Virus record (IMG/VR): IMGVR_UViG_2671181011_000016
DNA from: a virus
Lineage: Duplodnaviria > Heunggongvirae > Uroviricota > Caudoviricetes
DNA: 53,208 bases
Strand: one strand, 5' to 3'
Part shown: positions 1-53,208 of the stretch, piece after piece
Layout of the letters: the number at the start of each line of letters is the position of its first letter
Position numbering within the stretch: the stretch's first letter is position 1
Notes under the pieces: model-generated
Seen by the model: the letters and a program-made list of their open reading frames with translations, nothing else
The model's database searches: none
What the model was told of the DNA's origin: nothing
Program-made: the position numbers and the translations under genes

Positions 1-2259
1 TTATTCTTCGCTTCCTGTTAACTGCCGGACAAGCGCTTCAAGTTTAGTGATCCGCTCATCCATGACGGCAATGTTAGCGCGTAAGCTGGCGTTTTCCTCT
101 TCCAGTTCGGTGACGCGGTTATCTGTTTCGCGTGCCACCTGGACAAGTAAACCAGTCACCGCAGCGTAGTCAACATTGAGGTAACGCGTTTCCTCGCGTA
201 GCTCGTTGCCGTCAGTGGTCGGGCCTTGTAATGCTTTACCGTAATGAGTAAACGATCCCACAGCCTCCGGCAGCGCCTCCATTACCTCTTGAGCGATAAC
301 GCCAGCGTAAGGCAGGCCGTTTTCCTTGAGGGTGTAGGTGTACCCGTTCATTTTACGGATTGCTTCAGTTGCATCACCTATAACCTGAATGTTGTCCTTC
401 AGATCGCGATCTGAAGTCTGATTAACTGCTGTGCAGTTTACTACGCCGTTAACCTGAAAACTAATTACTCCGTCTGGGTTAAGCTGGCAATAAAAGCCAT
501 ATGTATTATACTCATCGGTTTCAGCGTTCGAGAGTCCATATTCTAAAACGGACTGCCTTGTTTCTGATCCCCATAAGCGTAACCGTGCGTTTGTTTTTGC
601 GTTTTCTATCACATCGATAGTTAAACGTCTTGTGAAATCATAAGAGTTAATTTTTGTCGTCACAAAATGCTGGCCGGCAGTCCATTTTTGACCGGATGTG
701 TTAAGCGTAGCTAGTTGACGCCATTCCTGAACTGTTCCGTTTTCAATTGTTCTACCCCAAAAACCGGAATTTCGACCTCCGAATTGCACAGCGTAATTTG
801 TGCTGTATTGCGCATGGAAGCCGCCAAGCACCATTGCTCCGGCGGGGCCGTTTGTACTTCCCGCCATTGGGATAAATTTTTGGATATTGTCGGTGTGCTG
901 AGTATTCCAGTCCCTTCCTGTTTTTACGAGTACACCTAAATTTGCGTCTAGCGCCTCAGCTAACGTAAGGTTTTTGAATTTAACCGCATTGCTTTCACCA
1001 AGATTTAAATTATTTCTCGCGTCAGATGCTGTTAGCGCACCTGTCCCACCCTGGGATAATGACAAAGGAACCCATCCAGATCCGTTATGACAACCCCACA
1101 ATCCAGATGTTGACACCTGAAGGCGTGGCGCTTCTGGTAAATATTTCGAATAAACGTAAGTGGTGGATTCGCCTTCTTCAACTCTTTCTATTAATACTAT
1201 TTTTTTCCATGCGGTCCAACCTTGTGTGCTGGTATGTGTCCTTGCATAAAAAATTGATGAATTGTTATATACAAAATATTTCTGGATACAACCATCACTA
1301 CCATTAGCACCAGTTCTTTGCACTAACAACGAGCCAGCAAGCTGTATAGGGTAGTTTAATTCAGGTTTTGCGTTTACTGATAACGATTGATGATAAAAGC
1401 CTGCTGCGTTCCCTTTTAAGTCATCAAGATTCTGGCTATCGCTAAGGGTAGTTTTTGCATCATGCATAACCATTAGGTTTTTTCTTGCTTCTGCTTCATT
1501 CCCTGCACCAGTACCGCCAGCAGAAATTGAAAGCGGTATATATTTACTAGCCTCTGAGTCGAAACAACCCCACGAGCCGGAATCGTAGACGGTAAGGAAT
1601 TTATTTGCGTTTTGAGAGCATACGCGCGTTTCTCCTGTCCTCTGAACAAGCCTGTCTACTTCATTTTTTTTTGCGTGACGCGTCCAGTTAGCGCCTGATG
1701 TTGCGACCCATGTATACGTATAAAGTGATCGCGTAGCCCAACCGACAAAGACGCCTGTATATGAAGGCACTGTGTCTCGCTGACAGATAAATCCACTCAA
1801 AAATGATTCGCCAGCCGCTACGGAAGGAAAACCCTTAGTCGTTTCCTTTATGCGCAAAAAGCCAACGTAAGAAGACGGATCGCCTGATATATCGGCGCAA
1901 TCTCGCGGCTCTGGCCCCAAGCCAATATTGCTGCCATCTATTGCGCTGGATATTTCATCTTCCTTTTCCTGATAAAAACGAAGCGTTTCCGCTACATCCT
2001 GGGCAAGCCCATCAACTGAGATAGAGTCAGAAAGCAGAATGCTGAATTTTGCCCCGGCAGCAATTGCAGGGTTAGCCGCTGGCGTCACTGACAGTTCAGT
2101 GCCGCTCTTGATTTCAGTAACGGTAAAGATCTGAATAGGGTTGCTAATAGCAATAAGCGTGCAACCAACACGGATAAGAGAAAGCGGCGCGGAGAAGTTT
2201 GTGCCCGTGCCTTTAACAGTGTTGCCATTGATGGCAATTGTTCCAGTTGTGTAAATCAT
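1..2259 (-). CDS. tail fiber protein with C-terminal intramolecular chaperone (self-cleaving, peptidase S74-like) domain
   Basis: 752-aa ORF with stop at window start; Gly/Ser/Thr-rich body; C-terminus (...RYLNVDYAAVTGLLVQ... then coiled coil) resembles chaperone domains of phage fibres; last gene of the tail operon. Confidence 0.65.
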   Translation of the reverse strand: MIYTTGTIAINGNTVKGTGTNFSAPLSLIRVGCTLIAISNPIQIFTVTEIKSGTELSVTPAANPAIAAGAKFSILLSDSISVDGLAQDVAETLRFYQEKEDEISSAIDGSNIGLGPEPRDCADISGDPSSYVGFLRIKETTKGFPSVAAGESFLSGFICQRDTVPSYTGVFVGWATRSLYTYTWVATSGANWTRHAKKNEVDRLVQRTGETRVCSQNANKFLTVYDSGSWGCFDSEASKYIPLSISAGGTGAGNEAEARKNLMVMHDAKTTLSDSQNLDDLKGNAAGFYHQSLSVNAKPELNYPIQLAGSLLVQRTGANGSDGCIQKYFVYNNSSIFYARTHTSTQGWTAWKKIVLIERVEEGESTTYVYSKYLPEAPRLQVSTSGLWGCHNGSGWVPLSLSQGGTGALTASDARNNLNLGESNAVKFKNLTLAEALDANLGVLVKTGRDWNTQHTDNIQKFIPMAGSTNGPAGAMVLGGFHAQYSTNYAVQFGGRNSGFWGRTIENGTVQEWRQLATLNTSGQKWTAGQHFVTTKINSYDFTRRLTIDVIENAKTNARLRLWGSETRQSVLEYGLSNAETDEYNTYGFYCQLNPDGVISFQVNGVVNCTAVNQTSDRDLKDNIQVIGDATEAIRKMNGYTYTLKENGLPYAGVIAQEVMEALPEAVGSFTHYGKALQGPTTDGNELREETRYLNVDYAAVTGLLVQVARETDNRVTELEEENASLRANIAVMDERITKLEALVRQLTGSEE

Positions 2260-2436
2260 CGCAATGACTCCATTATGTTAATTAACGGAATAATTCTACC
2301 ATTTTGTGATTTTTGTTGCATTTTCTGCTTACACAAAATGTATTTTTTGATTTTTATCAATATACGAAATGTGGTTTTGTCGGATATTTAAGTCACCGGA
2401 TGAACCGGACGAACCAACAAGAATGAGGATTCAAAA

Positions 2437-2685
2437 ATGAAAAACGTGTTCAAAGTGGTTTTGTTCGCTGCGGCTGTAGCTCTTACTGGCTGTGCTGTTG
2501 ACAAAGAGGCTGCATTGCATAATCTGCCGAATAGCGGAGTAATTCCACAAGATGTCGTCTATGATGGCAGCGGTCATCTTGTCTATGACACTGAAAAACT
2601 GCCGTATACTGGGCAATGGTGTCATGAACTCGATCACAACATGCGCCGCATCGGTAGCCCGTCGAATTGTGTAGCTAACTACTAA
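2437..2685 (+). CDS. small lipoprotein (candidate Cor/Llp-type superinfection-exclusion protein)
   Basis: 82 aa; signal peptide with lipobox LTGC; two Cys in the mature part; opposite strand to flanking tail genes; function inferred from context only. Confidence 0.7.
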   Translation: MKNVFKVVLFAAAVALTGCAVDKEAALHNLPNSGVIPQDVVYDGSGHLVYDTEKLPYTGQWCHELDHNMRRIGSPSNCVANY

Positions 2686-2717
2686 AAGAAAACCCCGCGC
2701 GAAGCGGGGTTGTTTTT
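2684..2717. terminator. bidirectional rho-independent terminator
   Basis: A-tract, hairpin CCCCGC-GCGAA-GCGGGG (2693-2709), T-tract; sits between the convergent lipoprotein and J genes. Confidence 0.75.
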
Positions 2718-5700
2718 ATCCTGAGAATGAACCAGAACCGCGCGACACAATGACGGTCGGCGAGTTTATATATGCACCCCTACTATTTTGAGCGGATACC
2801 CTGATTTTAACCGTAACGCCCCTGCTAGTTACCGATGATGAGTGCATAACAAGGCGCTCGTCGCCATTCATAGACAGACTTTTCTCTGAACTGCCGATGA
2901 TTATCGTACAACCACCAAAACCTTTAACGTTTGCCATGACGCAAATATGTCTGCTGTGCGCTGCATTAGATGTGTCATTGTATGTGATTGTTTTTTCCAG
3001 TACTCCATCGGCTAACCTGCTGACGTCGGATCCTGTGTACATGTTCGCAACGTCACCTATAAAGGTTTTAGCCTCAAGTGAACCAGAAAATTTACCGCTA
3101 CTGGCGTGCACTTCACCTCTAACAACAACATTGTTAAATTCAGATGATCCGTCTTTTGTTATCCTCCAACCATTCGAACCAGCGACATAGTTTGATGATT
3201 TTATTTCATTAACAATTTTAGCCATAGTAATGGCTGCATCCGCAATTTTAGCTGTCCCTATTGATGCATTTTTAATAAACGCTTCTTTCACATACATTGC
3301 ACCGTTAGACACATAGAAAGGCGTTGTATATGTGCCGTTTGCTGCAGTCATCAATACGAAGCGGTCAACAAGGAAAATACACTGCGATTGAACGTTAGTA
3401 CCGTTGCCAGTCAGCCCAAGTGACATACCTGTTGCGTACTTCATGCCGTTGTTGTCGGTTGCCAGCTTGATAGAGTACGTCGCATCAACATTACCCTTGA
3501 AGTCGGTTAACGCTTTTGACGTCGTTTCTATTGCTGTTGTGTTCCCGTTAACGGTCACTGTTAGTTGATCGATCTTGCTTGATAGTGCCTCGTCAGCCGT
3601 TGCCATAGCCTGTGACCATTCTGTAATGCTTGAGTTTACAGAATCGAAAGACGCTGAGATCTGGCCGAATTTTTCCGCGCTTGATGCCTCATGCGTAGAA
3701 AGCGCCGTTGATACCTCAGACACCTTCGAGTTTATCGTGCTGGTAAGCGATGAGTTAAGGCTACTTATCGCGTCAGTGCGTGCCTTCGTTTCGTCTGCAA
3801 TTGCCTTGTCAATACGGGTCACGTTGCTTGTAACTTTGCCATCAAGGGTTGAAATTGACGCATTCACGCCGCTGATGGCTTGTGCTCTGGCACTGGCCTC
3901 GTCAGCAATTGCCTGGTCCAGTCTGCTAACTTCGGATTCAGTGTTGCTTTCAAGCGTGTTGATGCTTGCGTTCACACCGCTGATAGCCTCACTTCTTGCG
4001 CTGGTTTCGTCAGCGATTGCCTGGTCTAAGCGCTTAACGCTGGCGGCGGTTTTCTTGTCGAGCGCTGAAATGCTTGCGTTAACGTCGCTTACCGCCTCGC
4101 TGCGTGCGCTGGTTTCGTCAGCGATGGCCTTGTCAAGTCGTGAAACGCTGGCGTTTGTGTTACTTTCGAGCGTTGTTAAATCAGCTTTGACCTCTGTTAT
4201 TGCGTCGCTTCTTGCCTGCGTTTCGTCAGATATTGCCTTATCGAGTCTGCTCACGCTGGCGTCGGTTTTGCTTTCAAGATTGCTTATTGAGGCATTAACG
4301 CCGCTGATTGCCTGCGCACGGGCGCTTGATTCGTCAGCGATTGCTTGATCAAGGCGGTTCACGCTGGCGTCAGTTTTCTTGTCAAGATCAGCGATCGATG
4401 CGTTCACGTTATTAATTGCTTCTGCGCGGGCGCTTGATTCGTCTGCCACTGCGCGTTCCACGCTGGAGATCTGACCCTTAAGGTTGGAATCCATCGTGTT
4501 CATTTCTGCCGTGATGGTTTTCAGCGATTCAGCCGTGGCCCGCTTCTCTTCGGCAATAACGTTGTCGATGCGGTCAATCTGCGCGTTTGTTTCTGATTGC
4601 CCTTTCTTGTACTGTGCAGTGAGCGTAACCCGCGTGTTGGTCTGCGCGAGAGAGTTATTAATCAGCGCCAAAGATGCGTTTTGCAGGCTTGCTTTTGCTT
4701 GCGCCAGTTCGCTGTCGATTCTTTCGCTGGATACCTCTAGCGAGTCAATCCTTACCTCATGTTGCCCAATACCATCGGTGTTTTCACCAACCTTTTTATA
4801 AAGATCTTCCGTCTCTTTTTTCAGCGTGTCAGTGTCAGCTTTTATTTCACCTGTTTCTGTGATTAAGCTGTCAGTGTCAGTCCTCAATTCGTCAGTGATG
4901 TTTGTCAGGTTGTCAGTTGCAGTTTTTAGGTTGTCAGTAGCGTTTTTAAGGTCATTTGTGGCGCTTTCGATAAGGTCGGCACGGTCGCCAAGATCTTTAA
5001 TGTCGCCAATCATGTCCTTGAACTGTTCTGACTCCATGACATCCTTCATCACGTAGTCGCTGATTTCGTCGAAGTTTTCAGTCGGTTTTCCTGATGCCTC
5101 AACGAAGTCTGACACACCGAAAGCGTTACGCGTGCGCACATAAACGTAATATTTATGGCCCGTGTTCATGCCGCCGAAAGTCCATTGGTAGCCGCGCCCG
5201 GTGAATTGCGCCAAAGTTGTTACTTTTGACGGGTCAGTGATCTGATTTTCACCTGAGTAGTAAAACTCATATGCTGTATCAGTTGTCAGGGTTGTTTTGC
5301 TGATCGGATACACTGTTGCCTGGAAAACGCCAGGAACCCAATTAACACCAATCGGGGCGGCTGGCGCACCAATGACCAGATCCACAATACTTTCCGCACC
5401 CTTCATGCCAGTGTCATTACGCCCGCGAATACCAAGCGTGTAGCTGCCAGCGTCGAGGCCATAAAAATCATAGCGGTAGTTCGTGGTTTCATCAGTTGCC
5501 ACTACACGCCCATCGGCGTTATATACGCGAATTTCAAAGGTCAGGCGATGCGTTGTTGTCTGTGTTTCCCACGTTGCGCGACATTGAACAGTTTCAGAAC
5601 CAACATTTAACACCTTCAGGTTTTCGATGTTCGGCACGCGGAAGTGATTAAGCGTGTCGTTGTTTACCTCGAAGATTGCGCCTTCATCAACTACAGCCTG

Positions 5701-7482
5701 TTTGTGTGGATCGTGCTGTGCAGCCTCGATGGTGTACACGCTGTTATTTTCGGTTTCTGCTACGCTAGTGATTCGACACAGAACAGGTTTTGCAGATTCA
5801 GTAGACACGGCGAATACGGTTCCGTTGCGGATCCATGCTGGCGCTTCCGCAAGGGTAATATTGTTTCCGTTAACCCCAGTGATCTGATGTTTTTTGAACT
5901 TGCCGTCGCTGTCCAGTAAGCTGATAGTGTCGCCAGCCGCCACCAGGTCAGAATCAACCTTGTCTACAGTTATCACCTTCCCGTTATTCGCAACGATGCG
6001 ACCGCCCAAACGAGCGCCAGCGCGGTTATTGTCGAGTATCTCGATAATATCCCCTGGCGTGAAGTGAATTGCGTCACGGGCCATTTTAAACGTGAATTTT
6101 GAGGGTTCGCGTTTTGCTGTTTCTATCAGCCATTTGCCAGCGCGGTACGCCTGCCCGCGTGACGTGCAACCGAAAGCCTCCAACGTGGTTTCGTTGTAAC
6201 CATCGCGGGCGATCAGTTCGTCATCTGCCACGTATTCTTTTGATTGTTCCCAACCGTTTTCCGGGTCAGTCCATGACACGATCACGGCGTTGTAAGATTC
6301 TGCGCGGGCGATACTTGAACGAGTAAACGCACCATCAACGACATTAGCATTTGTGATGGTGGCAATTGGATCCTGCGGCGCATCAATCATCACAGTAAGG
6401 CGCTGCCCGTCCCATAACGCGATACCACGGAACATACCTGCAATGTTGTCCAGCAAGTCGCGGGCGCTCATTTGCTCCGTGATGTAAGCGTTAAGCGTCA
6501 TGCGTGGTTCAAGGCCACCGTAACCGTCGTTCACCAACTGGTCGCAGTATTGAGAAAGCGTATACAGTGCGCCATCATCAACGTCGATGTAACCAGCGTG
6601 GCGGGCAAGCCCGAAGCGTTCATTTTTCACCAGATACCGGAAAAGCCATGCAGGGTTATTGGTGTATGCCTTTTTAAAGCCACCAAGCCATAAACCTGAG
6701 TACGTGCGCGTTTCCGGGTCGTAGTTATCAGGCACGTCAACAATCAGGCCGCGCATGTGATAAGTACGTGTCGGCGTGTCAGTATACTGATCGTGGTCAA
6801 TTACCGCGCCTGCTACAGCGGTGTGAGGATAAGATAAATTATCGTCGATTATCTCGCTGTAACTGCTCCACCTGGTGTCGTTGTGAAGTAGATCGCCTGT
6901 GCTGTCTGGCGTTACGCGACGAACGCGAATATCAAACGGTTTTTCATCCGGCGCTTTGATGATGTGCGCTTCGAGGTACTCACCGCTTTGTTTACCCGGG
7001 CCGATGTGAATATCTTTAACCAGTGACCACGTTGTTGAAGATGAAGGCTTAACGTCAACCATCAACGTAACGGATGTATTGTATTGATTGCCCTTATCAT
7101 CTGACTGAACCAGAGAATCAACGCCAAGATTCAGCCTTACGCGGTTAACGTTTGGATCTGAAACGGTCCTGATTATTGGCGTATCGTGAGTCACTTTTGC
7201 GTTGACAATAACGGTTGATTCAATGGCGTTGAAGCCATTGATTGGTGACTGGTCAGCCGTACCATTACGCCACGCCACACTAACGCCGGGGACTGATGTA
7301 CTGCCGTCGCTACCAGTGATAGGCGTGTCATTAAGCATTACGCTGTTTAATGGCGCTTTCTGGTTTACAGGGCCGTATATTGGGCCTTCGCTGAGAATGT
7401 CCAAAACACGATAAAACTGTTTGTGGAACAGGTTATCGTTTAATAGTGTTGGTGTTTTGGCTTTGCCGCCGCCGCTACTCAT
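2716..7482 (-). CDS. J: tail tip attachment / host specificity protein, lambda J-like, with expanded coiled-coil repeat region
   Basis: 1588 aa; N-terminal half aligns by eye with lambda gpJ (ILSEGPI.GPV, PFDIRVRR.TPDST, TLNAYITEQ, EAFGCTSRGQAYRAGKWL); C-terminal part also J-like around the repeat insertion. Confidence 0.85.
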   Translation of the reverse strand: MSSGGGKAKTPTLLNDNLFHKQFYRVLDILSEGPIYGPVNQKAPLNSVMLNDTPITGSDGSTSVPGVSVAWRNGTADQSPINGFNAIESTVIVNAKVTHDTPIIRTVSDPNVNRVRLNLGVDSLVQSDDKGNQYNTSVTLMVDVKPSSSTTWSLVKDIHIGPGKQSGEYLEAHIIKAPDEKPFDIRVRRVTPDSTGDLLHNDTRWSSYSEIIDDNLSYPHTAVAGAVIDHDQYTDTPTRTYHMRGLIVDVPDNYDPETRTYSGLWLGGFKKAYTNNPAWLFRYLVKNERFGLARHAGYIDVDDGALYTLSQYCDQLVNDGYGGLEPRMTLNAYITEQMSARDLLDNIAGMFRGIALWDGQRLTVMIDAPQDPIATITNANVVDGAFTRSSIARAESYNAVIVSWTDPENGWEQSKEYVADDELIARDGYNETTLEAFGCTSRGQAYRAGKWLIETAKREPSKFTFKMARDAIHFTPGDIIEILDNNRAGARLGGRIVANNGKVITVDKVDSDLVAAGDTISLLDSDGKFKKHQITGVNGNNITLAEAPAWIRNGTVFAVSTESAKPVLCRITSVAETENNSVYTIEAAQHDPHKQAVVDEGAIFEVNNDTLNHFRVPNIENLKVLNVGSETVQCRATWETQTTTHRLTFEIRVYNADGRVVATDETTNYRYDFYGLDAGSYTLGIRGRNDTGMKGAESIVDLVIGAPAAPIGVNWVPGVFQATVYPISKTTLTTDTAYEFYYSGENQITDPSKVTTLAQFTGRGYQWTFGGMNTGHKYYVYVRTRNAFGVSDFVEASGKPTENFDEISDYVMKDVMESEQFKDMIGDIKDLGDRADLIESATNDLKNATDNLKTATDNLTNITDELRTDTDSLITETGEIKADTDTLKKETEDLYKKVGENTDGIGQHEVRIDSLEVSSERIDSELAQAKASLQNASLALINNSLAQTNTRVTLTAQYKKGQSETNAQIDRIDNVIAEEKRATAESLKTITAEMNTMDSNLKGQISSVERAVADESSARAEAINNVNASIADLDKKTDASVNRLDQAIADESSARAQAISGVNASISNLESKTDASVSRLDKAISDETQARSDAITEVKADLTTLESNTNASVSRLDKAIADETSARSEAVSDVNASISALDKKTAASVKRLDQAIADETSARSEAISGVNASINTLESNTESEVSRLDQAIADEASARAQAISGVNASISTLDGKVTSNVTRIDKAIADETKARTDAISSLNSSLTSTINSKVSEVSTALSTHEASSAEKFGQISASFDSVNSSITEWSQAMATADEALSSKIDQLTVTVNGNTTAIETTSKALTDFKGNVDATYSIKLATDNNGMKYATGMSLGLTGNGTNVQSQCIFLVDRFVLMTAANGTYTTPFYVSNGAMYVKEAFIKNASIGTAKIADAAITMAKIVNEIKSSNYVAGSNGWRITKDGSSEFNNVVVRGEVHASSGKFSGSLEAKTFIGDVANMYTGSDVSRLADGVLEKTITYNDTSNAAHSRHICVMANVKGFGGCTIIIGSSEKSLSMNGDERLVMHSSSVTSRGVTVKIRVSAQNSRGAYINSPTVIVSRGSGSFSG
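3760..4460 (-). repeat. in-frame tandem repeats (about 7 copies of a ~105-bp / 35-aa unit) inside J
   Basis: Protein shows repeated units SVSRLD(K/Q)AIADE(T/S)SARSEAISGVNASI...; the antisense ORF track shows matching periodic LALVSSAIAWS units; boundaries approximate. Confidence 0.7.
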
Positions 7483-7495
7483 GGTTTTTCTCCTG

Positions 7496-8026
7496 TTAAC
7501 TTACAACGTCAAGGGCGTCTCTGTTGTTATTTGTGTCTATGCCTAACGATCCGACGTTTGAACCTATTTTCATTTCACCCAACAGGATCGGCACTGGTCT
7601 ACCCTGTCCCACCTTGTTTTCGATGCTGGTGTAGGTGTTGTTAGATATGGTGTTATCTTGTGCGCTTTCTGCTGATGTTTTTATCTTCATGTTGCGAGAC
7701 ATAAAGATCGAGAACGCAACGCTAACAACCGAAACACCGATCAAAATCCAGCCTACAACGCCAATCCCTGCAATACCGCCTTCCACCACTGGCGCAACAA
7801 TGACGGTAGTCCCGTCCGGGTATTTACTGTTAACCGCTGCGGGCGCGGTCTTTTCGTCATAATCCTTTCCGGCAATTCGCAAGCGCAACGGGGTGCTTAA
7901 AAACGCCTTTTTGAACTCATGATTCTGCGCAACCAGCAAGCCAAGCCCCTGCGCTGGCGTATCAACGTTTAAACACACTTTGCCGTAATATCTTCGAAGA
8001 TTGCCCGTAAATCTAAACTTGAGCAT
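7496..8026 (-). CDS. I: tail assembly protein, lambda I-like
   Basis: 176 aa; hydrophobic Gly-rich central segment and C-terminal ...VGQGRPVPILLGEMKIGSNV similar to lambda gpI ...VAQGNVLPVLYGEMRVGSRV; position between K and J. Confidence 0.65.
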   Translation of the reverse strand: MLKFRFTGNLRRYYGKVCLNVDTPAQGLGLLVAQNHEFKKAFLSTPLRLRIAGKDYDEKTAPAAVNSKYPDGTTVIVAPVVEGGIAGIGVVGWILIGVSVVSVAFSIFMSRNMKIKTSAESAQDNTISNNTYTSIENKVGQGRPVPILLGEMKIGSNVGSLGIDTNNNRDALDVVS

Positions 8027-8700
8027 TTGTCAGATCTCCATATTGAATTGGTCTGTCGAACATACGCGGGCCGCATTTGCTCGCGGCGGCTTAACAGTCC
8101 GGCATTGTCATGATGCAAAACAGTGTTATCGCCCAGGTAAATCATCGCGTGACATGGGTCAGCGCCTTTAAACGGCTGACGGATAATCACATCACCAGGC
8201 TGAATGCTTTTCGCGTCAACCATGAAAAACCCGTTCAATGGCAGGTTTTTTATGTACAGGTTTTCCCCACGCAGCCACCACCCATCGTGGCGCTCAAAGT
8301 CCGGTAGATCCACGCCGCACAGGTGATAGGCATCACGGAAAAGCGAATAGCAATCTGTTTTCCCGTGCTCAAATTTACGGCCCAACAGGTGCGCCACCGG
8401 GCGGAATTTTCTAACCCTGCCACCGGAACACAAATACCACGGCAGGCCGGAAATAACCTGCTGTTGTCGATCCCGCGCTGACAATACCAATGAATCATTA
8501 GTATGTGAGTGGAAAACGGCTGTTATAACACCCAATTCGTCAGCTTTGATATAATCGTCAGGCGAGATTTTAAAGCTGTTGTGCGGCGTTTCAGACACGT
8601 TAGCGCACGGGTAAAAATAATCGTTATCTATCACCAGCCCGCACACTTCCTCGCGCGGGTGGGCTGCCGCATAGCGAATCATTTTATCTTCAAGTGCCAT
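7969..8700 (-). CDS. K: tail assembly protein, lambda K-like (JAMM/MPN plus NlpC/P60 domains)
   Basis: 243 aa; JAMM-like HSH..D motif (AVFHSHTNDS) and C-terminal Cys-containing NlpC/P60-like part; position between L and I. Confidence 0.7.
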   Translation of the reverse strand: MALEDKMIRYAAAHPREEVCGLVIDNDYFYPCANVSETPHNSFKISPDDYIKADELGVITAVFHSHTNDSLVLSARDRQQQVISGLPWYLCSGGRVRKFRPVAHLLGRKFEHGKTDCYSLFRDAYHLCGVDLPDFERHDGWWLRGENLYIKNLPLNGFFMVDAKSIQPGDVIIRQPFKGADPCHAMIYLGDNTVLHHDNAGLLSRREQMRPAYVRQTNSIWRSDKCSSLDLRAIFEDITAKCV

Positions 8701-8702
8701 AA

Positions 8703-9407
8703 TTAACCGACCTTACTGGACCCAGGGAAGCAGGAAATCGGTAACGGATTCGGGCGCGGGAAACGCAAACGGCAACCGCTCAGGCGGTGGCTGCACTTAT
8801 CCAGCTTCGGATCACTGGTGGGTTCGTCTTTCTCAGTAGCTACAGGGCCGCCACTGTATCCGCAACCGTCGCCGCGATATTGCCATTGGCAAACGTCAGC
8901 GAGGATTGTGCGCCCTGGGATAACCGCCTTGTCAGCATCAATTGGCGTTGATAGTTCATATTGCACCTGGTCGGCTGTTTCTTCGCTCATCGCCTCAACG
9001 ACGTAAAAAGATACCGCCTCGATAGACGGATCTGCATCAGGGTTGCCATTGGGGAAGTTGACAGCGTCCAGGTATTTTACTTCCACCTGGCGGCGCGTAA
9101 CCTTCATTCCTCGCAGGTCGTTGAAATCGTTATTCATCCCGGTGATTAGCCCGCCAATGTTGGCTACAACCATTTGGGGGCGTGAGTAAACGCCTTCGTT
9201 TTTCATTTCGAAGCCAGTAGCCTCGATTGGGTAGCTGTTGTAAGTCACTCCCTTCCAGATAACCGGGCCGTAATAGCCATTCGCGCCTGAATGGAAGCGG
9301 ATAACCTCGCCACCCAGTGGCGTGAGGTCTAATTCAAACAAGTCAATTACCGCGCCGACTCCGGCATCCACGGAATCAATAATCATTTCTGTAGGTATGC
9401 TGCGCAT
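8703..9407 (-). CDS. L: minor tail protein, lambda L-like
   Basis: 234 aa; strong by-eye match to lambda gpL (RFLDAVNF.NGN..ADP, C.W.YRGD.CGYSG, DKCSK.LSGC). Confidence 0.85.
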   Translation of the reverse strand: MRSIPTEMIIDSVDAGVGAVIDLFELDLTPLGGEVIRFHSGANGYYGPVIWKGVTYNSYPIEATGFEMKNEGVYSRPQMVVANIGGLITGMNNDFNDLRGMKVTRRQVEVKYLDAVNFPNGNPDADPSIEAVSFYVVEAMSEETADQVQYELSTPIDADKAVIPGRTILADVCQWQYRGDGCGYSGGPVATEKDEPTSDPKLDKCSHRLSGCRLRFPRPNPLPISCFPGSSKVG

Positions 9408-9460
9408 TTTATCACCTTGTCATTTTGTGATCTCAATCACGCTAAATCATGCCAAAACGG

Positions 9461-9489
9461 TTGATCGCGTTTTTTACAATATGTATATT
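9461..9489 (+). promoter_or_regulatory. sigma70-like promoter of moron cassette A
   Basis: -35 TTGATC, 17-bp spacer, -10 TATATT; about 17 nt upstream of the first + strand gene; an inverted motif variant ATCACAAAATG lies at 9421-9432. Confidence 0.5.
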
Positions 9490-9505
9490 GTACTCAAAAG
9501 GAAGC

Positions 9506-9691
9506 ATGGTTAACAAAATGGCGCGGAGGTGTGAAATGGATGATAAGGTGTGGAGGTTGGCGGTGTTCCTTGCGGATGGCAGGAAAATGACTGTGGCCCT
9601 GTATAAAGATGAAGGCGAGGCACTTACCGACGCGCTCTTACTCGCTGAAGACGAACGCGTTTTGGGGTACAGGATCGAACCTGTCAAATGA
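9506..9691 (+). CDS. hypothetical protein (moron A1)
   Basis: 61 aa; RBS AAAGGAAG before ATG; start chosen among three in-frame ATGs; no recognisable domain. Confidence 0.5.
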   Translation: MVNKMARRCEMDDKVWRLAVFLADGRKMTVALYKDEGEALTDALLLAEDERVLGYRIEPVK

Positions 9692-9705
9692 GAGGTTAAC
9701 GAAAA

Positions 9706-10056
9706 ATGCAAAAATACTCGTTAGAAGTGTGGACCGATAAATGTGAATGGGAGCGCATGGGCCTGTTTGATACATATGTCGAAGCTCGTGATGAAGGTCG
9801 CGAATTGCTACGCTGTTGGTCTAACGCTCGTGATTTTGATATTACTCCGGTCCAAGTACCTGACAAGGTGGAAGAGATGAACCCGAAAGATATTAACTTT
9901 AACGTCAATGTTGAATTTGCAGGCTCTATGGATCAGGCTTGCCCTGGTGAAATCCACGCAAAAGGCTTCCCGGCTGACGATCCTGAGGCAAAACGCGAAT
10001 ACGAAAAAGCGGCGAAAGACTTCTGCATTGATAACCTGGGCGCGTTCGATAAATAA
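9706..10056 (+). CDS. hypothetical acidic protein (moron A2)
   Basis: 116 aa; RBS GAGAGG; rich in Asp/Glu; no recognisable domain. Confidence 0.6.
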   Translation: MQKYSLEVWTDKCEWERMGLFDTYVEARDEGRELLRCWSNARDFDITPVQVPDKVEEMNPKDINFNVNVEFAGSMDQACPGEIHAKGFPADDPEAKREYEKAAKDFCIDNLGAFDK

Positions 10057-10065
10057 GGCGGCAAC

Positions 10066-10314
10066 ATGGGGCGGCGCAATCACGGCGATTATGTGTACAC
10101 GTTGAAACAGGCCGCCCGCCTCGTCGGTTATCATGAGCACGAATTTATTGATTTGCTGATTGAGCGCGGGATACTGTACCAGGTATGTTTAACGCTGTAC
10201 CCGAAAGCAAAATACCTACAGGAAAAGTTATTCATCATCATGACGGATGAAAACCAGGTTAATCATTCATTCGTCACTGATAATGGCGTTAATTATCTGC
10301 GTGATAACTTATAG
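10066..10314 (+). CDS. hypothetical small protein with possible HTH (moron A3)
   Basis: 82 aa; RBS AAGGCGG; segment LKQAARLVGYHEHEFIDLLIERGIL looks helix-turn-helix-like. Confidence 0.5.
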   Translation: MGRRNHGDYVYTLKQAARLVGYHEHEFIDLLIERGILYQVCLTLYPKAKYLQEKLFIIMTDENQVNHSFVTDNGVNYLRDNL

Positions 10315-10322
10315 GACTGTAT

Positions 10323-10526
10323 ATGTTAAAGTACGACGGTCAAAAAATGGTTAGGTTTACGGGTTTTGCTAAAGGTAACAATAGAGAATTAACAGAGTAT
10401 TACAGTTTAAATATTGGTGACGTTTACCGCGTGGAAGAATGTCTGCATTCAATTAATTCTTTAATAATTATAAATAAAGAAAATCAAGGGGTGCTTGTTA
10501 CATTTAACGAAGTGGAGTTACCTTAA
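10323..10526 (+). CDS. hypothetical protein (moron A4)
   Basis: 67 aa; tightly packed after A3; AT-rich codons. Confidence 0.45.
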   Translation: MLKYDGQKMVRFTGFAKGNNRELTEYYSLNIGDVYRVEECLHSINSLIIINKENQGVLVTFNEVELP

Positions 10527-10616
10527 TCAATAAAGCGACGAAGTGATTGGAAATGTTTTGGTAGTGGTTGGCGCGATTGCCATCGTTTATGCCTTTCTGA
10601 GCTAATGGAGTGGATC

Positions 10617-10754
10617 ATGAAAATCGAAGTTTTAGCGCTAATCGCAATGGGCTTGATAGTATTTGGCGTGCACGCTGCGGATTGGGACTGGAGCGCAATA
10701 GCTGAGAATATGGCGCACGCTCACCCGATTGGATTAGTGCACATGAATTTTTAA
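10617..10754 (+). CDS. small hydrophobic protein (moron A5)
   Basis: 45 aa; N-terminal hydrophobic stretch IEVLALIAMGLIVFGVHA (signal/TM-like); RBS GGAGTGG. Confidence 0.45.
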   Translation: MKIEVLALIAMGLIVFGVHAADWDWSAIAENMAHAHPIGLVHMNF

Positions 10755-10795
10755 CACAAACCCCGCTTCGGCGGGGTGTTATAGGTAGGTGAGAT

Positions 10796-10972
10796 ATGAA
10801 AGAGGGTGTGACTTATCAGCATGTGTATACATTTGAAATTTACCGCATATGTGATGGTTATGTTGAAGAGTATAAAATCTTCCCCCGTGGATACTGGAAG
10901 AGAGTTAAGATTTCTGTAAGGTTATTAAAGAAAATGTTTAAAAAAGGATTAATTCAAGAAATTGATTTTTAG
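10796..10972 (+). CDS. hypothetical basic protein (moron A6)
   Basis: 58 aa; RBS AGGTGAG 6 nt upstream of ATG. Confidence 0.5.
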   Translation: MKEGVTYQHVYTFEIYRICDGYVEEYKIFPRGYWKRVKISVRLLKKMFKKGLIQEIDF

Positions 10973-10980
10973 TAAACAAT

Positions 10981-11020
10981 AAAAAAAAGGGGGGGGTACC
11001 CCCTTATTGTTTTATTTGTC
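10981..11020. terminator. rho-independent terminator ending moron cassette A
   Basis: A8 run, G-run / TAC / C-run hairpin, then TTATTGTTTTATTT. Confidence 0.65.
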
Positions 11021-11098
11021 GTGACAACTTTCTATTTCATAGATGATCGTCATTCCTACCGCGATAATAAATACCATTACTAAGCCATCAACCAGCAT
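11012..11098 (-). CDS. micro-ORF encoding a 28-aa hydrophobic peptide
   Basis: MLVDGLVMVFIIAVGMTIIYEIESCHDK; ATG 2 nt after the stop of the upstream gene (TAATATG); single predicted TM helix. Confidence 0.35.
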   Translation of the reverse strand: MLVDGLVMVFIIAVGMTIIYEIESCHDK

Positions 11099-11099
11099 A

Positions 11100-11285
11100 T
11101 TAAACACCCTCAATCAAGAATAAATATTCCTTCCCTTCGTAAGATCTGCACCCCACGTACCCGTCGCCGTAGTCATGCAGATACCAGGTATCCCCTTTAT
11201 CACTCACCACTGTGAGATTATCGATCTGGTAGTCTTCGAATAGCGTAAATGATTCATCGCCAGCTTTAACGCACATCCCGTACAT
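11100..11285 (-). CDS. hypothetical protein coupled downstream of M
   Basis: 61 aa; strong RBS AAAGGGGG; start directly after the M stop. Confidence 0.5.
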   Translation of the reverse strand: MYGMCVKAGDESFTLFEDYQIDNLTVVSDKGDTWYLHDYGDGYVGCRSYEGKEYLFLIEGV

Positions 11286-11295
11286 ATTGCCCCCT

Positions 11296-11649
11296 TTAAT
11301 TCATCACTTGCTCAAACGTCGCGGTTAGCGTGAATACAGGGCCGTCCTTCGTCATGCTCCATTTTCGGCAGACAAAAAGCCTTTGCACCCCATCCATCGA
11401 CGGCGACCAGTAAAAAGCCTCGACAGCGCCGCGCGCCCTCAAGAATGCTTCCGCCTGGATCGCTACATTCCCACCATCGCCGCATCCTGCACTACTGCCT
11501 TTAAAAACCAGGGTGTAACTATCAAGCAACGTGTTAATCCCTTTCGCCTGGCGCTGTTCATAACCATCACCAAGTTTAACGACCGACACATTTGGTTCCC
11601 TGGTCACGCTGTAGCTTCTTTGCGGCGTCCATCTGAAAACTTCTGGCAT
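11296..11649 (-). CDS. M: minor tail protein, lambda M-like
   Basis: 117 aa; matches lambda gpM pattern (FRW.P...GDGY.QR...G.N, KWS......ATFEQV.N). Confidence 0.8.
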   Translation of the reverse strand: MPEVFRWTPQRSYSVTREPNVSVVKLGDGYEQRQAKGINTLLDSYTLVFKGSSAGCGDGGNVAIQAEAFLRARGAVEAFYWSPSMDGVQRLFVCRKWSMTKDGPVFTLTATFEQVMN

Positions 11650-11735
11650 GATTCCCCCTATAAGTTACATATTGCATACATCTTTACGCGCTTCTACGCG
11701 AAAAATGAGAAATTCATCACAAGAATTATAACCAG

Positions 11736-11777
11736 TTTACAAAATGGCTTCACATAGGGCGTGACAAGATGTATATA
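11736..11777 (+). promoter_or_regulatory. sigma70-like promoter of moron cassette B with upstream TTTACAAAATGG motif
   Basis: motif 11736-11747, -35 TTCACA (11749-11754), 17-bp spacer, -10 TATATA (11772-11777). Confidence 0.6.
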
Positions 11778-11818
11778 GAAAGCAAGAAGAAAAAGCAGTA
11801 CCGACAAAGGGGGACAAT

Positions 11819-11974
11819 ATGGAACGCTATGTGGTTGTGATGCTGAACAACGCATTCGAACAGGTGGAGGTGGCGATAGTCAAAGGCTTTGATGACGCAT
11901 TCAAATACGGTCAATTCATGATGAACGCGAAGGAAAATGAGTACCGTGATTTCTTCCTGAAAGTGGTCAACTAA
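11819..11974 (+). CDS. hypothetical protein (moron B1)
   Basis: 51 aa; RBS AAAGGGGGA; MERYVVVMLNNAFEQ... Confidence 0.55.
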   Translation: MERYVVVMLNNAFEQVEVAIVKGFDDAFKYGQFMMNAKENEYRDFFLKVVN

Positions 11975-11992
11975 TGGATTGCGGGGTGGGTT

Positions 11993-12247
11993 ATGAAATT
12001 GGTAGCGATTGGTAAAAATCTGAAAGCACAGAAAAACGCACAGGACCGGATCATCAAAAAGGGCAAGGCTTTATTAAATGCTTTCCTGAGAAAAGAGGCC
12101 ACCCCCAAAAAATTACGCGATGGTTACGGTTATAAATTTGATATTAACCCCGATTGGCGGTTATTCAGCGAAGATTTAAAGGCGTGGTTAATTATCGACC
12201 ATCTGGAATATAACAGACACTGTGGGGTTAAAGGGGCGCATAAGTAA
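11993..12247 (+). CDS. hypothetical basic protein (moron B2)
   Basis: 84 aa; RBS GGGGTGGG; Lys-rich N-terminus. Confidence 0.55.
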   Translation: MKLVAIGKNLKAQKNAQDRIIKKGKALLNAFLRKEATPKKLRDGYGYKFDINPDWRLFSEDLKAWLIIDHLEYNRHCGVKGAHK

Positions 12248-12354
12248 GGCGGGCATGAAGGGCGATAAATTCACCCGGCGGGGGAACTGGAATGTTTGAC
12301 AGGTAATTTTGGATAGGGTGTATCGCGCGGAATGGTTGTTTATAAATACGAAAA

Positions 12355-12388
12355 TAGCCCCGGCATTGTACCGGGGTTTGGTTTATTT
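12355..12388. terminator. bidirectional rho-independent terminator (moron B / tape measure gene)
   Basis: hairpin CCCCGG-CATTGTA-CCGGGG followed by TTTGGTTTATTT; overlaps the TMP stop codon. Confidence 0.65.
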
Positions 12389-14731
12389 GCGGCGAGGTTG
12401 CAACATTCCTCCGGGTCGCTGCGATTCCCTTGCCATCATTTTCATCGCGACGCGTTCCATCGTCTGTTCAAGTCTGCGACTGTCTTCGTCGCTAAATCCG
12501 TTTGTGGTCTGTACGGTGATGTTAACAGGCATATTGATGCCGCCGCCGCTGAAGAGATCACGGCCAGGAATTACCCTACCATTCTCGCCAGGAATCATAT
12601 ACTGACGCCCATTGCTCGTCTGGAATAGCTCTGGGATTCCGTGCTCACCTACGCGATACAGGCTGCCACCATTAACAGAACCACCATTATAACGCCCGCC
12701 ACCAAAGATTGACGTTGCCAGCGACATGATCGCAGAAAGCGCCGCAGCACCAGCCGCCGCCCAGCTACCACCAGTTGACGCCGCAGTCGCCGCCGCCGCT
12801 GGGGCCGCCGCCGCTGCAATCTGGCCTTGTGCCGCTACTGCGCCAGCCGTTGTACTTGCCTGGGTAGCCTTGCTTTGCGTTTCCATCATCAATTGATCTG
12901 CTATCCAGTTAGCGGCAATTTCTGACAGTTTGTTGCCAACGGTGTTAAGTATGCTACTTCCCAGGTTGGCGAAAACCTCGCTTAATGATTGAGTGCCGTT
13001 TAGCAGTCCGGTAAGGGCATTACCCATGCCACCCTTCAGGCCGCTGACGCACGCACCAATCAGGCCGTTTGTTTCGCTTTGCGCCTGCCATTGTTCCCAT
13101 TTCAGATCTCTGATCTGTTGTTCATATTCCAATAGCGCCTGTTTCTGTTGCGCCTCTGTAGCGCCCAAGTCTATCAGCATTTGTTTGCGAACGGCCCATT
13201 CATTTTGTGCCTGCTTGATTGGGTCAATTTCTCCCTTAAGCTGGTCCATCGGGCTGACTATGTGATCCCATTTGTCGCGTAGCTCATCAACAGGGATTTG
13301 CGCCAATTCGTCCTTCAGTTCCTTGCCTATCCCTTTCTGCGCGGCCTTGTACTCAAGTAGGGTTATTTTGCCCTGGGCGAATGCAGCTTCAATGGCCTTG
13401 CCGTTCTCTAATGCGTTGCGCATAGCGGCGGCGTCCTTGTTGTACTGGTCGGACACTTTTATGCCTTCATCACCAAGCCGATCAGCTTCAGATTTCTTGT
13501 CCTTTTTGCCCTTTTTCCCTTTTTTAGGCTTACCGACTGGCTGATCGAATCCGGTGATCTTGCCATCGTCAGCCTCATCCTGTTTCTGCATTAACTCATC
13601 ATAGGCGGCGGTCGCGTTTTTAATGTCGTTTGCAAACGTCATGACTTTGCCGACGGTGGGGCCAAATTTTTTCTCGTTGTTGCTGTTTAGCTCTTCCTTG
13701 CGTTTATCGACGATCTCCTTCATCCACTTGTAACCATCCATTAGCGCTTTGATTGGCGTTACCATTTTGATGATTTCTTCCGCCACCTCACCAGCCTTAA
13801 CAGCAACGTCGTCAAACATGTCGATGAACTCGTTACCAGCGGTTTTAAGTGTGTTGAAACAGGTTGCGGCGAATTTTGCGCCTTTACCCAATCCCTCAAC
13901 GCCACTAGTGATTAAGTCTATTGCTGTTACAACGCCGTCAGATATGCCGAAAAGATCATCAAGCTGTTCGACAAGTCCCATAACCTCAACTTTAAGCTCG
14001 TTGAAGGCCATGCCGGATGTGCGCGGCAACTGTGCGAACTTCTCGTTTGTTTCCTGCGTAGCGGCCTGGATCGCGTTAAGCATCCTTTCAGCCGTGATCT
14101 TACCGTCCAGCATTTCAGCGCGGAACTGACCCATAGACAACCCCATTTGGCGGGCCATTTCCTGTATGATTGTTGGTGTGTTGTCACGTATTGAGTTAAA
14201 TTCCTCAGCCTGCAACACGCCAGCATCAATAGCCTGGCGGAACTGAAGCATGGAGTTTGATAGTTGTTCCGCAGACACGCCGCCCAGGTTGCCGAGTTTT
14301 TGCAGCGTGCTAACCAGGTTGAGTACCTGGCCTTCTGTAGCGGATGTGTTTTTTAGCGATATAGCAAGACCTTGCCACAGGGCACCAGTATCCTTAAGGC
14401 TTTGCCCTGTTTCTTTTGATATATCTTTCAGTCTGTTGAAAACACGCTCCGTGGCCTCCGCTTCACCTGTAAGCAGTTTGATTTTTACGCGAAGCATTTT
14501 CGCTTGCTCCGCCATGTCAATAAACTGGCGTACAGCCTCCGCAGCAAGTAGCAAATGGATAACCCTGGATAGCGCTTTGATTGAAGTCTTAAGCGTGTTC
14601 ACCTGGCGGTCAGCGCGTTTTGCGCCACGCTCGATGCTGTCAAAAGCCTGGTCTGCCTGTCGTTGAGCAACGAGAAGTTGACCAGTTTTTGCATCAACTT
14701 CGTAGTAAATTGTACCTAAACTAGTTGCCAT
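12383..14731 (-). CDS. tail tape measure protein
   Basis: 782 aa, largely alpha-helical and Ala/Gln/Lys-rich with a Gly-rich C-terminal part; sits at the lambda H position upstream of M. Confidence 0.85.
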   Translation of the reverse strand: MATSLGTIYYEVDAKTGQLLVAQRQADQAFDSIERGAKRADRQVNTLKTSIKALSRVIHLLLAAEAVRQFIDMAEQAKMLRVKIKLLTGEAEATERVFNRLKDISKETGQSLKDTGALWQGLAISLKNTSATEGQVLNLVSTLQKLGNLGGVSAEQLSNSMLQFRQAIDAGVLQAEEFNSIRDNTPTIIQEMARQMGLSMGQFRAEMLDGKITAERMLNAIQAATQETNEKFAQLPRTSGMAFNELKVEVMGLVEQLDDLFGISDGVVTAIDLITSGVEGLGKGAKFAATCFNTLKTAGNEFIDMFDDVAVKAGEVAEEIIKMVTPIKALMDGYKWMKEIVDKRKEELNSNNEKKFGPTVGKVMTFANDIKNATAAYDELMQKQDEADDGKITGFDQPVGKPKKGKKGKKDKKSEADRLGDEGIKVSDQYNKDAAAMRNALENGKAIEAAFAQGKITLLEYKAAQKGIGKELKDELAQIPVDELRDKWDHIVSPMDQLKGEIDPIKQAQNEWAVRKQMLIDLGATEAQQKQALLEYEQQIRDLKWEQWQAQSETNGLIGACVSGLKGGMGNALTGLLNGTQSLSEVFANLGSSILNTVGNKLSEIAANWIADQLMMETQSKATQASTTAGAVAAQGQIAAAAAPAAAATAASTGGSWAAAGAAALSAIMSLATSIFGGGRYNGGSVNGGSLYRVGEHGIPELFQTSNGRQYMIPGENGRVIPGRDLFSGGGINMPVNITVQTTNGFSDEDSRRLEQTMERVAMKMMARESQRPGGMLQPRRK

Positions 14732-14768
14732 GATTTAACCTCATGAAAGTGTGATCTACGTCTCTATT

Positions 14769-14811
14769 TTATACAAAATGGCTTCACTTCAACGAGTACA
14801 TTTTGTATAAA
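14769..14811 (+). promoter_or_regulatory. sigma70-like promoter of moron cassette C with upstream TTATACAAAATGG motif
   Basis: motif 14769-14781, -35 TTCACT, 17-bp spacer, -10 TATAAA (14806-14811); inverted motif copy CATTTTGTATAA overlaps the -10. Confidence 0.6.
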
Positions 14812-14887
14812 GAAGATAAAGGAAAGGGATAGAACGAAGGGACTTAAAAGGCCGGATTAACCGGAGGAAGCAAAAGAGGATAAGAAA

Positions 14888-14977
14888 ATGAAAAACGTAA
14901 ACTACCGCCCCAACGAACATGAGCGTTATGCCGACTTTATCGAAGAAATGCTGAAAGCACTTAAAAACAAAAACTAA
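14888..14977 (+). CDS. micro-ORF (29 aa) leading moron cassette C
   Basis: MKNVNYRPNEHERYADFIEEMLKALKNKN; RBS AAGAGGA. Confidence 0.4.
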   Translation: MKNVNYRPNEHERYADFIEEMLKALKNKN

Positions 14978-14989
14978 GCGGGGTGAGTT

Positions 14990-15406
14990 ATGAAACGGTT
15001 AATTAGAGCGGCAATGATGGCGGTAATGGTTGGTTTGGCATTCAACGCAAATGCAAACGATGTAATAAATATAAACTGCGATGAAGTAGCAAATAACGTT
15101 GCCGAATACCATAAAATTTTCAAGAAGGAACCCGCAGCCATCAAGGTTTTTTATAAAGCAATTGACAAGCATTTCGAAGGTAAAGCAGTTTATGCAAGAT
15201 GGTTTAATTATGGGCTTGTGAAGGAGGCTGCTGTAGGTGTCGTATTCGAAGGTAACAATGAAATAAGAAACAGAATAGCCAACGAGTGCAACGCTGATAA
15301 AGCCGCATTTGCTGAAAGAATATTTAACGAAGGCGGCGCGGGTGTAAAAAATCATGCTATCGTTGATTTAGGTAACGGCAGAATTGAAATTGTAAGGATT
15401 AGATAA
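14990..15406 (+). CDS. Sec-exported small protein (moron C2)
   Basis: 138 aa; signal peptide MKRLIRAAMMAVMVGLAFNANA with AxA cleavage motif; two Cys in the mature part; RBS GGGGTGAG. Confidence 0.65.
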   Translation: MKRLIRAAMMAVMVGLAFNANANDVININCDEVANNVAEYHKIFKKEPAAIKVFYKAIDKHFEGKAVYARWFNYGLVKEAAVGVVFEGNNEIRNRIANECNADKAAFAERIFNEGGAGVKNHAIVDLGNGRIEIVRIR

Positions 15407-15440
15407 TGAGCACTATCAAAAAGCATCATCGACATATAAC

Positions 15441-15465
15441 GCCCGGTTCTACCGGGCTTTTTCTT
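15441..15465 (+). terminator. rho-independent terminator after moron cassette C
   Basis: hairpin GCCCGG-TTCTA-CCGGGC followed by TTTTTCT; overlaps the 3' end of the convergent minus-strand gene. Confidence 0.65.
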
Positions 15466-16126
15466 GCTCGCGTTTTTTCATCAATTCCAGCACCCTTTTA
15501 GCGGCCTCCATTTGCTCATCATAATCACGTTTATTTATCTGAACGTTTGGCTTACGTTTCTCGTTTCTTTCGTCTGGTGGCGTTTTAGCGCGTACAGCGG
15601 CCCTATATCCGGTCATTGTCATGCCCCACGCTTCAGACTCAGACAATCCCAGGTGAGCAACAGCAGAATAAACATACTCAAGGATGTCGAATGTGGGCTT
15701 GTACTCGCCATCCTGGTTTTCGCCCGTGTCTTCTTCTGGACCGTCACCAATTAAACCGTGGAACATGCAGTGTTGCGCCAGTGTGATAACGTCGCTGGTG
15801 GGCATTAATCCAGGCTTTAGCCTCAACTTACCCGAAGGAGTAAAGCTACATTCGCCCAATAACGGGCCTATTTCGCATTCTGAGCAACATTTCAGTATAT
15901 GGATGGACGTTTGCACCAGCTCACCATAACAACGCGCCAGAATTCGATTGCGGAGGTCTGTATCCATTGGCATACGCCGTGGGTATCTGCCACCGTGAAC
16001 CGTTGCGAAATATTCGACCAGTTCCCTGTCACTGCCGATCTTAGCCATTGCAGCAAAGCATGGATTGAACTCGTAACGTCTTCCATCAACCACAACCGCA
16101 AATTGTCCTGTTCGAACATGGATCAT
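15449..16126 (-). CDS. putative tail assembly chaperone (lambda G/GT position)
   Basis: 225 aa from the ATG with RBS AGGGTGA (track ORF extends to 16156); lies between major tail and tape measure genes; acidic middle, basic C-terminus; assignment positional. Confidence 0.45.
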   Translation of the reverse strand: MIHVRTGQFAVVVDGRRYEFNPCFAAMAKIGSDRELVEYFATVHGGRYPRRMPMDTDLRNRILARCYGELVQTSIHILKCCSECEIGPLLGECSFTPSGKLRLKPGLMPTSDVITLAQHCMFHGLIGDGPEEDTGENQDGEYKPTFDILEYVYSAVAHLGLSESEAWGMTMTGYRAAVRAKTPPDERNEKRKPNVQINKRDYDEQMEAAKRVLELMKKREQEKAR

Positions 16127-16181
16127 AGCTGTCACCCTAAAAAATAAAGGGGCCAAATGGCCCCGATGTTAATATTTACTG

Positions 16182-16658
16182 TTACAGTGACGGAACGTCA
16201 CCTACCGTGACCTTGCCAGCGCTTTCGCACTCAATGGACCAGGTGGACACATCGTCGTGCGGATCTTCTTCTTTAAAGGAGGTGCAAAGGAACGGACCTT
16301 CGGTTACGTCGAGCGGGGAAACGAGTTTTAGCCAGACGTAAGGCTGCGCACCAGTTGTTTCGCCAGGGTTAATAACGTGGCGTTTAAGTGCTTTCTGGTT
16401 GTGGATCTCTTCGGTGCGGGATACGCCGTCGCCGGAGAAAGAAACGGACTTGTAAGTTACCATTGATTCTTTGGTATAGTCTGCTGATTTATCAGCGGTG
16501 GCGTCTGCAGTTTCCCATTCTACGGAAAGCGATTTGCCACGCATCATACCTAACGCTTTATAAGCGCTTTCTTCAGGTTTCGCATTAGGGCAAGCGATAG
16601 CGTAAAATGCGGCAACGTCGCGGCCTAAGAACGAACCTTTATCACAAGTCTGAGACAT
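16182..16658 (-). CDS. major tail (tube) protein
   Basis: 158 aa; position immediately upstream of the chaperone/TMP genes; beta-rich composition. Confidence 0.55.
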   Translation of the reverse strand: MSQTCDKGSFLGRDVAAFYAIACPNAKPEESAYKALGMMRGKSLSVEWETADATADKSADYTKESMVTYKSVSFSGDGVSRTEEIHNQKALKRHVINPGETTGAQPYVWLKLVSPLDVTEGPFLCTSFKEEDPHDDVSTWSIECESAGKVTVGDVPSL

Positions 16659-16671
16659 GTTTAGTTACCTC

Positions 16672-17058
16672 TTATCTTGATATGATGGTTTGGAAAGCTA
16701 CGGTGAAGATGAAGCGCCCTTCCCTTGTCTGCATTGCAGGAATCGCGCCAATTGGTTTCATGTGTGTAATTTTATCAGTTTTGTATTCGGTTATCATACT
16801 CTGGCGTATTGCGTCGGCGAGATCTTCCACTTCACTGATATTTGCGTCATTACGCGCTGAAATAACCAGGATGCGGAAATAGTCACGGGTTACAGCTTCT
16901 TCACCAGCCGCCCCGCCGTTTTGCTGTATGACAATATATCTGCTGTTATTGGAATTGGATCGCTCATTCCAGAAACGGGCCTGCAAAATATAACCTTCGT
17001 CATACCCGTGGGACTTAATCCAATCCCTTATTTCGTCGTATACTTCGCTGCGTTTCAT
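16672..17058 (-). CDS. tail terminator / tail completion protein (positional)
   Basis: 128 aa ORF between the head-tail connector genes and the major tail gene. Confidence 0.4.
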   Translation of the reverse strand: MKRSEVYDEIRDWIKSHGYDEGYILQARFWNERSNSNNSRYIVIQQNGGAAGEEAVTRDYFRILVISARNDANISEVEDLADAIRQSMITEYKTDKITHMKPIGAIPAMQTREGRFIFTVAFQTIISR

Positions 17059-17528
17059 GATTGTTTCGTCCAGTACCCAAGTTTTATCGTGTTCCAGATT
17101 TCATTGAAATTATCTGGTTCCTCGAACGCCTTGCGCAAAAATTCAGGTTCCGCGTTTGGATCCCAGTAATAACCCTTCCCGGTGCCGCCGCCGAACTCAA
17201 CTACTTGTTTCGGTCCAAAATCAGAAAGGTTGTTGGTTTTCCCGAAATGCTCGCGAGGCTGTCCCATTAATGTCCCTGGCATGTCATGCACCCATTCAGC
17301 ATAGCGGGCGGTATATCCAACCCTGAGGCAAAGGCCATTGCCGTTTTTCTCGACAGTCTGGTACATACTGTTAATCAAAAAACCCGTATCAACTGGCGTC
17401 ATTCCAGATGCAAGGCCGGATGCAACGTTGCCAACAATCCATAGCACTTCATAAGTCTTTTTGTCTGCTATGTTCCTGATTTCTTCCGTCATTTTCATAC
17501 GGACGCGCTTGACGCCTTTCAGTGGCAT
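17055..17528 (-). CDS. head-tail joining protein, HK97 gp10-like family
   Basis: 157 aa; contains the VDTGFL.NS-type motif typical of the HK97 gp10 family. Confidence 0.5.
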   Translation of the reverse strand: MPLKGVKRVRMKMTEEIRNIADKKTYEVLWIVGNVASGLASGMTPVDTGFLINSMYQTVEKNGNGLCLRVGYTARYAEWVHDMPGTLMGQPREHFGKTNNLSDFGPKQVVEFGGGTGKGYYWDPNAEPEFLRKAFEEPDNFNEIWNTIKLGYWTKQS

Positions 17529-17529
17529 A

Positions 17530-17904
17530 CTAACCTCCCGTGACGATCTTATAGTCCGGCGTGTCGTTAAACATACTCATGTCCCATTCAACGATCCCGG
17601 TTATAAAGTTGGCCCCAGCCGCCAGCGGGTCAGAAATAGCAGTGGTGTCGCCAGTTGCAATCATCCATCCTTTTTCCGGGCGCTGCACTGGCTGCATCTT
17701 GTGAAGCAGTTCGGTATATACGGTTATCGTGTTGCTAACCTCATTCCCGTTTGCGTCTGTTGCGGTTCCGTCAGTGCGTTCCCATGCACAATCAATCAGG
17801 TATGGCGTTCCGTATACATCGGAGTTTGTCCAGTCGTCACGCGTCACGGGGTAAATGGTGGCTAATGCCTTGTAACTGAATCTCGCGATCTTACTCATAG
17901 CCAT
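17530..17904 (-). CDS. head closure / head-tail adaptor protein (positional)
   Basis: 124 aa ORF in the connector gene cluster. Confidence 0.4.
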   Translation of the reverse strand: MAMSKIARFSYKALATIYPVTRDDWTNSDVYGTPYLIDCAWERTDGTATDANGNEVSNTITVYTELLHKMQPVQRPEKGWMIATGDTTAISDPLAAGANFITGIVEWDMSMFNDTPDYKIVTGG

Positions 17905-18076
17905 AGCTCCATTTAACGATTTTCGGATGGGTTTTCGCCACTCGCGGGCAAAGAATCACCCATTCGCCAGCATCATTGAGATAGGCCGCCACCTGTCGCC
18001 CGGTGTCAGTCTTCACCCACACGCGGGTGAACGGCTTCGGCAATAGCGGTTTAGGTAATGTAAGGTCATTCCACAT
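17891..18076 (-). CDS. hypothetical small protein in connector cluster
   Basis: 61 aa ORF overlapping neighbours by a few nt. Confidence 0.35.
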   Translation of the reverse strand: MWNDLTLPKPLLPKPFTRVWVKTDTGRQVAAYLNDAGEWVILCPRVAKTHPKIVKWSYGYE

Positions 18077-18078
18077 TG

Positions 18079-27202: not shown

Positions 27203-27480
27203 CAGAATATTCCTCTATCCTGAAAAATATAACCCCCGCAAAACAGGACACCGCAGGGAGTGAAAACAGCTATAAAACACTAAAAACGGCGCTGCATGAG
27301 TACCGTTTTCAGAATTTTATAAAACTGGATAATGGCGCTTTCTTCTACCCAGGTAGCGCCGGACCTGTTAATGAGATTGTTTACCCGGTATTACGTGTTT
27401 TTGAATTTCCGCCGTCGCTCGCGGGAAGGATTGGCCCGGTTATGGCTGGCTGGTAGAAACGGCGACACGTCCGCGCGCTG

Positions 27481-27951
27481 TTATTCTTTGCGTAAACACT
27501 GCGTTTTGATGTAGCCCTGAAGTGCGGTTATCTTCGCGTCTTTCTCTTTTAGTTGTTCTCTGAGGGATAGATAAGCCGATTCAGCGTCGGGAGTGAGTCT
27601 ACAGGCGGCTCCATCAATGGCGCTGGCGGATCCGGCGGGGTCGGACACTCGCACGGGTATTGCGTTGACGCGCAACCGGATAGTACCGTTATCAATACCA
27701 GTGCGCAGATCGGCAATGTCAGATCTGATAGCTTTAATCTCATCGTGATACCTCTTATCAAGTTTTGACAGTTCGGCGTTTCGCTCCTTCATTTGCTGTA
27801 TGGTGTTACTCGCTGTTTTTAATGCGCCTTGCGTTGTCGTTAGTTCTTCCTGTAAGCGCGTTACAGCTCCCTGTGTCTGACATAGTGCAGCGGTAAGCCC
27901 GACGATAATGCAAACAACCACGGCGATGATTAACGTCTTCACCTTGTCCAT
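27481..27951 (-). CDS. Rz: i-spanin Rz
   Basis: 156 aa; N-terminal TM helix then coiled-coil periplasmic domain; directly downstream of the endolysin with overlap; contains embedded Rz1. Confidence 0.8.
27549..27743 (-). CDS. Rz1: o-spanin Rz1 (lipoprotein, embedded in Rz in another frame)
   Basis: 64 aa from ATG with RBS AAGAGG: signal peptide with lipobox LSGC, Pro-rich mature part; fully inside the Rz ORF. Confidence 0.75.
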   Translation of the reverse strand: MRLKLSDLTLPICALVLITVLSGCASTQYPCECPTPPDPPAPLMEPPVDSLPTLNRLIYPSENN

Positions 27952-28430
27952 TTCTCACCCCATTCGCAAACGGCATATTCAACATCGCGGCGGTTTACCA
28001 GGCCTTGCCACTTCTTACCGCCAGCGTATACCCAGCGCTTAAGCTGTGCGCACGCTTCTGATTTCTTGCCGTCATTGAGTAGCTTTAATAAGGTTGATGT
28101 TTTGAAGTTGGTTGCGCCTACGTTATAGGCGAAGGAATAAAGTGCTGCGCGGGTAAAATCTGATATTTCGACTTTGATATATGGGTCAATCGCTTTTGCG
28201 GTCTTATGTAGATCTTTGTTCAACAAAGCATCGCATTCTGATTGCGTGTAAGTCTTCCCAAGCATGATGTCTTTTCCGGTGTGACCGTAGCAAACAGTCC
28301 ATACACCAACAACATCACGATAAGGATCGTATTCCACGCCCTCTAATGGCTTAATCATCACCGCCGCAATAGCGATCGCCCCACCAGCCGCCGCCGCAAC
28401 AATCTTGTTTTTCAGCGATTGGCTAATCAT
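27939..28430 (-). CDS. SAR endolysin (T4-type lysozyme, GH24)
   Basis: 163 aa; N-terminal weakly hydrophobic Ala/Gly-rich SAR segment; catalytic-type E..D..T spacing ([16 protein letters not shown]); ATG abuts holin stop. Confidence 0.85.
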
Positions 28431-28631
28431 TTACTTATTCCCCATTCGCGCGTCGTGTTCCTCTTGCGCTCGCTTGTTCTCCTGTGATTTGAAGTAATAA
28501 TTAACGGCAAATGTGCCTACGGTTGATAAGATACCCACAAAGACGGCAATGTCATTGATGGTTATCGCGCCGAAAAAAGCAGTTACGGCCCCAGTCACAT
28601 ACGCACACGCCTCCCGTATTCTGTCGAACAT
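28431..28631 (-). CDS. holin (pinholin-like, two TM domains)
   Basis: 66 aa; two hydrophobic segments and charged C-terminus; resembles phage 21 S-type pinholin; paired with a SAR endolysin; RBS GGAGGA. Confidence 0.8.
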   Translation of the reverse strand: MFDRIREACAYVTGAVTAFFGAITINDIAVFVGILSTVGTFAVNYYFKSQENKRAQEEHDARMGNK

Positions 28632-28643
28632 AGATTTTCCTCC

Positions 28644-28673
28644 AACAAAACAAAAACCCGGCGCGGGGCCGGG
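28644..28673 (-). terminator. intrinsic terminator immediately upstream of the holin gene (tR'-like)
   Basis: minus-strand hairpin CCCGGCCCCGCGCCGGG followed by TTTTTGTTTTGTT, about 10 nt before the holin RBS. Confidence 0.7.
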
Positions 28674-28701
28674 TAGTTACAGTTTCGCATTGTTAGGTAA
28701 T

Positions 28702-28730
28702 ATTTTAATCTGTTTGTTTTCGACCCACAA
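28702..28730 (-). promoter_or_regulatory. candidate late promoter (pR'-like)
   Basis: minus strand -35 TTGTGG, 17-bp spacer, -10 TAAAAT, 25-40 nt upstream of the terminator hairpin. Confidence 0.45.
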
Positions 28731-28738
28731 ATACGGCT

Positions 28739-28966
28739 TTAACGGTAAGGGCCAAGCAAACGAACAAGCCATTCTTTGTATTTGGCGGCGACGTGTTTCG
28801 GTGCAAAATATCCTTGCACTTCCTTACCGCCTCGCCACTCCCTTCTAAATTCGCATTCGTTTTGATACCCCTTTCCGCTTTTACTATCCAGCCAGCAAGC
28901 AGGCGAGTAACCTTTTTCACTCCCGAACCGATGCCATATTAATGACAGCAAAATCATTTCTTCCAT
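28739..28966 (-). CDS. hypothetical protein
   Basis: 75 aa ORF; stop codon begins the 18-bp duplicated junction element. Confidence 0.45.
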   Translation of the reverse strand: MEEMILLSLIWHRFGSEKGYSPACWLDSKSGKGYQNECEFRREWRGGKEVQGYFAPKHVAAKYKEWLVRLLGPYR

Positions 28967-28987
28967 ACTGCCCCCACAAATACGGCT

Positions 28988-29164
28988 TTACCGCTTCCTG
29001 TATATCAGGCCATTATCAAGCAGCATTTGCATGTGCCAACGATCCACCATGCTTGATTCCCAGCATTTATTCTCTGGATACTGAATCATCACCTTATCAC
29101 CTTTAACCAAATAGGCGATATTAAATAACATGTGCAAATAAATACCGTCTTCGATCTCGTTCAT
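28988..29164 (-). CDS. hypothetical protein
   Basis: 58 aa; ATGA overlap with upstream gene; stop codon begins the second copy of the 18-bp element. Confidence 0.4.
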   Translation of the reverse strand: MNEIEDGIYLHMLFNIAYLVKGDKVMIQYPENKCWESSMVDRWHMQMLLDNGLIYRKR

Positions 29165-29391
29165 AGCTCGCCAACCTTTACCAGTTCACCAGCATCAAGA
29201 AATATTTTAATTGTTTCTCGCGTCGTCTTAATGATTGGTGCTACCCACTCGCCACCGCCAACACGGATACGAATATCATCACCTTCCACGCGGTAAAACA
29301 GCCTGTCGACTACTGTTGCTGCGTACACGCCATCTTCAATCATTTTTGCGCTCCTTAATGGCTCGCATGATGTTAATACGCATAGCGTCAC
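29161..29391 (-). CDS. hypothetical protein
   Basis: 76 aa ORF in a tightly packed series. Confidence 0.4.
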   Translation of the reverse strand: MTLCVLTSCEPLRSAKMIEDGVYAATVVDRLFYRVEGDDIRIRVGGGEWVAPIIKTTRETIKIFLDAGELVKVGEL

Positions 29392-29578
29392 TGAATGCGT
29401 ATATAGTAATGAAAGGCCAGAAGACTAGCTCGAACCAAATAATGCCGTCACTATCAACAGCTTTCTGAAAAGCGCCCATTAAAATGACGCCAGCCAGGTA
29501 AATGATAACTACCGCAATAATAAGGCATTCAATCATAATCATCCTCATCGTCTTCATGTTCAGCCAGGAACTCATCAA
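29336..29578 (-). CDS. hypothetical membrane protein
   Basis: 80 aa (start uncertain); two hydrophobic segments. Confidence 0.4.
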   Translation of the reverse strand: MMSSWLNMKTMRMIMIECLIIAVVIIYLAGVILMGAFQKAVDSDGIIWFELVFWPFITIYAFSDAMRINIMRAIKERKND

Positions 29579-29843
29579 CCACGCGGCAAGTCACTGGCGG
29601 GATGTATTCGAAATCATCAGAATCGAGATCAAGCGTCCGGCTGTCGCCGTCATCGTCCAGCGTATTCATCCCTAATTCACCGAAAGGGCCGTACCCAATA
29701 CAGCCCAGGTATTCGCATCCAGTAGTAAAGCCAGGGTATTCGCCTTTACAACGGATTTTGTAAGGTCTATTTGATGCGCTCAATTTTTGATGCTCCGCTT
29801 TCTTCTTCAGTAATTTTGTACTCTGCCACCAGTTCCGCACCAA
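29529..29843 (-). CDS. hypothetical protein
   Basis: 104 aa ORF; acidic C-terminus; start uncertain. Confidence 0.4.
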   Translation of the reverse strand: MVRNWWQSTKLLKKKAEHQKLSASNRPYKIRCKGEYPGFTTGCEYLGCIGYGPFGELGMNTLDDDGDSRTLDLDSDDFEYIPPVTCRVVDEFLAEHEDDEDDYD

Positions 29844-30090
29844 GCAATTTCACTTCAGCATCAGGGTAAGGATTAAGTACCAGTGATGCGAAAACAAAAT
29901 GTCTGACGTGATTCACATTATCAAGGTCTTTCACGTCAAAAGGCGGCTCAGTTAAGTGGAAGCATTTAACGTGCGCATCGTCTTCAGTAGCCACACGGAA
30001 ACATGCGCCACGCTCACCTGCGAATTGTCCAAAGTCTTTATTTTCTGGAAAAGATCCACGGAAAACTTTAACGCTGATAAATTTAGACAT
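29767..30090 (-). CDS. hypothetical protein
   Basis: 107 aa ORF. Confidence 0.4.
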   Translation of the reverse strand: MSKFISVKVFRGSFPENKDFGQFAGERGACFRVATEDDAHVKCFHLTEPPFDVKDLDNVNHVRHFVFASLVLNPYPDAEVKLLGAELVAEYKITEEESGASKIERIK

Positions 30091-30093
30091 TGT

Positions 30094-30348
30094 TTATTCT
30101 CCTTCATAAAGCACAGTAACCAGTTCAGCATCAATTAGCGTGTTATGATCTGTATAAAACCCGTGGCGCAGAATTGAGGCAAGGCCGGCCACTTTACGCC
30201 ACATAGGGGTCGATTCGTTCAGATATTCTTTCTCCCTTTTTTCGCTGTATACCAATTCATAAAACCGACCACGATTAACATCTTCAATCACGCGGATATA
30301 TTTACCATCAAATCGGCTATTACCGCGCCATAGTCTGATCACAACCAT
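30094..30348 (-). CDS. hypothetical protein
   Basis: 84 aa ORF. Confidence 0.4.
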   Translation of the reverse strand: MVVIRLWRGNSRFDGKYIRVIEDVNRGRFYELVYSEKREKEYLNESTPMWRKVAGLASILRHGFYTDHNTLIDAELVTVLYEGE

Positions 30349-30350
30349 AA

Positions 30351-30650
30351 TTAAAACTCCGCACCAGGTAAGCTACGCGCTTTGTTTACCGCATCGTGCT
30401 TTAACGATAAACTTGCGTAATAATTCATAATCCCCATATTACCGACTGGTATTTCATTATTTTCTGCCTTTATTCTTAATAACTGGTTTTTAGTGAAAAT
30501 CCTGTCTCCATCGGTGATATATAACCAGTCGCAGCGCTTACCAACTACAACATGAGATCTGCCTAAACTGTCTTTAAATTCATAATTGCAGAAGACATCA
30601 CCTTTAGGCACTTCAACAAAACAGCACGCTATGAATTTATCGCTTTTCAT
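30351..30650 (-). CDS. hypothetical protein
   Basis: 99 aa ORF. Confidence 0.4.
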   Translation of the reverse strand: MKSDKFIACCFVEVPKGDVFCNYEFKDSLGRSHVVVGKRCDWLYITDGDRIFTKNQLLRIKAENNEIPVGNMGIMNYYASLSLKHDAVNKARSLPGAEF

Positions 30651-30691
30651 GATTCAACCCTTCTGGTTTGATTGGCCATCCGGCCCCGCGC

Positions 30692-30832
30692 TTATCCTTC
30701 TTTGCCTCCTTTGAACCCCAGACACTCCGCGTATTCGTCAATGCTTAATGCTTCTTCACCTGGTGCCAGTAGTTCGAAGTATCTGGCATATAACTCAAAC
30801 ACCCAGGCAGGATATTTTGCGTTTGCGTTCAT
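30692..30832 (-). CDS. hypothetical small protein
   Basis: 46 aa from ATG with RBS GGGAGG (MNANAKYPAW...); first gene downstream of the 30865-30908 promoter. Confidence 0.45.
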   Translation of the reverse strand: MNANAKYPAWVFELYARYFELLAPGEEALSIDEYAECLGFKGGKEG

Positions 30833-30864
30833 CTTCTTGCCTCCCATCCGCCTTTCTGTGCCCA

Positions 30865-30908
30865 TATATAACAAAACGGCACTGCCGTAACAATGCCATT
30901 TTGTATAC
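30865..30908 (-). promoter_or_regulatory. sigma70-like promoter with upstream GTATACAAAATGG motif
   Basis: minus strand: motif (30896-30908), -35 TTGTTA, 17-bp spacer, -10 TATATA (30865-30870). Confidence 0.55.
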
Positions 30909-30916
30909 TTTGTGAT

Positions 30917-31740
30917 TCAGATCACGTTATTATCACAAGCGAAAGCCTCGCAACTTTCAGAACAACTACCTGAATCAAACTCTTTCTTGTTAATAATGCT
31001 GCTGCGTATCTCTTCTGTTTCCTCCAGCCTGAACATTGCTATTACGTCCTGCAATGCCATTTTGTTGCGATACATTTCCGGCTTACCTTCCTTGCAATCA
31101 TGTTCTGCAATGCAACTACAAAACTGGTCATATAGTTCAGGTTCATCCCTTGCTGCCAATGCCAACTTCTTGTTGCTCTTCTTAATGCAGAAAACACAAT
31201 TACCAAGATGTTCGGGGATCTCTAAATCAAATGACTGCCCTGACCACCAATCAATAATATCCTGCTTCTCAAAGTCACTTATATCTGCCAGATAGTGAAA
31301 ACCCTCCCTTTCGTGTAGTCTGCGTGGCTCATCTGCCCTAATACCTAACCAGCGTTCATAATTGCCTTTGCCATAGTGTTCATCACAATACTTTTCAAAA
31401 GGTAGTTGTTTCATCCTGTGAGTACAGAATGCCCCGCCGATATAAGGATGGCCATAATGTTCCAGGATTCTCCGCCACGGAACAAGGTCACATCTTATAT
31501 CATCAATACCAATGATCTCGTAACTGAATTTACCGTATTTAATTGCAGGAGGAACGCAGCGGAGGCAAGTTATTTTAATGTTAAAATGTGAGGATAAATT
31601 CTTTATGAACTCGTATGTTTTAGGGTGTTCACCCCTGTATCCATGAAGATAACCTCTGCGTCAGGGTGAATTTTCAATACCTCTAGAGTCATGCAAGCAG
31701 AAGTCCTTCCACCACTGAATGATATTACTTGATGTTTCAT
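30917..31740 (-). pseudogene. PAPS reductase-like (PP-loop ATPase family) gene disrupted by a 1-nt frameshift
   Basis: N-terminal frame MKHQVISFSGGRTSA...FMDTG stops after 45 codons; reading continues in another frame (EHPKTYEFIKN... to 30917); shift lies at a G4 run (31633-31636); a fifth G would restore FMDTGGEHPKTYEF. Confidence 0.65.
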
Positions 31741-31756
31741 AGGCAACAACCTTAAA

Positions 31757-32023
31757 TCAGAAAACCCCTTTATAATCTGCCGTGTATTTTGCCACTAATT
31801 TCCAGTCACAATAGTTTTCCATGTCGCGCGGTTGCCAGCCTCTCATGCCTACAGCACCACGCACGCCGTGGCGACGATAATTATCGTTATAGTCAGCTAC
31901 GCACCATGGCTGAAGTACAAACATATAATTGGCCTCGTTAACCAGGATCGCCATCTGCTTTCCTGTTGCCTTATCTTTCGCCCGGAAATAACTCACCCTG
32001 ATTTTCATTTTTAATAACCTCAA
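31757..32023 (-). CDS. hypothetical protein
   Basis: 88 aa ORF. Confidence 0.4.
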   Translation of the reverse strand: MRLLKMKIRVSYFRAKDKATGKQMAILVNEANYMFVLQPWCVADYNDNYRRHGVRGAVGMRGWQPRDMENYCDWKLVAKYTADYKGVF

Positions 32024-32219
32024 TCAACATTTCTTCTTCCAGGTTGGCAGGACGTTTACGGAACACGCCAGCGAAGACAAGATCTTCCAGTAGGTCTTTA
32101 CTTTTGAATAACCACTCTTTCATTACTATCCCGTCATCACTGCGATATACGACGCCGTTTTTAATAAAATAAAAAGTACGGGTGTTTGTCTGGAGGTATA
32201 GATCTTCGTAAACATCCAT
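31971..32219 (-). CDS. hypothetical protein
   Basis: 82 aa ORF; start uncertain. Confidence 0.35.
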   Translation of the reverse strand: MDVYEDLYLQTNTRTFYFIKNGVVYRSDDGIVMKEWLFKSKDLLEDLVFAGVFRKRPANLEEEMLIEVIKNENQGELFPGER

Positions 32220-32223
32220 GATA

Positions 32224-32451
32224 TTAACCCTCGACTACTTGCAGCCCGCGCCCCTTGTCGCCGACGAAGTCTGCCAGGCTGAACGTATACGACCATGCCG
32301 GATTAATGTAATGGTCATCAGCGCCAGCGGCAATTAGGTCAGCACCGTTAATCACGCAAGTTACATCATCACTATGAACGACGTTAACCACCTTACCAAC
32401 AACCTGTTTCAGTGACGGATAACCGTGATCGTGCAAGAATTTTACTTTCAT
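32224..32451 (-). CDS. hypothetical protein
   Basis: 75 aa ORF. Confidence 0.4.
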   Translation of the reverse strand: MKVKFLHDHGYPSLKQVVGKVVNVVHSDDVTCVINGADLIAAGADDHYINPAWSYTFSLADFVGDKGRGLQVVEG

Positions 32452-32726
32452 TAATCTGTCTCCCAGCGTTCAATGCTGATTAAGAAGTCACGGATAGCAT
32501 GGCGTTCGTCGCGCGTTGGTTTACGTTTCCGGTAGATCCTGAAATCGAACCATTCTTTTTCCTGCTCAAAATCCAGGTCGTAAGCAAGCGCCTCAATGTA
32601 TCCGCATTCGTGATACCAGTACGCAACGCCAGCACGAACAAAAAAGCGGGTTTTATCCCGCTTGTGCTCATAGATACGCATATTCACCCCGTTATGCAAT
32701 TGTGTAGCTGTCAACCAGCTTTTCAT
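32451..32726 (-). CDS. hypothetical protein
   Basis: 91 aa ORF. Confidence 0.4.
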   Translation of the reverse strand: MKSWLTATQLHNGVNMRIYEHKRDKTRFFVRAGVAYWYHECGYIEALAYDLDFEQEKEWFDFRIYRKRKPTRDERHAIRDFLISIERWETD

Positions 32727-32922
32727 CTTTCATTCTGGCAAGCTGTGCGATGTTCATCGTGTAGCCACCTTCTAAGAAAAACCACTCCGCAGTCCTGCGA
32801 CGAAAAGCAATATCATCATAGTGATGCGTCCATGTAATAATCGCCACGCGTTTTCCATCAGTGGCGAACATAGATAACGCATTATCAACAACGTCGATAG
32901 CCTGCCAGATTTTTAATTCCAT
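32692..32922 (-). CDS. hypothetical protein
   Basis: 76 aa ORF. Confidence 0.35.
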   Translation of the reverse strand: MELKIWQAIDVVDNALSMFATDGKRVAIITWTHHYDDIAFRRRTAEWFFLEGGYTMNIAQLARMKDEKLVDSYTIA

Positions 32923-33278
32923 GATTTATCCCCGTAGATCTTGAATAGTTCACACGCTTCCTGATTTTCAAATATATTCATATGCAGGTCACGCAGGCGG
33001 CGCATTGTGCGGAAGCGCGGCCTGAACTCCTGGCTACGTTTAATGTATTTGCCGCCAATTGAATAAATATGCCCGTATGCGTACCATCTGTTACCTACCC
33101 ATATATCATATTCTTTGCCTTCGTAATTAAATTTTATCGTTAGCTCGCCAACCTCAACTATTAACCCTTTGTCAATAATGTCATTAAGCATTTCGTCCCA
33201 TTCTTTGAGGAATGGTTGTTGATAAAAACCAAAAAGCGTATTTACAGCATGGCAGAGATAGTCAATGATTATTTGCAT
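32913..33278 (-). CDS. hypothetical protein
   Basis: 121 aa ORF. Confidence 0.4.
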   Translation of the reverse strand: MQIIIDYLCHAVNTLFGFYQQPFLKEWDEMLNDIIDKGLIVEVGELTIKFNYEGKEYDIWVGNRWYAYGHIYSIGGKYIKRSQEFRPRFRTMRRLRDLHMNIFENQEACELFKIYGDKSWN

Positions 33279-33282
33279 ATTA

Positions 33283-33495
33283 TTACCACATCATATAATA
33301 AACGTTCTCGTCAGCTAACATGTCAGCCACATCCTGCGTCATGTGTCTGGCCTCAAGGAAAAAATCCTCACTATGCCATTCCCTCACAAGCATACGCGCC
33401 CATTTACGGCGCTGGCGTTTATTACGTCGCAGATCATCAAAAGCCTTTAATGCTTTGTCGTATGCCCTTACAAGGCGCTTACGGTTACTTTTCAT
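33283..33495 (-). CDS. small basic protein, tandem paralog 1
   Basis: 70 aa; MKSNRKRLVRAYDKALKAFDDLRRNKRQRRKWAR...; about half of the first 40 residues are identical to the adjacent gene. Confidence 0.5.
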   Translation of the reverse strand: MKSNRKRLVRAYDKALKAFDDLRRNKRQRRKWARMLVREWHSEDFFLEARHMTQDVADMLADENVYYMMW

Positions 33496-33507
33496 TTTTC
33501 ACCCCAA

Positions 33508-33696
33508 TTAACCAAATAAATCCTCAGCAACAACATCATAAGCCTGATCAGCGGTTAATTTAGTATCACCAAAATTCCATTCCTTTGCTAATTTCCTGGC
33601 TATTCGTCTTCTCTTGCGCTTATTGTTTTTCAGGTCGTCAAAATAACACAAACATTTATCATACGCCCTTACAAGGCGCTTAAGGTTACTTTTCAT
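33508..33696 (-). CDS. small basic protein, tandem paralog 2
   Basis: 62 aa; MKSNLKRLVRAYDKCLCYFDDLKNNKRKRRRIAR... Confidence 0.5.
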   Translation of the reverse strand: MKSNLKRLVRAYDKCLCYFDDLKNNKRKRRRIARKLAKEWNFGDTKLTADQAYDVVAEDLFG

Positions 33697-33699
33697 ATT

Positions 33700-33999
33700 T
33701 TAAAACCTATATTGCCAATAAATATCGCAGTGGATAGCGAAAACCTTAACAGGTTCGTCACCAAACAAAGGATGCTGAATCGTCTTTATTGTGTACCCCA
33801 TGTAAGGGAGAATAAGAATCCGCTTCTTATCGTCGTTTGCAGGGTATCCCAATTTAAGAATCAATCTTGTGTAGTCGCGTCCCTCCAGACGTTTTCGCCA
33901 ATAGTCATTATAAAGCCGGTATTCCTCCACCTTCTTTCCCGCGCGTATGGCGTGGAAGTATTCACCTTTTAAATTCAAATGTAAGTGTTTATTTGCCAT
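33700..33999 (-). CDS. ASCH / DUF3850-like (PUA-fold) protein
   Basis: 99 aa from MANKHLHLNLKGEYFHAIRAGKKVEEYR, a pattern typical of ASCH-type domains; track ORF extends to 34035. Confidence 0.45.
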   Translation of the reverse strand: MANKHLHLNLKGEYFHAIRAGKKVEEYRLYNDYWRKRLEGRDYTRLILKLGYPANDDKKRILILPYMGYTIKTIQHPLFGDEPVKVFAIHCDIYWQYRF

Positions 34000-34321
34000 C
34001 GCTATGATCCTGTAAACAGTCGTTATAGCCTTCAATGTATCCAGTTATCCCAGTGTTGCTAACTGACCAATCAGCCGAACGGCGTTTGATGGCCTTGTCC
34101 ATAGTCATAGCGTCAACCGGATCTGTTAGGTCTATATATTTCCGCAATTCTGTAACTATTACCGCCCTTAATTGTTGTGCATTTGAGTACGTCCTTGCTT
34201 TGTCAGTTATTCCGTTTACAAGCTCCCTAAATTCATGATCCTTTAATTTAGGCTTCATTGTCGTTGCTCCGTCCGTAAATATGTACTGGCTCAACTGGCA
34301 CGGCTGGCAATTCACCATCAT
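33989..34321 (-). CDS. hypothetical protein
   Basis: 110 aa ORF; true start probably an internal Met (MKPKLKDHEF...). Confidence 0.35.
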   Translation of the reverse strand: MMVNCQPCQLSQYIFTDGATTMKPKLKDHEFRELVNGITDKARTYSNAQQLRAVIVTELRKYIDLTDPVDAMTMDKAIKRRSADWSVSNTGITGYIEGYNDCLQDHSDGK

Positions 34322-34448
34322 TTAACGCGCTTGCCATACCCAATATCAATCGCGCTTCTGCACCAGTGACTTTCTTACACCATGCACCGCCCGTTTTATC
34401 TTCGAACAAGATAACGGCAAACTTATCGTTTATTTCCAGCTTATCCAT
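34248..34448 (-). CDS. hypothetical protein
   Basis: 66 aa ORF. Confidence 0.35.
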   Translation of the reverse strand: MDKLEINDKFAVILFEDKTGGAWCKKVTGAEARLILGMASALNDGELPAVPVEPVHIYGRSNDNEA

Positions 34449-35170
34449 TATTCACCCCGCGTCACTCGTTTAATTTCGTTATCTGCCCGCGCCTCTTCTT
34501 TGAACAATTCAGCAATGGCGTCTTCATAGAAAACCCGGTATTTCTTCCACCATGTTGATCGGCTTACCGGAAAAACAAGCTGATTAACCGCCTGCCGGAC
34601 AAGATCTACAGGGAAACGCGAGTACCCGCGCCCGCCGCAGTGATGGCACGTTTTGAACACTGGCATTTCCGCCGCTTCACTGGCTGCTTTATCCGGTACT
34701 TCGCCACGACCCTTGCATTGTTTACAATGATTGCGAACTGTCCCATGCCCCTTGCATTTTTTGCAAAGGTGTTTTTCTCCGTATTCGTCAAACGTAAATT
34801 TATATCCGCCGCACTCCACGCAAGTTTTTTCCGTCGCGGCACTCTGGCAATAATCCCGAAACGCGAAAACGGCAACAAGAATAATGAGATCATTGCGTTT
34901 GGCCTCGTCCAGTTCCATAACGTATTCATAATCTTTTGCCATAGCCCTTAAACGCTCTGTAAGCAAAACTACGGCCTTATGTTTTTCTGCTTGTGATAGT
35001 TCCATCTTCCCTAAAAAAGCACTGTAACCAAGCTCTACGCGCGATTGCGCCATACCTGCGGCAGTTAGTGCATCCGTAGTATTAAGCGCATCCGGGGACG
35101 TGCCCCGGCTTTCATCTGATAAACGCGGCGATTTTGGGAAGTGGAATTTTAGAATTGATTCCAAATTCAT
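34448..35170 (-). CDS. zinc-finger protein with four CxxCxGxG repeats; possible antiterminator Q (phage 82/21 type)
   Basis: 240 aa; CVECGGYK, CKKCKGHG, CKQCKGRG, CHHCGGRG; lies downstream of ninG/rusA as Q does in lambdoid phages; Q assignment is positional. Confidence 0.4.
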   Translation of the reverse strand: MNLESILKFHFPKSPRLSDESRGTSPDALNTTDALTAAGMAQSRVELGYSAFLGKMELSQAEKHKAVVLLTERLRAMAKDYEYVMELDEAKRNDLIILVAVFAFRDYCQSAATEKTCVECGGYKFTFDEYGEKHLCKKCKGHGTVRNHCKQCKGRGEVPDKAASEAAEMPVFKTCHHCGGRGYSRFPVDLVRQAVNQLVFPVSRSTWWKKYRVFYEDAIAELFKEEARADNEIKRVTRGE

Positions 35171-35352
35171 TATTTGCCCCCGTAACGCGCAACAAGTCTT
35201 TTGCGATCAGATATTGCCTGCGCCAACTTTCTTTCAAGCTCTTTCAGCGCAAGCAATTCTCGCATGTGGAAAGCCTGTATTTGTCGCACAGTCTCTAAAT
35301 CATGCTCATCGCGCTGAATATCTATTTGCAGATCTTTAATTTCATTTTTCAT
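35170..35352 (-). CDS. hypothetical coiled-coil protein
   Basis: 60 aa ORF. Confidence 0.4.
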   Translation of the reverse strand: MKNEIKDLQIDIQRDEHDLETVRQIQAFHMRELLALKELERKLAQAISDRKRLVARYGGK

Positions 35353-35618
35353 TTCTCTACCACCTTAAACCTAGTTTTAAAATTACCCTGCAAGAAATAC
35401 TCATTGCTTGATGGAAAATACTGGACTAATCGCCATGCGTCTGCTTCATCGAAATCAGATACAAGATCGTCTTGCAAAATGAAGGCAAAGCATCCGTGCT
35501 TTATAAAACCAGAATATTTTTTACCTTCCGTGAAAAAATCGACGCTTGATTGAATACATTTAACAACAATGTTTATTTGTTCCATTGTCACCCCACATAT
35601 TAGTTTCGTATTCACCAA
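35349..35618 (-). CDS. hypothetical protein
   Basis: 89 aa ORF; start uncertain, overlaps the rusA 3' end. Confidence 0.35.
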   Translation of the reverse strand: MVNTKLICGVTMEQINIVVKCIQSSVDFFTEGKKYSGFIKHGCFAFILQDDLVSDFDEADAWRLVQYFPSSNEYFLQGNFKTRFKVVEK

Positions 35619-35988
35619 TATCCGGTAACAGGTCGCCGCGTTCGCGAACTTTAATAAACAATCGCCCGCCTTTTACCTTCCGGCAGCGAACAATTTTTAT
35701 TGCGTCGATTTGTCCGTCATCCTTCCAGAACTCTGCATAAGTAAGACTATCAAAAAGGCATTTAGGGATATTATCCAGATCCCTGGTTCGGTTATCCGGC
35801 GGCGCAACATGAATGGTAATTGCCAGTCGGCAAGATAGGTTGATGTTTAAATTTAATAGCTCGATGATGTCTCTTACCTGCTCCCGGTACTCTTTCCCAA
35901 CCTTGCTGATATAGTGAAAACCTCGTGAATGTCGGTAATAGCGGTTATTCGATGGTGGGTAAGGCAGACTAAATGTATATTCGTTCAT
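35560..35988 (-). CDS. rusA: Holliday junction resolvase RusA
   Basis: N-terminus MNEYTFSLPYPPSNNRYYRH and RDLDN..K..FD.LT motifs match RusA by eye. Confidence 0.8.
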   Translation of the reverse strand: MNEYTFSLPYPPSNNRYYRHSRGFHYISKVGKEYREQVRDIIELLNLNINLSCRLAITIHVAPPDNRTRDLDNIPKCLFDSLTYAEFWKDDGQIDAIKIVRCRKVKGGRLFIKVRERGDLLPDIGEYETNMWGDNGTNKHCC

Positions 35989-36590
35989 GCTGCCTTTCTC
36001 CTTAAGGCGTCTAATTTAGCCTGATAGACTTTTATGATTTCCTTACATTCTTCTATCGTCCATTTGTGAGTTTCGTTGTTGTTCTCCAGAGCTACCACCC
36101 TGGCGAGGCCAATTTTTCGAATCAGCGCCGGGCGATACCCTCCGATGTTGCCGTCTAGTGTCTGGTTGCAGTGCCTGCATTGCTTGTGACAATTATCCTC
36201 GTTGAAACGAAGGTGTCCGGCGGCGGCTACCGTCCTGTAATGGCCTGCATCCCACCCGCATTGCTCACCGTAGTAAGTCCCGCATGATATGCACGGCAAT
36301 CGCGAGTCACGCTCGCGTATATAAGCGTTAAAAACGTTTTGCGCCTGTTTAATCCAGTAGCTACGCGGATTTAACTGCTTCCTCTTCCGGCTGCGCTCTT
36401 CCCGCTGGCTATCACGGCGCTTCTTCCGTTCCATAGCCTTCATAGCCTTCTCACGGTCGCGGCATAACTGGTCAAACTTCAGTTCTTCCAGACATTCATC
36501 GCTGCACCACGTTTGATTATGATATTTAGGCTCAAAAAAAACGCCGCAGCACTTGCAACGGCGTCTTATGGGTTTTTTAGGGTTTTGCAT
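35985..36590 (-). CDS. ninG: recombination protein NinG (Rap)
   Basis: 201 aa from ATG with RBS GGGGTGG; strong by-eye match to lambda NinG (PRSYWIKQAQ, RLPCISCGT, WDAGHYRT, LRFNE.N.HKQC, RWTIEECK). Confidence 0.85.
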   Translation of the reverse strand: MQNPKKPIRRRCKCCGVFFEPKYHNQTWCSDECLEELKFDQLCRDREKAMKAMERKKRRDSQREERSRKRKQLNPRSYWIKQAQNVFNAYIRERDSRLPCISCGTYYGEQCGWDAGHYRTVAAAGHLRFNEDNCHKQCRHCNQTLDGNIGGYRPALIRKIGLARVVALENNNETHKWTIEECKEIIKVYQAKLDALRRKAA

Positions 36591-36604
36591 AAAAACCACC
36601 CCGA

Positions 36605-36781
36605 TTATTTTTGATTCTCTGTTTCGTTCAGCCTTTCGGCGTGTCCGGCCCTTAGCCAATGTTCTAAGCATTCGTTGCACTCGTTACAGCCTCCTTTCTT
36701 CGTGCTGCATACATTGCACATTGCACGCATGACGCTCTCTCGTTCATAGTCGTCATGCCATTGGTAATCATCAAAAGGCAT
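36605..36781 (-). CDS. small Cys-rich (zinc-ribbon-like) protein
   Basis: 58 aa MPFDDYQWHDDYERESVMRAMCNVCSTKKGGCNECNECLEHWL...; RBS AAGGAGAG; not in the supplied ORF track (below cutoff). Confidence 0.45.
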   Translation of the reverse strand: MPFDDYQWHDDYERESVMRAMCNVCSTKKGGCNECNECLEHWLRAGHAERLNETENQK

Positions 36782-36940
36782 AATGCTCTCTCCTTTTCAG
36801 GTGATTTCTACGCATTTCAGCGCTGCCGGATTTTTAAAGAGCATTTCGTTTGCTTGAAGTATACAAAATGGATACACCAGAACAAGGCAAAAAGCGCCAT
36901 TATGTGATCTGTATCACGCAATGACGCCATTATGTAAACT

Positions 36941-37723
36941 TCAGTCCGGCAAAACGCGGTTGAGCGTAGTACGATTGATGGCCCGGTCATTAGCCATGAA
37001 TACAGCACGGGCAAAGCCGCGCGGCGTTAGTGAGCGGATCATCTTTGTTCGTTTCGTCCGGCCTCCTGTTTTTGCCCACCCCGGGTTATCACCAGAGTTA
37101 AGATCTACAGGCCTGAAAAGTGGCTGCTTAAATCCATTACCGCACCAAATACAAGTTTTCTTTGTATACGCGTCGCGCGCCGGGTAAACATCCGGGAAAG
37201 CAGGATGTTTGTCGTCTTCCGGCAGGTAGCCACCGTAATCGCACGGGTTGAAGATAAAATCAGGTTTGCGCCATAGCGTTGACAGTGCTCCCACCGGATT
37301 TTCCACCATCCACGGCACGTTGTGCATATCAGCCAGTTTTTCTACCAGTTTTGCGCTATTCGCCGCCTTCACCTGGAAGTCAGGATCTTTTTCCCGTTTG
37401 TCAGCGAACCAGCGAGCGCCAGACACTGCGAGATCGTCGCACGGCGGGAAGCCCAGGATAATATCAGGATCCGGGTAAACAGATAATTCAGGCGAGAACA
37501 TCACCAGGAAGTGACTGTCAATCCATACGTTAACATATTCAATATTCGGATGAATGATTTTAACGCCTTCATAATCGCCGTGATTTGCGCCGTCATAGTT
37601 GAAGCAATAGCACTTATATCCCGCTTCCGCCCAGTCTTTAACGGCGTAGCCGCTGCCGTCGTACAGCGACCACACAACCCAACTTCTAAGCCAATTATTT
37701 AACCAGTGTTTAGCCTTGCTCAT
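36941..37723 (-). CDS. DNA (cytosine-5)-methyltransferase-like protein with atypical motif IV
   Basis: 260 aa; motif I-like (LYDGSGYA), motif IV-like GFPPCDD (PC followed by D, not Q), motif VI-like MVENPVG; short for a canonical C5-MTase. Confidence 0.45.
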   Translation of the reverse strand: MSKAKHWLNNWLRSWVVWSLYDGSGYAVKDWAEAGYKCYCFNYDGANHGDYEGVKIIHPNIEYVNVWIDSHFLVMFSPELSVYPDPDIILGFPPCDDLAVSGARWFADKREKDPDFQVKAANSAKLVEKLADMHNVPWMVENPVGALSTLWRKPDFIFNPCDYGGYLPEDDKHPAFPDVYPARDAYTKKTCIWCGNGFKQPLFRPVDLNSGDNPGWAKTGGRTKRTKMIRSLTPRGFARAVFMANDRAINRTTLNRVLPD

Positions 37724-38265
37724 TTTCTGCCCTCAAACGTGAAATAGCGGCGCATGATGATAGTGATCACCGTTACCGCTGCCATTTTTGAGATGAATTG
37801 CATCGCTGATATTTCCGGCATAAACGCCATAAACGATAGCGTCGGGAAAATTAACGCATCCCCGATGGCTGAAGCTATATTTGCAGGCCAGCGCTTCGAG
37901 TCGAAATCACCAGGTAAAACCCGGTAAACACCGCCAGATATAAGCGCACCGGAAACAACCGCGACGAATGACGCTATTGCTACCATTCCTGCATCGTAAT
38001 TTATTAGCACCGTGATTGCGCCCGCGGCGGCGCATGTTGTAGCCGACCATTTCAGGCCGCCGTCATATAACAGGAAGTCGCGGATCATCATATTGACACA
38101 CACAGCGGCTACCGTAGTGATCGGAATTACCCACGGGCCGCAATGGTTAACAATAAGGTTGATGATCACGAAAACGGCGACATAAACGCAGGCCAATAAC
38201 CTGTCAATTGTCACCTTTTTCATTTGGGTCATACCTCTTATCGCGAATAGCTTCAGATCTGTCAA
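37720..38265 (-). CDS. integral membrane protein
   Basis: 181 aa (start uncertain); several hydrophobic segments. Confidence 0.5.
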   Translation of the reverse strand: MTDLKLFAIRGMTQMKKVTIDRLLACVYVAVFVIINLIVNHCGPWVIPITTVAAVCVNMMIRDFLLYDGGLKWSATTCAAAGAITVLINYDAGMVAIASFVAVVSGALISGGVYRVLPGDFDSKRWPANIASAIGDALIFPTLSFMAFMPEISAMQFISKMAAVTVITIIMRRYFTFEGRK

Positions 38266-38719
38266 AACTCAAATCAAGCCGAGTTGAAATACAACCGCAT
38301 TGAGGGTTAAGCATTGAAGGGGGCAACCCCTTACAGCTTGTTATTGCTCCGTCATTTATTATTCCATCATTAATATTGGCGGCAGTGAACTGATTTTTCT
38401 TTAGCTCTTCATCGCGATCATTTAATATTTGCTCAGCTTTTAGTGCGTTGTAGCTGATTAGGTCAACCAAAGTGTCAGCAGGATCGCTACCATTAGCCAA
38501 AATGGCCTCTAAACGCGCCTCCTTGAGACAAATCAACAGATCCCATACATCAAGCGGGGTTAAATTTGCGCCCTTCTTAGCGTTATATATAGTGGCTATT
38601 TTTGGCGCTGATTTTTCTTCTTTTCTGTCGTAGCCGTTTTGTTTACCTCTTTGCTCAATTGTTTCCGCTGCAATTCGTAATAAATCAGCCGCACTAGTCA
38701 TTTTCTGCACCTCTTGCAT
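38204..38719 (-). CDS. hypothetical protein
   Basis: 171 aa ORF; no recognisable domain. Confidence 0.45.
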   Translation of the reverse strand: MQEVQKMTSAADLLRIAAETIEQRGKQNGYDRKEEKSAPKIATIYNAKKGANLTPLDVWDLLICLKEARLEAILANGSDPADTLVDLISYNALKAEQILNDRDEELKKNQFTAANINDGIINDGAITSCKGLPPSMLNPQCGCISTRLDLSFDRSEAIRDKRYDPNEKGDN

Positions 38720-39233
38720 ATATCTCTTTACGCGTTATGTGTGTGAAAATACATTCATGTCTGCACCGTGGATGCCAGATCAAAAACAAGCTGCCTTTGT
38801 TGTTTCCGCTTACCGGCTTACCCGTCGCAGCATTGATAAACGCCAGCCTCCCGCGCGTGATTAATCGGCACTCGTTTGCCGTCTCAACGCCGTTCATGAA
38901 CCAGCTAACAGAAATGTCAGCGGGCAACAACATTACGCAACCAATGTGATTTCGTTGATGTTCAAGCGCCGCTTTATCAACGAATGGCCCTGGGTTTGAG
39001 TATGGCGGATTCATCCAGACATATTCACCAGGCATTGCCACCGCTCCCCACGGATAATGCAGCGTGTTCATTTCTTCGGTTATATATCGCGGGATTAATG
39101 CGTTTGCCTTGTTTGCCGCAACGTCAGCGACAAATTCAAATTCACGATCCATTCCACTGAAAACTGGTTTAGGCGTCTGCCACAGGTCTTTTATTTCCTT
39201 CGGCGTGTTGCTGCCTCCGAAATCATTTTTCAT
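38694..39233 (-). CDS. dam: DNA N6-adenine methyltransferase (phage Dam family)
   Basis: 179 aa from MKNDFGGSNTPKE; catalytic NPPY motif (VWMNPPYS). Confidence 0.7.
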   Translation of the reverse strand: MKNDFGGSNTPKEIKDLWQTPKPVFSGMDREFEFVADVAANKANALIPRYITEEMNTLHYPWGAVAMPGEYVWMNPPYSNPGPFVDKAALEHQRNHIGCVMLLPADISVSWFMNGVETANECRLITRGRLAFINAATGKPVSGNNKGSLFLIWHPRCRHECIFTHITRKEIYARGAEND

Positions 39234-39250
39234 TATTACCCCCCCCCACA

Positions 39251-39496
39251 CTAAAAATAATCCTGGTCAGTCCCCCATCGGTTATTGAGATACCCCACCA
39301 ACCACACAAAACGCTCAATGCTGATTAGCGGGGCAACCTTGCGATAATGCTTTTCTAATATCAGCCGCGTAGCTTTATCGCTGTAGCCGTTTCTTTCTAC
39401 CTCTGCTTTGCAGGCAGAAAGCGCCGCACGCGCGGCAGTTTTTACGGCGTTGAATTGCGGCTCTGACAGGTTGAATAAAGCCATTTTATAAATCAT
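39251..39496 (-). CDS. hypothetical protein
   Basis: 81 aa ORF. Confidence 0.4.
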   Translation of the reverse strand: MIYKMALFNLSEPQFNAVKTAARAALSACKAEVERNGYSDKATRLILEKHYRKVAPLISIERFVWLVGYLNNRWGTDQDYF

Positions 39497-39728
39497 CAGT
39501 AGAATCAGCGAAAAAGAACCCTATAAATACGCTGGCAGCAATAATAATCCTTAACATATAAAGCGCATCATCAGGTGATGGCATTTCTGGTAGTTCCCAT
39601 GTAACAAAAGACACGCCGCACAAAATTCCAATAAAAACAGTGGCTATACATGAAAATACGAAAAAAGAACAGAACAACCAGCCAACGATGAAATCAACAA
39701 GTGCACGCATCATTTTAAACGTCCTCAA
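39486..39728 (-). CDS. hypothetical membrane protein
   Basis: 80 aa; two hydrophobic segments. Confidence 0.4.
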   Translation of the reverse strand: MRTFKMMRALVDFIVGWLFCSFFVFSCIATVFIGILCGVSFVTWELPEMPSPDDALYMLRIIIAASVFIGFFFADSTDDL

Positions 39729-39918
39729 TCACTCCGCCTTTCACGCGCTCCTTAATGTCCCACGTATGCGGTTTACATAACTCATGGTAATAGTGATCCG
39801 GCCTGCTGCCGAAATACCATTTACCTTCCATATAAAAATAAACGCCCGAAAAAATTCCGGGCGCTGCCTTTGTTGCTTCTTCTGGAATCTTCCATTCTTT
39901 ATACTGTTTAAACTTCAT
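39715..39918 (-). CDS. hypothetical protein
   Basis: 67 aa ORF. Confidence 0.4.
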   Translation of the reverse strand: MKFKQYKEWKIPEEATKAAPGIFSGVYFYMEGKWYFGSRPDHYYHELCKPHTWDIKERVKGGVIEDV

Positions 39919-40099
39919 ACATTAACACCGCCTTTTTAAGTGCGCTTAATTCAAAGTGCATAAGACGAAAATGCTGTACACCACCAACAATACTGACCTG
40001 ATAAATATCACCAACGCAGTTATAGTAATAACAACCAAATTGACCGATTCCGGCTAATTTAGCGTTATCCGGTATCATGTATTCGCCAACCTTTTTCAT
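39908..40099 (-). CDS. hypothetical protein
   Basis: 63 aa ORF; RBS GAGGTGA. Confidence 0.4.
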   Translation of the reverse strand: MKKVGEYMIPDNAKLAGIGQFGCYYYNCVGDIYQVSIVGGVQHFRLMHFELSALKKAVLMYEV

Positions 40100-40102
40100 A
40101 GA

Positions 40103-40195
40103 TCACCTCATATGGTATTCAATAAACCACCTGATAAACAGGCATAAGGCAATAAAACCCCAGCAACAGCACATATAAAACAATGTATCGTCCAT
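40103..40195 (-). CDS. micro-ORF encoding a 30-aa hydrophobic Cys-rich peptide
   Basis: MDDTLFYMCCCWGFIALCLFIRWFIEYHMR; start 2 nt after the upstream stop (TAATTATG). Confidence 0.35.
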   Translation of the reverse strand: MDDTLFYMCCCWGFIALCLFIRWFIEYHMR

Positions 40196-40197
40196 AA

Positions 40198-40416
40198 TTA
40201 AGCCTCAATAACACCGTAATCAAACGTGCCTAAATACCGTTCGATGCTTACAACCTCAATACCATCAATGCACCGTTTCCACACAGACACCCGGCTTTCA
40301 TTTTCCCGGAAGTGCATATTAGAAAGCACTTCATCGGCTGGATAGCTTTTCCCGGCGACGTAGGCATCATGTCCCACGCCACCTTCTATGCAATAAAGCA
40401 TCAATTCGCGTGCCAT
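40198..40416 (-). CDS. hypothetical protein
   Basis: 72 aa ORF. Confidence 0.4.
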   Translation of the reverse strand: MARELMLYCIEGGVGHDAYVAGKSYPADEVLSNMHFRENESRVSVWKRCIDGIEVVSIERYLGTFDYGVIEA

Positions 40417-40515
40417 CTTGTTTCCCTCCGTACCGTAAACCTTTTGATTTAAGTTTACAAAACGGATTCGCGATCACAGTACAAAATGTATAGCTATGTG
40501 ATCGCAATCACAATA

Positions 40516-41136
40516 TTAATGAAGTACGCGCTTTTCAGGTTCAGGCATTGGCTGTGACATTTTTCGTGCTTCATTAAGCATAGATATAGCCGCCTGCACG
40601 CCTAAATCATTTGCACGCATGTTAATACCAACCATTTCGCCATAAAACAACGGCATGATCGCCATTACGTCTTCCTCGTTGTGCCCTTCATCAATGCACT
40701 TCTGTAACGCTTTGGCCTCAAATATTTTCTTCATTACGCCGCGCACAGAATAAAGTGCAGCGCTACCCATATGGTTTTCGTCTAACGGGAAGATAACAGC
40801 ACTGCCGAACGCCAGCGGATCAAGCTCTTCCGGCACTGGCACGCGACCATATTCTTCTTCCATGCGTTTCACAAAAGTGAGGCAGAAGACATAACGAGCT
40901 ACAGCCGTTTTTTCTTCATTATCAAAAGACACATAGTCGCGCATCGACGCTTCCATCACAATATCAGCAACCTGTAACGCCAGATTCAAATCAGCGTCAT
41001 ACTTGCCAGCTTCCATATCTTTCAATACTTCGTGATAATCTTTAATTTCAACTTCATGAAAACTTGCGTCTTCAGTGTAGCGAGTGATTAACATGCCTTC
41101 GCTGCCGAGTGAATAAGCCGTTTTGATGTCTTTCAT
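40516..41136 (-). CDS. hypothetical protein
   Basis: 206 aa ORF; no recognisable domain. Confidence 0.5.
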   Translation of the reverse strand: MKDIKTAYSLGSEGMLITRYTEDASFHEVEIKDYHEVLKDMEAGKYDADLNLALQVADIVMEASMRDYVSFDNEEKTAVARYVFCLTFVKRMEEEYGRVPVPEELDPLAFGSAVIFPLDENHMGSAALYSVRGVMKKIFEAKALQKCIDEGHNEEDVMAIMPLFYGEMVGINMRANDLGVQAAISMLNEARKMSQPMPEPEKRVLH

Positions 41137-41149
41137 GATATTTATCCTT

Positions 41150-41482
41150 TTATAGTGGGTGATGCCATTTCATTTCAGTTTCTGAATTAAACGGGTTTCC
41201 TTCGCTTGAAAGGAATAAATCACGCTCCCGTTTCAGTTCTTCCGGGCTTATTTCTATTTCATCAATCTGACCGAACGATCCCGGCATCATTCGTTTTAAA
41301 TCAGATAGCGGACGCATAAGGCCGCAACCGCGTAACAGCATATCGACCGCGAATTGTCTACGTCCGGCGGCGTCATTAAAGCGCCGCGCCCAGGGCACAA
41401 CCACGATCCGGCGTTCGAATTTGATAAATAGTGATAGTTTGTTTGTTTCGCTATCATATGCTTTATGGAATTTAATTTTCAT
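41150..41482 (-). CDS. hypothetical protein
   Basis: 110 aa ORF. Confidence 0.45.
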   Translation of the reverse strand: MKIKFHKAYDSETNKLSLFIKFERRIVVVPWARRFNDAAGRRQFAVDMLLRGCGLMRPLSDLKRMMPGSFGQIDEIEISPEELKRERDLFLSSEGNPFNSETEMKWHHPL

Positions 41483-41663
41483 TTAACACCTCGACGTATT
41501 GCTCAAGATGCCATTTACCAACTTCATCCATGTTTTCGTCGTATATAATGACCTCTCCGCCTTGCCTGAATCTGAAAGCAGTGGCTGTAAATTCACGGCC
41601 CCACCACGCCTTTAAGCGCTCCCCACCTTTCAGGTCTTTGACCTTTACTTCTTTTATAGCCAT
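41472..41663 (-). CDS. hypothetical protein
   Basis: 63 aa ORF. Confidence 0.4.
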   Translation of the reverse strand: MAIKEVKVKDLKGGERLKAWWGREFTATAFRFRQGGEVIIYDENMDEVGKWHLEQYVEVLNEN

Positions 41664-41926
41664 ACGCCGTACATCCCATTCAGTCCGGCGAACAATTTCC
41701 GCCAGTGGTCTTCAACATAAGCCCGGAACGGCTTAACGCGAACATTGCGGGCCTTAAGTTCAATATCATCAAAGTAGCGCGGTTCTATGATTGTTCCGTC
41801 CAGGTATTTAACCACTAGCGGGCGCTCAAGATCGTTATACATCTTATTCAGTACAACTAGGCCAGGGTCATCACGATATTCAGGCAATACGACAAGATCA
41901 CCAGACTTTGCATCCCATGTTTTCAT
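41654..41926 (-). CDS. hypothetical protein
   Basis: about 90 aa from the ATG; RBS GGGGTGA. Confidence 0.4.
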   Translation of the reverse strand: MKTWDAKSGDLVVLPEYRDDPGLVVLNKMYNDLERPLVVKYLDGTIIEPRYFDDIELKARNVRVKPFRAYVEDHWRKLFAGLNGMYGVWL

Positions 41927-42042
41927 CACATCACCCCGCCGATATAGCTAATAATTGCCGCAGTCGCGCCAGCTATTACCACCATGAAGACGAAAGCGAC
42001 CACACAGAAAACAGCCTTGACAGTATTTTTGTCGACTCGCAT
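41926..42042 (-). CDS. micro-ORF encoding a 38-aa single-TM peptide
   Basis: MRVDKNTVKAVFCVVAFVFMVVIAGATAAIISYIGGVM; RBS GAGG; stop overlaps the next start (TGATG). Confidence 0.4.
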   Translation of the reverse strand: MRVDKNTVKAVFCVVAFVFMVVIAGATAAIISYIGGVM

Positions 42043-42049
42043 ATAAACC

Positions 42050-42157
42050 TCACATATCAGTAATCAGCTTAACAATCGCCACAGTGATATATAGTGACGC
42101 ACTAAGGTAAACAGCCGCCACAGCAACGGCGACGGATAACATTGCAATCTTTTTCAT
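42050..42157 (-). CDS. micro-ORF encoding a 35-aa single-TM peptide
   Basis: MKKIAMLSVAVAVAAVYLSASLYITVAIVKLITDM; strong RBS GGAGGGTGA; ATGA overlap with upstream gene. Confidence 0.45.
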   Translation of the reverse strand: MKKIAMLSVAVAVAAVYLSASLYITVAIVKLITDM

Positions 42158-42378
42158 TTGTCACCCTCCGCAATGAACTTGTTAAGCCACTTGTTATTAG
42201 CAAGGCGTTCGGCATCTTCGCCGAATGATTTTCGGTCGTTCAATTCCTTGCGAGTAGGCAGAGGCCATTTATCATGCCAGCCAGCCGACGTATCAAGCTC
42301 ATACATGCCGCCATCAAAATAAATAAGCTCATCACGACCATCAGGCATTTCTTTATCAATTTCTTTTTCTTCGATCAT
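42154..42378 (-). CDS. hypothetical protein
   Basis: 74 aa ORF. Confidence 0.4.
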   Translation of the reverse strand: MIEEKEIDKEMPDGRDELIYFDGGMYELDTSAGWHDKWPLPTRKELNDRKSFGEDAERLANNKWLNKFIAEGDK

Positions 42379-42392
42379 GATTTAATACCTCA

Positions 42393-42671
42393 TTAATCGT
42401 TAATAACCTGGCCCATACGCCCGCGATATTTGCGCATACGTGGATCGACATATTCAGGCCAGTGCATATCCAGTTTTCTTTGCAGTGGGTAAAAACTTGC
42501 CTGCCAGTTGTCGAACCATATTTGCTTTGCGTACAGGTCACTAAATCTTTTCGCCATCCGTTCCGCTGCCGTGCCGCATAAAAAAAGCCCGCGATCGATT
42601 TGATCACGGGCTTCTTTTAGAACTTGCTCTTTTGTTCGCGGTGGTGGTGGCGCTTTTAAATAATCAACCAT
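42393..42671 (-). CDS. hypothetical protein
   Basis: 92 aa ORF. Confidence 0.4.
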   Translation of the reverse strand: MVDYLKAPPPPRTKEQVLKEARDQIDRGLFLCGTAAERMAKRFSDLYAKQIWFDNWQASFYPLQRKLDMHWPEYVDPRMRKYRGRMGQVIND

Positions 42672-42686
42672 CGCTAACCTATTAAT

Positions 42687-43106
42687 TTAAAAAGGGATGT
42701 CATCATCAAAATCCATTGGTGGTTCTTTATATCCACCGTTATGATTCTGCTGCGGCTGCGCTTTCTGCTGCTGTCCTTGCTGCTGGCCTTGCTGGTTAAT
42801 GTTCATGAATTCGAACTCATTAACCGCCACTTCTACCGCAGTTCCCTTCGTGCCGTCGTTCCGGTCATATTGCCGAACATCCAGGCGACCGCTTACCACT
42901 ATTTTTCCATCCTTACGGATATGTGGCGCTAATTTTTCCGCACGCTCGCCAAATACCAGGCAAGTGATCCACATTGTCCGTTTATTATCACCGTAGCCAT
43001 TCGTTACAGCTAACGGAAAACTACCAATCGCTTTCCCGTTTTGTGTGTAGCGAACTTCCATATCATTCCCGATATTACCGCCCAGCGTGATTGAATTTAA
43101 GCTCAT
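42687..43106 (-). CDS. ssb: single-stranded DNA-binding protein
   Basis: 139 aa; OB-fold-like N-terminal part, Gln/Gly-rich linker and acidic C-terminal tail ending DFDDDIPF. Confidence 0.85.
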   Translation of the reverse strand: MSLNSITLGGNIGNDMEVRYTQNGKAIGSFPLAVTNGYGDNKRTMWITCLVFGERAEKLAPHIRKDGKIVVSGRLDVRQYDRNDGTKGTAVEVAVNEFEFMNINQQGQQQGQQQKAQPQQNHNGGYKEPPMDFDDDIPF

Positions 43107-43747
43107 TAACTGATCTCCCCTTTAAGCTCTTTTAAGCGAATGTCATAAACGTCTTTCGCTTTCTGCTGCTGCTCTGAATCTTTAGGCAGTAGTTTCCAGC
43201 ACTTCCCGAAGATCTCGCGTAACTTGTTAGCGTCCTGTGCTTTCGCTGCCGCATCACAGAAACGCGCTAACACCTCATCAGGATTTGGCGGCGCTTTCGG
43301 CGGCTGTGGTTGTTGTTTTGGTGGATTTTTCTGTTGGCGAGGCTGCTGGCCTGTCTGCTTGGCGTATGCGTCAGTATCAGGATCTCGCGCATCATCAATA
43401 CAGAACAATCCGTTCAACGCGTATTTACGCGCATAACTTGATGTCGCGCCAGTTAACTGGCTTGCGTCCATTCCCTTCTTGCTTTCTTCTTCCCTGGCGT
43501 AAGCAGTTACCGCAATTTCATCTTCGCCGTCGCTTAGTGTAGCCGTTGCTTTCACATAATAGCGATTGCCGATCAGGACAATTTCATCACTAACAGTCAG
43601 CGTGATATTTTGAAGCAGTGGTTTAACCGCCTCTAAAATATCCTCCGCCGACCTGTAATTATATCCACCAAAATTATTACGCTGATTTTTCGGCGCGTTC
43701 AGCGTTTGCTGAATCGTCCATAGCTTTTTATGTAACTCTGTTTTCAC
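43106..43747 (-). CDS. erf: ERF-family single-strand annealing recombinase
   Basis: 213 aa; N-terminal NFGGYNYRSAEDILEAVKPLL typical of Erf; adjacent to ssb as in P22. Confidence 0.75.
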   Translation of the reverse strand: MKTELHKKLWTIQQTLNAPKNQRNNFGGYNYRSAEDILEAVKPLLQNITLTVSDEIVLIGNRYYVKATATLSDGEDEIAVTAYAREEESKKGMDASQLTGATSSYARKYALNGLFCIDDARDPDTDAYAKQTGQQPRQQKNPPKQQPQPPKAPPNPDEVLARFCDAAAKAQDANKLREIFGKCWKLLPKDSEQQQKAKDVYDIRLKELKGEIS

Positions 43748-43896
43748 TATTTAATCTCCCGTGCTGTTAACACTATGTATAAGGCTTTATTCGCGGCGCT
43801 CCACATTTCGGCATCGTGAAGCATTTCCGCTACTGCCAGTTTGAATTGAAGCGCCTGAATAACCATAATGTCATCTCCGGACGTTTACATTTTGTA

Positions 43897-44187
43897 TTAA
43901 TGATAGCGGACTTTATCCAGGGGTTTTTCCCCTAAATGGCGTGGTTGCGTTGCGTGGTAGTAGCTGCCGCTTTCATTTTCCGTATACCATTTTACTGATC
44001 CTTTGCGACGTTCTTTAATGCTATTTGGTTTGCATCTTTCCTCGTTTGCAAATCGAATAGCTTTATCCACATTGTCTGTTTTATTGATTGCAGGTGATGA
44101 TTTTCTTTCGTTTTCTCTTTTTATCCTTCTGCGTTCCCTGGCATTCATTTTGCTATCACATTTACCATATATAATTGTAACGCTCAT
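43897..44187 (-). CDS. N-like transcription antiterminator (P22 gene 24-like)
   Basis: 96 aa; N-terminus MSVTIIYGK...NARERRRIKRENERK resembles the P22 N start and the arginine-rich motif of N proteins (from memory); first gene downstream of PL and nutL. Confidence 0.55.
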   Translation of the reverse strand: MSVTIIYGKCDSKMNARERRRIKRENERKSSPAINKTDNVDKAIRFANEERCKPNSIKERRKGSVKWYTENESGSYYHATQPRHLGEKPLDKVRYH

Positions 44188-44243
44188 AATCTGATCTCCG
44201 TATATCCTTGATGATACTTAATAAAAAATCATCTTCGTTAATT

Positions 44244-44281
44244 GCCGCACTTCCAGCGGCTGACCAGATTGTTAATGAGCG
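44244..44281 (-). promoter_or_regulatory. candidate nutL site (boxA plus boxB hairpin)
   Basis: minus strand CGCTCATTAACAA (boxA-like, cf. CGCTCTTA) then GCCGC-TGGAAGT-GCGGC hairpin (boxB-like), 60-100 nt upstream of the N-like ATG. Confidence 0.45.
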
Positions 44282-44535
44282 GCTTAACATCTTTCAACTA
44301 ATCCCGCAATCATCGCCGTTCCCGGCGTGACCTTGCTCACTCCAAGCAAGCTGACTCGTCGCCTTGCGTGCGGTTTCGTGGGGGATGTAACGCTTTAAAC
44401 ACCCCATGCGCCTTGTTATCAGTGCCGCTTTCGGTCCCCCATCGGGGAGTTACTCCACGGTTGACAAGGTGTTAAGCCTGATTTTTAAAGTGCCAGGAAG
44501 TTGCTTTTGTTACCTGCGCCCTTCCTTTGATTCGC

Positions 44536-44578
44536 AATATACGCCCCGTAAAACACCGAGTCAATCCATTTTGTATAC
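44536..44578 (-). promoter_or_regulatory. candidate PL promoter with upstream GTATACAAAATGG motif
   Basis: minus strand: motif (44566-44578), -35 TTGACT, 17-bp spacer, -10 TATATT (44536-44541). Confidence 0.55.
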
Positions 44579-44654
44579 TTTTTTAAAATATTTTATATGC
44601 CATTGATATTTAAATAATAAATAACGTTTTCTGTTTACGTTTTGGTGTTTTCCA

Positions 44655-44683
44655 GGCAAAGAAAAGCCGCCATTCGGCGGCTA
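44655..44683 (-). terminator. rho-independent terminator after cI
   Basis: hairpin GCCGCC-ATTC-GGCGGC immediately 3' of the cI stop, followed on the minus strand by TTTTCTTTG. Confidence 0.6.
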
Positions 44684-44687
44684 ATGT

Positions 44688-45335
44688 TTATGGCAGGTTT
44701 ACGATCTTCGCATCAACCACCACGCCTATAATTTTTGATTCTGGATTCATAGGGATTGGCGGATACAGCGGATTCAGCGAACGTAAAAGCCTTTGACCTC
44801 CATCAATAATCAACTGTTTAAACGTCGGTATCTGCCCTTCCTCAAGCTGGGCTATAACCAGTTTGCCGTCAATAGCTGGCGCGTGCGGGTCAACAAGTAT
44901 CATCGTCCCCGCCGGGATGCTCAACCCCTGCGGCGCGTTCATTGATTCACCTTTGGCAACCAGCCAGTAACTATCATCTGAACAAATAACGCTAGTCGTA
45001 ACGTGTGGTAATGCTGATCGCCTTGTGTCATCCATATTGTTTACTGTGTCCTTCCAGTCAATAACCGGGTAACTACCTAAATCACGCGGCGGTGCGGCCT
45101 GAAGTGTATTAGAAACAGAATCATCAATGACCATACCATCATGTGTAACAGTGAACTGCCGACGACCAAGCGCCCGCATAATCCGCGCAATATCTTCAAG
45201 ATTTGGCTCGCGGCGACCGTTCAGCCAGTGTGACAGGCCGCCTTTAGTTATCCCCATGAGATCTGCGAGTGAATCCTGACTCATGCCCTGCGCCCGCATG
45301 AGCTGCTTTGCTAAGTCATACCATTTTGTTTTCAT
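44688..45335 (-). CDS. cI: CI-type prophage repressor (HTH plus S24 LexA-like autopeptidase domain)
   Basis: 215 aa; N-terminal HTH (QDSLADLMGITKGGLSHWLNG); C-terminal GESM Ser motif and TFKQLIIDGGQRLLRSLNPLYP closely resembling the lambda CI C-terminus. Confidence 0.85.
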   Translation of the reverse strand: MKTKWYDLAKQLMRAQGMSQDSLADLMGITKGGLSHWLNGRREPNLEDIARIMRALGRRQFTVTHDGMVIDDSVSNTLQAAPPRDLGSYPVIDWKDTVNNMDDTRRSALPHVTTSVICSDDSYWLVAKGESMNAPQGLSIPAGTMILVDPHAPAIDGKLVIAQLEEGQIPTFKQLIIDGGQRLLRSLNPLYPPIPMNPESKIIGVVVDAKIVNLP

Positions 45336-45641
45336 GTCGCTACCCTATAACCTCAAAAAGTTTGATGCAAGTCACAAAACGTGTATTTTAAGCCTTGATC
45401 TTAAAATTCCATTTTGTAAACTTGCAGACAAGGTAAGGCCATACTTGCAAAGACGCAAGGAAAAAGATAACGGAAGGCACAAAAAGGCACTTACCTTAAG
45501 CTCTTTAAAAATCCGGTGTCGCTGCGAAGCGAAAAACAAATATCACGCAACGGCGGGATCTGTTCAGCGGTCAGTCACTGCTATCTAATGCTAATGGGAT
45601 GCCCGCCCGCGCGTTCACTCTAACCATAGGAGAAAAACAAG
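45336..45641. promoter_or_regulatory. immunity-region intergenic segment (divergent promoters / operators)
   Basis: 306 bp between divergent cI and rightward operon; CTTGC..GCAAG inverted repeats (e.g. CTTGCAAAGACGCAAG); motif copy TTTACAAAATGG at 45409-45420 (minus); exact -10/-35 boxes not resolved. Confidence 0.5.
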
Positions 45642-45896
45642 ATGAGTATGCACATGATGAATGAAGCATGGAACGTAAAACTTAACAGCCCGATCCAAAA
45701 ACTTGTCTTAATTGCGTTTGCAGAAAAGGCAGACAACAAAGGCCGCGCACATGCTTCACGCGAAGAGATCGCAAAAGTGTGCGAACTGCCACTGCATACT
45801 ACTGTTGACGCATTAAATTCATTGATCCGCAAAGGATTCATTAAACGCGCTGACGAATACGGCGACATTTATGACATTGCATTGCCGGAGGAATGA
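45642..45896 (+). CDS. HTH DNA-binding protein (first gene of rightward operon)
   Basis: 84 aa; RBS AGGAG; winged-helix/HTH-like segment ASREEIAKVCELPLHTTVDALNSLIRKGFIKR; not an obvious Cro. Confidence 0.55.
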   Translation: MSMHMMNEAWNVKLNSPIQKLVLIAFAEKADNKGRAHASREEIAKVCELPLHTTVDALNSLIRKGFIKRADEYGDIYDIALPEE

Positions 45897-45899
45897 TCT

Positions 45900-46958
45900 A
45901 TGAAGTGGTTTAAGCATGATAGCGATGCGAACCGCGATGAAAAACTTCAAAACGTTTTATTAGATTATGGCCTGGAAGGGTACGGGCTTTATTGGTATTG
46001 CCTAGAACTAATAACTTATGACGTAGATCAGCACAATCTAACTTTTGACCTACGACATGACGCAAGAATAATTGCGCGAAACGTCGGATCTACTGAAAAA
46101 CGTATAGAAGAAATGATGAAATACTTCATCGAAATTGGTTTGTTTGAATGTTCTCAAGGCCACATAACTTGTTTAAAGTTATTGAAAAGGCTGGACCAAT
46201 CAATGACTTCTAAAAGCGCTTACAGGGCCGCCATAAACACAGCGAAGGAGCAATTAAAATTAGAAAAGTTAATCAATCCAACACAAAAAGGTCATGATAG
46301 GGTCATGACCGGGTCAGGAAAGGGTCATGAATTAGAATTAGAATTAGAAGTAGAAAAAGAAAGAGAAAAAGATATATACACTTCGTGTATTGTCGAAAAT
46401 GAACAAAAAATGGTCAATCAGGATGGCGCAAACGAAGCGGCGTTGCGTTGCCTGGCCTTCTACAACGACAAGGCAGGATGCAAATGTCGTGATGCGAAGC
46501 CATTCATCGAACTACTGACAGAAACAAAAACACGTAAAGCGTATACGGAGGATGAGATCACATTAGTGATTGAGTGGGCTTTAACGCAATGGCGTAGCCG
46601 TGGTGGAACACCTAAGCCTATAAACATTTGCCGGGTAACTAAATTTGATGGGTATCTGGCTGATGCTGAAAAATGGCGCAAACTGTCAGCCACTGCAAAC
46701 GCTGCCGACGTAGTGGAGGCATTTAACAGCACGTTTGATGGCCTGTTGCCACCTGCCGAACTGGATCGGGATCTTGAACGCAAGATTTATGCGTTCACTG
46801 ACTACCTGAAAGACAAAAGCATCAACGGCTTTGTCGCCTACTTTGAAACGTTCAAAAACACGGCTTCAGATTTTTACTTCGGCAATGGCTTCACAGCGAC
46901 ACTTGATTTCCTTCTTAAACCAAAAACGCTACGTGATACACGATGTGGCGCTCTTTGA
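45900..46958 (+). CDS. replication initiation / replisome organizer protein
   Basis: 352 aa; N-terminus MKWFKHDSDANRDEKL...GLEGYGLYWYCLE resembles organizer-type N-terminal domains; contains phased iterons plus AT-rich tract like lambda O/ori. Confidence 0.55.
   Translation: MKWFKHDSDANRDEKLQNVLLDYGLEGYGLYWYCLELITYDVDQHNLTFDLRHDARIIARNVGSTEKRIEEMMKYFIEIGLFECSQGHITCLKLLKRLDQSMTSKSAYRAAINTAKEQLKLEKLINPTQKGHDRVMTGSGKGHELELELEVEKEREKDIYTSCIVENEQKMVNQDGANEAALRCLAFYNDKAGCKCRDAKPFIELLTETKTRKAYTEDEITLVIEWALTQWRSRGGTPKPINICRVTKFDGYLADAEKWRKLSATANAADVVEAFNSTFDGLLPPAELDRDLERKIYAFTDYLKDKSINGFVAYFETFKNTASDFYFGNGFTATLDFLLKPKTLRDTRCGAL
46288..46382. other. candidate origin of replication: four iterons with 11-bp phasing plus AT-rich tract
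   Basis: GGTCATGA at 46290, 46301, 46323 and GGTCAGGA at 46312 (exact 11-bp spacing), followed by ATTAGAATTAGAATTAGAAGTAGAAAAAGAAAGAGAAAAAGATATATA. Confidence 0.6.
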
Positions 46959-47091
46959 CCAACCACGATCCGCAAAAATCAAAAATTACCCACAAGACAA
47001 CCTCACCAGCGAGCTAAATCGCATATGGTGCTACACTTGCTTACCTTTTTGCGATTAGCTCGTTAGAGAGCGATTCAGAGAGGATTTCAAA

Positions 47092-47193
47092 ATGGACGGT
47101 AAACACGTTTTCGCCCTGGCTTTTGCCATCGCTGCGGCAATCGCTGTTAACGTGGTTTTGTTCGGCGGTTTGTTCCTTCTTGTCAATCCATAA
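47092..47193 (+). CDS. micro-ORF encoding a 33-aa single-TM peptide
   Basis: MDGKHVFALAFAIAAAIAVNVVLFGGLFLLVNP; RBS AGAGAGGA. Confidence 0.4.
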   Translation: MDGKHVFALAFAIAAAIAVNVVLFGGLFLLVNP

Positions 47194-47325
47194 CCTTCAT
47201 ACCAGTCTGTAAATCAAAAATTAGCCACCTGATAGCGCCTCTGGCGCAATAAGACACTGCAACCTGTGCAAACGGGTTACGCGGTGGGATTTTTGCGTTG
47301 TAGCGCGTTTTACGGAGAAATTACA

Positions 47326-48069
47326 ATGTCTGAGTTGATGTGTTTTAATTTTGATGACAATAAAATCACTGCTGTAATTTATGATGGTAAACCTGCTTTT
47401 GTTGCAATGGATGTGGCGCGTGCGCTTGGGTACGCTACGCCACAAAAAGCTATCAAAGATCACTGTAAGTCATTGATAAAAATAAAATGTTCTGAAATGG
47501 AACATTTGGGATTCACTCCAATCCCGCAAGGCGTAACGCTAATCCATGAATCAGATGTTTACCGCCTGGTGATGCGATCAAAAATAGAATCGGCTGAGCG
47601 CTTCCAGGATTGGGTGTGCGAGGATGTTCTCCCTGCTTTGCGTGAAAATGGACATTACGGTTTTAAACCAGCTTTGCCGGATTTCACTGACCCGGTCGCT
47701 GCGGCTCGCGCATGGGCTGATGAGGTGGAACAAAAACTATTAGCACAGAAAGAAGCTGAACGGCTGGCGCTGGAAAACAAGGAATTAGCGCCAAAAGCGG
47801 CTGTCTGTGATGCGATTGTAAGGAACAAACAGTATCGCAACGCAACACAGGTTGCCAGGCCTTTGGGTATGACTGCTACGCAACTCAACAAAAAACTCGA
47901 ACAGGTTGACGTGTACGATACTCGAATTAAGCGCGGCGGGCGTATGTTCAAACAGTGGTTCGTAGATGAAGGCTATGGTGTGGTAAAATGTTCGGATGTT
48001 GGTTACGTACAATCACTATTTACTGCTAAAGGTCAGCTTTGGGTGTCTGAACTTTTTGCGTGTAAGTAG
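47326..48069 (+). CDS. antirepressor (Bro-N plus KilA-C/Ant-type domains)
   Basis: 247 aa from MSELMCFNFDD; RBS ACGGAG; N-terminal Bro-N-like segment (ITAVIYDGKPAFVAMDVARALGY), C-terminal antirepressor-like part. Confidence 0.65.
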   Translation: MSELMCFNFDDNKITAVIYDGKPAFVAMDVARALGYATPQKAIKDHCKSLIKIKCSEMEHLGFTPIPQGVTLIHESDVYRLVMRSKIESAERFQDWVCEDVLPALRENGHYGFKPALPDFTDPVAAARAWADEVEQKLLAQKEAERLALENKELAPKAAVCDAIVRNKQYRNATQVARPLGMTATQLNKKLEQVDVYDTRIKRGGRMFKQWFVDEGYGVVKCSDVGYVQSLFTAKGQLWVSELFACK

Positions 48070-48102
48070 GTATACATTTTGTTAACTGGAGGGATTAACA
48101 TT

Positions 48103-49221
48103 ATGTCGCAAAGAAAAATCAGCGATGAGCAATTGATCGCTGAATACAACAACGGTTTAACGTACAAACAGATTGCTGAGAAGTACGGCATGTCTAAACG
48201 CAATGTCGAGCGCCTGGGCGCAAAACTGGCGAAACGTGGTTTATTATCAACACGCCGCGCGCCTGGTTTTGGCGTCAATGGCGAGTCGTTGCTAGTCGAT
48301 AAAAACGGCAATGTGATCATGCGCTGGATTAAAACAGCCCGTGACCGCGACGAAATGGAACAGTTAATGGAAGCGGCCCGCGACGCTTTCATGGATGAAA
48401 TACCACGCGCGGAGGCTGTGCCAGTGCCTGAAATTGATTTTCAAAAAAGCCTGGCCCTTTATCCGGTGTTTGATCTGCATATCGGGGCGCTTGCTCATAA
48501 AGCTGAATGCGGAGAGAGCTACGATACTGGGATCGCTGAGCGCGTGTTGAATGACTTCTTTGACTACGCCGTTGGCGCTGCTCCGATGTCTGAAAAAGCC
48601 GTTTTGCTTCTCGGTGGCGACCTGCTTCATTCTGACGGTATGGTCCCGGTGACGCCAATAAGCGGGCACATTCTTGATCAAGATAGTCGCTACGCAAAAC
48701 TTGTTTATGTGGCGATCAGGTCTGTCCGGCGGGCGGTAGGTAAAATGTTGTTAAATCATAAGGATGTTGAAATCCAGGTGTTATCAGGCAATCACGATCA
48801 GTCAGGCATGATTTGGCTACGTGCGGCGCTGGCGGCTTTTTACGAAGATGAACCGCGCGTGACGGTTGATGTGTCACCTGCTATCGTCCACCACACACAG
48901 TACGGCAAAACATTCCTTGCTTACCACCACGGGCACACTATCAAAAAGCCGGAAAATTTATTGTCTGCTTGCGTAGCTGACTGGCGTGAGGATTTTGGCA
49001 AGTCTGCGGCGGTTTACGCTCATTGCGGGCACTGGCACCATCAACGGCTGATTGAATCATCGCTAGGCGTTGTTGAGTATCACGGCACATTAGCGGGTAA
49101 AGACGCTTATTCAACTAATGGCGGCTGGCGGTCGCGGCGTCTGGCGGCGGTGGTTATTTACAGCCCGGATCATGGGGAGATCGGGCGCTTTGTTTATTAC
49201 CCTGAATTTTCCATTTTGTAA
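48103..49221 (+). CDS. HTH-domain protein fused to a calcineurin-like metallophosphoesterase domain
   Basis: 372 aa from MSQRKISDEQ (RBS GGAGGG); N-terminal HTH (LTYKQIAEKYGMSKRNVERL); phosphoesterase motifs DLHIG, GGDLLH, GNHD, HHGH. Confidence 0.55.
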   Translation: MSQRKISDEQLIAEYNNGLTYKQIAEKYGMSKRNVERLGAKLAKRGLLSTRRAPGFGVNGESLLVDKNGNVIMRWIKTARDRDEMEQLMEAARDAFMDEIPRAEAVPVPEIDFQKSLALYPVFDLHIGALAHKAECGESYDTGIAERVLNDFFDYAVGAAPMSEKAVLLLGGDLLHSDGMVPVTPISGHILDQDSRYAKLVYVAIRSVRRAVGKMLLNHKDVEIQVLSGNHDQSGMIWLRAALAAFYEDEPRVTVDVSPAIVHHTQYGKTFLAYHHGHTIKKPENLLSACVADWREDFGKSAAVYAHCGHWHHQRLIESSLGVVEYHGTLAGKDAYSTNGGWRSRRLAAVVIYSPDHGEIGRFVYYPEFSIL

Positions 49222-49239
49222 ACCGGAGGCAATAACATA

Positions 49240-50655
49240 ATGGTAACTGAACAAATAAACTCACTACGGCAGGAACGTGAGGCGTCAGTTATCGGCGGGC
49301 TGCTGTTGGGCGGCCTTACTCCTAACGCGCAAGATGTTCTCGCCACGCTTGATCCTGAAGTGTTCACGATCCCGCTCTATAAACGTGCGTTTGAAGTTAT
49401 CCGGGCACAAGCCAGAAACAGAAATCTTATTGATGCATTGCTGGTCGGTGATGAGATTGGTAATGAAAATTTCGTACCGCTAATGCAAACGGCGCGATCG
49501 TGCCCGTCTGCTGCCAACCTGAAGGGATACGCACAGCTACTACGTGAAGAGCACCAGCGGCGGCAGATGTTGGAACTCATCGACGATATGCGCTACAAAC
49601 TGGAAACGGGGACGCTTGAGGTCGTCAAAGAGACGATGAAAGATTTTGATTCCCGGTACTCAAAATTAAAGGTAACGAAAGATAAGATCATTCCGGTTCT
49701 GTTGCGCGATGCGGTACAGGAATATACGGATGTTTTAAGCAAGCGCATGGAATGCGGTGTCAATTCTGACAACATCAAAACAGGTATAGAACCACTCGAC
49801 GAAATGTTGGGCGGCATTAACGCTACTGATTTGGTACTTCTCGCCGGACGCCCTGGGTCTGGTAAATCTGCGTTGGCGCTGACAATTGCCCGCGCTGCCG
49901 CTGAACGCCCTTACCCTGGCAGTAAAGATCAGCGGGTTGGCGTTTTGTTCTTCACTCTTGAAATGTCACTCGATCAGATGACTGAGCGAGCTATCGCTGG
50001 CGCTGGTAATTTATCAACTGACTGCCTGCGCAATCCGGTAAAACTTGATGATGAAGGGTGGGCGCATGTCGGCCAGGGTATGAGCGCACTTGCTAACCTT
50101 GATGTGTGGATCGTTGACGCGTCGCAGTTAACGGTTGAGGAAATACGCGCAACAACGGAACGCATGAAACAGGATCACCCAAATTTGGGTATGGTAATGA
50201 TTGACTATATCGGCTTAATGCAGCTGGCTAAGGCCGAACGTCACGATCTCGCCGTTGGGCAATTGTCGTGGTCGTTAAAGATGATGGCGAAAGAATTGCG
50301 TGTACCAGTGTTGGCGCTGGCGCAACTGTCACGCCGCGTTGAGGAACGACCGAACAAGCGCCCTAACAATTCTGATCTTCGTGATTCTGGCAACCTTGAG
50401 CAAGATGCCGACAGGATCATCATGGTTTACCGCGATGGGTATTACGACGAACAGTCTGTTGCCCGCGAATATATGGAAATCATTGTGTCAAAAAACCGTC
50501 ATGGTAAGTCTGGAACTGTTTACCAGCGGTTTGATGACAACGGTAATATCTTGCCATGCGACCAGGCTCGCGCAGCCGCCGCGTGTATTCAGTCAATGAA
50601 TCATCGCACAAGCCGTTTTAACCAACGAAACAATCAGAATAACACATCTTTTTAA
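49240..50655 (+). CDS. dnaB: replicative DNA helicase, DnaB family
   Basis: 471 aa; Walker A GRPGSGKS, Walker B-like VMIDYIGLM, N-terminal DnaB-like domain; RBS GGAGG. Confidence 0.85.
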   Translation: MVTEQINSLRQEREASVIGGLLLGGLTPNAQDVLATLDPEVFTIPLYKRAFEVIRAQARNRNLIDALLVGDEIGNENFVPLMQTARSCPSAANLKGYAQLLREEHQRRQMLELIDDMRYKLETGTLEVVKETMKDFDSRYSKLKVTKDKIIPVLLRDAVQEYTDVLSKRMECGVNSDNIKTGIEPLDEMLGGINATDLVLLAGRPGSGKSALALTIARAAAERPYPGSKDQRVGVLFFTLEMSLDQMTERAIAGAGNLSTDCLRNPVKLDDEGWAHVGQGMSALANLDVWIVDASQLTVEEIRATTERMKQDHPNLGMVMIDYIGLMQLAKAERHDLAVGQLSWSLKMMAKELRVPVLALAQLSRRVEERPNKRPNNSDLRDSGNLEQDADRIIMVYRDGYYDEQSVAREYMEIIVSKNRHGKSGTVYQRFDDNGNILPCDQARAAAACIQSMNHRTSRFNQRNNQNNTSF

Positions 50656-50731
50656 TTAATCTGAGCAAACGGCTTACCGGAAAGTTTACCGCTTTCTGGT
50701 GGCTGTTATCGCGTTTTAAACGAGGCTAAAA

Positions 50732-51289
50732 ATGAGCGCTGAAATTGAAACAAAAATTATCAATATCCTTGAACTTGATGGCATCGCAACAATGCACCAG
50801 TTACGCCAGAAAACAGGGTTATTGGCTTGGTATGATAAGGATGGAATCATGCCTGAGACAATTAAACACTTAATAAAAAACGGCATCGTCGAGCGCGTGT
50901 ATACATGTTTTGGACGCCGCCGCCGCCTGCTGGGTTATCGCATTAAACAGTTATATGCTGAACGTCGTGAGCGTGTTGCGTCGTTATTTGGTGACTACAG
51001 CGTTAAAAAACGTATGCGCGACATTAGCGCTGAGACTGGTATCCCGTGGAATTATCTTTCTCGTACTCTTCGCCTAATGGTGATTGATGAAACACTTTGC
51101 GTTGATCCAAATAGGCACGGAGTTAACTTTTACTCACTGTTTAAACCTGGGCGATTCGGTCACGCTAATGATTTGGCGTTTGACTTTGACAGCCGCCTGA
51201 ACGAATACCGGAAAAATAACGGCCTGCTACCTGATAAACCAGTGTTTGAGATTGAAAAACTTAACGGTGAAACGGGGTTGGAATTATGA
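50732..51289 (+). CDS. hypothetical protein with N-terminal winged-helix-like segment
   Basis: 185 aa; RBS ACGAGG; no recognisable catalytic motif. Confidence 0.5.
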   Translation: MSAEIETKIINILELDGIATMHQLRQKTGLLAWYDKDGIMPETIKHLIKNGIVERVYTCFGRRRRLLGYRIKQLYAERRERVASLFGDYSVKKRMRDISAETGIPWNYLSRTLRLMVIDETLCVDPNRHGVNFYSLFKPGRFGHANDLAFDFDSRLNEYRKNNGLLPDKPVFEIEKLNGETGLEL

Positions 51290-51492
51290 GACGGGTAATT
51301 TTTTATTCAGTTGAAACGTTTATTGACGAATCTCACTTTAAATTCACACGCGATCCTTGCGGAACGATGGTTTATACGCCTCCACTAATGCGCAAGTATA
51401 AGCACGTAAAATTTAACCGTGCTTTTGTGCCGATTCGTTACGCTTTGCAGGCGTTGCGCGGTGAATTACGAAACACAATGCGTATTGTGTAA
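51286..51492 (+). CDS. hypothetical protein
   Basis: 68 aa; ATGA overlap with upstream gene. Confidence 0.4.
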   Translation: MRRVIFYSVETFIDESHFKFTRDPCGTMVYTPPLMRKYKHVKFNRAFVPIRYALQALRGELRNTMRIV

Positions 51493-51502
51493 GGGGGAGA
51501 TC

Positions 51503-51700
51503 ATGAACAGGGAATTGGATTTGACCGTGGAAGACTTAAGCACGATTGCGGAATACATGCGCGGCGGCGATCCTGATAAGCCTGTTGTTGTTGATATGAG
51601 GTACTTAAAAAGCGCTTTTATGACAAGCTCGCGCCTAATTTCTTTGCGGGCGATCATGTATGCGCGGGCACAGTGGAAAAATAGTAACGGTGTATCATGA
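51503..51700 (+). CDS. hypothetical protein
   Basis: 65 aa from ATG with strong RBS AAGGGGGAG; overlaps ninB start (ATGA). Confidence 0.5.
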   Translation: MNRELDLTVEDLSTIAEYMRGGDPDKPVVVDMRYLKSAFMTSSRLISLRAIMYARAQWKNSNGVS

Positions 51701-52128
51701 GGCAAATAAGATTTGAAATAGTAAACGACGCCGTAAAAGAAAACGCTATCAGGCAGATAAGAGAGATCCAGCCTGATAGCAAAAGCCCGCTGGTAATTAC
51801 CATCCGTGAGAAGACACGCTCACTGAGTCAAAATGCGTTGCTTTGGGCGCTATTAACAGACGTTAGCGATCAGGTTAATTGGTACGGAAAAAAGCTGTCG
51901 CCGGAAGATTGGAAAGCGGTATTTACTGCCGGGCTTAAGAAATATGGCGTTGTCCCTAACCTGGATAAATCAGGTTTTGTTGTGCTGGGTACGTCAACCA
52001 GCCGGATGAGTAAGGCTGAATTTAGCGAATTAATCGAACTGATCTACTCGTTCGGCGCGGAACATGGTGTTCAGTGGTCTGGCGATACGAAGTTAAACGA
52101 GGAATTTATAAAACGCTGGGGGCAATAA
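51697..52128 (+). CDS. ninB: recombination protein NinB (Orf family)
   Basis: 143 aa; by-eye match to lambda NinB (FEI...NAI..I..I.PD...P.V.TI.E..RSL.QN..LWA.L.DVS.QV.W.G..L..E.WK.VFTA.LK...VVPNL...GFVV.G.STSRM). Confidence 0.8.
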   Translation: MRQIRFEIVNDAVKENAIRQIREIQPDSKSPLVITIREKTRSLSQNALLWALLTDVSDQVNWYGKKLSPEDWKAVFTAGLKKYGVVPNLDKSGFVVLGTSTSRMSKAEFSELIELIYSFGAEHGVQWSGDTKLNEEFIKRWGQ

Positions 52129-52304
52129 TGGTTCGTTACTACATGGCTAAACCTACAGGCATTTTGTATAAGATTGATGGCGAATATGTTTATTACTTTC
52201 ACAATCAGGCGCGTGAGTGGCGATTATGTCACGCGCACTTTCAGCACGAAATAGAAAACCATCCTGAATATTTTATCAAAGTTGACAATGTAACGGTGGC
52301 GTAA
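52128..52304 (+). CDS. hypothetical protein
   Basis: 58 aa; ATG overlaps ninB stop; not in the supplied ORF track (below cutoff). Confidence 0.4.
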   Translation: MVRYYMAKPTGILYKIDGEYVYYFHNQAREWRLCHAHFQHEIENHPEYFIKVDNVTVA

Positions 52305-52318
52305 TTGAGGATAAGAAA

Positions 52319-52978
52319 ATGAATAAACTTAAAGTAATTGGCGTGATTAGCCATCGTACTAACCCTGAGTGTTACCCATCGTTTGAGGTAACAACATGCC
52401 GCACAGAATATAATTTTGGATCATGCTATTTAATGGGCATTCGCGCTGACACTGGCGGCACTTATTCTGTTATGGCTGCAAGCTGGAAATTTGAAAAATA
52501 CGATGATTTATCGAATAAGGATGATGACGGCATGAATAAAGAAAGTGAAGTTGTTGATGAATTAATCGAAGACGAACGCCGTGACTGCGAAACGAAACAA
52601 GAAAAAACGGAATGGAAGCCAGGAGAAAAGCCGCCGTGCGGCGTGTGGCTTGAATGTTATTATCCTGATGGTTATCTAGTTGGGATTGTAATGTTTAAAT
52701 TTGTCGGTGATAAATTCGGTGTGTACACTGAAAAAGGCAGTAAACAGCAAGAACATACTATTGATTGGGGTTTTTGTAATTATTTTTTATATGTTGACCC
52801 GAAAGAAAAAGCACTTGCTGAAATCGCGTTTGCACTTGCTATCAAAGTTATGGGTGAAGACGCGGCAAAAGAGATTGACTTTAACCATGACAATGATTTT
52901 TCGTGCGATTATCGCAATATGGCGCAAGCTATTATTGATGGATGTATCGGACACGTTGAATACACGGGGAAAAGATAA
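52319..52978 (+). CDS. hypothetical protein
   Basis: 219 aa ORF; no recognisable domain. Confidence 0.5.
   Translation: MNKLKVIGVISHRTNPECYPSFEVTTCRTEYNFGSCYLMGIRADTGGTYSVMAASWKFEKYDDLSNKDDDGMNKESEVVDELIEDERRDCETKQEKTEWKPGEKPPCGVWLECYYPDGYLVGIVMFKFVGDKFGVYTEKGSKQQEHTIDWGFCNYFLYVDPKEKALAEIAFALAIKVMGEDAAKEIDFNHDNDFSCDYRNMAQAIIDGCIGHVEYTGKR

Positions 52979-53208: not shown

Follow-up and report, generated by a model that had tools for sequence, protein, structure and literature searches.

Organisation of the locus

Between the tape measure protein gene and a DUF6246 gene of a mEpimmI-type coliphage lies a small unit of two open reading frames (ORFs), carried on the + strand and set in the tail operon, both flanking genes being on the - strand. 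The unit consists of a conserved non-coding upstream element, an ORF of 29 amino acids (module S), an ORF of 138 amino acids (module A) and an intrinsic terminator. The window, by which we mean the whole stretch of viral DNA analysed here (53,208 nucleotides; IMG/VR record IMGVR_UViG_2671181011_000016), is approximately 91% identical to the phages mEp021 and mEp010. The features of the locus, in window coordinates, are as follows.

12383-14731, - strand: left flank, tape measure protein gene (PF20155, 6.5e-49)
14747-14768: CRP-like site aagTGTGAtctacgTCTCTatt, read from the relatives' consensus and centred about 60.5 nt ahead of the putative transcription start (14818)
14763-14816: inverted repeat TCTATTTTATACAAAATG / CATTTTGTATAAAGAAGA, with 18-nt arms at 14763-14780 and 14799-14816 and 18 nt between them
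14773-14781, + strand: shared 9-mer ACAAAATGG, in extended form TATACAAAATGG, directly upstream of the putative -35
14783-14811, + strand: putative sigma-70 promoter TTCACT-17-TATAAA (-35 at 14783-14788, -10 at 14806-14811), with a presumed start at about 14818
14852-14865, + strand: 5'-UTR hairpin CCGGATTAACCGGA, in a purine-rich leader
14888-14977, + strand: 29-aa ORF (module S), ATG start, GAGGA 7 nt upstream
14990-15406, + strand: 138-aa ORF (module A), ATG start, GGGGTGAG upstream
14990-15055, + strand: signal-peptide coding part of module A (residues 1-22, predicted cut between ANA and ND)
15056-15406, + strand: predicted mature domain of module A (116 aa and the stop codon)
15441-15465, + strand: intrinsic terminator, stem-loop GCCCGGTTCTACCGGGC (15441-15457) followed by TTTTTCTT
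15449-16156, - strand: right flank, DUF6246 / phrog_791 gene (Pfam/PHROGs match), in the tail-assembly-chaperone position
16182-16658: tail tube gene, next after the DUF6246 gene

An earlier note on this DNA had described an opposite-strand unit between the tape measure gene and a tail chaperone gene, and both the ORFs and the flanking genes were found as claimed. The position of the right-hand neighbour is likewise as described, though we infer its identity as a chaperone from gene order only. The unit is set apart by its base composition, with a GC content of 38-41% (about 39%) against 47-51% (about 49%) in the flanks, and the skews flip sign at the unit.

The upstream element and putative promoter

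The non-coding element upstream of the unit extends over approximately 70 nt and is fixed across the loci of the relatives. Its core is the inverted repeat, which is nearly invariant against a synonymous divergence of about 0.47 in the flanking genes; the viral loci were fetched with a 20-nt anchor at 14765-14784, which is therefore invariant by construction, though the second arm of the repeat is not. The TGTGAT of the CRP-like site is invariant amongst 31 unique relatives, most of which carry AAATGTGATCT, a perfect CRP left half. The assignment to CRP is a reading of this consensus and the site is best described as CRP-like.

The 9-mer ACAAAATGG occurs 13 times in the window, where 0.92 copies are expected. 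The sequence ACAAAATGGCTTCAC is present also upstream of a + strand unit at 11739, and the 9-mer is placed alike at that unit and at a TTGACT-17-TATATT promoter near 44566. A search with the longer 15-mer CATTTTGTATAAAGA, allowing up to three mismatches, gave no significant enrichment (6 matches, 2.6 expected), and the pattern GTGATCTNNNNTCNC, in which the spacing was misset, gave no useful match. At 11.7 kb the shared motif precedes a ParE-like toxin unit.

The candidate promoter TTCACT-17-TATAAA is conserved among the relatives, and is passed over by a consensus promoter scan, which calls no + strand promoter at the unit, because its -10 hexamer (TATAAA) is without the conserved T at position 6. 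Of the promoter with a shared motif that the earlier note had proposed, the motif is thus borne out by its excess of copies, and the promoter is not called by the scan. Nevertheless, a unit that faces the opposite way to the tail operon demands a promoter of its own, and we think it probable, if by no means certain, that lysogens express the unit from such a promoter. The 9-mer also adjoins an early-type promoter, so that expression specific to the lysogen is not guaranteed.

The hairpin CCGGATTAACCGGA in the leader has one other copy in the window, at 2396-2409, in the 5'-UTR of an Lpp-type lipoprotein gene. Structure in the leader as a whole is weaker than in its own shuffles (z = +1.08), the hairpin that the inverted repeat would form in - strand RNA is of unremarkable energy (z = -1.16), and a search of 14600-15600 against Rfam returned nothing credible.

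The terminator

The terminator has the stem GCCCGG/CCGGGC with a 5-nt loop, which in the window can be drawn with seven base pairs, GCCCGGT/ACCGGGC, around a loop of 3 nt. It overlaps the end of the DUF6246 gene, taking in the stop codon and the codons just before it, and marks the right-hand junction of the slot in which the unit sits; a terminator overlapping the convergent gene had been proposed, and a GC-rich hairpin with its T-run does lie inside the 3' end of that gene. The stem is conserved with every type of cargo found in the slot, and the loop varies. The hairpin is flagged on the - strand too, both in the window and in the mEp010 record.

The 29-aa ORF

Module S encodes MKNVNYRPNEHERYADFIEEMLKALKNKN and is confined to mEpimmI phages. 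Its pN/pS of 0.11, at a pS of approximately 0.47, indicates strong purifying selection on the peptide sequence, and an in-frame indel is seen in relatives. Four different types of cargo stand behind it and, for this reason together with the low pN/pS, it is not a throw-away leader: the ORF upstream of the 138-aa gene exists as previously noted, though its description as a mere leader does not hold. It encodes either a conserved small protein or a peptide with a sequence-specific regulatory role. In most deposited genomes the ORF is absent from the annotation or miscalled; it is unannotated in mEp021, and mEp010 has a wrong-strand call, mEp010_98, in its place.

As a possible route to translational coupling, codons 5-8 of module S (CUACCGCCCC) can pair over a long range with the Shine-Dalgarno region of the next gene, giving duplexes of about -13 kcal/mol in most variants, but the register shifts. 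The pairing is present also in the Magus type, which has a 68-nt spacer. A G-rich ribosome-binding site is in any event expected to pair with Arg-Pro codons.

Signal peptide and coding status of the 138-aa protein

The N-terminus of the module A product reads MKRLIRAAMMAVMVGLAFNANA, followed beyond the predicted cut by ND, and in a rule-based test of the n-, h- and c-regions it fits the pattern of a substrate of Sec and signal peptidase I. The n-region holds three Lys/Arg residues within residues 1-7 (K2, R3 and R6), the h-region comprises the 12 residues A7-F18 with a mean Kyte-Doolittle value of 2.29, and the c-region has Ala at -3 and -1, placing cleavage, by rule, at A-N-A/N. Amongst the homologues the cleavage region AFNANA is invariant and the hydrophobic core varies. 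Neither a lipobox ([LVI][ASTVI][GAS]C) in residues 1-30 nor an RR motif is present, and there is no hydrophobic segment beyond the cleavable signal peptide. The Sec signal peptide and the two cysteines reported by the earlier note were both recovered, the former canonical by rule in all three regions and the latter as C30 and C100, which are invariant in 16 homologues.

These 16 homologues are 70-92% identical and give a pN/pS of 0.20 at a pS of about 0.47, indicating purifying selection. We hold with high confidence that both ORFs are real coding genes in an accessory cargo slot, and we regard export of the 138-aa protein by Sec as likely. By the same sequence rules, signal peptidase I would cut after ANA22 to leave a soluble periplasmic domain of 116 aa, in which a C30-C100 disulfide is probable.

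The mature domain

The structure model of the mature protein is confident (pLDDT 85.1, pTM 0.76) and predicts five to six helices between a strand at the N-terminus and a beta-hairpin at the C-terminus, that is, a helical bundle with a small, three-stranded beta-sheet. Comparison with Pfam (no match at E <= 1), PHROGs, NCBIfam, PDB and BFVD gave no match in sequence or fold, and a sequence profile search of the PDB returned no chain at E < 0.7. A word-index protein search found 17 clusters, all from E. coli. Beyond these, an exhaustive HMM search, run over 1.84 billion representatives, yielded nothing but weak matches to eukaryotic EF-hand proteins, spread over multiple repeats. The 12 residues of an EF-hand loop should include Asp, Asn or Ser at the first, third and fifth positions, Gly at the sixth and Glu or Asp at the last; the candidate loop, D61-K-H-F-E-G-K-A-V-Y-A-R72, has His at position 3, and Arg, Thr or Lys at position 12 throughout the family. 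The matches are sums over 8-15 weak repeats of the eukaryotic proteins and there is no Pfam EF-hand match, and we reject this assignment.

The family is found in E. coli only and is confined to a single phage slot, never occurring in the chromosome outside it or beside an effector gene. Its orthologues, mEp021_63, mEp010_97 and copies in E. coli prophages, are of 138 aa, about 88-92% identical, lie in the same slot and are annotated 'hypothetical protein'; the genes adjoining mEp021_63 are annotated 'virion structural protein'. The paper on the mEpimmI phages (PMC11893012) does not discuss the gene, and its supplements hold no mass-spectrometry data for gp62-64. Module A is not the Ipe haemolysis gene of mEp021, as Ipe is the product of ORF-4 (72-83 aa), nor does it encode one of the published Lpp exclusion lipoproteins, which are gp81 and gp116; the module A product is without a lipobox. 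No homology or similarity of fold links it to a known exclusion, defence, immunity or virulence protein, and PADLOC-DB, searched at E <= 0.1, holds no family for modules A or S or for the cargo modules B, C1, C2, D and E of related loci.

The cargo slot in related phages

The slot between the conserved tape measure and DUF6246 genes is occupied in all of 44 related loci, with at least 11 cargo architectures, amongst them S-A (11 loci), S-C1-C2 (8) and D-E (8). The major types of cargo are Sec-exported proteins, lipoproteins and small membrane proteins: modules A, B, C1/C2, D and E and a 245-aa protein each carry a signal peptide, a lipobox or a transmembrane segment. Also found in the slot are a lipoprotein that is type VI-associated and resembles VasI/TagO (PF11319, 2.2e-16; PGAP names it TagO) and a BamE/SmpA-like lipoprotein, the latter a weak match below threshold. 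Module A occurs in this slot only, and always behind module S.

What stays fixed in the slot is the upstream element of approximately 70 nt, a shared signal peptide, the terminator and, in the usual case, the 29-aa ORF. The signal-peptide part of module A belongs to the conserved left-hand cassette, which is common to unrelated cargo. Modules A and B are homologous over the signal peptide alone, and the breakpoint in the DNA coincides with the signal-peptidase cleavage site; we considered whether the two might be remote homologues throughout, and rejected this, as hhalign aligns residues 1-43 only, which are the signal peptide and a few residues more.

Variable content between conserved genes, deviant base composition and a terminator of its own, three of the features by which morons are recognised (PMC3594210), are found here. 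The reading of the unit as a moron, made previously, is upheld by its low GC content, its terminator, its variable cargo and a genome position shared with HK97 gene 15, and the unit is confirmed as a real, well-preserved case of a known kind of element. The natural 'alleles' A, B, C and D behind one putative promoter offer a direct test of the role of a moron in the tail operon and, furthermore, of the shared signal peptide as a recombination joint for periplasmic domains.

Comparison with known systems

HK97 gene 15, the archetypal moron, lies between the tail chaperone and tape measure genes and is expressed from the prophage; its product, the superinfection exclusion protein gp15, blocks genome injection and leaves the outer-membrane receptor untouched (PMC3594210). 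It occupies the same chaperone/tape measure junction as the present unit and is likewise an autonomous accessory unit for an envelope-located protein. The unit described here, however, is on the opposite strand, has the additional 29-aa ORF and carries cargo that is exchanged among relatives. Whereas gp15 is a small inner-membrane relative of YebO, the module A product would be soluble in the periplasm after removal of its predicted cleavable signal peptide; with no Pfam match at E <= 1 and no retained membrane helix, it does not belong to the gp15/YebO family.

T4 Spackle, which acts in superinfection exclusion from the periplasm, is made as a 97-aa precursor; a cut after residue 22 leaves a bundle of helices in which a disulfide joins Cys29 and Cys81 (PMC7677548). 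Both Spackle and the module A product have a 22-residue signal peptide (predicted, in the latter) and a compact helical domain, and each has two cysteines, the first close to where helix 1 begins and the second close to the C-terminal helices (Cys29 and Cys81; C30 and C100). In contrast, mature Spackle has 75 aa and the mature module A product 116 aa with a three-stranded sheet; Spackle, moreover, belongs to a virulent myovirus, in which it is an early lytic product with the tail lysozyme gp5 as its target. In a Pfam scan of the tape measure protein, the one tail protein scanned, no lysozyme domain was found. Membership of the Spackle family is rejected, as the structure of Spackle has been solved and the module A product matches no PDB chain (E < 0.7).

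Plasmid-borne expression of Lpp021 or Lpp010, lipoproteins of the mEpimmI phages, excludes phages; mEp021 has type A and mEp010 type C, and the sets of phages that the two types exclude differ (PMC11893012). In common with Cor of phi80 and N15 and Llp of T5, the Lpp proteins are small, prophage-borne envelope proteins encoded, like the unit studied here, by opposite-strand or autonomous genes inside the structural cluster. The module A product is not itself a lipoprotein of the Cor/Llp/Lpp kind, having no lipobox, no sequence similarity to them and no PHROGs lipoprotein family. The window has an Lpp-type lipoprotein gene at 2437-2685, which matches phrog_12984. In common with the moron unit it has the hairpin CCGGATNAACCGGA in its 5'-UTR, with copies of the ACAAAATG-type motif close by.

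In E. coli from human faeces, phages of the mEpimmI type are reported to equal the lambdoid phages in frequency (PMC11893012), and the accessory genes tested so far in them are the lipoproteins and the Ipe of mEp021 only. The unit represents a second, distinct class of envelope-directed cargo, a candidate protective factor in a slot that is always occupied. It also marks a gap in annotation, with a mature domain that is confidently modelled and has no detectable relatives, preceded by a 29-aa ORF that is missed or miscalled. Should the module A product prove to be an ordinary exclusion factor, it would be a routine addition to the catalogue of morons.

Proposed role and alternative explanations

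Our best explanation, held tentatively and at a little less than even confidence, is that the unit is a moron in the tail operon whose 138-aa product is exported and protects the envelope of the lysogen. In the mechanism that we propose, the upstream element, with its inverted repeat, TATACAAAATGG and CRP-like half-site, would drive + strand transcription from about 14818. The transcript would run through a purine-rich, weakly structured leader, module S, a gap of 12 nt and module A, and would stop inside the 3' end of the DUF6246 gene. In the evolution of the slot the promoter, usually module S, the signal peptide and the terminator would stay in place, and the mature domains or whole envelope-protein genes would be exchanged.

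The module A product would then probably act in the periplasm of the lysogen to give protection at the level of the envelope, the likeliest form of which would be superinfection exclusion after receptor binding. Its functional analogues would be HK97 gp15, from the same locus but in the inner membrane, and T4 Spackle, which is periplasmic and helical with one disulfide. Periplasmic exclusion or protection is the best guess because the unit sits where HK97 has its gene 15, and phage exclusion as the specific function is plausible but doubtful. The same type of module A is found in mEp021 and mEp010, whose Lpp types differ (A and C, respectively); since it is shared despite the different sets of Lpp targets, any exclusion that it confers could not be specific to the target of Lpp. 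More speculatively still, and unlikely as a whole, the slot may be a periplasm-delivery cassette whose fixed parts serve as recombination handles for the in-frame exchange of mature, envelope-acting domains precisely at the signal-peptidase site, with the module A product as an exclusion or immunity protein of new fold, acting after the receptor, for example on an incoming tape measure or tail-tip complex in transit through the periplasm, and with module S as a regulatory peptide coupled to module A expression.

The alternative that survives best, which we rate as possible though distinctly short of probable, is that the 138-aa protein serves lysogenic conversion or host fitness and not exclusion, either as an orphan immunity protein or inhibitor directed at type VI effectors, colicins or lysozymes, or as a factor in stress or colonisation. 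Proteins that confer immunity to periplasm-acting toxins are usually small periplasmic proteins targeted by Sec or as lipoproteins. The VasI/TagO-like (PF11319) and weakly BamE/SmpA-like lipoproteins amongst the other cargo of the slot are in keeping with such a role, as are the occurrence of module A in phages with different types of exclusion lipoprotein and the reported prevalence of mEpimmI phages in the human gut (PMC11893012). Two points tell against it: the protein matches no known family of immunity proteins or inhibitors, whether by sequence or by fold, and its own family is confined to one phage slot in E. coli, never in the chromosome and never beside an effector gene.

It is less probable that the unit belongs mainly to the lytic cycle, with the module A product, made upon infection or induction, protecting the envelope of the infected cell, for instance through a block to secondary infection or a modulation of lysis, in the manner of T4 Spackle, an early lytic product (PMC7677548), and with its promoter controlled together with the other TATACAAAATGG promoters. 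The clustering of the 9-mer with CRP-like palindromes at several regulatory regions suggests such joint control: one such region adjoins the canonical TTGACT-17-TATATT promoter that lies beyond the repressor gene, on its downstream side, and another lies between the repressor gene and divergent genes. Against this, transcription of the unit late in the lytic cycle would run head-on into that of the tail operon, the motif also stands ahead of a ParE-like toxin unit, of a kind normally expressed continuously, and low-GC, swappable cargo is typical of morons expressed from the prophage.

Returning to the non-coding element, it is very improbable that it acts mainly on the tail operon, as a - strand promoter, an RNA hairpin or a means of antisense or convergent tuning of the tape measure gene, with the proteins as passengers. 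No sequence of the locus is more conserved than the non-coding inverted repeat, which precedes the tape measure start codon by 32-85 nt; the - strand has a TAAAAT preceded by TTGAAG, a hairpin could form in the late transcript, and the terminator hairpin is flagged on the - strand in both the window and the mEp010 record. But the energy of the repeat hairpin is ordinary (z = -1.16), both ORFs are under purifying selection with cargo swapped as coding modules, and a regulatory role for the repeat is compatible with a function for the proteins. Finally, that the 138-aa ORF might be a chance ORF or encode an uncleaved membrane anchor, as its want of a family or fold match and of any reported experimental detection could suggest, is hardly credible in the face of 16 homologues at 70-92% identity with a pN/pS of 0.20 and invariant cysteines, a confident model (pLDDT 85), and canonical n-, h- and c-regions ending in A-x-A, in which AFNANA is invariant while the hydrophobic core varies.

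The unit and its neighbours

Reading through 14400-15800 and listing its ORFs confirmed that a plus-strand unit, comprising a 29-aa and a 138-aa ORF, lies between tail genes, arranged as follows.

12383-14731, minus strand: tape measure protein (TMP) gene (PF20155, 6.5e-49; phrog_1538)
14888-14977, plus strand: 29-aa ORF, module S; ATG start with GAGGA 7 nt upstream
14990-15406, plus strand: 138-aa ORF, module A; ATG start with GGGGTGAG ahead, 12 nt past the stop of the 29-aa ORF
15441-15457, plus strand: terminator stem, a perfect 7-pair GCCCGGT-TCT-ACCGGGC, then TTTTTCTT
15449-16156, minus strand: DUF6246/phrog_791 gene, adjoining the unit; the tail tube gene comes next

In siphoviruses, the tail assembly chaperone occupies the position at which the DUF6246/phrog_791 gene sits here. 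Of the two neighbours named in the earlier note, the TMP is identified by PF20155, while 'chaperone' is a label suggested by gene order only. The terminator does overlap the convergent gene as had been claimed, its 7-pair hairpin covering the last codons and the stop codon at the 3' end of the minus-strand DUF6246 gene. Flanking DNA has a GC content of 47-51%, which falls to 38-41% within the unit; the GC and AT skews also flip sign there, in keeping with genes read in the other direction. What the sequences show is a pair of conserved coding genes, on the other strand from the tail operon, with low GC, Sec-type signal features, a conserved element upstream and an intrinsic terminator downstream, and with cargo that is exchanged in modules.

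The region shares ~91% identity with Escherichia phages mEp021 and mEp010, members of the Nus-dependent, non-lambdoid 'mEpimmI' group (PMC11893012). The counterparts of the 138-aa gene, mEp021_63 and mEp010_97, are both annotated 'hypothetical protein', so the gene is already on public record; as a moron, the element is a textbook case in a textbook position, and none of our results overturns current understanding. Genes 56, 57, 58 and 60 of mEp021 are labelled 'virion structural protein', a label that gene 63 does not bear, and the 138-aa gene is not discussed in the mEpimmI paper (PMC11893012). It is distinct from Ipe of mEp021, a 72-83-aa protein that induces haemolysis, and from gp81 and gp116, the Lpp lipoproteins that have been tested for exclusion.

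The slot is a site of cargo exchange

Our main new result is that the slot, the interval from the conserved upstream element to the DUF6246 stop codon, is an always-occupied, combinatorial site of exchange for envelope cargo. With an invariant upstream 20-mer as anchor, we gathered loci from 35 viral contigs, GenBank phages and E. coli prophages, and classified the cargo between anchor and DUF6246 stop codon in 44 loci. An empty slot was found in none (0/44).

Modules of the slot and their architectures (locus counts)
S: 27-29-aa peptide
A: 137/138-aa Sec-type protein, the type present in the window
B: 116-119-aa Sec-type protein with two Cys; mature part unrelated to A
C1 and C2: membrane proteins of 35 aa and 100 aa
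D: 219-aa lipoprotein, VasI/TagO-like (PF11319, 2.2e-16)
E: 124-aa lipoprotein, weakly BamE-like
F: protein of 106 aa that lacks an export signal
Other cargo: a lipoprotein of 245 aa; also two minor ORFs in first place, x60 (60 aa) and x74 (74 aa)
Architectures: S-A 11; S-C1-C2 8; D-E 8; S-B-C1-C2 3; D-F 3; S-B 2; S-D-F 2; S-D-E 1; S-A-E 1; x74-B 1; x60-lipoprotein 1

By its sequence features, every major cargo type other than F and the minor first ORFs (x60 and x74) is aimed at the envelope. Throughout the 44 loci A always has S ahead of it, and no A was seen outside the slot. The phages in which B is the sole cargo (mEp515 and E. coli strain 190) have a much longer tape measure gene, of 3156 nt rather than 2349 nt, and their DUF6246 has diverged further (~73% identity), so that cargo type may be partly tied to the lineage of the tail module.

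At the right junction the stem GCCCGG/CCGGGC and its T-run are kept with every cargo type and the loop varies; at the left, A, B and D have a homologous signal peptide (MKRLAK...) in common. When the profiles of A and B are compared, the alignment covers residues 1-43 alone. The DNA of the window (A) and that of E. coli strain 127 (B) are near-identical through the signal-peptide codons and diverge abruptly at the signal-peptidase site; in the A/B comparison of locus L007 1724-1874 (a 116-aa B) with window 14960-15110 (the 138-aa A), the break falls exactly at the predicted cleavage site, which suggests that mature domains may be exchanged in frame. The junctions indicate a fixed frame of promoter, usually S, signal peptide and terminator, within which mature domains or whole genes are swapped; the signal peptide as left-hand exchange joint is a new feature.

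The 29-aa gene

Both ORFs of the unit are real genes. For S, pN/pS across the collected loci is 0.11 at a pS of ~0.47, an in-frame 3-nt indel is tolerated, and the peptide sequence is conserved ahead of A, B, C and D cargo; to call it a 'leader' undersells it. S is found only in the mEpimmI group. As a gene subject to purifying selection it represents an annotation gap: the mEp021 record leaves it out, the sole call over the stretch in mEp010 (mEp010_98) is on the opposite strand, and mEp515_84 alone matches it. The stretches concerned, for this ORF of 28/29 aa, are 3288-3374 of the mEp021 locus and 3217-3318 and 3289-3375 of the mEp010 locus. The peptide has no hydrophobic segment, which rules out a leader of the secretion-monitor type. 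Possible RNA pairing of codons 5-8 with the ribosome-binding site of the next gene is seen in most variants, and is not convincing. This conserved but overlooked gene is new.

The 138-aa protein

A protein search with A returned 17 clusters, 70-92% identical and all from E. coli or its phages, in which C30, C100 and the AFNANA cleavage region are invariant. Its pN/pS is 0.20 (signal peptide 0.27, mature part 0.19; collected loci, pS ~0.47). The proposed Sec signal peptide agrees with our rule-based call: the N-terminus reads MKRLIRAAMMAVMVGLAFNANA up to the predicted cleavage site and NDV beyond it, with Ala at -3 and -1, three basic residues among the first seven and a core of 12 uncharged residues whose mean Kyte-Doolittle value is 2.29, and the sequence has no lipobox, twin arginine or second hydrophobic segment. 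Within the family the hydrophobic core drifts and the cleavage region stays fixed; two members have additional NA repeats and preserve the A-x-A site.

The protein had no meaningful match in Pfam, PHROGs, NCBIfam or PADLOC. An exhaustive HMM search (1.84 billion representatives) recovered the protein's own cluster and weak matches, over residues 39-75, to very long eukaryotic proteins with 8-15 EF-hand-containing repeats (P0018 and P0019), whose score is a sum of weak repeats and hence no sign of functional homology. An EF-hand was rejected, as the loop D-K-H-F-E-G-K-A-V-Y-A-R has no ligands at positions 3 and 12. The single PDB profile match (E = 0.74) is an unrelated glycopeptidase. The AlphaFold2 model of the mature domain is confident (pLDDT 85.1, pTM 0.76) and predicts five to six helices between a short strand at the N-terminus and a beta-hairpin at the C-terminus; a Foldseek search of BFVD and PDB gave no match at E <= 0.001. 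A C30-C100 disulfide is inferred. This confidently modelled, predicted periplasmic domain without detectable relatives is likewise new.

Possible roles

We rank periplasmic superinfection exclusion first, tentatively. Transcription would start near 14818, independently of the late operon, and the unit would be expressed in lysogens; the 138-aa protein would be exported, cut after residue 22 and form its disulfide in the periplasm, and would protect at the level of the envelope. By position the strongest analogy is the moron gene 15 of HK97, whose prophage-expressed product blocks genome injection (PMC3594210); by architecture it is T4 Spackle, with a 22-residue signal peptide and a periplasmic helical bundle containing a Cys29-Cys81 disulfide, which inhibits the incoming tail lysozyme (PMC7677548). 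Neither is a homologue of A, which is why we hold exclusion to be only a possibility. Phages mEp021 and mEp010 have the same type of A and different types of exclusion lipoprotein, which exclude different phage sets; this argues against a block with the target specificity of Lpp.

A protective or fitness role unrelated to phage, hinted at by the VasI/TagO-like and BamE-like alternative cargo, is about as probable. A role in the lytic cycle seems unlikely, and it is highly improbable that the conserved DNA serves mainly to regulate the tape-measure gene.

The upstream element and shared motifs

Some 70 nt (14750-14816) are near-invariant in 31 unique sequences, the 20-nt anchor by construction and the remainder not, where adjacent synonymous sites differ by ~0.47. 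The element contains an inverted repeat (18-nt arms, 18-nt spacer) and the motif TATACAAAATGG, as well as the following.

14750-14765: CRP-like site, TGTGA-N6-TCTCT
14783-14811, plus strand: candidate promoter, TTCACT-17-TATAAA

The core 9-mer, ACAAAATGG, often extends to (A/G)GT(A/T)TACAAAATGG and has 13 copies in the window where shuffling predicts 0.92 (2299, 9513, 11739, 14773, 18462, 22363, 30896, 31057, 36863, 44566, 45321, 45409 and 49211). The earlier note's promoter with a shared motif is thus upheld as to the motif, but the promoter scan did not accept TTCACT-17-TATAAA, whose -10 has no final T. At three places the 9-mer is directly 5' of -35-like hexamers: in the unit, at 11739 (a ParE-like toxin unit, TTCACA-17-TATATA) and at 44566 (a canonical TTGACT-17-TATATT promoter just downstream of the repressor gene). 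Several intergenic copies lie a short way 5' of -35-like hexamers, including beside the repressor gene; a few merely contain a start codon. The 9-mer may serve as a promoter-proximal element throughout the phage, or as a site to which a regulator binds.

The CRP-like site, which in most relatives is AAATGTGATCT with a perfect CRP left half, is centred ~60.5 nt upstream of the inferred start, a class I position. CRP-like palindromes (TGTGA-N6-TCACA 16-mers at 9426, 11706, 14750, 30911, 36903, 40497 and 45361, the one at 40497, TGTGATCGCAATCACA, being perfect) show no overall enrichment in the window. Sites with <=2 mismatches lie within 60 nt of the 9-mer in 8/23 cases against 0.67 expected under uniform placement, a liberal null since both motifs favour intergenic DNA; palindrome and 9-mer recur together at the regulatory regions of this phage. 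The leader hairpin CCGGATTAACCGGA is found once more in the window, within the 5'-UTR of the gene for the Lpp-type lipoprotein (2437-2685). As a whole, these features suggest common control of the accessory units, which CRP, a regulator of the phage or an UP-element effect might exert.

Three loci (L016, L035 and L044) have an additional ~93-nt purine-rich insertion in the 5' leader, ~90 nt past the promoter element and before the 29-aa ORF, which yields a spurious Lys/Arg-rich ORF of 30-32 aa.

Other opposite-strand units

2437-2685, plus strand: 82-aa lipoprotein gene (lipobox LTGC; phrog_12984 'lipoprotein'), upstream region 2296-2436
11819-11974 and 11993-12247, plus strand: 51-aa ORF, then 84-aa ParE-like toxin domain protein (PF24732, 3.7e-11)
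9449-10972, plus strand: third cluster, six to seven small ORFs inside the minus-strand tail region

The 82-aa lipoprotein gene, between a tail fibre J-like gene and the next minus-strand gene, probably corresponds to the Lpp exclusion lipoproteins of mEpimmI phages, and the 5'-UTR hairpin CCGGATGAACCGGA is common to it and the S-A unit. The 51-aa ORF and the ParE-like 84-aa protein that follows it probably constitute a toxin-antitoxin pair. They are located just beyond the tape measure gene and are preceded by the ACAAAATGGCTTCAC promoter motif that the S-A unit also has; a homologous 84-aa gene adjoins the tape measure gene in 6/6 sampled prophage contexts. The third cluster includes an 82-aa KilAC/ANT-like fragment (PF03374, 1.1e-5) and an ORF of 49 aa whose N-terminus is hydrophobic; a bidirectional, G/C-rich hairpin near 10987-11005 closes it.

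Follow-up and report, generated by a model that had tools for sequence, protein, structure and literature searches.

A putative Q-gated late promoter, pause and terminator module ahead of the lysis genes in an mEpimmI-group coliphage, 5.7 kb from its Q gene

The short non-coding region upstream of the holin gene in the phage sequence analyzed here, a stretch of 53,208 nt referred to as the window, probably represents the start of the late operon of an mEpimmI-group phage, in which a Q-gated promoter, pause element and terminator are followed by the lysis genes. We put the probability of this reading at about 0.8. By its sequence, the window is a member of the published mEpimmI (mEp021) group of temperate coliphages. 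The lysis gene set is ordinary and the antitermination would be of the standard Q type, and the sole unusual point is that Q lies 5.7 kb off and does not adjoin its promoter. Every element named in a first-pass annotation of the region was found again where it had been placed, all on the minus strand, and its description of the whole as a well-known architecture is correct for the lysis cassette at the family level, as judged by Pfam, PDB and phrog matches. The features are as follows.

34448..35170, minus strand: Q antiterminator gene, 240 aa, Q-lambda family
28739..34447, minus strand: accessory block of about 20 small co-oriented ORFs of unknown function, from ORF tiling
28730..28725, minus strand: -35-like hexamer TTGTGG, a 3/6 match to TTGACA, poorly conserved
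28708..28719, minus strand: A-rich spacer block AAACAAACAGAT, directly 5′ of the -10, candidate Q-binding element (QBE)
28707..28702, minus strand: -10 hexamer TAAAAT of a putative pR′, invariant in 51 genomes
[quoted passage not shown]
28674..28644, minus strand: intrinsic terminator (tR′ equivalent), 7-bp stem with 6 GC pairs, 5-nt loop and T-tract
28643..28639, minus strand: Shine-Dalgarno sequence (SD) GGAGG, followed by the holin ATG at 28631
28631..28431, minus strand: holin, 66 aa, two transmembrane domains (TMDs), class II, HP1 family, putative pinholin
28430..27939, minus strand: SAR endolysin, 163 aa, T4-lysozyme-type muramidase with catalytic E30/D39/T45
27951..27481, minus strand: Rz i-spanin, 156 aa, with an N-terminal TMD and a coiled-coil region
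27743 (ATG)..27549, minus strand: Rz1 o-spanin lipoprotein, 64-aa precursor, wholly within Rz in another frame

The promoter proposed earlier, TTGTGG-17-TAAAAT upstream of the terminator, is present at the sequence level, with a 17 nt spacer and a weak -35. A consensus promoter scan did not list the putative pR′ site because its -35 matches at only 3/6 positions, and the site has no extended -10. In relatives the -35 is replaced by TTGTAG, TTGTAT or TCGCGC, the last of these in about one quarter of the related genomes. Transcription is predicted to start at 28695 or 28694 on the minus strand. A feature that the first-pass annotation had left unmentioned, the hexamer AACAAT, begins 7 nt past the -10, and both the hexamer and its flanks (CT..GCGAAA) are invariant in the group genomes.

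In lambda the QBE sits in the promoter spacer, where a Q monomer is bound to a 13-bp asymmetric site (PMC9388147). The block AAACAAAC..GAT between the -35 and -10 of the window is a candidate QBE by position only, and it is without resemblance to the lambda QBE. Column identity across the AAACAAACAGAT block is 72-100% in 40 unique sequences, with 9 of the 12 columns invariant, and conservation decays further upstream. An 18-mer that spans the -10 and the candidate QBE occurs nowhere else in the window. No covariation was found between Q allele (240 or 242 aa) and promoter variants; each allele occurs with every variant.

The predicted terminator consists of the hairpin ACCCGGC-CCCGC-GCCGGGT (28674..28656) and, after it, TTTTGTTTTGTT. 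Among terminator-like sites in a 10-kb scan it ranks first, with a fold of -23.7 kcal/mol and z = -3.0. Hairpin and T-tract abut the SD, consistent with the intrinsic terminator previously described directly 5′ of the holin ribosome binding site. In the 51 loci the hairpin loop takes 10 variant forms, while the stem never varies. A terminator is annotated here in the records of mEp021, mEp010, mEp013, mEp044 and mEp515. It is TERM_5 of the mEp021 GenBank record, which by its numbering appears to be t5 of the group paper, where t5 is counted among the terminators demonstrated experimentally (PMC11893012). The hairpin starts about 21 nt past the first base of the SDPE, the shortest such distance among about 55 modules measured.

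The predicted terminator fold is lengthened by pairing between the A-rich leader and the U-tract, and it covers the first two G of the SD. This could suggest a real promoter with a gate that is independent of Q, the hairpin being a constitutive attenuator or an element that affects RNA stability or holin translation. Extended pairing of this kind is, however, typical of A-tract/hairpin/U-tract terminators, there is no informative covariation, and both the SDPE-like hexamer and the Q-lambda homologue would be left unexplained; we regard a Q-independent gate as very improbable.

The combination in which a -10 is followed after 6-7 nt by a second -10-like hexamer, and by a terminator no more than 100 nt away, is found once in the 53-kb window, where about 0.01 is expected by chance (200 Markov simulations), although it should be noted that the pattern was defined after the site was seen. 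A scan of 596 Gb of genome contigs with TAAAAT-N7-AACAATGCGAAA returned 49 matches in unrelated taxa. It is uninformative because 49 is of the order of magnitude of chance: with 18 specified bases, about 17 matches are expected at equal base frequencies, and more in AT-rich DNA. No Rfam family matched, either in the whole window at the gathering threshold or in the leader at a permissive E-value. A distant-mode DNA search of a phage collection with the 129-bp leader region found only seven mEp-group records, together with chance hairpin matches. Complete E. coli genomes carry the module in 8 of 5426 cases, each as a single unannotated copy.

Each of 51 group genomes has a single, nearly invariant copy of the module (about -25 to +62), although the gene that flanks it upstream is drawn from a set of at least 5 unrelated ones and two holin alleles are found downstream. 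The non-coding leader is more conserved in nucleotides than the adjacent coding sequence. Modules of the same kind are found in relatives whose Q proteins are 32-48% identical. A sister lineage (Q 48% identical) has TATAAT, 6 nt, AATAAT, a terminator and the holin at the equivalent displaced position. In a comparison of 67 lambdoid contigs with Q 36-42% identical, a script located a -10/SDPE/terminator module 32-78 nt past the Q stop codon in 53, and in the remaining 14 the module is visible by eye. The SDPE takes the forms AATAAT, AATGAT, AACGAT, AACAGT and AACACT in relatives. The likeness to a lambdoid pR′-tR′ arrangement that had been suggested for this site thus gains from a Q-lambda homologue, a pause-like AACAAT hexamer, an invariant single-copy module and the same module in relatives, and a pR′-tR′ gate appears to be the best description of it at the sequence level.

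The 240-aa Q protein is, by sequence, a true Q-lambda homologue. It matches Pfam PF03589 (101 bits) and phrog_127, and it aligns with the lambda Q structures PDB 7UBM, 7UBN and 4MO1 (E = 5e-39) over residues 1-114 and 148-238. The alignment takes in the N-terminal RNA-exit nozzle segment (PMC9388147) and the C-terminal body. Between the two aligned parts, the zinc-ribbon arm is enlarged by 33 aa (residues 115-147), an insertion that adds a second CxxC pair, giving four CxxC motifs vs two. A tblastn search of the window for the Q-lambda and Q21 types found a single Q-lambda-type gene and no Q21-type gene. The -10 lies 5740 nt from the Q stop codon (34448), a value close to the 5.5 kb given earlier for the separation of the gate from the only Q-like gene.

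In the canonical cassette the Q gene directly precedes its pR′ transcription unit (PMC9388147). Here the interval is filled by the accessory block, the first ORF of which abuts the Q stop codon; 10 of the ORFs have no Pfam match. Content and length of the block (1.9-6.7 kb) vary among relatives, and the block probably belongs to the early, Gp17 (N-like)-antiterminated transcription unit. The distance from Q to the module is correspondingly 1.9-6.7 kb in the 51 group genomes, being 1.9 kb in mEp021 vs 5.7 kb in the window, and Q is likewise displaced in the one sister lineage. Remoteness of Q is thus a property of the whole lineage, 1.9-6.7 kb vs the 32-78 nt of the lambdoid relatives. A second Q target near Q was sought, and in no group genome does the 1 kb around the Q stop codon contain a double -10 or SDPE-plus-terminator module. 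We consider the displaced Q a feature of layout and not of mechanism.

Co-oriented genes run without a break from Q to the hairpin, with no gap after Q, and this could be taken to mean that there is no local late promoter. The hairpin would then end the early (pR/Gp17) operon, polymerase antiterminated by the N-like protein would read into the late genes, and either the conserved upstream block would have some other function or the site of Q action would lie elsewhere. The weak, unconserved -35 that the promoter scan did not call agrees with such an account, as does the Gp17 antitermination documented in the mEpimmI group (PMC11893012). Against it, the TAAAAT/N7/AACAAT sequence is invariant and matches the -10/SDPE sequences located directly after Q in lambda and the 67 relatives. 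In addition, a Q-lambda homologue that is intact and conserved must have a site to act on, and the 8 kb downstream of Q contain no other candidate module. Finally, nucleotide conservation in the leader exceeds that of the adjacent coding sequence. Transcription without a local late promoter is therefore quite unlikely.

Sequences, homologies, conservation and comparative positions are what was observed; from them we infer promoter activity, pausing, termination and Q dependence for the module, and the Q-gated late operon would work as follows. RNA would start at approximately 28695/28694 on the minus strand, from a sigma-70 promoter made up of the weak -35 TTGTGG and the -10 TAAAAT. By analogy with lambda pR′, AACAAT, lying in the first transcribed bases, would make the polymerase pause close to the promoter with sigma still bound. 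Without Q, termination at 28674..28644 would yield an RNA of about 45-48 nt and leave the lysis and morphogenesis genes silent. Q made from the early operon 5.7 kb upstream would bind the promoter region, with AAACAAAC..GAT as its candidate QBE, and load on the paused complex, which would enable polymerase to pass the gate terminator and later terminators. The read-through RNA would encode the holin, the SAR endolysin and Rz/Rz1, and then the terminase, head and tail genes on one strand; all large downstream ORFs do share the strand of the lysis genes. Dependence on Q need not be absolute, since the terminator could also be passed by polymerase that comes from upstream after antitermination by the N-like Gp17.

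Comparison with lambda shows both the common plan and the points of departure. Lambda has the homologous Q and the same order of a -10, 6-7 nt, an AAYRAT hexamer, a terminator, and then holin, endolysin, Rz/Rz1 and morphogenesis genes; its sequence is TAAATT, 6 nt and AACGAT, compared with TAAAAT, 7 nt and AACAAT here. Lambda makes a 194-nt 6S RNA. The leader described here differs in being very short, with a terminator that abuts the holin SD and a weak -35, and the zinc-ribbon arm of Q is enlarged, with four CxxC motifs. In lambda, fewer than 50 nt separate the Q stop codon from the pR′ -35, whereas Q is 5.7 kb from the promoter here. Phage 21 (curated record OL657228) has a similarly compact promoter-SDPE-terminator leader, an established precedent for placing the terminator within +50 of the start of pR′. 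The R21 endolysin is 65% identical to the SAR endolysin of the window, and in phage 21 Rz1 is also embedded in Rz. However, Q21 belongs to an unrelated Q family and adjoins pR′, tRNA genes lie between the terminator and S, and the holin of the window is not S21-like and is without a dual start.

Phage mEp021 (GenBank MH706966), a published member of the group, has the same lysis genes at 92-95% DNA identity, the same terminator (TERM_5) and the same Q. Holin, lysozyme, lysis protein, Q and terminator are annotated in its record; the late promoter, pause element and Rz1 are not. The mEpimmI group paper is silent on late regulation and lysis (PMC11893012), and the only published regulatory work found for the group concerns the early N-like antiterminator. 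The mEpimmI phages are common gut coliphages that were described only recently, and the annotation given here fills a gap in their late regulation by adding the putative late promoter and pause element, the terminator and Rz1; the remaining biology is standard. The group also indicates that a Q-lambda-type antiterminator can stay 2-7 kb from its target, across a freely recombining gene block. This is a natural counter-example to the textbook layout with the Q gene next to pR′, and a convenient system in which to study whether Q has to be close by and how short a leader that loads Q may be.

A more speculative interpretation applies to the mEpimmI group and the sister lineage together. The Q-dependent late promoter may have been uncoupled from Q and have lost a functional -35, so that late transcription would possibly be non-lambda-like, with the promoter now at the far end of a hypervariable, early-transcribed accessory island. 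The enlarged double zinc-ribbon arm of Q might help to recruit or retain sigma-containing polymerase at a promoter nearly devoid of a -35; alternatively, Q might capture at the pause element polymerase that arrives from the upstream operon. We regard this uncoupling as unlikely. If true, it would make the group a natural test of whether Q must be near its site. Old reports indicate that lambda Q prefers to act in cis, and the uncoupling would bear on that preference.

Turning to the lysis genes, the holin was earlier described as a small two-TM protein and a pinholin. The first part is borne out by hydropathy analysis, proposed at the time as transmembrane prediction, which reveals two hydrophobic stretches in the 66 aa, at about residues 8-26 and 27-47. 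By sequence the protein is an HP1-family class II holin: it matches Pfam Phage_holin_2_3 (PF16080) at 54.1 bits vs a cut-off of 28.8, falls in phrog_20 (holin), and has tblastn matches that carry a class II holin annotation. The HP1-family holins of Salmonella phages ST104 and SPN9CC and Burkholderia phage phi1026b are the best family match, with about 40-50% identity over the two TMDs. The designation as a pinholin, and with it the pinhole size of the lesion, is an inference by analogy, given the HP1 family membership of the holin and its lack of pairwise similarity to S21. In its favour are the two TMDs and a TMD1 (residues 8-26) that is Gly/Ala/Thr-rich (53% G/A/S/T), weakly hydrophobic (mean hydropathy 1.4) and SAR-like in sequence. 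The S21 connection did not hold up, as the S21 family model PF04971 scores 22.9 bits, below its 26-bit cut-off, and a BLASTP comparison with verified S21 gives no alignment. A dual-start holin/antiholin motif is also absent, there being a single Met start (MFDRIRE) and no in-frame start codon between the SD and the ATG. The protein may instead be an ordinary large-hole class II holin whose depolarization of the membrane still frees the SAR endolysin. SAR endolysins are known alongside non-pinholin holins, e.g., in phage P1. The HP1 membership, the low S21 score, the lack of a BLASTP match and the single start all point this way. The small size, the SAR-like TMD1 and the pairing of the gene with an R21-type SAR endolysin argue against it, and we hold the large-hole alternative to be possible but doubtful.

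The putative pinholin would act with an endolysin exported by Sec and tethered in an inactive state through its SAR segment; triggering of the two-TM holin would depolarize the membrane and release the enzyme, and the Rz-Rz1 spanin would then disrupt the outer membrane, as judged from homology. The endolysin matches Pfam Phage_lysozyme (PF00959, E = 3e-45), is about 65% identical to R21, and has PDB matches to 3HDE/3HDF (R21) and 4ZPU (RrrD) at E of about 1e-64 (3HDE, E = 4e-64). Both the SAR-like N-terminus and the lysozyme triad spacing attributed to it earlier are evident. The motif E30-x8-D39-x5-T45 is present, and residues 5-27 align with residues 4-26 of the R21 SAR domain (3HDE). The N-terminal hydrophobic, Gly/Ala-rich segment spans residues 8-29, with a mean hydropathy of about 1.5 and 45% G/A/S/T. 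Relative to R21 in the 3HDE alignment, there is a 6-aa deletion in the linker after the SAR segment.

The start of Rz and the end of the endolysin gene overlap by 13 nt. Rz matches PF03245 above its cut-off (E = 4e-24) and phrog_13, with 32-34% identity to Rz of phage 21 and lambda. An ORF with a HEAAH motif downstream of Rz has no Pfam or PDB match. Rz and Rz1 are, by sequence, an embedded two-component spanin. The coordinates and the PF06085 match (32.5 bits vs a 27.9 cut-off) agree with the earlier report of a Pro-rich Rz1 with an LSGC lipobox lying within Rz in another frame. The predicted mature form has 41 aa, 27% of which are Pro, and the protein falls in phrog_3198, with 40-41% identity to Rz1 of phage 21 and lambda.

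The region comprises the elements and genes listed here together with the unlinked Q gene. Its content is confirmed, and the interpretation is supported that an mEpimmI phage here has its lysis cassette and the control point of its late operon.

28730..28725, minus strand: -35-like TTGTGG (sequence reading), then a 17-nt spacer
28707..28702, minus strand: -10 TAAAAT (sequence reading), then ATTACCT
28694..28689, minus strand: second -10-like hexamer AACAAT, then GCGAAACTGTAACT
28674..28656, minus strand: hairpin ACCCGGC-CCCGC-GCCGGGT, then TTTTGTTTTGTT
28643..28639, minus strand: Shine-Dalgarno (SD) GGAGG, then AAAATCT and the holin ATG at 28631
28631..28431, minus strand: holin, 66 aa (ORF listing, sequence reading)
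28430..27939, minus strand: endolysin, 163 aa (ORF listing, sequence reading)
27951..27481, minus strand: Rz, 156 aa, overlapping the endolysin gene end by 13 nt
ATG at 27743, minus strand: Rz1, 64-aa precursor, an ORF inside Rz in another frame
35170..34448, minus strand: Q, 240 aa, homologous to lambda Q chains 7UBM/7UBN

Seven phages of the mEp021/mEpimmI group share 92-95% identity with the region; the group consists of recently described Nus-dependent, non-lambdoid temperate coliphages (PMC11893012). At the homologous places the mEp021 GenBank record has a class II holin, a lysozyme, a lysis protein, a "late gene regulator Q" and a terminator (TERM_5), with no annotation of a late promoter or Rz1. 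Late regulation and lysis are not treated in the group paper, which lists t1, t2 and t5 as experimentally demonstrated terminators (PMC11893012). Since TERM_1 to TERM_5 are numbered in the same order as in the paper, t5 is probably the gate terminator.

The first-pass annotation had placed a TTGTGG-17-TAAAAT promoter and an intrinsic terminator just 5′ of the holin ribosome-binding site, and both sequences are present. The hairpin is the highest-ranked terminator-like site in a 10-kb scan and folds with its flanks at -23.7 kcal/mol (z = -3.0). The TTGTGG-TAAAAT site went unlisted in the promoter scan because its -35 matches only 3 of 6 positions; this element is poor, and about a quarter of relatives have TCGCGC instead. 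A composite pattern was taken from lambda: a good -10, 6-7 nt, a second -10-like hexamer and, no more than 100 nt on, a strong terminator. The gate is its single occurrence in the 53-kb window, against ~0.01 expected per window from simulated sequence for a pattern defined after the site was seen.

Four lines of evidence support the annotation's comparison with lambda pR'-tR', i.e., a putative Q gate. The first is the layout: lambda pR' has TAAATT, 6 nt and AACGAT, and the window TAAAAT, 7 nt and AACAAT. The second lambda hexamer is the sigma-dependent pause element where Q loads (PMC9388147). The second line is conservation among 51 group genomes (the seven GenBank phages, 43 of 45 IMG/VR contigs and the window), each with one copy of the module. 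With the first base of the -10 as reference, the sequence is almost invariant from about -12 to the T-tract inclusive, and the hairpin shows ten different loops with no stem changes. Upstream of the module, conservation drops to background level, since the module borders on at least five unrelated genes; in two group genomes a different holin allele starts right after the T-tract. The third line is a sister lineage whose Q is only 48% identical, with the same architecture in different sequence (TATAAT, 6 nt, AATAAT, terminator, SD, HP1-family holin). The fourth comes from 67 lambdoid viral contigs with Q 36-42% identical. A script found a -10/AAYRNT/terminator module 32-78 nt past the Q stop in 53 of them; the remaining 14, inspected by eye, have CTAACGATGGG directly after Q, with lambda-like long leaders or imperfect hairpins. 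Three more prophages (Citrobacter, Serratia, Xenorhabdus) show the same Q-adjacent arrangement, and the CTAACAATG of the window fits the series of lambdoid relatives.

No Q-binding element (QBE) could be defined; AAACAAAC..GAT, which is conserved, qualifies as a candidate by position only. The two Q alleles show no covariation with promoter variants. Polymerase coming from upstream and modified by Gp17, the N-like antiterminator of the group, may also read through the terminator.

A recombination joint forms the upstream edge of the module (28731-28745, minus strand, and the equivalent in the group loci); the small genes that end just before it differ between genomes, with at least five unrelated ones, and most of the ends fall at a shared TAA(A/C)GCCGTATTTGT. 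The gene there in the window (28739-28966) is unlike that of the seven aligned GenBank phages.

The pause element's first base and the start of the hairpin are ~21 nt apart, a leader far shorter than that of lambda and below the 28-101 nt range of the 53 scripted lambdoid modules. This is not a new principle, since the curated record of phage 21 puts its terminator between +2 and +50 relative to the pR' start. In the predicted fold, the A-rich leader (CUAACAAUGCGAAA; 28639-28696, minus strand) base-pairs with the U-tract of the terminator as well as with the first two G residues of the holin SD. At one position, after UUUUUG, the window has U for the usual C, turning a G-C pair into G-U, a change too uninformative to call structure.

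The gate and the lysis cassette belong to already known kinds, and the unusual point is their layout. In the canonical cassette, Q is followed by the adjacent transcription unit (PMC9388147). Here the Q stop lies 5740 nt from the -10, close to the ~5.5 kb first noted, and the gap spans 1.9-6.7 kb across the 51 group genomes. The following ORF directly adjoins the Q stop codon, leaving no room for a promoter there, and in no group genome did the script used for the lambdoid relatives find a module within 1 kb of Q. The whole lineage shares this peculiarity, a variable gene island between Q and its site; as Q acts in trans, the separation poses no mechanistic problem.

The interval holds ~20 small, tightly packed, co-oriented ORFs without Pfam matches, whose content varies by phage. 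At least one strong terminator lies inside it (32663..32644), so it most likely belongs to the early operon and would be read by Gp17-antiterminated polymerase, as inferred from PMC11893012. This hairpin, AAGCGGGATAAAACCCGCTT with a T-tract (minus strand), lies inside a small ORF; in the mEp554 record, terminator T9 is inside small ORF mEp554_55, at a similar position by annotation only. A 165-aa ORF (30917-31414, minus strand) has no Pfam match, matches only the C-terminal part of PHROG phosphoadenosine phosphosulfate reductase families, and is preceded by ~340 bp (31415-31756) without a minus-strand ORF of at least 50 aa. It may be a truncated gene.

Judged by homology, the window Q is a real lambda Q homologue, matching 7UBM/7UBN at E = 5e-39 over residues 1-114, which include the segment forming the RNA-exit nozzle (PMC9388147), and 148-238. 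Residues 115-147 are a 33-aa insertion relative to lambda Q, which lies in the zinc-ribbon arm and adds a second CxxC...CxxC pair. The four CxxC(xGxG)-like motifs in total give a weak DnaJ zinc-finger Pfam match, and in the longer Q proteins of Citrobacter, Serratia and Xenorhabdus prophages the insertion at this position is larger still. By tblastn, the window has neither a second gene of Q-lambda type nor one of Q21 type.

As far as sequence can show, antitermination like that of lambda Q would here be joined to a phage 21-style SAR-endolysin lysis system. All four lysis proteins score above curated Pfam thresholds (Phage_holin_2_3, Phage_lysozyme, Phage_lysis for Rz, Rz1), with consistent PHROGs assignments, and the features first read in them are borne out. 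The endolysin has a Gly/Ala-rich, weakly hydrophobic N-terminal segment followed by E30-x8-D39-x5-T45, and at E ~1e-64 it matches the sequences in the crystal structures of phage 21 R (3HDE, 3HDF) and RrrD (4ZPU); the SAR segments align, and the linker behind has a 6-residue deletion. Rz has an N-terminal transmembrane domain (TMD) by hydropathy, and Rz1 a lipobox LSGC and a mature part of 41 aa with 27% Pro. The SAR-to-catalytic-domain linker (residues 24-28; 28346-28361, minus strand), shortened relative to both R21 and RrrD, reads ...IKPLEG in the window and ...ITGPSGNDGLEG in R21, the phage 21 endolysin.

The holin is a small two-TM class II holin of the HP1 family, with hydrophobic segments at residues 8-26 and 27-47, the first Gly/Ala/Thr-rich. 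It is not a member of the family of S21, the phage 21 holin, because BLASTP with S21 (query 100% matched to the phage 21 record) gave no alignment, the S21 Pfam model scored below threshold and the holin has no dual start. Pinholin behaviour is suggested by the small size, the SAR-like TMD1 and the pairing with an R21-type endolysin. Two group genomes (L025, 13996-14208, and L048) have a divergent 70-aa holin allele starting MIATLITRTREA...; divergence begins directly after the terminator T-tract, and the endolysin is nearly unchanged.

Directly downstream of Rz/Rz1, a 194-aa ORF (26618-27202, minus strand) has a HEAAH (HExxH-like) motif and a very Lys/Glu-rich tail. Pfam and PDB searches gave no match; its only match is phrog_1365 (unknown function), and it is conserved across the group as mEp021_49.

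Follow-up and report, generated by a model that had tools for sequence, protein, structure and literature searches.

A packed block of small genes lies between Q and a distant PR'-like promoter in an mEp021-like Escherichia coli prophage

Gene Content of the Interval Between Q and the Late Promoter

The window, i.e., the whole stretch of 53,208 nucleotides analyzed here (IMG/VR record IMGVR_UViG_2671181011_000016), is an mEpimmI (mEp021-like) E. coli prophage. Positions 28739 to 34448 of its minus strand had been described from the sequence as packed with about 20 small genes reaching from Q to the late promoter, and this block is real. In total, 22 ORFs of 46–165 aa were counted (21 genes with the PAPS-reductase fragments merged), and the ends fit exactly: the Q stop codon ends at 34448, which also serves as the A of the following ATG (TAATG), and 28739 is the final base of the last small ORF. 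About 97% of this region is coding, all of it on a single strand; the intergenic nucleotides sum to about 190 and stop and start codons often overlap. The ORFs were searched for domains and families using PHROG and Pfam. PHROG families were matched by 20 of the 22 (E-values 1e-12 to 1e-61), which are therefore conserved phage proteins rather than chance ORFs, and most of the genes are uncharacterized. The block comprises:

34248..34448, minus strand: A66, 66 aa, phrog_35000 (E 3e-41), ATG overlapping the Q stop codon
33989..34258, minus strand: B89, 89 aa, phrog_29262 (E 3e-52)
33700..33999, minus strand: C99, ASCH-like, about 99 aa, phrog_625 (E 2e-37)
33508-33696, minus strand: D62, basic, phrog_8758, tandem paralogue of E70
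33283-33495, minus strand: E70, basic, phrog_8758, tandem paralogue of D62
32913..33278, minus strand: F121, 121 aa, phrog_16975 (E 3e-61)
31757..32922, minus strand: block core, five genes from G76 to K83
32692-32922, minus strand: G76, in 52 of 52 genomes
32451-32681, minus strand: H76, in 52 of 52 genomes
32224-32451, minus strand: I75, block core
31971-32219, minus strand: J82, in 52 of 52 genomes, homologue of mEp021 gp41
31757-32008, minus strand: K83, in 52 of 52 genomes
30917..31749, minus strand: PAPS-reductase-like pseudogene, 1-nt deletion near 31640
29336..30832, minus strand: distal genes from M46 to R68, all but N99 with PHROG matches
30692-30832, minus strand: M46
30351-30650, minus strand: N99, no PHROG family match
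30094-30348, minus strand: O84
29767-30090, minus strand: P107
29529-29780, minus strand: Q83, start uncertain
29336-29542, minus strand: R68, predicted membrane protein
29161-29343, minus strand: S60, phrog_15318, tandem paralogue of T58
28988-29164, minus strand: T58, phrog_15318, tandem paralogue of S60
28724..28993, minus strand: U75 cassette, a 75-aa ORF (28739-28966) in a 249-bp insertion, phrog_23715 (E 8e-55)

Four genes are universal in the 52 related genomes and the remainder is cassette-like, the family of A66 being found in 46 of the 52. Judged by context, the block would consist of early genes for accessory or host-takeover functions together with the four lineage-universal ones. 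The predicted tandem paralogues were recovered as two pairs, D62/E70 and S60/T58, with hhalign probabilities of 100 and 96%, respectively. The region of the first pair (33283..33696) carries a direct DNA repeat, D1, and in the relatives the block ends, on the side of PR', with the second pair. The predicted structure of T58 (pLDDT 94) has a beta4-alpha-beta order; a search of the PDB with this model gave no significant match, the nearest being small uncharacterized proteins of T7-like and T1-like phages. The ASCH-like assignment of C99 is weakly supported, as the Pfam ASCH match (E 0.018) lies below the cut-off while RefSeq homologues are named ‘ASCH domain-containing’ or ‘RNA-binding.’ Small membrane proteins had been described, but R68 was the only one predicted in the hydropathy scan.

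The PAPS-reductase-like pseudogene was confirmed and differs from an open frame by a single 1-nt deletion (GGGGCTGAA to GGGGTGAA). The repaired protein exceeds the cut-off of Pfam PF01507, and an intact orthologue of 274 aa is present in IMG/VR locus L038. Among public assemblies, that of Logan for run ERR178168 has the same frameshift; its contig shows 100% identity to this part of the window, and the assembly may not be independent of the source of the window. The gene is a rare cassette, present in 3 of 52 genomes. On either side of the U75 insertion lies one copy of a 21-bp direct repeat (28973-28993; 28724-28744), so that the stop codon and the −35 region of the late promoter are present twice. 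U75 occurs in none of the seven sequenced phages; of 35 related E. coli prophages, 10 have it, and its copies in other genomes show few amino-acid changes.

Q and the PR'-Like Late Promoter

The two ends of the block are formed by the following features:

34448..35170, minus strand: late antiterminator gene of the Q-lambda family, 240 aa (Pfam PF03589, PDB 7ubm)
28647..28730, minus strand: PR'-like late promoter cassette, directly upstream of the holin gene, identified by sequence anatomy and conservation
28725-28730, minus strand: −35 element TTGTGG
28702-28707, minus strand: −10 element TAAAAT, 17-nt spacer from the −35
28689-28694, minus strand: AACAAT at about +1 to +7, resembling a sigma-dependent pause element and in the same register as in lambda
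28652-28674, minus strand: terminator hairpin with U-run, about 20 nt past the pause element, equivalent to t5 of mEp021
28431..28631, minus strand: holin, first late gene (phrog_20; annotation of relatives; Pfam holin match in IMG/VR locus L056)
27939-28430, minus strand: endolysin (annotation of relatives; Pfam lysozyme match in L056)
27481-27951, minus strand: Rz/Rz1 (annotation of relatives)

Q matches PF03589 with 101.5 bits (cut-off 26.7) and Q-lambda (7ubm) with an E-value of 5e-39, residues 1-114 and 148-238 being aligned. About 33 residues more than in Q-lambda are located in the zinc-ribbon ‘arm,’ which gives a total of four CxxC pairs. The identity of Q to its counterparts is 83–98% across all 51 relatives. 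The Q assignment, which one of two alternatives raised by the original prediction called into question, is correct, as shown by this full-length homology and by a holin-side promoter of Q-lambda-type anatomy.

The expected late promoter and terminator adjoining the holin gene are borne out by the sequence. From the −35 to the t5-like hairpin (−13.6 kcal/mol, followed by a U-run) the cassette fits in about 84 bp, and the terminated RNA is predicted to be about 45–48 nt long. The order TAAAAT-ATTACCT-AACAAT corresponds to TAAATT-TGACTC-AACGAT in lambda, and for t5 of mEp021 an experimental demonstration of termination is reported (PMC11893012). The 34-nt core of the promoter is present as a single copy in the window, with zero expected by chance, and sits at the far end of the block. 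Across the 52 related genomes, the −10, AACAAT and the hairpin stem show little or no change, while the flanking genes vary. The −35 is weak, and 13 of the 52 genomes, about a quarter, have an unrelated sequence in its place. Variation in the stretch ahead of the −10 does not follow the division of Q into two clades and so points to no particular Q binding element.

Layout in Related Genomes

The PR'-like promoter is located 1.9–6.7 kb (8–28 ORFs) downstream of Q in all 52 genomes and is adjacent to Q in none. An unusually large accessory load, the other alternative proposed for the window, is thus not seen: with 5.7 kb and 22 ORFs it ranks 36th of 52 by length and is typical of the group. The same arrangement was found in 35 of 5426 complete E. 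coli genomes, with 16–26 hypothetical genes in the 30 records listed. The gene order is colinear among relatives, and the differences are insertions and deletions of cassettes. In phage SF10, an example of the contrasting canonical layout, 706 nt of non-coding DNA separate Q from the holin gene.

Putative Control Elements Upstream of and Inside the Block

Three regions with putative control elements were identified upstream of and within the block:

36834..36931, minus strand: upstream entry to the operon segment containing Q
36891-36931, minus strand: t4-like terminator hairpin with the tip GTGATACAGATCAC
36858-36884, minus strand: P2, promoter-like TTGTTC-16-TATACT
36834-36843, minus strand: boxA TGCTCTTTAA of nutR2, just upstream of ninF-ninG-rusA-Q
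32644..32663, minus strand: intrinsic-terminator-like hairpin with a U6 run, within the 5′ end of H76
30860..30925, minus strand: P3, candidate internal promoter of 66 nt, consisting of a palindrome, TTGTTA-17-TATATA and a spacer hairpin

The position of nutR2 was taken from PMC11893012. The hairpin in H76 has a folding energy of −12.2 kcal/mol (z −3.5) and is kept in 52 of 52 genomes, of which 49 are identical, two carry single changes and one shows a compensatory change of a stem pair from G-C to C-G.

The conserved element P3 fits the internal motif-bearing promoter described before and is regarded as a candidate. Its palindrome GTGATCTGAATCAC matches the CRP core TGTGA-N6-TCACA in 9 of 10 positions and is centered at about −60.5 from the inferred start; TTGTTA-17-TATATA follows 40 nt past it, with a TGn before the −10 and a weak hairpin in the spacer. 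P3 may be bound by CRP or by a phage regulator, as judged from the motif. It is possible, albeit doubtful, that the last nine genes (30832-28739) form an autonomous unit driven by P3 and able to be expressed without the early operon, even in lysogens, in which case the activator would be host cAMP-CRP or a dimeric phage regulator binding GTGA-N6-TCAC. The 66-nt element is kept upstream of M46 irrespective of the preceding gene and was matched in 38 fetched loci, one of which looks mis-registered; the 40-nt register is identical in two sister elements, and TGTGA-N6-TCACA with at most one mismatch occurs eight times against 1.5 expected, a number reached in none of 100 shuffles. However, with TATATA or TATAAA the −10 is a poor one, about half of the genomes have a degenerate right half-site in the palindrome, and the spacer hairpin with its T-run could be a weak terminator (−5.9 kcal/mol, no better than shuffles). 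For P2, one of the sister elements, the palindrome is no more than the tip of the t4 terminator hairpin. Such a P3-driven unit is compatible with transcription of the Q-proximal genes as part of the early operon.

The Block as the Probable Distal End of the Early Operon

Taken together, the block is likely the distal end, part conserved and part cassette-like, of the mEpimmI (mEp021-like) rightward early operon, with Q acting in trans at the distant PR'. In this lineage the Q gene would lie in the middle of the operon and not at its end, and its target, the compact PR'-like promoter with its sigma70-dependent pause element and t5, would follow 5.7 kb further on, directly before the holin gene, which places the 22 small genes upstream of the late promoter. 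The genes are therefore probably early and not placed as Q-dependent late cargo of the toxin type, a timing that is deduced from their position. They would be co-transcribed with ninF, ninG, rusA, and Q. The N-like Gp17 would render RNA polymerase termination-resistant at nutR1 and nutR2, allowing it to pass the conserved terminator inside H76. P3 is a possible second source of transcription for the last nine genes. Translated from the early transcript, Q would then act in trans at PR' and switch on lysis and morphogenesis.

The nutR2 boxA upstream and the universally kept hairpin in H76 provide a context for antitermination. An early character is also suggested by where homologues occur: those of C99 are encoded by virulent phages and, in Stx phages, by the ea (early-left) region, and those of I75 by rV5-like virulent phages. 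The J82 homologue gp41 of mEp021 was detected in virions, which is more expected of a late protein, and P3 could free the distal genes from the early operon. A polymerase modified by N and coming from upstream would also pass t5, which may blur the boundary between early and late expression.

It is very improbable that the genes are late-transcript cargo, i.e., morons in the Stx sense, co-expressed with lysis from a Q-dependent promoter at or just after Q. A location between Q and lysis genes is reminiscent of Stx and Gifsy-type prophages, and gp41 as a virion protein would fit, but the CDS after Q abuts or overlaps it in every annotated relative, as in the window, where the Q stop overlaps the next ATG, and therefore no room is left for a promoter directly after Q. 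A promoter scan between 34448 and 33184 found no candidate on the minus strand, the single PR' core lies at the far end, and a conserved terminator interrupts the block. That Q is no late regulator and another factor encoded beside the late promoter controls late transcription, for which the unusual distance between Q and promoter and the paralogues T58 and S60, which always abut the promoter region, could be cited, is very unlikely.

Comparison With Known Systems

Q is homologous over its whole length to Q of the lambda Q/PR'/6S-tR' system (PF03589; structures 4mo1, 7ubj-7ubn). As in lambda, a −10-like pause element follows the −10 after 6–7 nt (AACAAT in the window, AACGAT in lambda), an intrinsic terminator is promoter-proximal and the lysis genes are the first of the late genes. 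In contrast to lambda, where Q and the start of the PR' −35 are 46 nt apart, 5.7 kb with 22 ORFs separate the two in the window; the predicted terminated RNA is about 45–48 nt instead of 194 nt, the Q ‘arm’ is extended by about 33 residues with a second pair of CxxC motifs, and a TTGACT-like element between the −10 and the pause element is missing.

The analogy to the classic moron site carrying Shiga toxin genes is inexact. Kilobases of accessory genes between Q and holin are indeed shared with Stx phages (Q – PR' – tRNAs/stx – S; PMC6266700, PMC7547250), but there the cargo lies downstream of PR' and tR', the stx genes being part of the Q-dependent late transcript (PMC6266700), whereas in the window it lies upstream of PR', on the side of the early operon. 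The block resembles the lambda nin region (ninA-ninI, between P and Q) in its packed, dispensable-looking small early genes on one strand with stop/start overlaps, its mosaicism among relatives and the need for N to pass internal terminators. However, nin precedes Q while the block follows it, homologues of ninF, ninG, and rusA are located separately upstream of Q, and no nin family was matched by any of the 22 block proteins.

In the type phage, mEp021, this locus is gp38-gp45 (GenBank MH706966; mEpimmI group, PMC11893012), in a description that does not discuss a late promoter or the Q-to-holin interval. The mEp021 locus comprises eight genes (2.0 kb) with homologues of seven window ORFs and the same Q, t5 and holin. 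The window has a further 14 ORFs, among them the PAPS-reductase pseudogene and U75, neither of which occurs in any of the seven sequenced phages. The arrangement is a modest variant of a known system.

Separation of the Q Gene From the Late Promoter

The block of 22 small ORFs is bounded on its upstream side by the following gene:

34448-35170, minus strand: Q gene, 240-aa product (PF03589)

Between the Q stop codon and the core of PR′, the late promoter beside the holin gene, lie 1.9-6.7 kb with 8-28 ORFs in 52 out of 52 genomes, a set which consists of the window, seven phages, one E. coli prophage and 43 IMG/VR loci. In none of these genomes is PR′ located immediately downstream of Q, as it is in the canonical cassette. 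In the window, the Q stop codon shares bases with the next start codon (TAATG), and in every annotated relative the CDS that follows Q either adjoins or overlaps it, so that there is no room for a late promoter after Q. The arrangement is not special to the window.

The original prediction had read this interval either as an accessory slot like that of the Shiga toxin genes, filled with an unusually large load, or as a sign that the Q assignment is wrong. The load turned out to be ordinary for this lineage, since the window (5.73 kb, 22 ORFs) is close to the median of the related genomes (about 5.3 kb, 21-22 ORFs). The analogy with the toxin genes is inexact, as these are under PR′, whereas all 22 ORFs are found upstream of the PR′ -35 and thus outside the Stx-type slot after PR′/tR′. 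A comparison across relatives had been proposed, in which a conserved nin-like early block with a different, adjacent late regulator would have spoken against the reading. The layout is shared by all 52 genomes; in the window, nin-family matches are absent from the 22 ORFs, and Q is of the Q-lambda type.

An 8-kb query around the block matched seven sequenced coliphages (mEp021, mEp010, mEp013, mEp044, mEp515, mEp554, and MagusPhagus) at 87-91% identity and a query coverage of 47-79%. Of 5426 complete E. coli genomes, 35 (~0.6%) contain matching prophages. The lineage is also found in many gut viromes. In the window, the minus strand encodes the genes from about 25 to 45 kb. The gene order around the block is that of mEp021, mEp010, mEp013, mEp044, mEp515, and mEp554, which, together with the nucleotide identity, places the window in the mEpimmI group of Nus-dependent non-lambdoid phages (PMC11893012). 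In the comparison of 27900-36300 with the IMG/VR locus L056, an identity of 100% over 8249 nt was found with a contig of the Logan assembly of run ERR178168. Exact copies of the protein J82 (block ORFs are named by a letter and their approximate length in aa) are encoded on at least 10 public contigs. Going by this contig and these J82 copies, the variant of the prophage present here has repeatedly been sampled.

Identity of the Q Protein

The Q product reaches 101.5 bits on PF03589 (cut-off 26.7), which is the Q-lambda family by name (PMC9388147). It matches the Q-lambda entry 7ubm with an E-value of 5e-39, residues 1-114 pairing with Q-lambda 1-114 and residues 148-238 with 117-207. The alignment extends over N-terminal segment, HTH body, and zinc-ribbon arm. 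The two proteins differ to a large extent only in the arm, where 33 residues (about 115-147) are inserted; the insertion adds two CxxC motifs to give four in all and shows a weak match to DnaJ_CXXCXGXG. The Q proteins of phi80, HK225, and SF10 are likewise longer than lambda Q. Outside the mEp group, the nearest relatives from sequenced phages are ordinary Q proteins of lambdoid and P22-like type with 28-39% identity. Judged by its sequence, the 240-aa protein is a member of the Q-lambda family and the assignment is right; the idea that it had been misassigned is contradicted by the family score and the full-length homology to 7ubm.

The Late Promoter PR′ and the Terminator t5

Directly 5′ of the holin gene, the minus strand reads TTGTGG-17 nt-TAAAAT-ATTACCT-AACAAT. 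The lambda PR′ for comparison is TTGACT-17-TAAATT-TGACTC-AACGAT, in which AACGAT forms the sigma70-dependent pause element. AACAAT sits 7 nt past TAAAAT and, by sequence, in the same register as in lambda. About 14 nt past AACAAT, a 7-bp GC-rich hairpin with a U5GU4 stretch is found at 28652-28674, followed by the ribosome-binding site of the holin gene, the start codon of which comes just 15 nt after the U-run. This hairpin corresponds to TERM_5/t5 of mEp021, which the text of PMC11893012 counts among the experimentally demonstrated terminators.

Among the 52 genomes, the -10, AACAAT and the hairpin stem show little or no variation next to variable neighboring genes, and the segment AAACAAAYRGAT before the -10 is conserved as well. 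The 34-nt core of PR′ is present as a single copy, a second one having been sought elsewhere in the window and not found. The weak -35 is replaced by unrelated sequence in 13 of 52 genomes, about a quarter. The sequence upstream of the -10 was searched for co-variation with the two Q clades in order to locate the Q binding element, and none was detected. Because of the replaced -35 and this missing co-variation, no such element can be assigned from sequence. By its layout, the stretch of about 84 bp appears to be a compact promoter-terminator unit of the Q-lambda type and a putative target of Q. No matches were obtained when the whole window was scanned for tRNAs and against Rfam. A generic sigma70 scan of the region was set aside as promoter evidence, since its 21 promoter-like sites represent no excess over the 23.7 in shuffled sequence.

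Genes and Cassettes of the Block

The 22 ORFs of 46-165 aa run on the minus strand from the overlap of the Q stop with ATG at 34448 down to 28739. Their intergenic space sums up to about 190 nt, and stop and start codons often overlap, so the predicted array of about 20 tightly packed small ORFs was borne out. Matches to PHROG families were obtained for 20 of the 22 (E 1e-12 to 1e-61); apart from a PAPS reductase, these families have no assigned function. Searches of every ORF against Pfam, NCBIfam, and PHROGs likewise returned only families of unknown function besides this enzyme and a sub-threshold ASCH match. The latter belongs to the predicted ASCH-like protein; at E 0.018 it misses the Pfam cut-off, although homologues of the protein carry this name in RefSeq.

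The PAPS-reductase-like pseudogene was confirmed. The gene is broken by one missing base; an intact version of 274 aa is present in the IMG/VR locus L038, and the repaired protein of the window passes the PF01507 cut-off. The frameshift also occurs in the ERR178168 assembly, the contig of which is 100% identical to the window and may come from the same source. The gene is rare (3 of 52 genomes). Two pairs of tandem paralogs were confirmed as well; a wider distant paralogy of many of the small proteins was rejected, as all-against-all hhalign comparison supports only these two pairs. With regard to small membrane proteins, a single ORF (29336-29542) is predicted to span the membrane, and no others are.

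Across the 52 genomes the gene order is colinear, with a cassette-like presence and absence of genes. Four families (G76, H76, J82, and K83) are present in all of them. J82 shows 90% identity to gp41 of mEp021, which according to the text of PMC11893012 was found in virions by mass spectrometry. U75 is encoded in a 249-bp insertion flanked by a 21-bp direct repeat, CGnTAAAGCCGTATTTGTGGG (28724-28744 and 28973-28993), which duplicates a stop codon and the PR′ -35 region. This looks like the gain of a cassette by recombination at a conserved boundary between gene end and promoter. U75 was found in 10 of 35 related E. coli prophages and in 0 of 7 sequenced phages; tblastn against sequenced phages gave no match, its occurrences being confined to prophages and viromes.

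AlphaFold models of T58 (28988-29164) and J82 (31971-32219) have the same beta4-alpha-beta order (four strands, helix, strand), and a profile comparison of the two revealed no significant similarity. T58 resembles many small uncharacterized proteins of T7-like and T1-like phages, at a non-significant level. Family searches and the two structure predictions with fold searches yielded nothing informative on the function of the block proteins.

Apart from the block, a cluster of small ORFs with about 40% G+C and positive GC skew was observed on the plus strand at about 9700-12250. The minus-strand genes around it, located past the head and terminase genes, are probably tail genes. The cluster might represent a moron or a superinfection-exclusion island, as Lpp exclusion genes are described for the mEpimmI group in PMC11893012.

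Probable Expression of the Block From the Early Operon

As the block genes are located upstream of PR′, polymerase modified by Q at this promoter cannot transcribe them. Two elements bear on the alternative route:

36858-36931, minus strand: t4-like terminator hairpin and candidate promoter P2
32644-32663, minus strand: terminator-like hairpin inside the 5′ end of H76 (32451-32681)

The first contains a strong hairpin (-19.5 kcal/mol), equivalent to t4, just upstream of ninF-ninG-rusA-Q. It is followed by TTGTTC-16-TATACT (P2), the hexamers of which are conserved in about 50 genomes with a variable spacer, and then by the boxA TGCTCTTTAA. The position of this boxA is that given in the text of PMC11893012 for nutR2, one of the nut sites of the N-like protein Gp17. 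The second hairpin has a U6 run and a stability of -12.2 kcal/mol. It is kept in 52 of 52 genomes, being identical in 49, and one compensatory change of the stem from G-C to C-G was found, which is suggestive of an attenuation point under selection within a gene downstream of Q. Furthermore, the block is almost wholly coding on one strand, with an operon-like packing, and two of its proteins have homologues in early or accessory parts of other phages, namely the ea region of Stx phages and rV5-like virulent phages. The entry at nutR2, the terminator in H76, the packing and the early-type relatives fit an expression of the block as the distal part of a polycistronic, antitermination-dependent early transcript. 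We infer this timing, as well as the link between Q and PR′.

Candidate Promoters With CRP-Like Palindromes

An internal motif-bearing promoter had also been predicted, and a conserved element was indeed found:

30860-30925, minus strand: P3, 66-nt non-coding element 5′ of M46

P3 is conserved in many relatives whatever gene precedes it. It opens with GTGATCTGAATCAC, and a -10-like hexamer follows exactly 40 nt later, these 40 nt ending in TTTTG. This -10 is poor, and about half of the genomes have a degenerate right half-site in the palindrome. Copies of the palindrome, the first three intergenic and in an identical 40-nt register, are located as follows:

40498-40511, minus strand: P1
36904-36917, minus strand: t4/P2
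30912-30925, minus strand: P3
9427-9440: further copy
8323-8336: further copy (within coding sequence)

The E. coli CRP consensus has TGTGA-N6-TCACA as its core, which the P3 palindrome matches at 9 of 10 positions. With up to one mismatch, the window contains 8 sites of this core, 1.5 being expected and all of 100 shuffles giving fewer than 8; for GTGAT-N4-ATCAC, 8 sites (5 exact) stand against 1.7 expected. The P3 palindrome is centered at about -60.5 from the inferred start, class I CRP sites being centered near -61.5. The palindrome at 36.9 kb doubles as the tip of the t4 hairpin, and in about 50 relatives its half-sites are conserved, while its center varies. From these sequence features P3 is a tentative promoter candidate, which might possibly give the last nine genes some independence.

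A more far-reaching reading seems rather improbable. P2, with its CRP-consensus palindrome at about -60 and its position between t4 and nutR2, would drive ninF-ninG-rusA-Q and the accessory block as a third, nutrient-gated early transcription unit, with P1 (40.5 kb) and P3 (in the block) as sister copies. Host cAMP-CRP would in this case control the supply of Q, hence the timing of lysis, as well as expression of the distal accessory genes. Such a promoter between t4 and nutR2 would explain the third nut site of the group. PR′-t5, assumed to be constitutive, would make an RNA of 45-48 nt in lysogens, possibly a sRNA like StxS of Stx phages. Expression within the antitermination-dependent early transcript is the most likely reading of the block.

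Comparison With Known Systems

In Stx phages, stx is under the control of PR′ (PMC6266700, PMC7547250). Unlike stx, the position between Q and holin in the window is on the early side of PR′. For annotation this means that genes between Q and holin are not safely taken as late, Q-dependent cargo, and that PR′ should be located first.

The tight packing of small genes on a single strand, the boxA of nutR2 upstream and the internal terminator would fit a delayed-early block like that of lambda nin in an N-dependent early-right operon. The nin block is placed between the replication genes and Q, whereas the block of the window lies after Q; the ninF, ninG, and rusA homologues are found upstream of Q, and none of the 22 ORFs matches a nin family.

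Lambda Q was reported in older genetic work to act preferentially in cis. Since the Q gene and PR′ of the present lineage lie 2-7 kb apart in all genomes examined, the linkage of the two seems to be dispensable. The text of the mEpimmI paper (PMC11893012) annotates Q, t5, and holin, and contains no discussion of the CRP palindrome, the late promoter or the block. The gain is incremental, as the parts are known in kind and the phage group is already published; it includes four small genes universal to the lineage, one of them virion-associated in mEp021.

In the canonical Q cassette, the Q gene is followed by an adjacent unit of PR′, SDPE and terminator (PMC9388147). The window shares the -10-like pause element and the intrinsic terminator before the late genes. 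PR′ adjoins Q in that cassette, its -35 beginning 46 nt after Q in lambda, but is 5.73 kb away in the window; in the Salmonella phage SF10, which has the closest Q outside the mEp group, a non-coding gap of 706 nt after Q is followed by holin. All components are thus of known kinds, namely a Q-lambda homologue, a PR′-pause-terminator unit, a nin-like array and N-like antitermination. The difference is one of topology, as a variable array of genes stands between the Q gene and the target presumed for it.

Follow-up and report, generated by a model that had tools for sequence, protein, structure and literature searches.

Positions 30917–31740 on the minus strand of the virus record IMGVR_UViG_2671181011_000016 (Caudoviricetes; the window hereafter refers to the whole analysed stretch of 53,208 nt) encode a protein resembling phosphoadenosine phosphosulfate (PAPS) reductase in two reading frames. 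This raises the question of whether the gene is a pseudogene, whether it was broken by an error of sequencing in a homopolymer, or whether it is still expressed by frameshifting at a slippery site. The initial annotation left these three possibilities side by side, and the evidence described below selected the pseudogene. We consider it highly probable that the locus as a whole is explained by a genuine, heritable, and evolutionarily recent loss of function. The locus is an ordinary pseudogene, most likely formed by slippage, in a phage gene family that is known and non-essential.

Reading frames and family of the disrupted gene

The locus was delineated from its sequence and reading frames and by alignment with two intact alleles, L006 and L001 (see below). 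The whole ninC-like pseudogene, which belongs to the PAPS-reductase-like, PP-loop ATP-pyrophosphatase family, is 824 nt long versus 825 nt (with the stop) for the intact gene, and is one base short. From the start ATG at 31738–31740 on the minus strand, frame 0 encodes MKHQVISFSGGRTSACMTLEVLKIHPDAEVIFMDTG, followed by VNTLKHTSS and a TAA at 31603–31605. This N-terminal ORF (31603–31740, minus strand) had been described as 45 codons that carry the PP-loop and FMDTG before a stop; these features were confirmed, but only the first 36 codons, down to DTG, are homologous to the family, whereas the last nine are out-of-frame junk. The PP-loop motif SFSGGRTS (codons 7–14; 31699–31722, minus strand), which is the ATP-binding signature, is now cut off from the remaining enzyme and is the only motif that the 45-aa product retains. 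No gene on record was found for this product in the public collection searched. After the G-run, the −1 frame reads EHPKTYEFIKNLSSHFNIKITCLR (EHPKTYEFIKN...) through SGSCSESCEAFACDNNVI and ends with a TGA at 30917–30919, in agreement with the proposal that the remainder of the gene continues in another frame to 30917. This C-terminal part (30917–31630, minus strand) comprises 237 codons (E38 to I274) plus the TGA, and includes EHPxTY, C106, C119, CVFC (182/185), and SCSESCE. Insertion of one base after the G-run yields a single ORF of 274 aa, and the frame-restoring shift is −1. When the intact L006 protein was aligned with the window, one HSP in frame −1 (90% identity) abutted another in frame −3 (97.5%), with E 3e-167. 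The split of the gene across two frames is far beyond chance.

Because a start codon (ATG, GTG, or TTG) is missing from the −1 frame until 31414, a 165-aa ORF is all that ORF finders and annotation pipelines detect. It starts from the first in-frame ATG (30917–31414, minus strand) and bears the pipeline label 'prophage protein / hypothetical protein'. It contains neither the PP-loop nor DTGxEHPxTY, and upstream of its ATG there is only an immediate AGG. Judging from the motifs that each fragment lacks, both the 45-aa and the 165-aa products are expected to be inactive. Directly after the stop of the gene, a short terminator-like hairpin (ACGGC AGT GCCGT followed by TTTGTTATAT; 30876–30888, minus strand) lies in a flank that is largely kept in L001, L005, and L006. 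The hairpin might conceivably act as a terminator; the scan that detected it returned two terminator-like sites versus 1.1 by chance, which is not above chance expectation.

The description of the gene as PAPS-reductase-like was upheld by profile searches. The repaired protein matched Pfam PAPS_reduct (PF01507; 2e-9, residues 5–61 only), PHROG 33262 (2e-89), and PHROG 424 (5e-63), with the label 'phosphoadenosine phosphosulfate reductase'. The intact L006 protein matched lambda NinC (lambdap64, NP_040635.1), which is assigned to the 'phosphoadenosine phosphosulfate reductase' family, over its full length with 45% identity (276 aligned columns, E 7e-88). By tblastn, 544 phage records were matched, and 521 of them contained at least 80% of the query in one piece; many are annotated as NinC, and the identity to the proteins so annotated was 57–65%. 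Lambda NinC shares SFSGGRTSAY, FMDTGxEHPxTY, GGAFCT, HLGNC(V/I)FCIKKS, and GSCSESCE with the intact allele, and both genes are accessory ones located in the early/late regulatory region of temperate coliphages. The two genes differ in position: lambda ninC lies in the 'nin' interval between the replication gene P and the antiterminator gene Q, whereas the window gene lies downstream of a Q-like antiterminator gene and upstream of the lysis cassette. They also differ in that the window gene is frameshifted and its protein cannot be made. Among 77 family representatives, the PP-loop residues S7, S9, G10, G11, R12, and S14 are nearly invariant, cysteines 106, 119, 182, and 185 are invariant, and cysteines 59, 260, and 264 are near-invariant. 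The motifs of the NinC family (SGGRTS; DTGxEHPxTY; Cys106/119/182/185) are all encoded in the window, but they are split over two frames instead of residing in a single uninterrupted ORF for the full protein. The locus is a NinC-family pseudogene and not a functional member of the family.

The intact protein shares with CysH and APS reductase the PP-loop ATP-pyrophosphatase fold and the N-terminal ~60 residues, including DTG.hP.TY. The similarity is confined to residues 5–66, also in the matches to PDB sequences, and every NCBIfam CysH/APS-reductase model gave 19–31 bits versus cut-offs of 154–254 (TIGR00434, TIGR02057, and NF002537: 19.5–30.8 bits) and covered residues 3–62 only. CysH has its C-terminal catalytic Cys in an ECGLH motif. 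Neither ECGLH nor CGLH was found in the translation of the repaired protein, and the pattern of conserved cysteines in CysH is other than that in the NinC family. The intact protein is not a true CysH, and 'PAPS reductase' is a label of fold and not of function. The intact allele belongs to the PP-loop ATP pyrophosphatase (adenine nucleotide alpha-hydrolase) superfamily, which is characterized by a Rossmann-like fold and an SGGxxS PP-loop at the N-terminus. Its AlphaFold (AF2) model (pLDDT 84, pTM 0.85) resembles these enzymes only loosely: Foldseek matched PP-loop enzymes exclusively (CysH, APS reductase, GMP synthetase, LarE), mostly at probabilities of 0.9–1.0 but with TM values of only 0.3–0.4. 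A second group of PAPS-reductase-like ATP pyrophosphatases, SspD, DndC, and BrxP, acts in DNA phosphorothioation (PT). The PADLOC SspD profile covers far more of the protein than CysH does (residues 4–252, E 7.7e-16, 56.6 bits, in a library that has no curated cut-off). PT synthesis requires a protein with a PAPS-reductase domain together with an NTPase (PMC12914056). Partner genes (SspA/B/C, DndD, or BrxC-type; cysteine desulfurase) were absent nearby in the gene lists of L004, L005, and L006, where the neighbors of the gene are small ORFs without Pfam matches, and no link of NinC with DndC or SspD was found in the literature searched. On these grounds the intact protein is most aptly classed as a PP-loop enzyme of the NinC family. 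To our knowledge, no function has been ascribed to NinC since the lambda nin region was sequenced, and the literature searched for its function yielded only its non-essentiality.

The single-base lesion and its distribution

Three related alleles were recovered with their DNA. L006, from E. coli GCA_027553525.1 (97% nucleotide identity; protein P0001 / HDD9014601.1), is intact with 274 aa and reads ACAGGGGGTGAAC at the junction, where G5 encodes Gly-Gly. L001, on an IMG/VR prophage contig with the same neighbors (96% nucleotide identity), is also intact and reads ACAGGGGCTGAAC (Gly-Ala). L005, from E. coli GCA_048049915.1 (84% nucleotide identity), has the junction GGAGCG (Ala) and is broken elsewhere. 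The window junction, ACAGGGGTGAAC, aligns with L006 as ACAGGGG-TGAAC, and the two are identical for tens of bases on both sides. Thus, the window differs from its nearest intact allele (GGG GGT = Gly-Gly) by contraction of G5 to G4. The initial annotation had placed the lesion in a GGGG run and proposed that one extra G would restore a single frame. The run was confirmed, with its position shifted by one base to 31632–31635 (minus strand; CCCC on the plus strand) from the proposed 31633–31636, and L006 carries precisely the fifth G, although the restored protein has 274 aa and not the proposed 275. This comparison with intact homologues, which had been suggested as a check, extends to the intact alleles P0122, P0124, P0125, P0128, P0130–P0132, and P0134 of the same 90% cluster, all of which contain DTGGEHP. 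A missing C beside the run, as GGGGCT of L001 alone would indicate, was also considered and was overturned by L006 and the DTGGEHP alleles.

The intact sisters P0001 and P0123 / WP_032184075.1, the latter being identical to the L001 protein from Met3 onward, resemble the window in nucleotide sequence (96–97% identity), in neighboring genes, and in prophage type. They differ from it in having G5 (Gly37) or GGGGCT (Ala37) in a single 274-aa ORF and Tyr at position 16. Codon 16 of the window (31693–31695, minus strand) is TGC (Cys), whereas it is TAC (Tyr) in L006, L001, L005, and all close alleles. Neither the deposited phages nor 5,426 complete E. coli genomes yielded a close copy of the gene by megablast, and a contig scan of one genome per species did not find a relative; the copies of the allele were found via IMG/VR, exact-protein look-ups, and protein clusters.

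Homopolymer indels are a classic class of error, and it might be supposed that the gene is intact in the actual phage, with five Gs in the run. However, the G4/G5 run is short, and the same lesion recurs in independent assemblies: the 165-aa fragment is called on at least ten contigs of 50 kb to 1 Mb, among submitter-assembled NCBI records as well as Logan re-assemblies. The fragment has four distinct NCBI accessions from E. coli (CTU78404.1, CTV95211.1, CTX35486.1, and CTX69637.1), and in L004, a 108-kb contig that Logan assembled from run ERR178168, a stretch of 8498 nt spanning the G4 site matches the window at 100% identity. These contigs do not equal ten independent mutational events, as the carriers may be one clonal E. 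coli lineage, perhaps from one sequencing project. Sister alleles with G5 were assembled intact in comparable data. A noisy assembly would moreover have frameshifted other genes in the window. When ~88 genes of the related phage mEp010 were compared with the window, 67 matched cleanly over their full length, and a convincing mid-gene frameshift was not seen in any other gene; the gene set of this screen was a greedy one and its residual flags, judged by eye, were absent mosaic modules or N-terminal differences in start site. The recurrence of the lesion together with the clean remaining genes indicates that error-prone assembly is not the explanation, and an artefact is very unlikely.

The window belongs to the mEp021 group, as a temperate coliphage or a prophage, and shares ~91% identity with mEp010 and mEp554 across most of 24 kb. 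The ninC-like gene was absent from the deposited mEp021-group members searched, and other small genes occupy its slot in mEp010. In the window it lies on the minus strand between the gene for the Q-like antiterminator (34448–35170; PF03589 in the identical locus L004) and the holin/lysozyme/Rz genes, within a region of ~20 small ORFs without Pfam matches (27481–35170, minus strand). The rest of the prophage looks intact. No match to the integrase or the homing endonuclease of mEp010 was found by tblastn of the window, and the integration module either differs or lies outside the window. In comparison with mEp010, a stop was observed within the first 9–40 codons of three window genes, namely a mEp010_104-like small ORF (11654–11971, plus strand), a mEp010_47-like 'recombination protein' (35985–36710, minus strand), and a K-like tail assembly protein (7969–8796, minus strand). 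These genes presumably start further downstream and reflect differences in start site and not mid-gene breaks. Position 1 of the window coincides with the stop codon of a minus-strand ORF of 752 aa (window ends, 1–2259 and ~52000–53208).

Origin and tolerance of the loss

The junction residue is Ala (GCN) in 76 of the 77 family representatives and Gly in the remaining one, and the surrounding residues D34, T35, G36, E38, H39, P40, T42, and Y43 are invariant. GCT (Ala) is therefore ancestral, and G5 arose in one lineage before the contraction. The change of the conserved codon 37 from GCT to GGT took place in one sublineage of this rare accessory gene, which is carried by E. coli prophages of the mEp021 group, and it created a GGGGG run inside the invariant DTG-x-EHP motif. 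In the lineage of the window the run subsequently lost one G; the difference between G5 and G4 is observed, and replication slippage is its most likely cause. Translation consequently ends after 45 codons and the PP-loop is severed from all other conserved residues; judging from conservation, a functional enzyme can no longer be made. The phage presumably tolerates this loss, NinC being dispensable for lytic growth in lambda. The locus shows neatly, on a small scale, how a homopolymer first arises by substitution within an invariant motif and afterwards slips.

Pairwise dN/dS among the four alleles was 0.06–0.15, indicating that the intact gene is kept by purifying selection where it is present. 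The sole other private amino-acid change of the window allele is Y16C (TAC to TGC), in a column where the 77 representatives have Y in 59, F in 14, C in 1, and L in 1 (Tyr/Phe in 73 of 77), and the C-terminal part differs from the intact allele P0132 by one residue. The small number of these differences indicates that the inactivation was recent. Y16C may be the first sign of relaxed constraint, or it may be an earlier, first inactivating hit.

Lambda still forms plaques when its entire nin region is deleted, and ninC is non-essential in CRISPRi once polarity on Q is relieved or Q is supplied (PMC10695390). By analogy, loss of the ninC-like gene should not impair the present phage. Laboratory lambda itself carries a frameshift in stf (mentioned in PMC10695390), and the window locus resembles such prophage pseudogenes formed by homopolymer slippage in having a tolerated, inherited single-base indel in a non-essential phage gene. 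It differs from them in nothing of substance and is another instance. The importance of the finding is small and its value practical. Lysogens that are natural knock-outs, together with near-isogenic intact relatives, are possible material for work on the function of NinC.

Switching, recoding, and annotation of the locus

The divergent allele L005 (L005:3673–4498 of ABYCDV010000002.1), which resides in the same prophage type, was broken independently. It has a G8 run, ATTGGGGGGGGCATT versus ATCGGCGGGGCATT in the intact alleles, and reads ATT GGGGGGGG CATT where the intact alleles read ATC GGCGGGG CATT. The break results in fragments of 115 aa and 165 aa (P0127 and P0081), and deletion of one G restores the 274-aa ORF. 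That a single rare accessory gene has suffered two separate G-tract indels may be a coincidence, and the pair of breaks is the only element that hints at something beyond routine decay. It is improbable that the gene is repeatedly switched off via G-tract indels in E. coli lysogens. If it were so, the NinC/SspD-like activity would be costly or counter-selected in the prophage state, or alternatively the tracts would give low-frequency reversible switching, and either would provide the first phenotypic handle on NinC.

Reversible ON/OFF switching in its full sense would require the G-tract to work as a phase-variable contingency tract by which the accessory gene is turned on and off in populations of lysogens. 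Near-identical alleles indeed exist in both the G5 (ON) and the G4 (OFF) state, and the break in L005 is a separate G-tract change. However, the OFF state appears to be fixed in all the contigs found, and the G5 tract is a recent accident of one Ala-to-Gly substitution and is not shared by the family at large. The phase-variable homopolymers that are known mostly reach 7–8 nt or more, and the tract of G4 here or G5 in the sister allele falls short of even ~7 nt; changes between G4 and G5 occur at ordinary mutation rates in mismatch-repair-proficient E. coli. Such a switch is highly improbable at this locus.

The slippery-site frameshift of the initial annotation would mean that translation is recoded at the G-run, through a programmed −1 ribosomal frameshift or in another way, with full-length NinC made alongside the 45-aa product. 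The frames share an overlap of ~20 codons at the G-run, so that slipping by −1 within it would recover the protein, and a tRNA-Gly paired with GGG could form two of the three base pairs on AGG. Nevertheless, frame 0 reads GAT ACA GGG GTG AAC, and a heptamer of the X XXY YYZ type is absent throughout the overlap. Perfect re-pairing, from GGG to GGG, would be a +1 shift that meets a TGA at once, and in the wrong frame. In the AU-rich 100 nt that follow downstream, significant structure was not found (MFE −16.1 kcal/mol, z −1.6), and 12 of 200 shuffled sequences folded at least as well. The two-frame layout is confined to the present allele and is not conserved either, as L001, L006, at least nine other close alleles, and the 521 phage homologues are single ORFs. 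Recoding thus lacks sequence, structural, or comparative support and is exceedingly unlikely, although spontaneous low-level −1 slippage may yield traces of the full-length protein. Transcriptional slippage is dismissed because G4 is far too short.

With the locus taken as a recent pseudogene, 30917–31740 is to be annotated as one ninC-family pseudogene in place of a 165-aa 'prophage protein' with a stub left unannotated, and it should not be tallied as an auxiliary 'PAPS reductase' in functional inventories. Annotation of the relatives calls for similar care. Many public entries (in the range P0128–P0134) are 258 aa long and start at Met17 (31690–31692 in the window) behind GGAAGGA, a Shine-Dalgarno-like motif that sits inside the PP-loop codons; a start at Met17 removes the PP-loop. 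These entries were considered as further-truncated alleles, but all of them begin at Met17 and are best explained by the start choices of gene callers, that is, probably by start-site mis-calls. P0132 is a 242-aa entry that starts at Met33. The homologue in Salmonella phage S4lw (OQ660438.1) is labeled 'portal protein', an apparent mis-annotation. In Erwinia phage Midgardsormr38 (MN602881.1 / NC_070949.1) the homologue was matched in two pieces over 975 nt versus ~800 nt, a layout that suggests an insertion or another disruption.

Follow-up and report, generated by a model that had tools for sequence, protein, structure and literature searches.

Does a phage gene that occupies the position of the late antiterminator Q, and whose product carries four zinc-finger-like cysteine motifs, belong to the Q family, and if so, where would its product act? 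The gene in question lies on the minus strand (34448..35170) of a 53,208-nt stretch of viral DNA, here called the window, and comprises 240 codons plus the stop codon, which is counted within these coordinates. The original prediction had left two options, a Q-family antiterminator or a different zinc-binding regulator. Its description of a 240-aa product downstream of ninG/rusA proved accurate, since the ORF list contains exactly this reading frame, with NinG (PF05766, 35985..36680) and RusA (PF05866, 35560..35988) encoded upstream on the same, minus strand. Downstream, again on the same strand, follow the genes for a holin (PF16080) and a phage lysozyme (PF00959); this placement after nin-type recombination genes and before the lysis/late genes is one of the features by which a lambda-Q-family gene is recognized. 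The start codon overlaps the stop of a preceding 60-aa ORF, and the stop codon overlaps the start codon of the next ORF. The assigned start is correct, as the alignment with lambda Q already begins at the first residue. Comparison with seven related phages yielded dN/dS values of 0.01-0.17 for the gene, indicative of strong purifying selection.

As to the family, all searches agreed on the first of the two options. Probing the 240-aa protein with HMMs of antitermination-Q families, the check that had been proposed along with the prediction, returned PF03589 ('Antitermination protein Q') with 101.5 bits against a cutoff of 26.7 (E 2.8e-29; Pfam scan), and residues 1-238 were covered by PHROG 127 ('anti-termination protein Q-like') with an E value of 4.9e-78. 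In a phmmer search of the PDB, lambda Q chains were the only real matches (7ubm_Q, E 5.2e-39), with residues 1-114 pairing with lambda Q 1-114 and residues 148-238 with lambda Q 117-207. An AlphaFold2 model built from a 47-sequence alignment (pLDDT 91.6, pTM 0.82) retrieved lambda Q entries only, below an E value of 1, when compared with the PDB by Foldseek; the top match was 7ubn_Q, the NusA-containing engaged state (E 1.7e-15; TM 0.78 normalised to target). The earlier suggestion of a Q82/Q21-type protein has to be dropped: the family is that of lambda Q, and neither PF06530 nor PF06323, to which Q21 and Q82, respectively, are assigned (PMC9388147), matched the protein at E ≤ 1 in the Pfam scan. 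Q21 and Q82 share with the window Q a biological role and a type of target (promoter, sigma-dependent pause, terminator), but no sequence similarity is detected at this threshold, and the Q21 fold differs from that of lambda Q (PMC9388147).

We regard as barely tenable the reading that a DnaJ-like zinc-finger protein just happens to sit in the Q position, be it of the chaperone type, a redox protein or a zinc-binding regulator of another kind. The protein does give weak matches to PF00684 (E 9.3e-6) and TIGR02349 (E 1.1e-5), and it shares CxxCxGxG repeats and four Cys pairs, with two zinc ions expected, with the cysteine-rich domain of DnaJ. The PF00684 match, however, stays below threshold (26.3 bits; cutoff 32.7), the NCBIfam DnaJ models reach at most 25 bits against cutoffs above 330, and the Pfam scan detected neither a J domain nor a DnaJ C-terminal domain at E ≤ 1. 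Unlike DnaJ, the window protein also has no G/F region or substrate-binding domain, and its motifs are located in an arm that corresponds to a DNA- and RNA polymerase-binding one. Moreover, CxxCxGxG motifs are native to the zinc-ribbon arm of lambda Q, which itself carries two of them and with which the window protein aligns end to end. It is this full-length homology that effectively refutes a DnaJ-like or other unrelated zinc protein.

Considering the gene together with its candidate target described below, we think it very probable that the gene product is the late-gene antiterminator Q, of the lambda-Q family, of an mEpimmI-group temperate coliphage, and that this Q acts at a holin-proximal late promoter by a lambda-like mechanism. 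By homology, the N-terminal segment equivalent to the lambda Q nozzle, the helical body with its helix-turn-helix (HTH) and the zinc-ribbon arm all have clear counterparts in the window protein, which like lambda Q (PDB 4MO1, 7UBJ-7UBN) is encoded after nin-type genes and is collinear with it over the full length. Codons 1-44 (35039..35170, minus strand) are aligned with the part of lambda Q whose refolding creates a torus, or nozzle, at the RNA-exit channel; both this segment and the flap-tip-binding segment (residues 45-60) are covered by the collinearity. Residues 1-60 are ∼57% identical to lambda Q by our own count on the phmmer alignment, as compared to ∼35-40% for the whole protein, and their being the best-conserved part would fit a conserved interaction with Escherichia coli RNA polymerase. 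Given the low overall identity, the DNA specificity of the window Q presumably differs from that of lambda Q. G39, L58 and T237 (lambda T206) are conserved, and lambda V6, C53 and H56 are replaced by I, L and M, respectively.

The first half of the helical body is encoded by codons 61-114 (34829..34990, minus strand; lambda Q 61-114), for which the model predicts helices 60-80 and 89-107. The second half, with the HTH and the C-terminal helix, comprises codons 184-240 (34451..34621, minus strand; lambda Q 153-207; predicted helices 188-198 and 204-238), and the protein possesses the four-helix body with an HTH fold that is typical of the lambda-Q family. In lambda Q, body and HTH have been defined as residues 61-113 and 153-207, and the body uses its HTH to bind the Q binding element at positions 1-4, while the zinc-ribbon arm (residues 114-152) binds positions 11-13 and contacts the repositioned sigma region 4 (PMC9388147). 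The arm also touches the beta-prime zinc-binding domain through residues 110-112, 117 and 122-126, and in the presence of NusA, residues 1-44 fold into the torus that narrows the RNA-exit channel and blocks terminator hairpins (PMC9388147). The lambda-type zinc-ribbon arm of the window Q is encoded by codons 148-183 (34622..34729, minus strand). What sets the two proteins apart is a 33-residue insertion relative to lambda Q, visible as an alignment gap and encoded by codons 115-147 (34730..34828, minus strand), which brings in a second Cys4 site and for which the model predicts four short strands (residues 114-116, 125-127, 133-135 and 144-146).

The protein contains nine cysteines, eight of which make up four C-x-x-C pairs at residues 117, 136, 149 and 175. 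The first two pairs (C117/C120 and C136/C139) fall into the insertion and the other two (C149/C152 and C175/C178) into the lambda-type arm. The original prediction had spoken of four evenly spaced CxxCxGxG motifs. Four Cys pairs are indeed present, and three of them fit the motif strictly, namely, those starting at C136 (CKKCKGHG), C149 (CKQCKGRG) and C175 (CHHCGGRG); the one at C117 (CVECGGYK) ends in K and hence reads CxxCxGxK. The spacing is uneven, with intervals of 19, 13 and 26 residues. Nevertheless, conservation across an alignment of 47 diverse homologues indicates that the motifs are more than chance: C175, C178, G154 and G180 are invariant, C136, C139, C149 and C152 show a conservation of 90% or more, and 42 of the 47 proteins carry C117 and C120.

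How common is the four-pair arrangement? A homologue search against 1.84 billion cluster representatives returned 177 matches. Combining this search with an earlier homologue search, we counted strict C-x-x-C pairs in 74 full-length proteins (195-300 aa) and found four pairs in 26, three in another 26, two in 11, one in 7 and none in 4. In the curated 47-sequence alignment, however, the proteins with three strict motifs carry C-x-C at the third position; with this variant allowed there, all four pairs are found in 42 of the 47 homologues and the lambda-type two-pair arm in only 3, which makes the latter the minority form. The four-Cys-pair arm is then the family norm and lambda Q a reduced form. 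Among strict C-x-x-C members, the distances between motifs 2 and 3 (13 residues) and between motifs 3 and 4 (26 residues) are mostly constant. The linker between pairs 1 and 2 has 15 residues in the window Q and, in the family as a whole, spans lengths of 0 to 59.

The alignment also suggests how the cysteines would be paired. [quoted passage not shown] CRDCHGTG, which is the first of the lambda motifs, is similar to the consensus that the family shows at motif 3, and the stretch linking the two lambda motifs aligns with the segment between motifs 3 and 4 of the window Q. From this correspondence we infer that motifs 3 and 4 form one zinc site, as solved for lambda, and motifs 1 and 2 another. 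The predicted topology would therefore be sequential (1+2, 3+4), in contrast with the nested one of DnaJ (1+4, 2+3). Most likely, residues 115-147 bind a second zinc ion and fold into an extra small zinc ribbon at the arm base.

Turning to the target, the best candidate we can name from the sequence is a promoter-pause-terminator module on the minus strand (28730-28645), just upstream of the holin gene. It consists of a -10 hexamer of a candidate late promoter, TAAAAT (28702..28707), preceded at 17 nt by a weak -35-like hexamer, TTGTGG (28725..28730), and followed after a 7-nt spacer (ATTACCT) by a -10-like element, AACAAT (28689..28694), a candidate sigma-dependent pause element that would occupy roughly positions +1 to +6 of the late RNA. 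About 20 nt past the pause element, at ∼+21, begins the hairpin of an intrinsic terminator (28645..28674), the candidate tR′, in which the terminator scan identified a 7-bp GC-rich stem (28674..28656) followed by a U tract, with an MFE of -19.3 to -20.4 kcal/mol and a z score of about -2.8. A terminator had originally been placed at 28644-28673, and the hairpin and U tract, which lie 5.77 kb downstream of the Q stop codon, bear it out as real. Immediately behind it lies the first gene of the late (lysis) operon, encoding the holin (28431..28631; PF16080, E 1.6e-14; ATG at 28631), and the lysozyme gene comes next. An Rfam scan of the whole window produced no family at threshold.

The module resembles that of lambda. 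There, PR′ reads TTGACT, 17 nt, TAAATT, TGACTC, AACGAT, the last of these being the sigma-dependent pause element at +1 to +6; the -10 and the pause element are thus similarly offset in both phages, by 6 nt in lambda and 7 nt in the window. Two differences stand out. While the terminated lambda RNA is ∼194 nt long, the candidate hairpin in the window starts already at ∼+21, much nearer the pause site, so that Q would have to load within a short interval. In addition, lambda PR′ is adjacent to Q, whereas in the window, Q and the candidate promoter are ∼5.75 kb of small ORFs apart. The original concern that the gene is far from the candidate late promoter is therefore correct as to the distance, yet such a distance would be no obstacle, as Q acts in trans on DNA.

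Comparison with relatives supports the assignment. The -10 and the pause element are invariant in 32 related genomes; the -10 and the stretch TAACAATGCGAAA are so in 8 phage sequences as well as in all 24 IMG/VR loci with the holin gene inside the fetched flank. The terminator stem is conserved, variation among relatives being confined to the loop. The -35-like hexamer is not kept in all relatives, with a variant reading ATAATCGCGC. By our own count in the 8-sequence alignment, ∼12% of the columns vary between the promoter spacer and the holin ATG. In the full module, 25 of 113 columns vary; for comparison, third-codon positions vary at 30% in the holin gene and at 54% in Q. The holin gene next to it is itself highly conserved, which partly confounds the conservation of the module.

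More distant relatives keep the layout of the module though their DNA is otherwise dissimilar. In a locus of the same synteny whose Q is 48% identical, we found TATAAT-TCCCTC-AATAAT and a hairpin from ∼+24, followed by the holin gene. In a Citrobacter prophage with a 40% identical Q, the module reads TTTACA-17-TAATCT-GAAACC-AATGAT with a hairpin from ∼+27, and is located directly after Q. In a third locus (Q 38% identical), it reads TATTTT-GGCTCC-AACGATGGGT, with a pause element identical to that of lambda. Based on the lambda-like layout, the conservation and the recurrence in diverged relatives, we propose 28730-28645 as the PR′/pause/tR′ unit of Q. An 18-nt exact repeat, TAAAGCCGTATTTGTGGG, with copies at 28990..28973 and 28741..28724, was also considered as a regulatory repeat and rejected. 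Its upstream copy is present in this window only and flanks an inserted 75-aa ORF, such that the repeat is better read as a recombination scar.

The ∼5.7 kb that separate Q from the holin gene are filled with tightly packed small ORFs of unassigned function. Among relatives, the Q-to-holin distance varies from 2.0 kb (mEp021) to 6.8 kb, while the module stays put; the intervening ORFs therefore look like a variable accessory island, which is presumably transcribed with the early operon. Could a genuine lambda-family Q act elsewhere, at a promoter inside this block, or could expression of the late genes depend chiefly on read-through by polymerase that the N-like protein Gp17 has modified? We consider this improbable. 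The idea draws on the textbook cassette, in which PR′ directly follows the Q gene (PMC9388147), and on the arrangement found here, where the Q stop codon overlaps the next start and ∼5.7 kb of packed ORFs ensue; furthermore, an N-like antiterminator of this phage group, with three nut sites, has been characterised by experiment (PMC11893012), and the candidate -35 is weak. However, only two gaps of more than ∼50 nt exist between Q and holin (31415-31756 and 30651-30916), and in neither did we find a promoter-pause-terminator module comparable to the holin-proximal one. Both gaps were discarded as late-promoter sites, since what occupies them is a split PAPS-reductase-like gene with a hairpin behind it. 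The holin-proximal module is the only lambda-like layout with a strong terminator, remains fixed while its distance to Q varies, and has a like counterpart directly after Q in the Citrobacter relative.

A separate question is whether the inserted zinc module contributes to Q function beyond the arm's structure. Within the mEpimmI group, the insertion is the sole strongly variable part of Q. A locus scan with a single Q protein, which recovered close relatives only, revealed two insert alleles at about 50:50 across 45 IMG/VR loci: 22 carry the 240-aa type (GGYKFTFD[DE]YGEKHLC) and 23 the 242-aa type (roughly GG[HN]G.LP.PYCEY..T.C); the Q proteins of mEp010 and MagusPhagus have the latter. This dimorphism would agree with an own function for residues 115-147, which might touch promoter DNA, sigma region 4 or the beta-prime zinc-binding domain in addition, or present a variable surface under diversifying pressure. 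So would the location of the insert at the arm base between lambda Q residues 114 and 117, where it adjoins the beta-prime-contacting residues 110-112, 117 and 122-126 of the loading complex (PMC9388147), and its richness in Lys, His and Arg. Against this, we looked for co-variation of the insert allele with the variable upstream part of the promoter in the IMG/VR loci and saw none, and the linker between pairs 1 and 2 differs in length among family members (0 to 59 residues), with lambda Q working without the module altogether. The variable linker and the functional lambda Q suggest a tolerant, mainly structural element, and we deem an own function of the insert unlikely, if conceivable.

Somewhat more doubtful still is that the two-zinc arm makes for a mechanistically distinct form of Q-lambda loading, in which the insert would make contacts absent in lambda Q, with the beta-prime zinc-binding domain, sigma region 4 or the DNA between the halves of the binding element. 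Were this so, very fast loading might be possible at the compact promoter-pause-terminator unit, and the two circulating alleles of the module would reflect selection on that interface.

With the holin-proximal module as the preferred target, the late switch can be pictured by analogy with lambda Q. Produced from the early rightward transcript, Q would bind the late promoter region that immediately precedes the holin gene (minus strand, about 28730-28689) and there meet RNA polymerase held by sigma-70 on the -10-like AACAAT. It would then load onto the polymerase and narrow the RNA-exit channel, upon which the hairpin at 28674-28656, ∼20 nt further on, would be unable to form and transcription would run on into the genes for lysis, terminase and structural proteins. 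In the absence of Q, the late promoter would be expected to give only an RNA of ∼42-48 nt.

In terms of origin, sequence comparison shows the window to be one of the mEpimmI phages, a group already described in print: for a 24-kb stretch, alignments cover 75-87% of the length at ∼90% identity with mEp010, mEp554, mEp044, mEp013, mEp515, mEp021 and MagusPhagus. The window shares with these phages the order NinG, RusA, 60-aa ORF, Q, small ORFs, terminator and holin, as well as the conserved module before the holin gene. It differs in the number of small ORFs between Q and holin and in the extra 75-aa ORF, flanked by the 18-nt repeat, just upstream of the module. The paper describing the group, which characterises the N-like Gp17 and its nut sites, reports that mEpimmI phages match lambdoid phages in their frequency in human faeces, and names a 'Q-lambda-like' protein only in passing (PMC11893012).

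The identity and annotation of Q are, accordingly, already known. Orthologues in the group are 85-98% identical, among them mEp021 gp37 (95%), annotated as 'putative late gene regulator Q', and the MagusPhagus protein, annotated as 'anti-termination protein Q-like protein'. In NCBI and UniRef, E. coli prophage proteins that are 89-98% identical are called 'antitermination protein (Q)', with 981 sequences in just one of the 90% clusters; the Pfam architecture, as precomputed, is PF27659 + PF03589 + PF00684. Five PP18000x records label the orthologue 'hypothetical protein', and the homologues in mEp554, mEp010, mEp013, mEp044 and mEp515 are unannotated.

The gene identity is thus settled as the lambda-type late switch of mEpimmI phages, in most of whose deposited genomes it is still listed as a hypothetical protein. 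Added here are its exact anatomy as compared to lambda Q, the four-pair norm of the arm and a concrete candidate for the late promoter-pause-terminator unit. Lambda Q is the only structurally characterised member of the family, yet it has a two-pair arm where four pairs are the norm; with a reduced form as the reference, structural conclusions regarding the arm may not transfer directly to other members. Moreover, a variable island of small ORFs (2.0-6.8 kb) lies between Q and its likely target in these phages, and the candidate unit itself is unusually compact. Neither the reduced arm of lambda Q nor the separation of Q from its likely target would alter the basic picture of Q-dependent antitermination.

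The block of small ORFs that lies between Q, the gene of the lambda Q-family late antiterminator, and the holin gene (28632..34447, minus strand) is a hypervariable accessory island separating the antiterminator gene from its presumed target. When the window was compared with related loci L001, L002, L004-L008 and L012-L056, the length of this block was found to range from 2.0 kb in mEp021 to 6.8 kb among the relatives.

Several features lie within the island, all on the minus strand. Two adjoining small ORFs of 62 aa (33508..33696) and 70 aa (33283..33495) both start with the N-terminus MKSN.KRLVRAYDK, and both match phrog_8758; they are tandem paralogues. A PAPS-reductase-like gene (30917..31740) appears in two pieces, a 45-aa N-terminal one with the SFSGGRTS motif (31603..31740) and a 165-aa C-terminal one (30917..31414), which match the same PHROG families across a gap of ∼190 nt and are followed by a small hairpin bearing a T run (30888..30866). 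We consider this to be an accessory gene that is probably frameshifted or decaying.

At the holin end of the island, an 18-nt exact direct repeat, TAAAGCCGTATTTGTGGG, occurs at 28724..28741 and 28973..28990 (minus strand), with the two copies on either side of a 75-aa ORF (28739..28966, minus strand; phrog_23715). This ORF is missing at the equivalent position in the seven related phages, which carry the downstream copy of the repeat only. It looks like an insertion via recombination at the sequence directly upstream of the candidate late promoter. In L058, a diverged relative whose Q is 38% identical, Q is only 84 nt from the called holin start (4402..4484). Here, a pause element identical to that of lambda, AACGATGGGT, sits ∼13 nt upstream of the called holin ATG, and no terminator is present between the two; either the gene call is wrong or the annotated gene contains the terminator.

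Variation was also evident within Q itself. The inserted zinc module (34730..34828, codons 115-147) occurs as two sharply different alleles, found in 22 versus 23 of the 45 IMG/VR loci (L012-L056), while the remainder of Q is near-identical across the same phage population, which suggests either intragenic recombination or selection on the module surface. In addition, a promoter-like site (TCGCCA-16-TACAAT; 34701..34728) and a GC-rich hairpin (CCGGGGACGTGCCCCGG; 35092..35108) are located within Q on the plus strand, antisense to the gene. This arrangement recalls the paQ antisense transcript of lambda; it could equally have arisen by chance in coding sequence.

Further terminator-like hairpins were seen on the minus strand at 26509..26525 and 27234..27248, downstream of the lysis genes and upstream of the terminase genes; TERM_6 is annotated at the equivalent place in mEp021. 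The presence of such hairpins past the lysis genes fits a late operon that requires a processive antiterminator.

Follow-up and report, generated by a model that had tools for sequence, protein, structure and literature searches.

In the window, the whole stretch of 53,208 nucleotides analysed here, the genes read from 39233 to 36941 form an ordinary early-gene cassette of the mEp021 type in which both DNA methyltransferases belong to known phage families, and its sole surprise is a strongly conserved YhhQ-like gene that stands without the DNA-modifying partner gene found in other phages. The window is that of a mEp021-group (mEpimmI) temperate coliphage: nucleotide identity of the region is 88-96% with mEp554, mEp010, mEp021 and MagusPhagus, and 35 E. 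coli prophages match it. All cassette genes are carried by the minus strand, in the order Dam, DUF6378, VUT and Dcm-like, and they are four overlapping genes, not the three of an earlier account made from the letters alone (the sequence-only reading). Start and stop codons overlap along the cassette, and purifying selection acts on all four genes (dN/dS, nine genomes). We consider it likely that the region is explained as an accessory cassette of a mEp021-type early operon, comprising plain m6A and 5mC methylases, a VUT protein and a spacer holding t4 and nutR2. As the accessory part of the early rightward operon, its four genes would be translationally coupled, transcription of the cassette would end at the intrinsic terminator t4, and nutR2 would let the N-like antiterminator Gp17 extend transcription into ninF-ninG-rusA-Q.

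This layout departs from the single module, starting at 36605, that the sequence-only reading had proposed. The left end of that interval is a separate NinF-like gene, the first gene past the nut site, and lies outside the methylase cassette (Table 1). Because the coding strand is the minus strand, the spacer at 36782-36940, formerly placed upstream of the module, comes after the 260-aa gene in reading direction and precedes the NinF-like gene. Likewise, a multi-TM ORF does lie between the two methylases, but the DUF6378 gene separates it from Dam, and the methylases are therefore not its direct neighbours on both sides, as the word flanking had implied.

Table 1. Features of the cassette and of the adjoining spacer, in window coordinates
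Feature	Position	Strand	Evidence or detail
NinF-like 58-aa Cys-rich protein	36605..36781	-	PHROG 30170 E=4e-44; mEp021 annotation 'putative NinF'
nutR2-like site (predicted)	36810..36843	-	boxA TGCTCTTTAAAAA 36831-36843; boxB-like hairpin GCGCUGAAAUGCGU 36810-36823
Candidate weak sigma-70 promoter	36858..36885	-	TTGTTC 36880-36885, 16 nt, TATACT 36858-36863
Exact 13-mer copy CCATTTTGTATAC	36859-36871	-	inside candidate weak sigma-70 promoter
Intrinsic terminator, t4 of mEp021 group (predicted)	36888..36928	-	folding; TERM_4 at same place in mEp021 annotation
13-mer copy CCATTATGTAAAC, 1 mismatch	36927..36939	+	exact in 8 relatives
Small TRD-less C5-cytosine DNA methyltransferase (phage 'Dcm-like'), 260 aa	36941..37723	-	PHROG 757
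Dcm-like RSLTPRG	37016-37036	-	C-terminal motif
Dcm-like KK 188-189	within 37154-37162	-	Lys188, Lys189
Dcm-like ENP (motif VI-like)	37295-37303	-	Glu141
Dcm-like motif IV FPPCD	37436-37450	-	Cys95
Dcm-like motif I DGSG	37649-37660	-	YDGSG context
Short VUT/YhhQ-family membrane protein, 167 aa, six hydrophobic segments	37720..38223	-	tblastn, hydropathy
DUF6378 protein, 165 aa	38204..38701 (ORF to 38719)	-	PF19905 32 bits vs cut-off 27.1
Phage-type N6-adenine DNA methyltransferase (Dam), 179 aa	38694..39233	-	PF05869, TIGR01712, NPPY
Dam NPPY	39000-39011	-	aa 75-78

The Dam ORF extends mechanically over 38694-39251, with a GTG at 39251, and the ATG at 39233 is the likely start. That its product is a Dam-family N6-adenine methyltransferase with an NPPY motif, as had been proposed, is borne out by full-length matches above the cut-offs of Pfam PF05869 (E=3.7e-52, 176.9 bits against 28.1) and of the NCBIfam equivalog TIGR01712 (142 bits against 97.05). 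The protein is assigned to PHROG 111, receives from PADLOC the label 'orphan methyltransferase' only (3.4e-26), and has a dN/dS of 0.063 (nine genomes). It would make N6-methyladenine in a SAM-dependent reaction, and its target, judged from the family, is probably GATC. A non-specific enzyme of the Hia5 type was also considered and found no support, Hia5 being related to the classical Dam enzymes (M.EcoKDam, DpnM and T4 Dam).

The 260-aa protein, described earlier as C5-methyltransferase-like, does carry a motif I-like DGSG, the FPPCD of motif IV with its PC, and a motif VI-like ENP, whose third position is P, not V. It matches PHROG 757 over residues 3-253 (E=7.3e-88), a Dcm-like family found in 1517 phage records, and is 62% identical over the full core (E=1e-108) to the Dcm of Bas06 KarlJaspers, encoded by a 711-bp gene, and 57% identical to the Dcm-like protein of Bas01. 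The K42 orthologue of the Bas06 enzyme gives 5mC in msDNA by LC-MS, in E. coli MG1655, in a manner dependent on C82, E128, K175 and K176 (mutated together) and on a CCTGG site, and it triggers retron Ec86; its CCWGG specificity is deduced from one msDNA site, not mapped genome-wide. In the window protein the equivalent residues are C95, E141, K188 and K189, with identical spacing, and C95, E141 and K188, together with G23, S24, P93, P94 and N142, are invariant in 28 family sequences. Judged by sequence, the 260-aa protein and the Ec86-triggering phage Dcm are members of the same family.

Relation to the better-known C5-methyltransferases is more distant. The 260-aa protein was unmatched by Pfam PF00145 even at E<=10, and two relatives, P0059 and P0115, pass that profile (24.7 and 25.4 bits against 22) over motifs I-IV only. 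Neither a recognisable QxRxR motif VIII, in whose place RDAYxKKT is found, nor a target-recognition domain was seen in the protein, and about 30 residues lie between the last core strand and the single RSLTPRG, with no separate motifs IX and X. Searching the PDB with a C-terminal profile, in order to assign RSLTPRG to motif IX or to motif X, returned chance matches only; the single sequence found nothing there, the family profile found weak N-terminal matches to DNMT3B and HaeIII only, and PADLOC gave a marginal match to 'orphan methyltransferase' (E=0.007). Structure prediction, which had been suggested as a check, returned for the 260-aa protein a predicted C5-cytosine methyltransferase fold that is DNMT3-like. 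The Dcm-like protein would be a minimal SAM-dependent C5-cytosine methyltransferase resembling the DNMT3 catalytic domain, in which Cys95 would act as the nucleophile on C6 and Glu141 as the proton donor to N3, as in the standard mechanism, Lys188 and Lys189 would replace the usual arginines of motif VIII, and the product would be plain 5-methylcytosine. The sequence specificity of this enzyme, like that of Dam, is one that we infer.

The spacer past the Dcm-like gene had been interpreted as a cluster of a recurrent promoter motif. The motif, CCATTTTGTAWAC, is real, with 23 matches at two or fewer mismatches where 3.7 are expected. As for the three copies or variants claimed in the spacer, one is exact and another, on the opposite strand, has a single mismatch, but the third (36897-36909) matches only weakly and makes up one arm of the terminator hairpin; the CCATTATGTAAAC copy also overlaps the foot of this hairpin. 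In the literature this region appears as predicted terminator t4 together with nutR2, and what is left of the promoter cluster is a possible weak promoter between them, where CTTGTT and the 13-mer are conserved in nine genomes; the 13-mer may be part of such a promoter. In t4, a 15-bp interrupted hairpin (36893-36928) capped by the palindrome GTGATACAGATCAC precedes a U5 tract; the predicted RNA fold has an energy of -19.2 kcal/mol (z=-3.8), and among nine genomes the arms are conserved and the loop is variable. Consensus scans of the region for sigma-70 promoters and terminators called neither the candidate promoter nor the t4 hairpin. The published description of mEp021 has nutR2 directly after the gene for the cytosine methylase (Valencia-Toxqui et al. 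2023; PMC11893012). In the window the site was identified by its position and its boxA/boxB pattern; it is 100% conserved in nine genomes, its boxB hairpin is supported by folding, and it has AGCTCTTTAAAAATCCGG in common with the nutL-like site. A boxA and a boxB hairpin at the published position make it a nutR2-like predicted antitermination site.

Early in lytic growth, the two methylases would maintain full methylation of the replicating phage DNA irrespective of the Dam/Dcm status of the host, and this would shield the DNA against restriction enzymes blocked by those marks, at the price of making it visible to defences that sense methylation, retron Ec86 among them. Protection against restriction by self-methylation, the function favoured by the sequence-only reading, is a reasonable role for them. 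Its benefit is not obvious in the usual hosts, because E. coli K-12 already has Dam and Dcm, and in the window neither GATC nor CCWGG shows depletion or enrichment, so that these site statistics are uninformative on restriction selection. It seems unlikely that the methylases serve regulation instead, for example through Dam methylation of GATC in regulatory palindromes or packaging sites, with effects on expression timing or the stabilisation of lysogeny. Phage Dam enzymes with regulatory roles are indeed known, in pac cleavage of P1 and in lysogeny of 933W, and a palindrome GTGAT-N4-ATCAC is present in five exact copies against 0.05 expected, with GATC in all four of its intergenic copies. 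However, the copy at 36904-36917 has lost its GATC in two of nine relatives and is well enough explained as the tip of the terminator hairpin.

Beside the two plain methylases of the accessory cassette that we favour, the membrane protein was rightly described as multi-TM, since it has six segments (the mEp021 annotation also gives a membrane protein with 6 TM), but it is not a generic one: by sequence comparison it is a short VUT/YhhQ-family homologue. The stop codon of its gene overlaps the start of the Dcm-like gene (ATGA). With tblastn it was matched to the VUT proteins of phages Opt-719 (5.8e-28) and PEAT2 (5.7e-16), and the latter, gp18, passes Pfam Vut_1 (38.1 bits against 27.2). The window protein itself stays below threshold, with no match to Vut_1 (PF02592) at E<=0.1, and P0269, which is 97% identical to it, reached 11.7 bits (E=0.33) in an alignment over positions 6-149 of 152. 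Its dN/dS of 0.028 is the lowest of the cassette, and its amino-acid identity is 97.6-99.4%, against 66% to 98% for the neighbouring genes.

The DUF6378 gene, absent from the sequence-only reading, has a start that overlaps the Dam stop and a dN/dS of 0.21. In alignment, its N-terminal ~95 aa correspond to a conserved helical domain and its C-terminus is variable. The AF2 model (pLDDT 45.8) was unusable for a fold search, the PDB sequence search was uninformative, and a literature search yielded no functional data. A MazG/PRA-PH gene adjoins P0279, a distant VUT homologue; prompted by this neighbour, DUF6378 was compared with MazG as a possible relative and the idea was rejected (hhalign probability 2.7%, 12 columns), and no tie of DUF6378 to MazG or to any enzyme was detectable.

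E. coli YhhQ is described as a transporter of preQ0/preQ1 or another 7-deazapurine (Zallot et al. 2017, as cited in a later paper), and the VUT protein would most likely be a 7-deazapurine (preQ0/preQ1-type) importer, a substrate assigned from family membership alone. VUT homologues in six other phage lineages directly adjoin a DpdA-like gene, VUT is under tighter constraint than any other gene of the present cassette, and phages with YhhQ or preQ0 genes but no DpdA are on record (Hutinet et al. 2019). These points would suit a cassette that, in whole or at least in its VUT and DUF6378 genes, is a 7-deazapurine pathway, with preQ0/preQ1 imported by VUT and then either 7-deazaguanine put in phage DNA by an unrecognised enzyme or the queuosine of host tRNA boosted. 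We find this account quite unlikely, for besides the family-based substrate and the DUF6378 protein with no detectable tie to an enzyme, tblastn with six phage DpdA-like proteins and an HMM built from them detected no DpdA homologue in either the window or MagusPhagus, the best E-values (0.02-0.7) all falling in structural genes. Likewise, no PDB relatives were found for two mid-size uncharacterised proteins (52319-52978 and 40516-41136) taken as candidates for a hidden DpdA, and the ORFs scanned yielded no genes for preQ0 synthesis. For a VUT protein without DpdA, the simplest guess would be supply of the host tRNA queuosine pathway. It is distinctly improbable that this gene, under very strong purifying selection without DpdA, serves some unrecognised purpose for which 7-deazapurines are imported; if true, this could mean a new base-exchange route into phage DNA, or a deliberate reprogramming of host tRNA queuosine in lytic growth.

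The sequence-only reading had also read the PCD of motif IV as a hint of non-canonical chemistry, a view that finds no support. Motif IV of the Dcm-like family is PPC[T/D], the residue after the catalytic Cys being T in most of the family and switching between T and D among near relatives, and the SAM user DNMT3 has PCN, so PCD does not point to unusual chemistry. It is extremely improbable that the 260-aa protein performs a non-canonical cytosine modification, such as Cx-SAM carboxymethylation as in CmoX or another C5 adduct: a D, not Q, follows the catalytic Cys, the SPPC of CmoX with Arg for the motif X Asn recalls the FPPC seen here and the invariant Arg230 of a C-terminal motif, and Cx-SAM is made by E. 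coli, but the 62%-identical K42/Bas06 orthologue, with FPPCT, gives 5mC, and no CmoA or CmoY-type ligase was found among the ORFs scanned. The Cx-SAM carboxymethyltransferase reading itself was ruled out because that orthologue makes 5mC.

The cassette with its two plain methylases leaves current understanding unchanged, and its value lies in annotation. For mEp021-group phages, the label 'putative membrane protein' or 'hypothetical protein' is to be replaced by VUT/YhhQ homologue, and their 'putative DNA cytosine methyltransferase' joins the family of the retron Ec86-triggering phage Dcm. Given this membership, Ec86 should sense phages of the mEp021 type, a common group in the human gut. As far as the literature was searched, we found no genome-wide specificity maps of minimal TRD-less C5-methylases.

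Compared with known systems, the window Dam shares with the PF05869/TIGR01712 phage family the full-length match, NPPY and a nin-like region setting in a temperate coliphage, with no notable difference. The spacer agrees with nutR2/t4 of mEp021 in its position 3' of the cytosine-methylase gene, in the place of TERM_4 and in a boxA/boxB-like sequence identical in nine genomes. The VUT protein resembles the DpdA-adjacent phage YhhQ/VUT proteins (PEAT2 gp18-gp19, Opt-719 gp66-gp67, LHE71, Phc, RCIP0319 and AB3P2) in its 30-36% identity over ~90% of the length, its size class (~155-170 aa) and its multi-TM character; unlike those, it has no DpdA adjoining it, nor was one found elsewhere in the window, and it is preceded by DUF6378 and followed by the Dcm-like gene. 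The enzyme CmoX, a phage DNA cytosine C5-carboxymethyltransferase (PDB 8yf3), differs in that no CmoA/CmoY partner genes were found among the ORFs scanned in the window, and its signature Arg could not be aligned confidently. With the catalytic domains of DNMT3A/DNMT3B and with M.HhaI and other PF00145 enzymes, the window protein has in common the GxG of motif I, the PC of motif IV and the Glu of motif VI, but it has ENP, not ENV, lacks a PF00145 match, a QxRxR motif VIII and a target-recognition domain, and ends soon after RSLTPRG, possibly the motif IX or X of canonical C5-methyltransferases. Closest of all is the K42/KarlJaspers (Bas06) Dcm, with 62% core identity, the same Cys/Glu/Lys-Lys spacing, a DNMT3-like predicted fold, PHROG 757 and the same length class (236 aa against 260 aa). 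Activity was measured for the K42 enzyme, whereas the window protein is known from sequence, has FPPCD instead of FPPCT and is longer by ~13 residues at the N-terminus and ~15 at the C-terminus; its gene sits beside VUT in the early operon of a temperate phage, in contrast to that of K42, a virulent phage of the Drexlerviridae.

The 36605-39251 region shares 88-96% nucleotide identity with phages mEp554, mEp010, mEp021, mEp515, mEp044, mEp013 and MagusPhagus, and of 5426 complete E. coli genomes, 35 carry matching prophages. The phage relatives of the window are the mEpimmI phages, temperate coliphages of human faecal origin that depend on Nus and are not lambdoid (PMC11893012); their genomes are roughly as long as the 53.2-kb window. 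Every gene of the region lies on the minus strand, and the 159-nt spacer, which the sequence-only reading had placed upstream of a module of two methyltransferases and a membrane protein, is actually downstream of the cassette. Those three genes are present, but a fourth, encoding a DUF6378 protein, had been overlooked. The start and stop codons of the four genes overlap, as would be expected of one translationally coupled unit. The DUF6378 protein has about 95 nearly invariant N-terminal residues, predicted to be helical, and a variable C-terminus; its identity falls to 66% in MagusPhagus, its structure prediction was too poor to use (pLDDT 45.8), and none of the sequence methods found a function for it. 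Elsewhere in the window, a 1588-aa ORF (2716-7482, minus), which by its position in MagusPhagus is a central tail fibre J-like gene, contains five tandem 108-nt repeats (3751-4446; 36-aa units, ~65-70% identical), and a 219-aa ORF of the replication/nin region (52319-52978, plus) had zero matches in Pfam, PHROG and PDB.

Features of the methyltransferase cassette, the adjoining spacer and related sites
Feature	Coordinates	Strand	Remark
Dam	39233-38694	-	first in transcription order
DUF6378 protein	38701-38204	-	second
Membrane protein (VUT/YhhQ-like)	38223-37720	-	third
260-aa protein (Dcm-like)	37723-36941	-	fourth
Spacer, 159 nt	36782-36940	-	between 260-aa gene and NinF-like gene
Terminator hairpin (t4), 15 bp + U5	36928-36888	-	fold -19.2 kcal/mol, z=-3.8
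13-mer CCATTTTGTATAC, exact copy	36871-36859	-	after t4 hairpin
boxA TGCTCTTTAAAAA	36843-36831	-	after 13-mer
Small hairpin, A-rich loop	36823-36810	-	after boxA
NinF-like gene	36781-36605	-	after spacer; then NinG, RusA, Q
nutL-like site, boxA-like, sharing AGCTCTTTAAAAATCCGG	45499-45516	+	position corresponds to published nutL
boxA-like GGCACTTTAAAAA	44482-44494	-	downstream of PR-like promoter; position corresponds to published nutR1
Exact 13-mer copies	11735-11747(-), 30896-30908(+), 36859-36871(-), 44566-44578(+), 45409-45421(+), 49211-49223(+)
GTGAT-N4-ATCAC palindromes	8323-8336, 9427-9440, 30912-30925, 36904-36917, 40498-40511		exact copies

Both methyltransferases recognized earlier were recovered by database searches. 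By its sequence, Dam is evidently an ordinary phage Dam, with a full-length match to Pfam PF05869 (E=3.7e-52), a score of 142 bits (cut-off 97) for the NCBIfam equivalog TIGR01712 "phage N-6-adenine-methyltransferase", and the NPPY motif at residues 75-78. The 260-aa protein has no Pfam match at all, and two of its relatives pass the PF00145 threshold, over motifs I-IV only; it matches PHROG 757 "DNA methyltransferase" with E=7e-88. This family comprises >7700 database clusters (1261 at the 50% identity level), and members, 210-260 aa long, are carried by 1517 phage records, mostly of Escherichia, Klebsiella and Salmonella. In a 28-member alignment G23, S24, P93-P94-C95, E141-N142-P143, W151-R152, K188 and I229 to R235, among others, are invariant. 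According to a preprint, phage K42, which shares 95.4% genome identity with KarlJaspers (Bas06), carries a 711-bp "dcm" whose loss lets the phage escape retron Ec86, a methylation-sensing defence, and whose expression raises 5mC in msDNA as measured by LC-MS; the rise is abolished in a combined C82A, E128A, K175A, K176A mutant, and a CCTGG site in the msDNA is required for the effect (10.1101/2023.08.16.553469). The KarlJaspers genome likewise holds a 711-bp gene, for a "Dcm-like C5 cytosine methyltransferase", to which the 260-aa protein is 62% identical over the whole core (E=1e-108), and C95, E141, K188 and K189 correspond to the four mutated K42 residues with identical spacing. This identity and the matching residues indicate that the 260-aa protein belongs to an experimentally characterized family of small phage 5mC methyltransferases.

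It is plausible that the two methylases modify the phage's own DNA to evade restriction; a regulatory role is less likely. Counts of GATC (236) and CCWGG (129) agree with those predicted from shorter words, and triggering of retron Ec86 is a documented cost of the Dcm family (10.1101/2023.08.16.553469).

The organization of the spacer is already described for the mEp021 phage group. Its terminator hairpin coincides in position with TERM_4 of the mEp021 annotation, where the terminator t4 of the group was predicted (PMC11893012). Its boxA and small hairpin would be the nutR2 site, which lies downstream of the methylase gene in that paper. A comparison of nine genomes showed conservation of the two arms of the hairpin, of the 13-mer and of the whole segment between boxA and the start of NinF; the t4 hairpin loop and the stretch past the U tract vary. 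Of the three promoter-motif copies previously proposed here, one is exact; another lies on the other strand at the hairpin foot and the last, a weak variant, is a hairpin arm.

The recurrence of this motif held up, the 13-mer CCATTTTGTAWAC having 23 matches in the window at <=2 mismatches against 3.7 expected. Its role may be that of a promoter element or of a site bound by a phage regulator; the sequence facts fit both equally. A promoter would accord with the -10-like TAWACT within it, with the finding that eight of the 11 best copies precede an ORF of their own strand by 3-220 nt, and with the spacer copy, readable as TTGTTC, 16 nt and TATACT with CTTGTT conserved, where a promoter immediately before a nut site would be sensible. 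However, the -35 of that candidate is poor and the scan tool made no call there; the 49211 copy has no space for a leader and ribosome-binding site, since only 16 nt separate its end from the start codon of the helicase gene; and at the PR-like promoter the 13-mer has the opposite orientation and directly adjoins a perfect TTGACT-N17-TATATT (~44525-44555, minus). A separate palindrome, GTGAT-N4-ATCAC, has five exact copies against 0.05 expected and looks like an operator; four are intergenic, each within ~100 nt of a 13-mer and each holding GATC, and the 36904 copy doubles as the tip of the t4 hairpin.

The membrane protein, labelled "putative membrane protein" or "hypothetical" in public records, had been read simply as a multi-TM protein, and its six hydrophobic segments agree with this, but its identity can be made more specific. 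A translated search of phage genomes returned the mEp group at 94-99% identity and 14 further records at 28-36%, several annotated "VUT family protein". It matches Opt-719 gp66 (5.8e-28) and PEAT2 gp18 (5.7e-16), the latter passing Pfam Vut_1 (38.1 bits vs 27.2), and a 97%-identical relative aligns end to end with Vut_1, weakly. Together with the hydrophobic segments, these matches make it a short YhhQ/VUT family member. Its gene is under the tightest constraint in the cassette (dN/dS across nine genomes: VUT 0.028, Dam 0.063, Dcm-like 0.11, DUF6378 0.21; 97.6-99.4% amino acid identity among the homologues in genomes L001, L002 and L014-L019). In a large protein collection the only distant homologue was P0279 (36% identity), encoded in the 5001-6198 region of the 95-kb Logan contig ERR11478511_293 (L020) between a DNA ligase gene and one for a MazG/PRA-PH-type pyrophosphohydrolase, DpdA not being the following gene; this locus has only the short, non-significant stretch "LTPLD" in common with DUF6378. 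In PEAT2, Opt-719, LHE71, Phc, RCIP0319 and AB3P2 the VUT gene directly adjoins a gene of one DpdA-like family (mutual E-values 1e-39 to 1e-151), whereas no homologue of these six DpdA proteins occurs in the window or in MagusPhagus, which makes the VUT gene here a small, real oddity. The characterized E. coli member is a preQ0 importer, according to work cited by Hutinet et al. (2019), and queuosine-precursor import has been proposed for other DpdA-less phages (Hutinet et al. 2019). On the simplest reading, the protein would supply the tRNA pathway of the host with imported queuosine precursors; that it serves a DNA-modification route of unrecognized kind is unlikely.

The residue D following the catalytic Cys of the 260-aa protein had been taken as a possible pointer to non-canonical activity, which is not supported. 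Motif IV reads FPPC in the family, followed by T in most members, and D is confined to the clade of the 260-aa protein and one other sequence. This residue is non-diagnostic, because near relatives alternate between T and D, the active K42/Bas06 enzyme has T and DNMT3B has N; PCD thus gives no ground for expecting unusual chemistry. A Cx-SAM-using cytosine modifier was weighed in view of the close structural match to CmoX, but it is highly improbable, as the orthologue yields 5mC and no CmoA/CmoY genes were found among the ORFs scanned. The hallmark of CmoX is SPPC with Arg in place of the motif X Asn; RSLTPRG is invariant in the phage family and could correspond to motif IX or motif X. The K42 Dcm model was aligned with DNMT3A by its authors (10.1101/2023.08.16.553469), and the CCWGG specificity of that enzyme is deduced from a single site. 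Textbook C5 methyltransferases differ from the 260-aa protein in having a QxRxR motif VIII and a target-recognition domain, and both methylases of the cassette are additional members of already known phage families.
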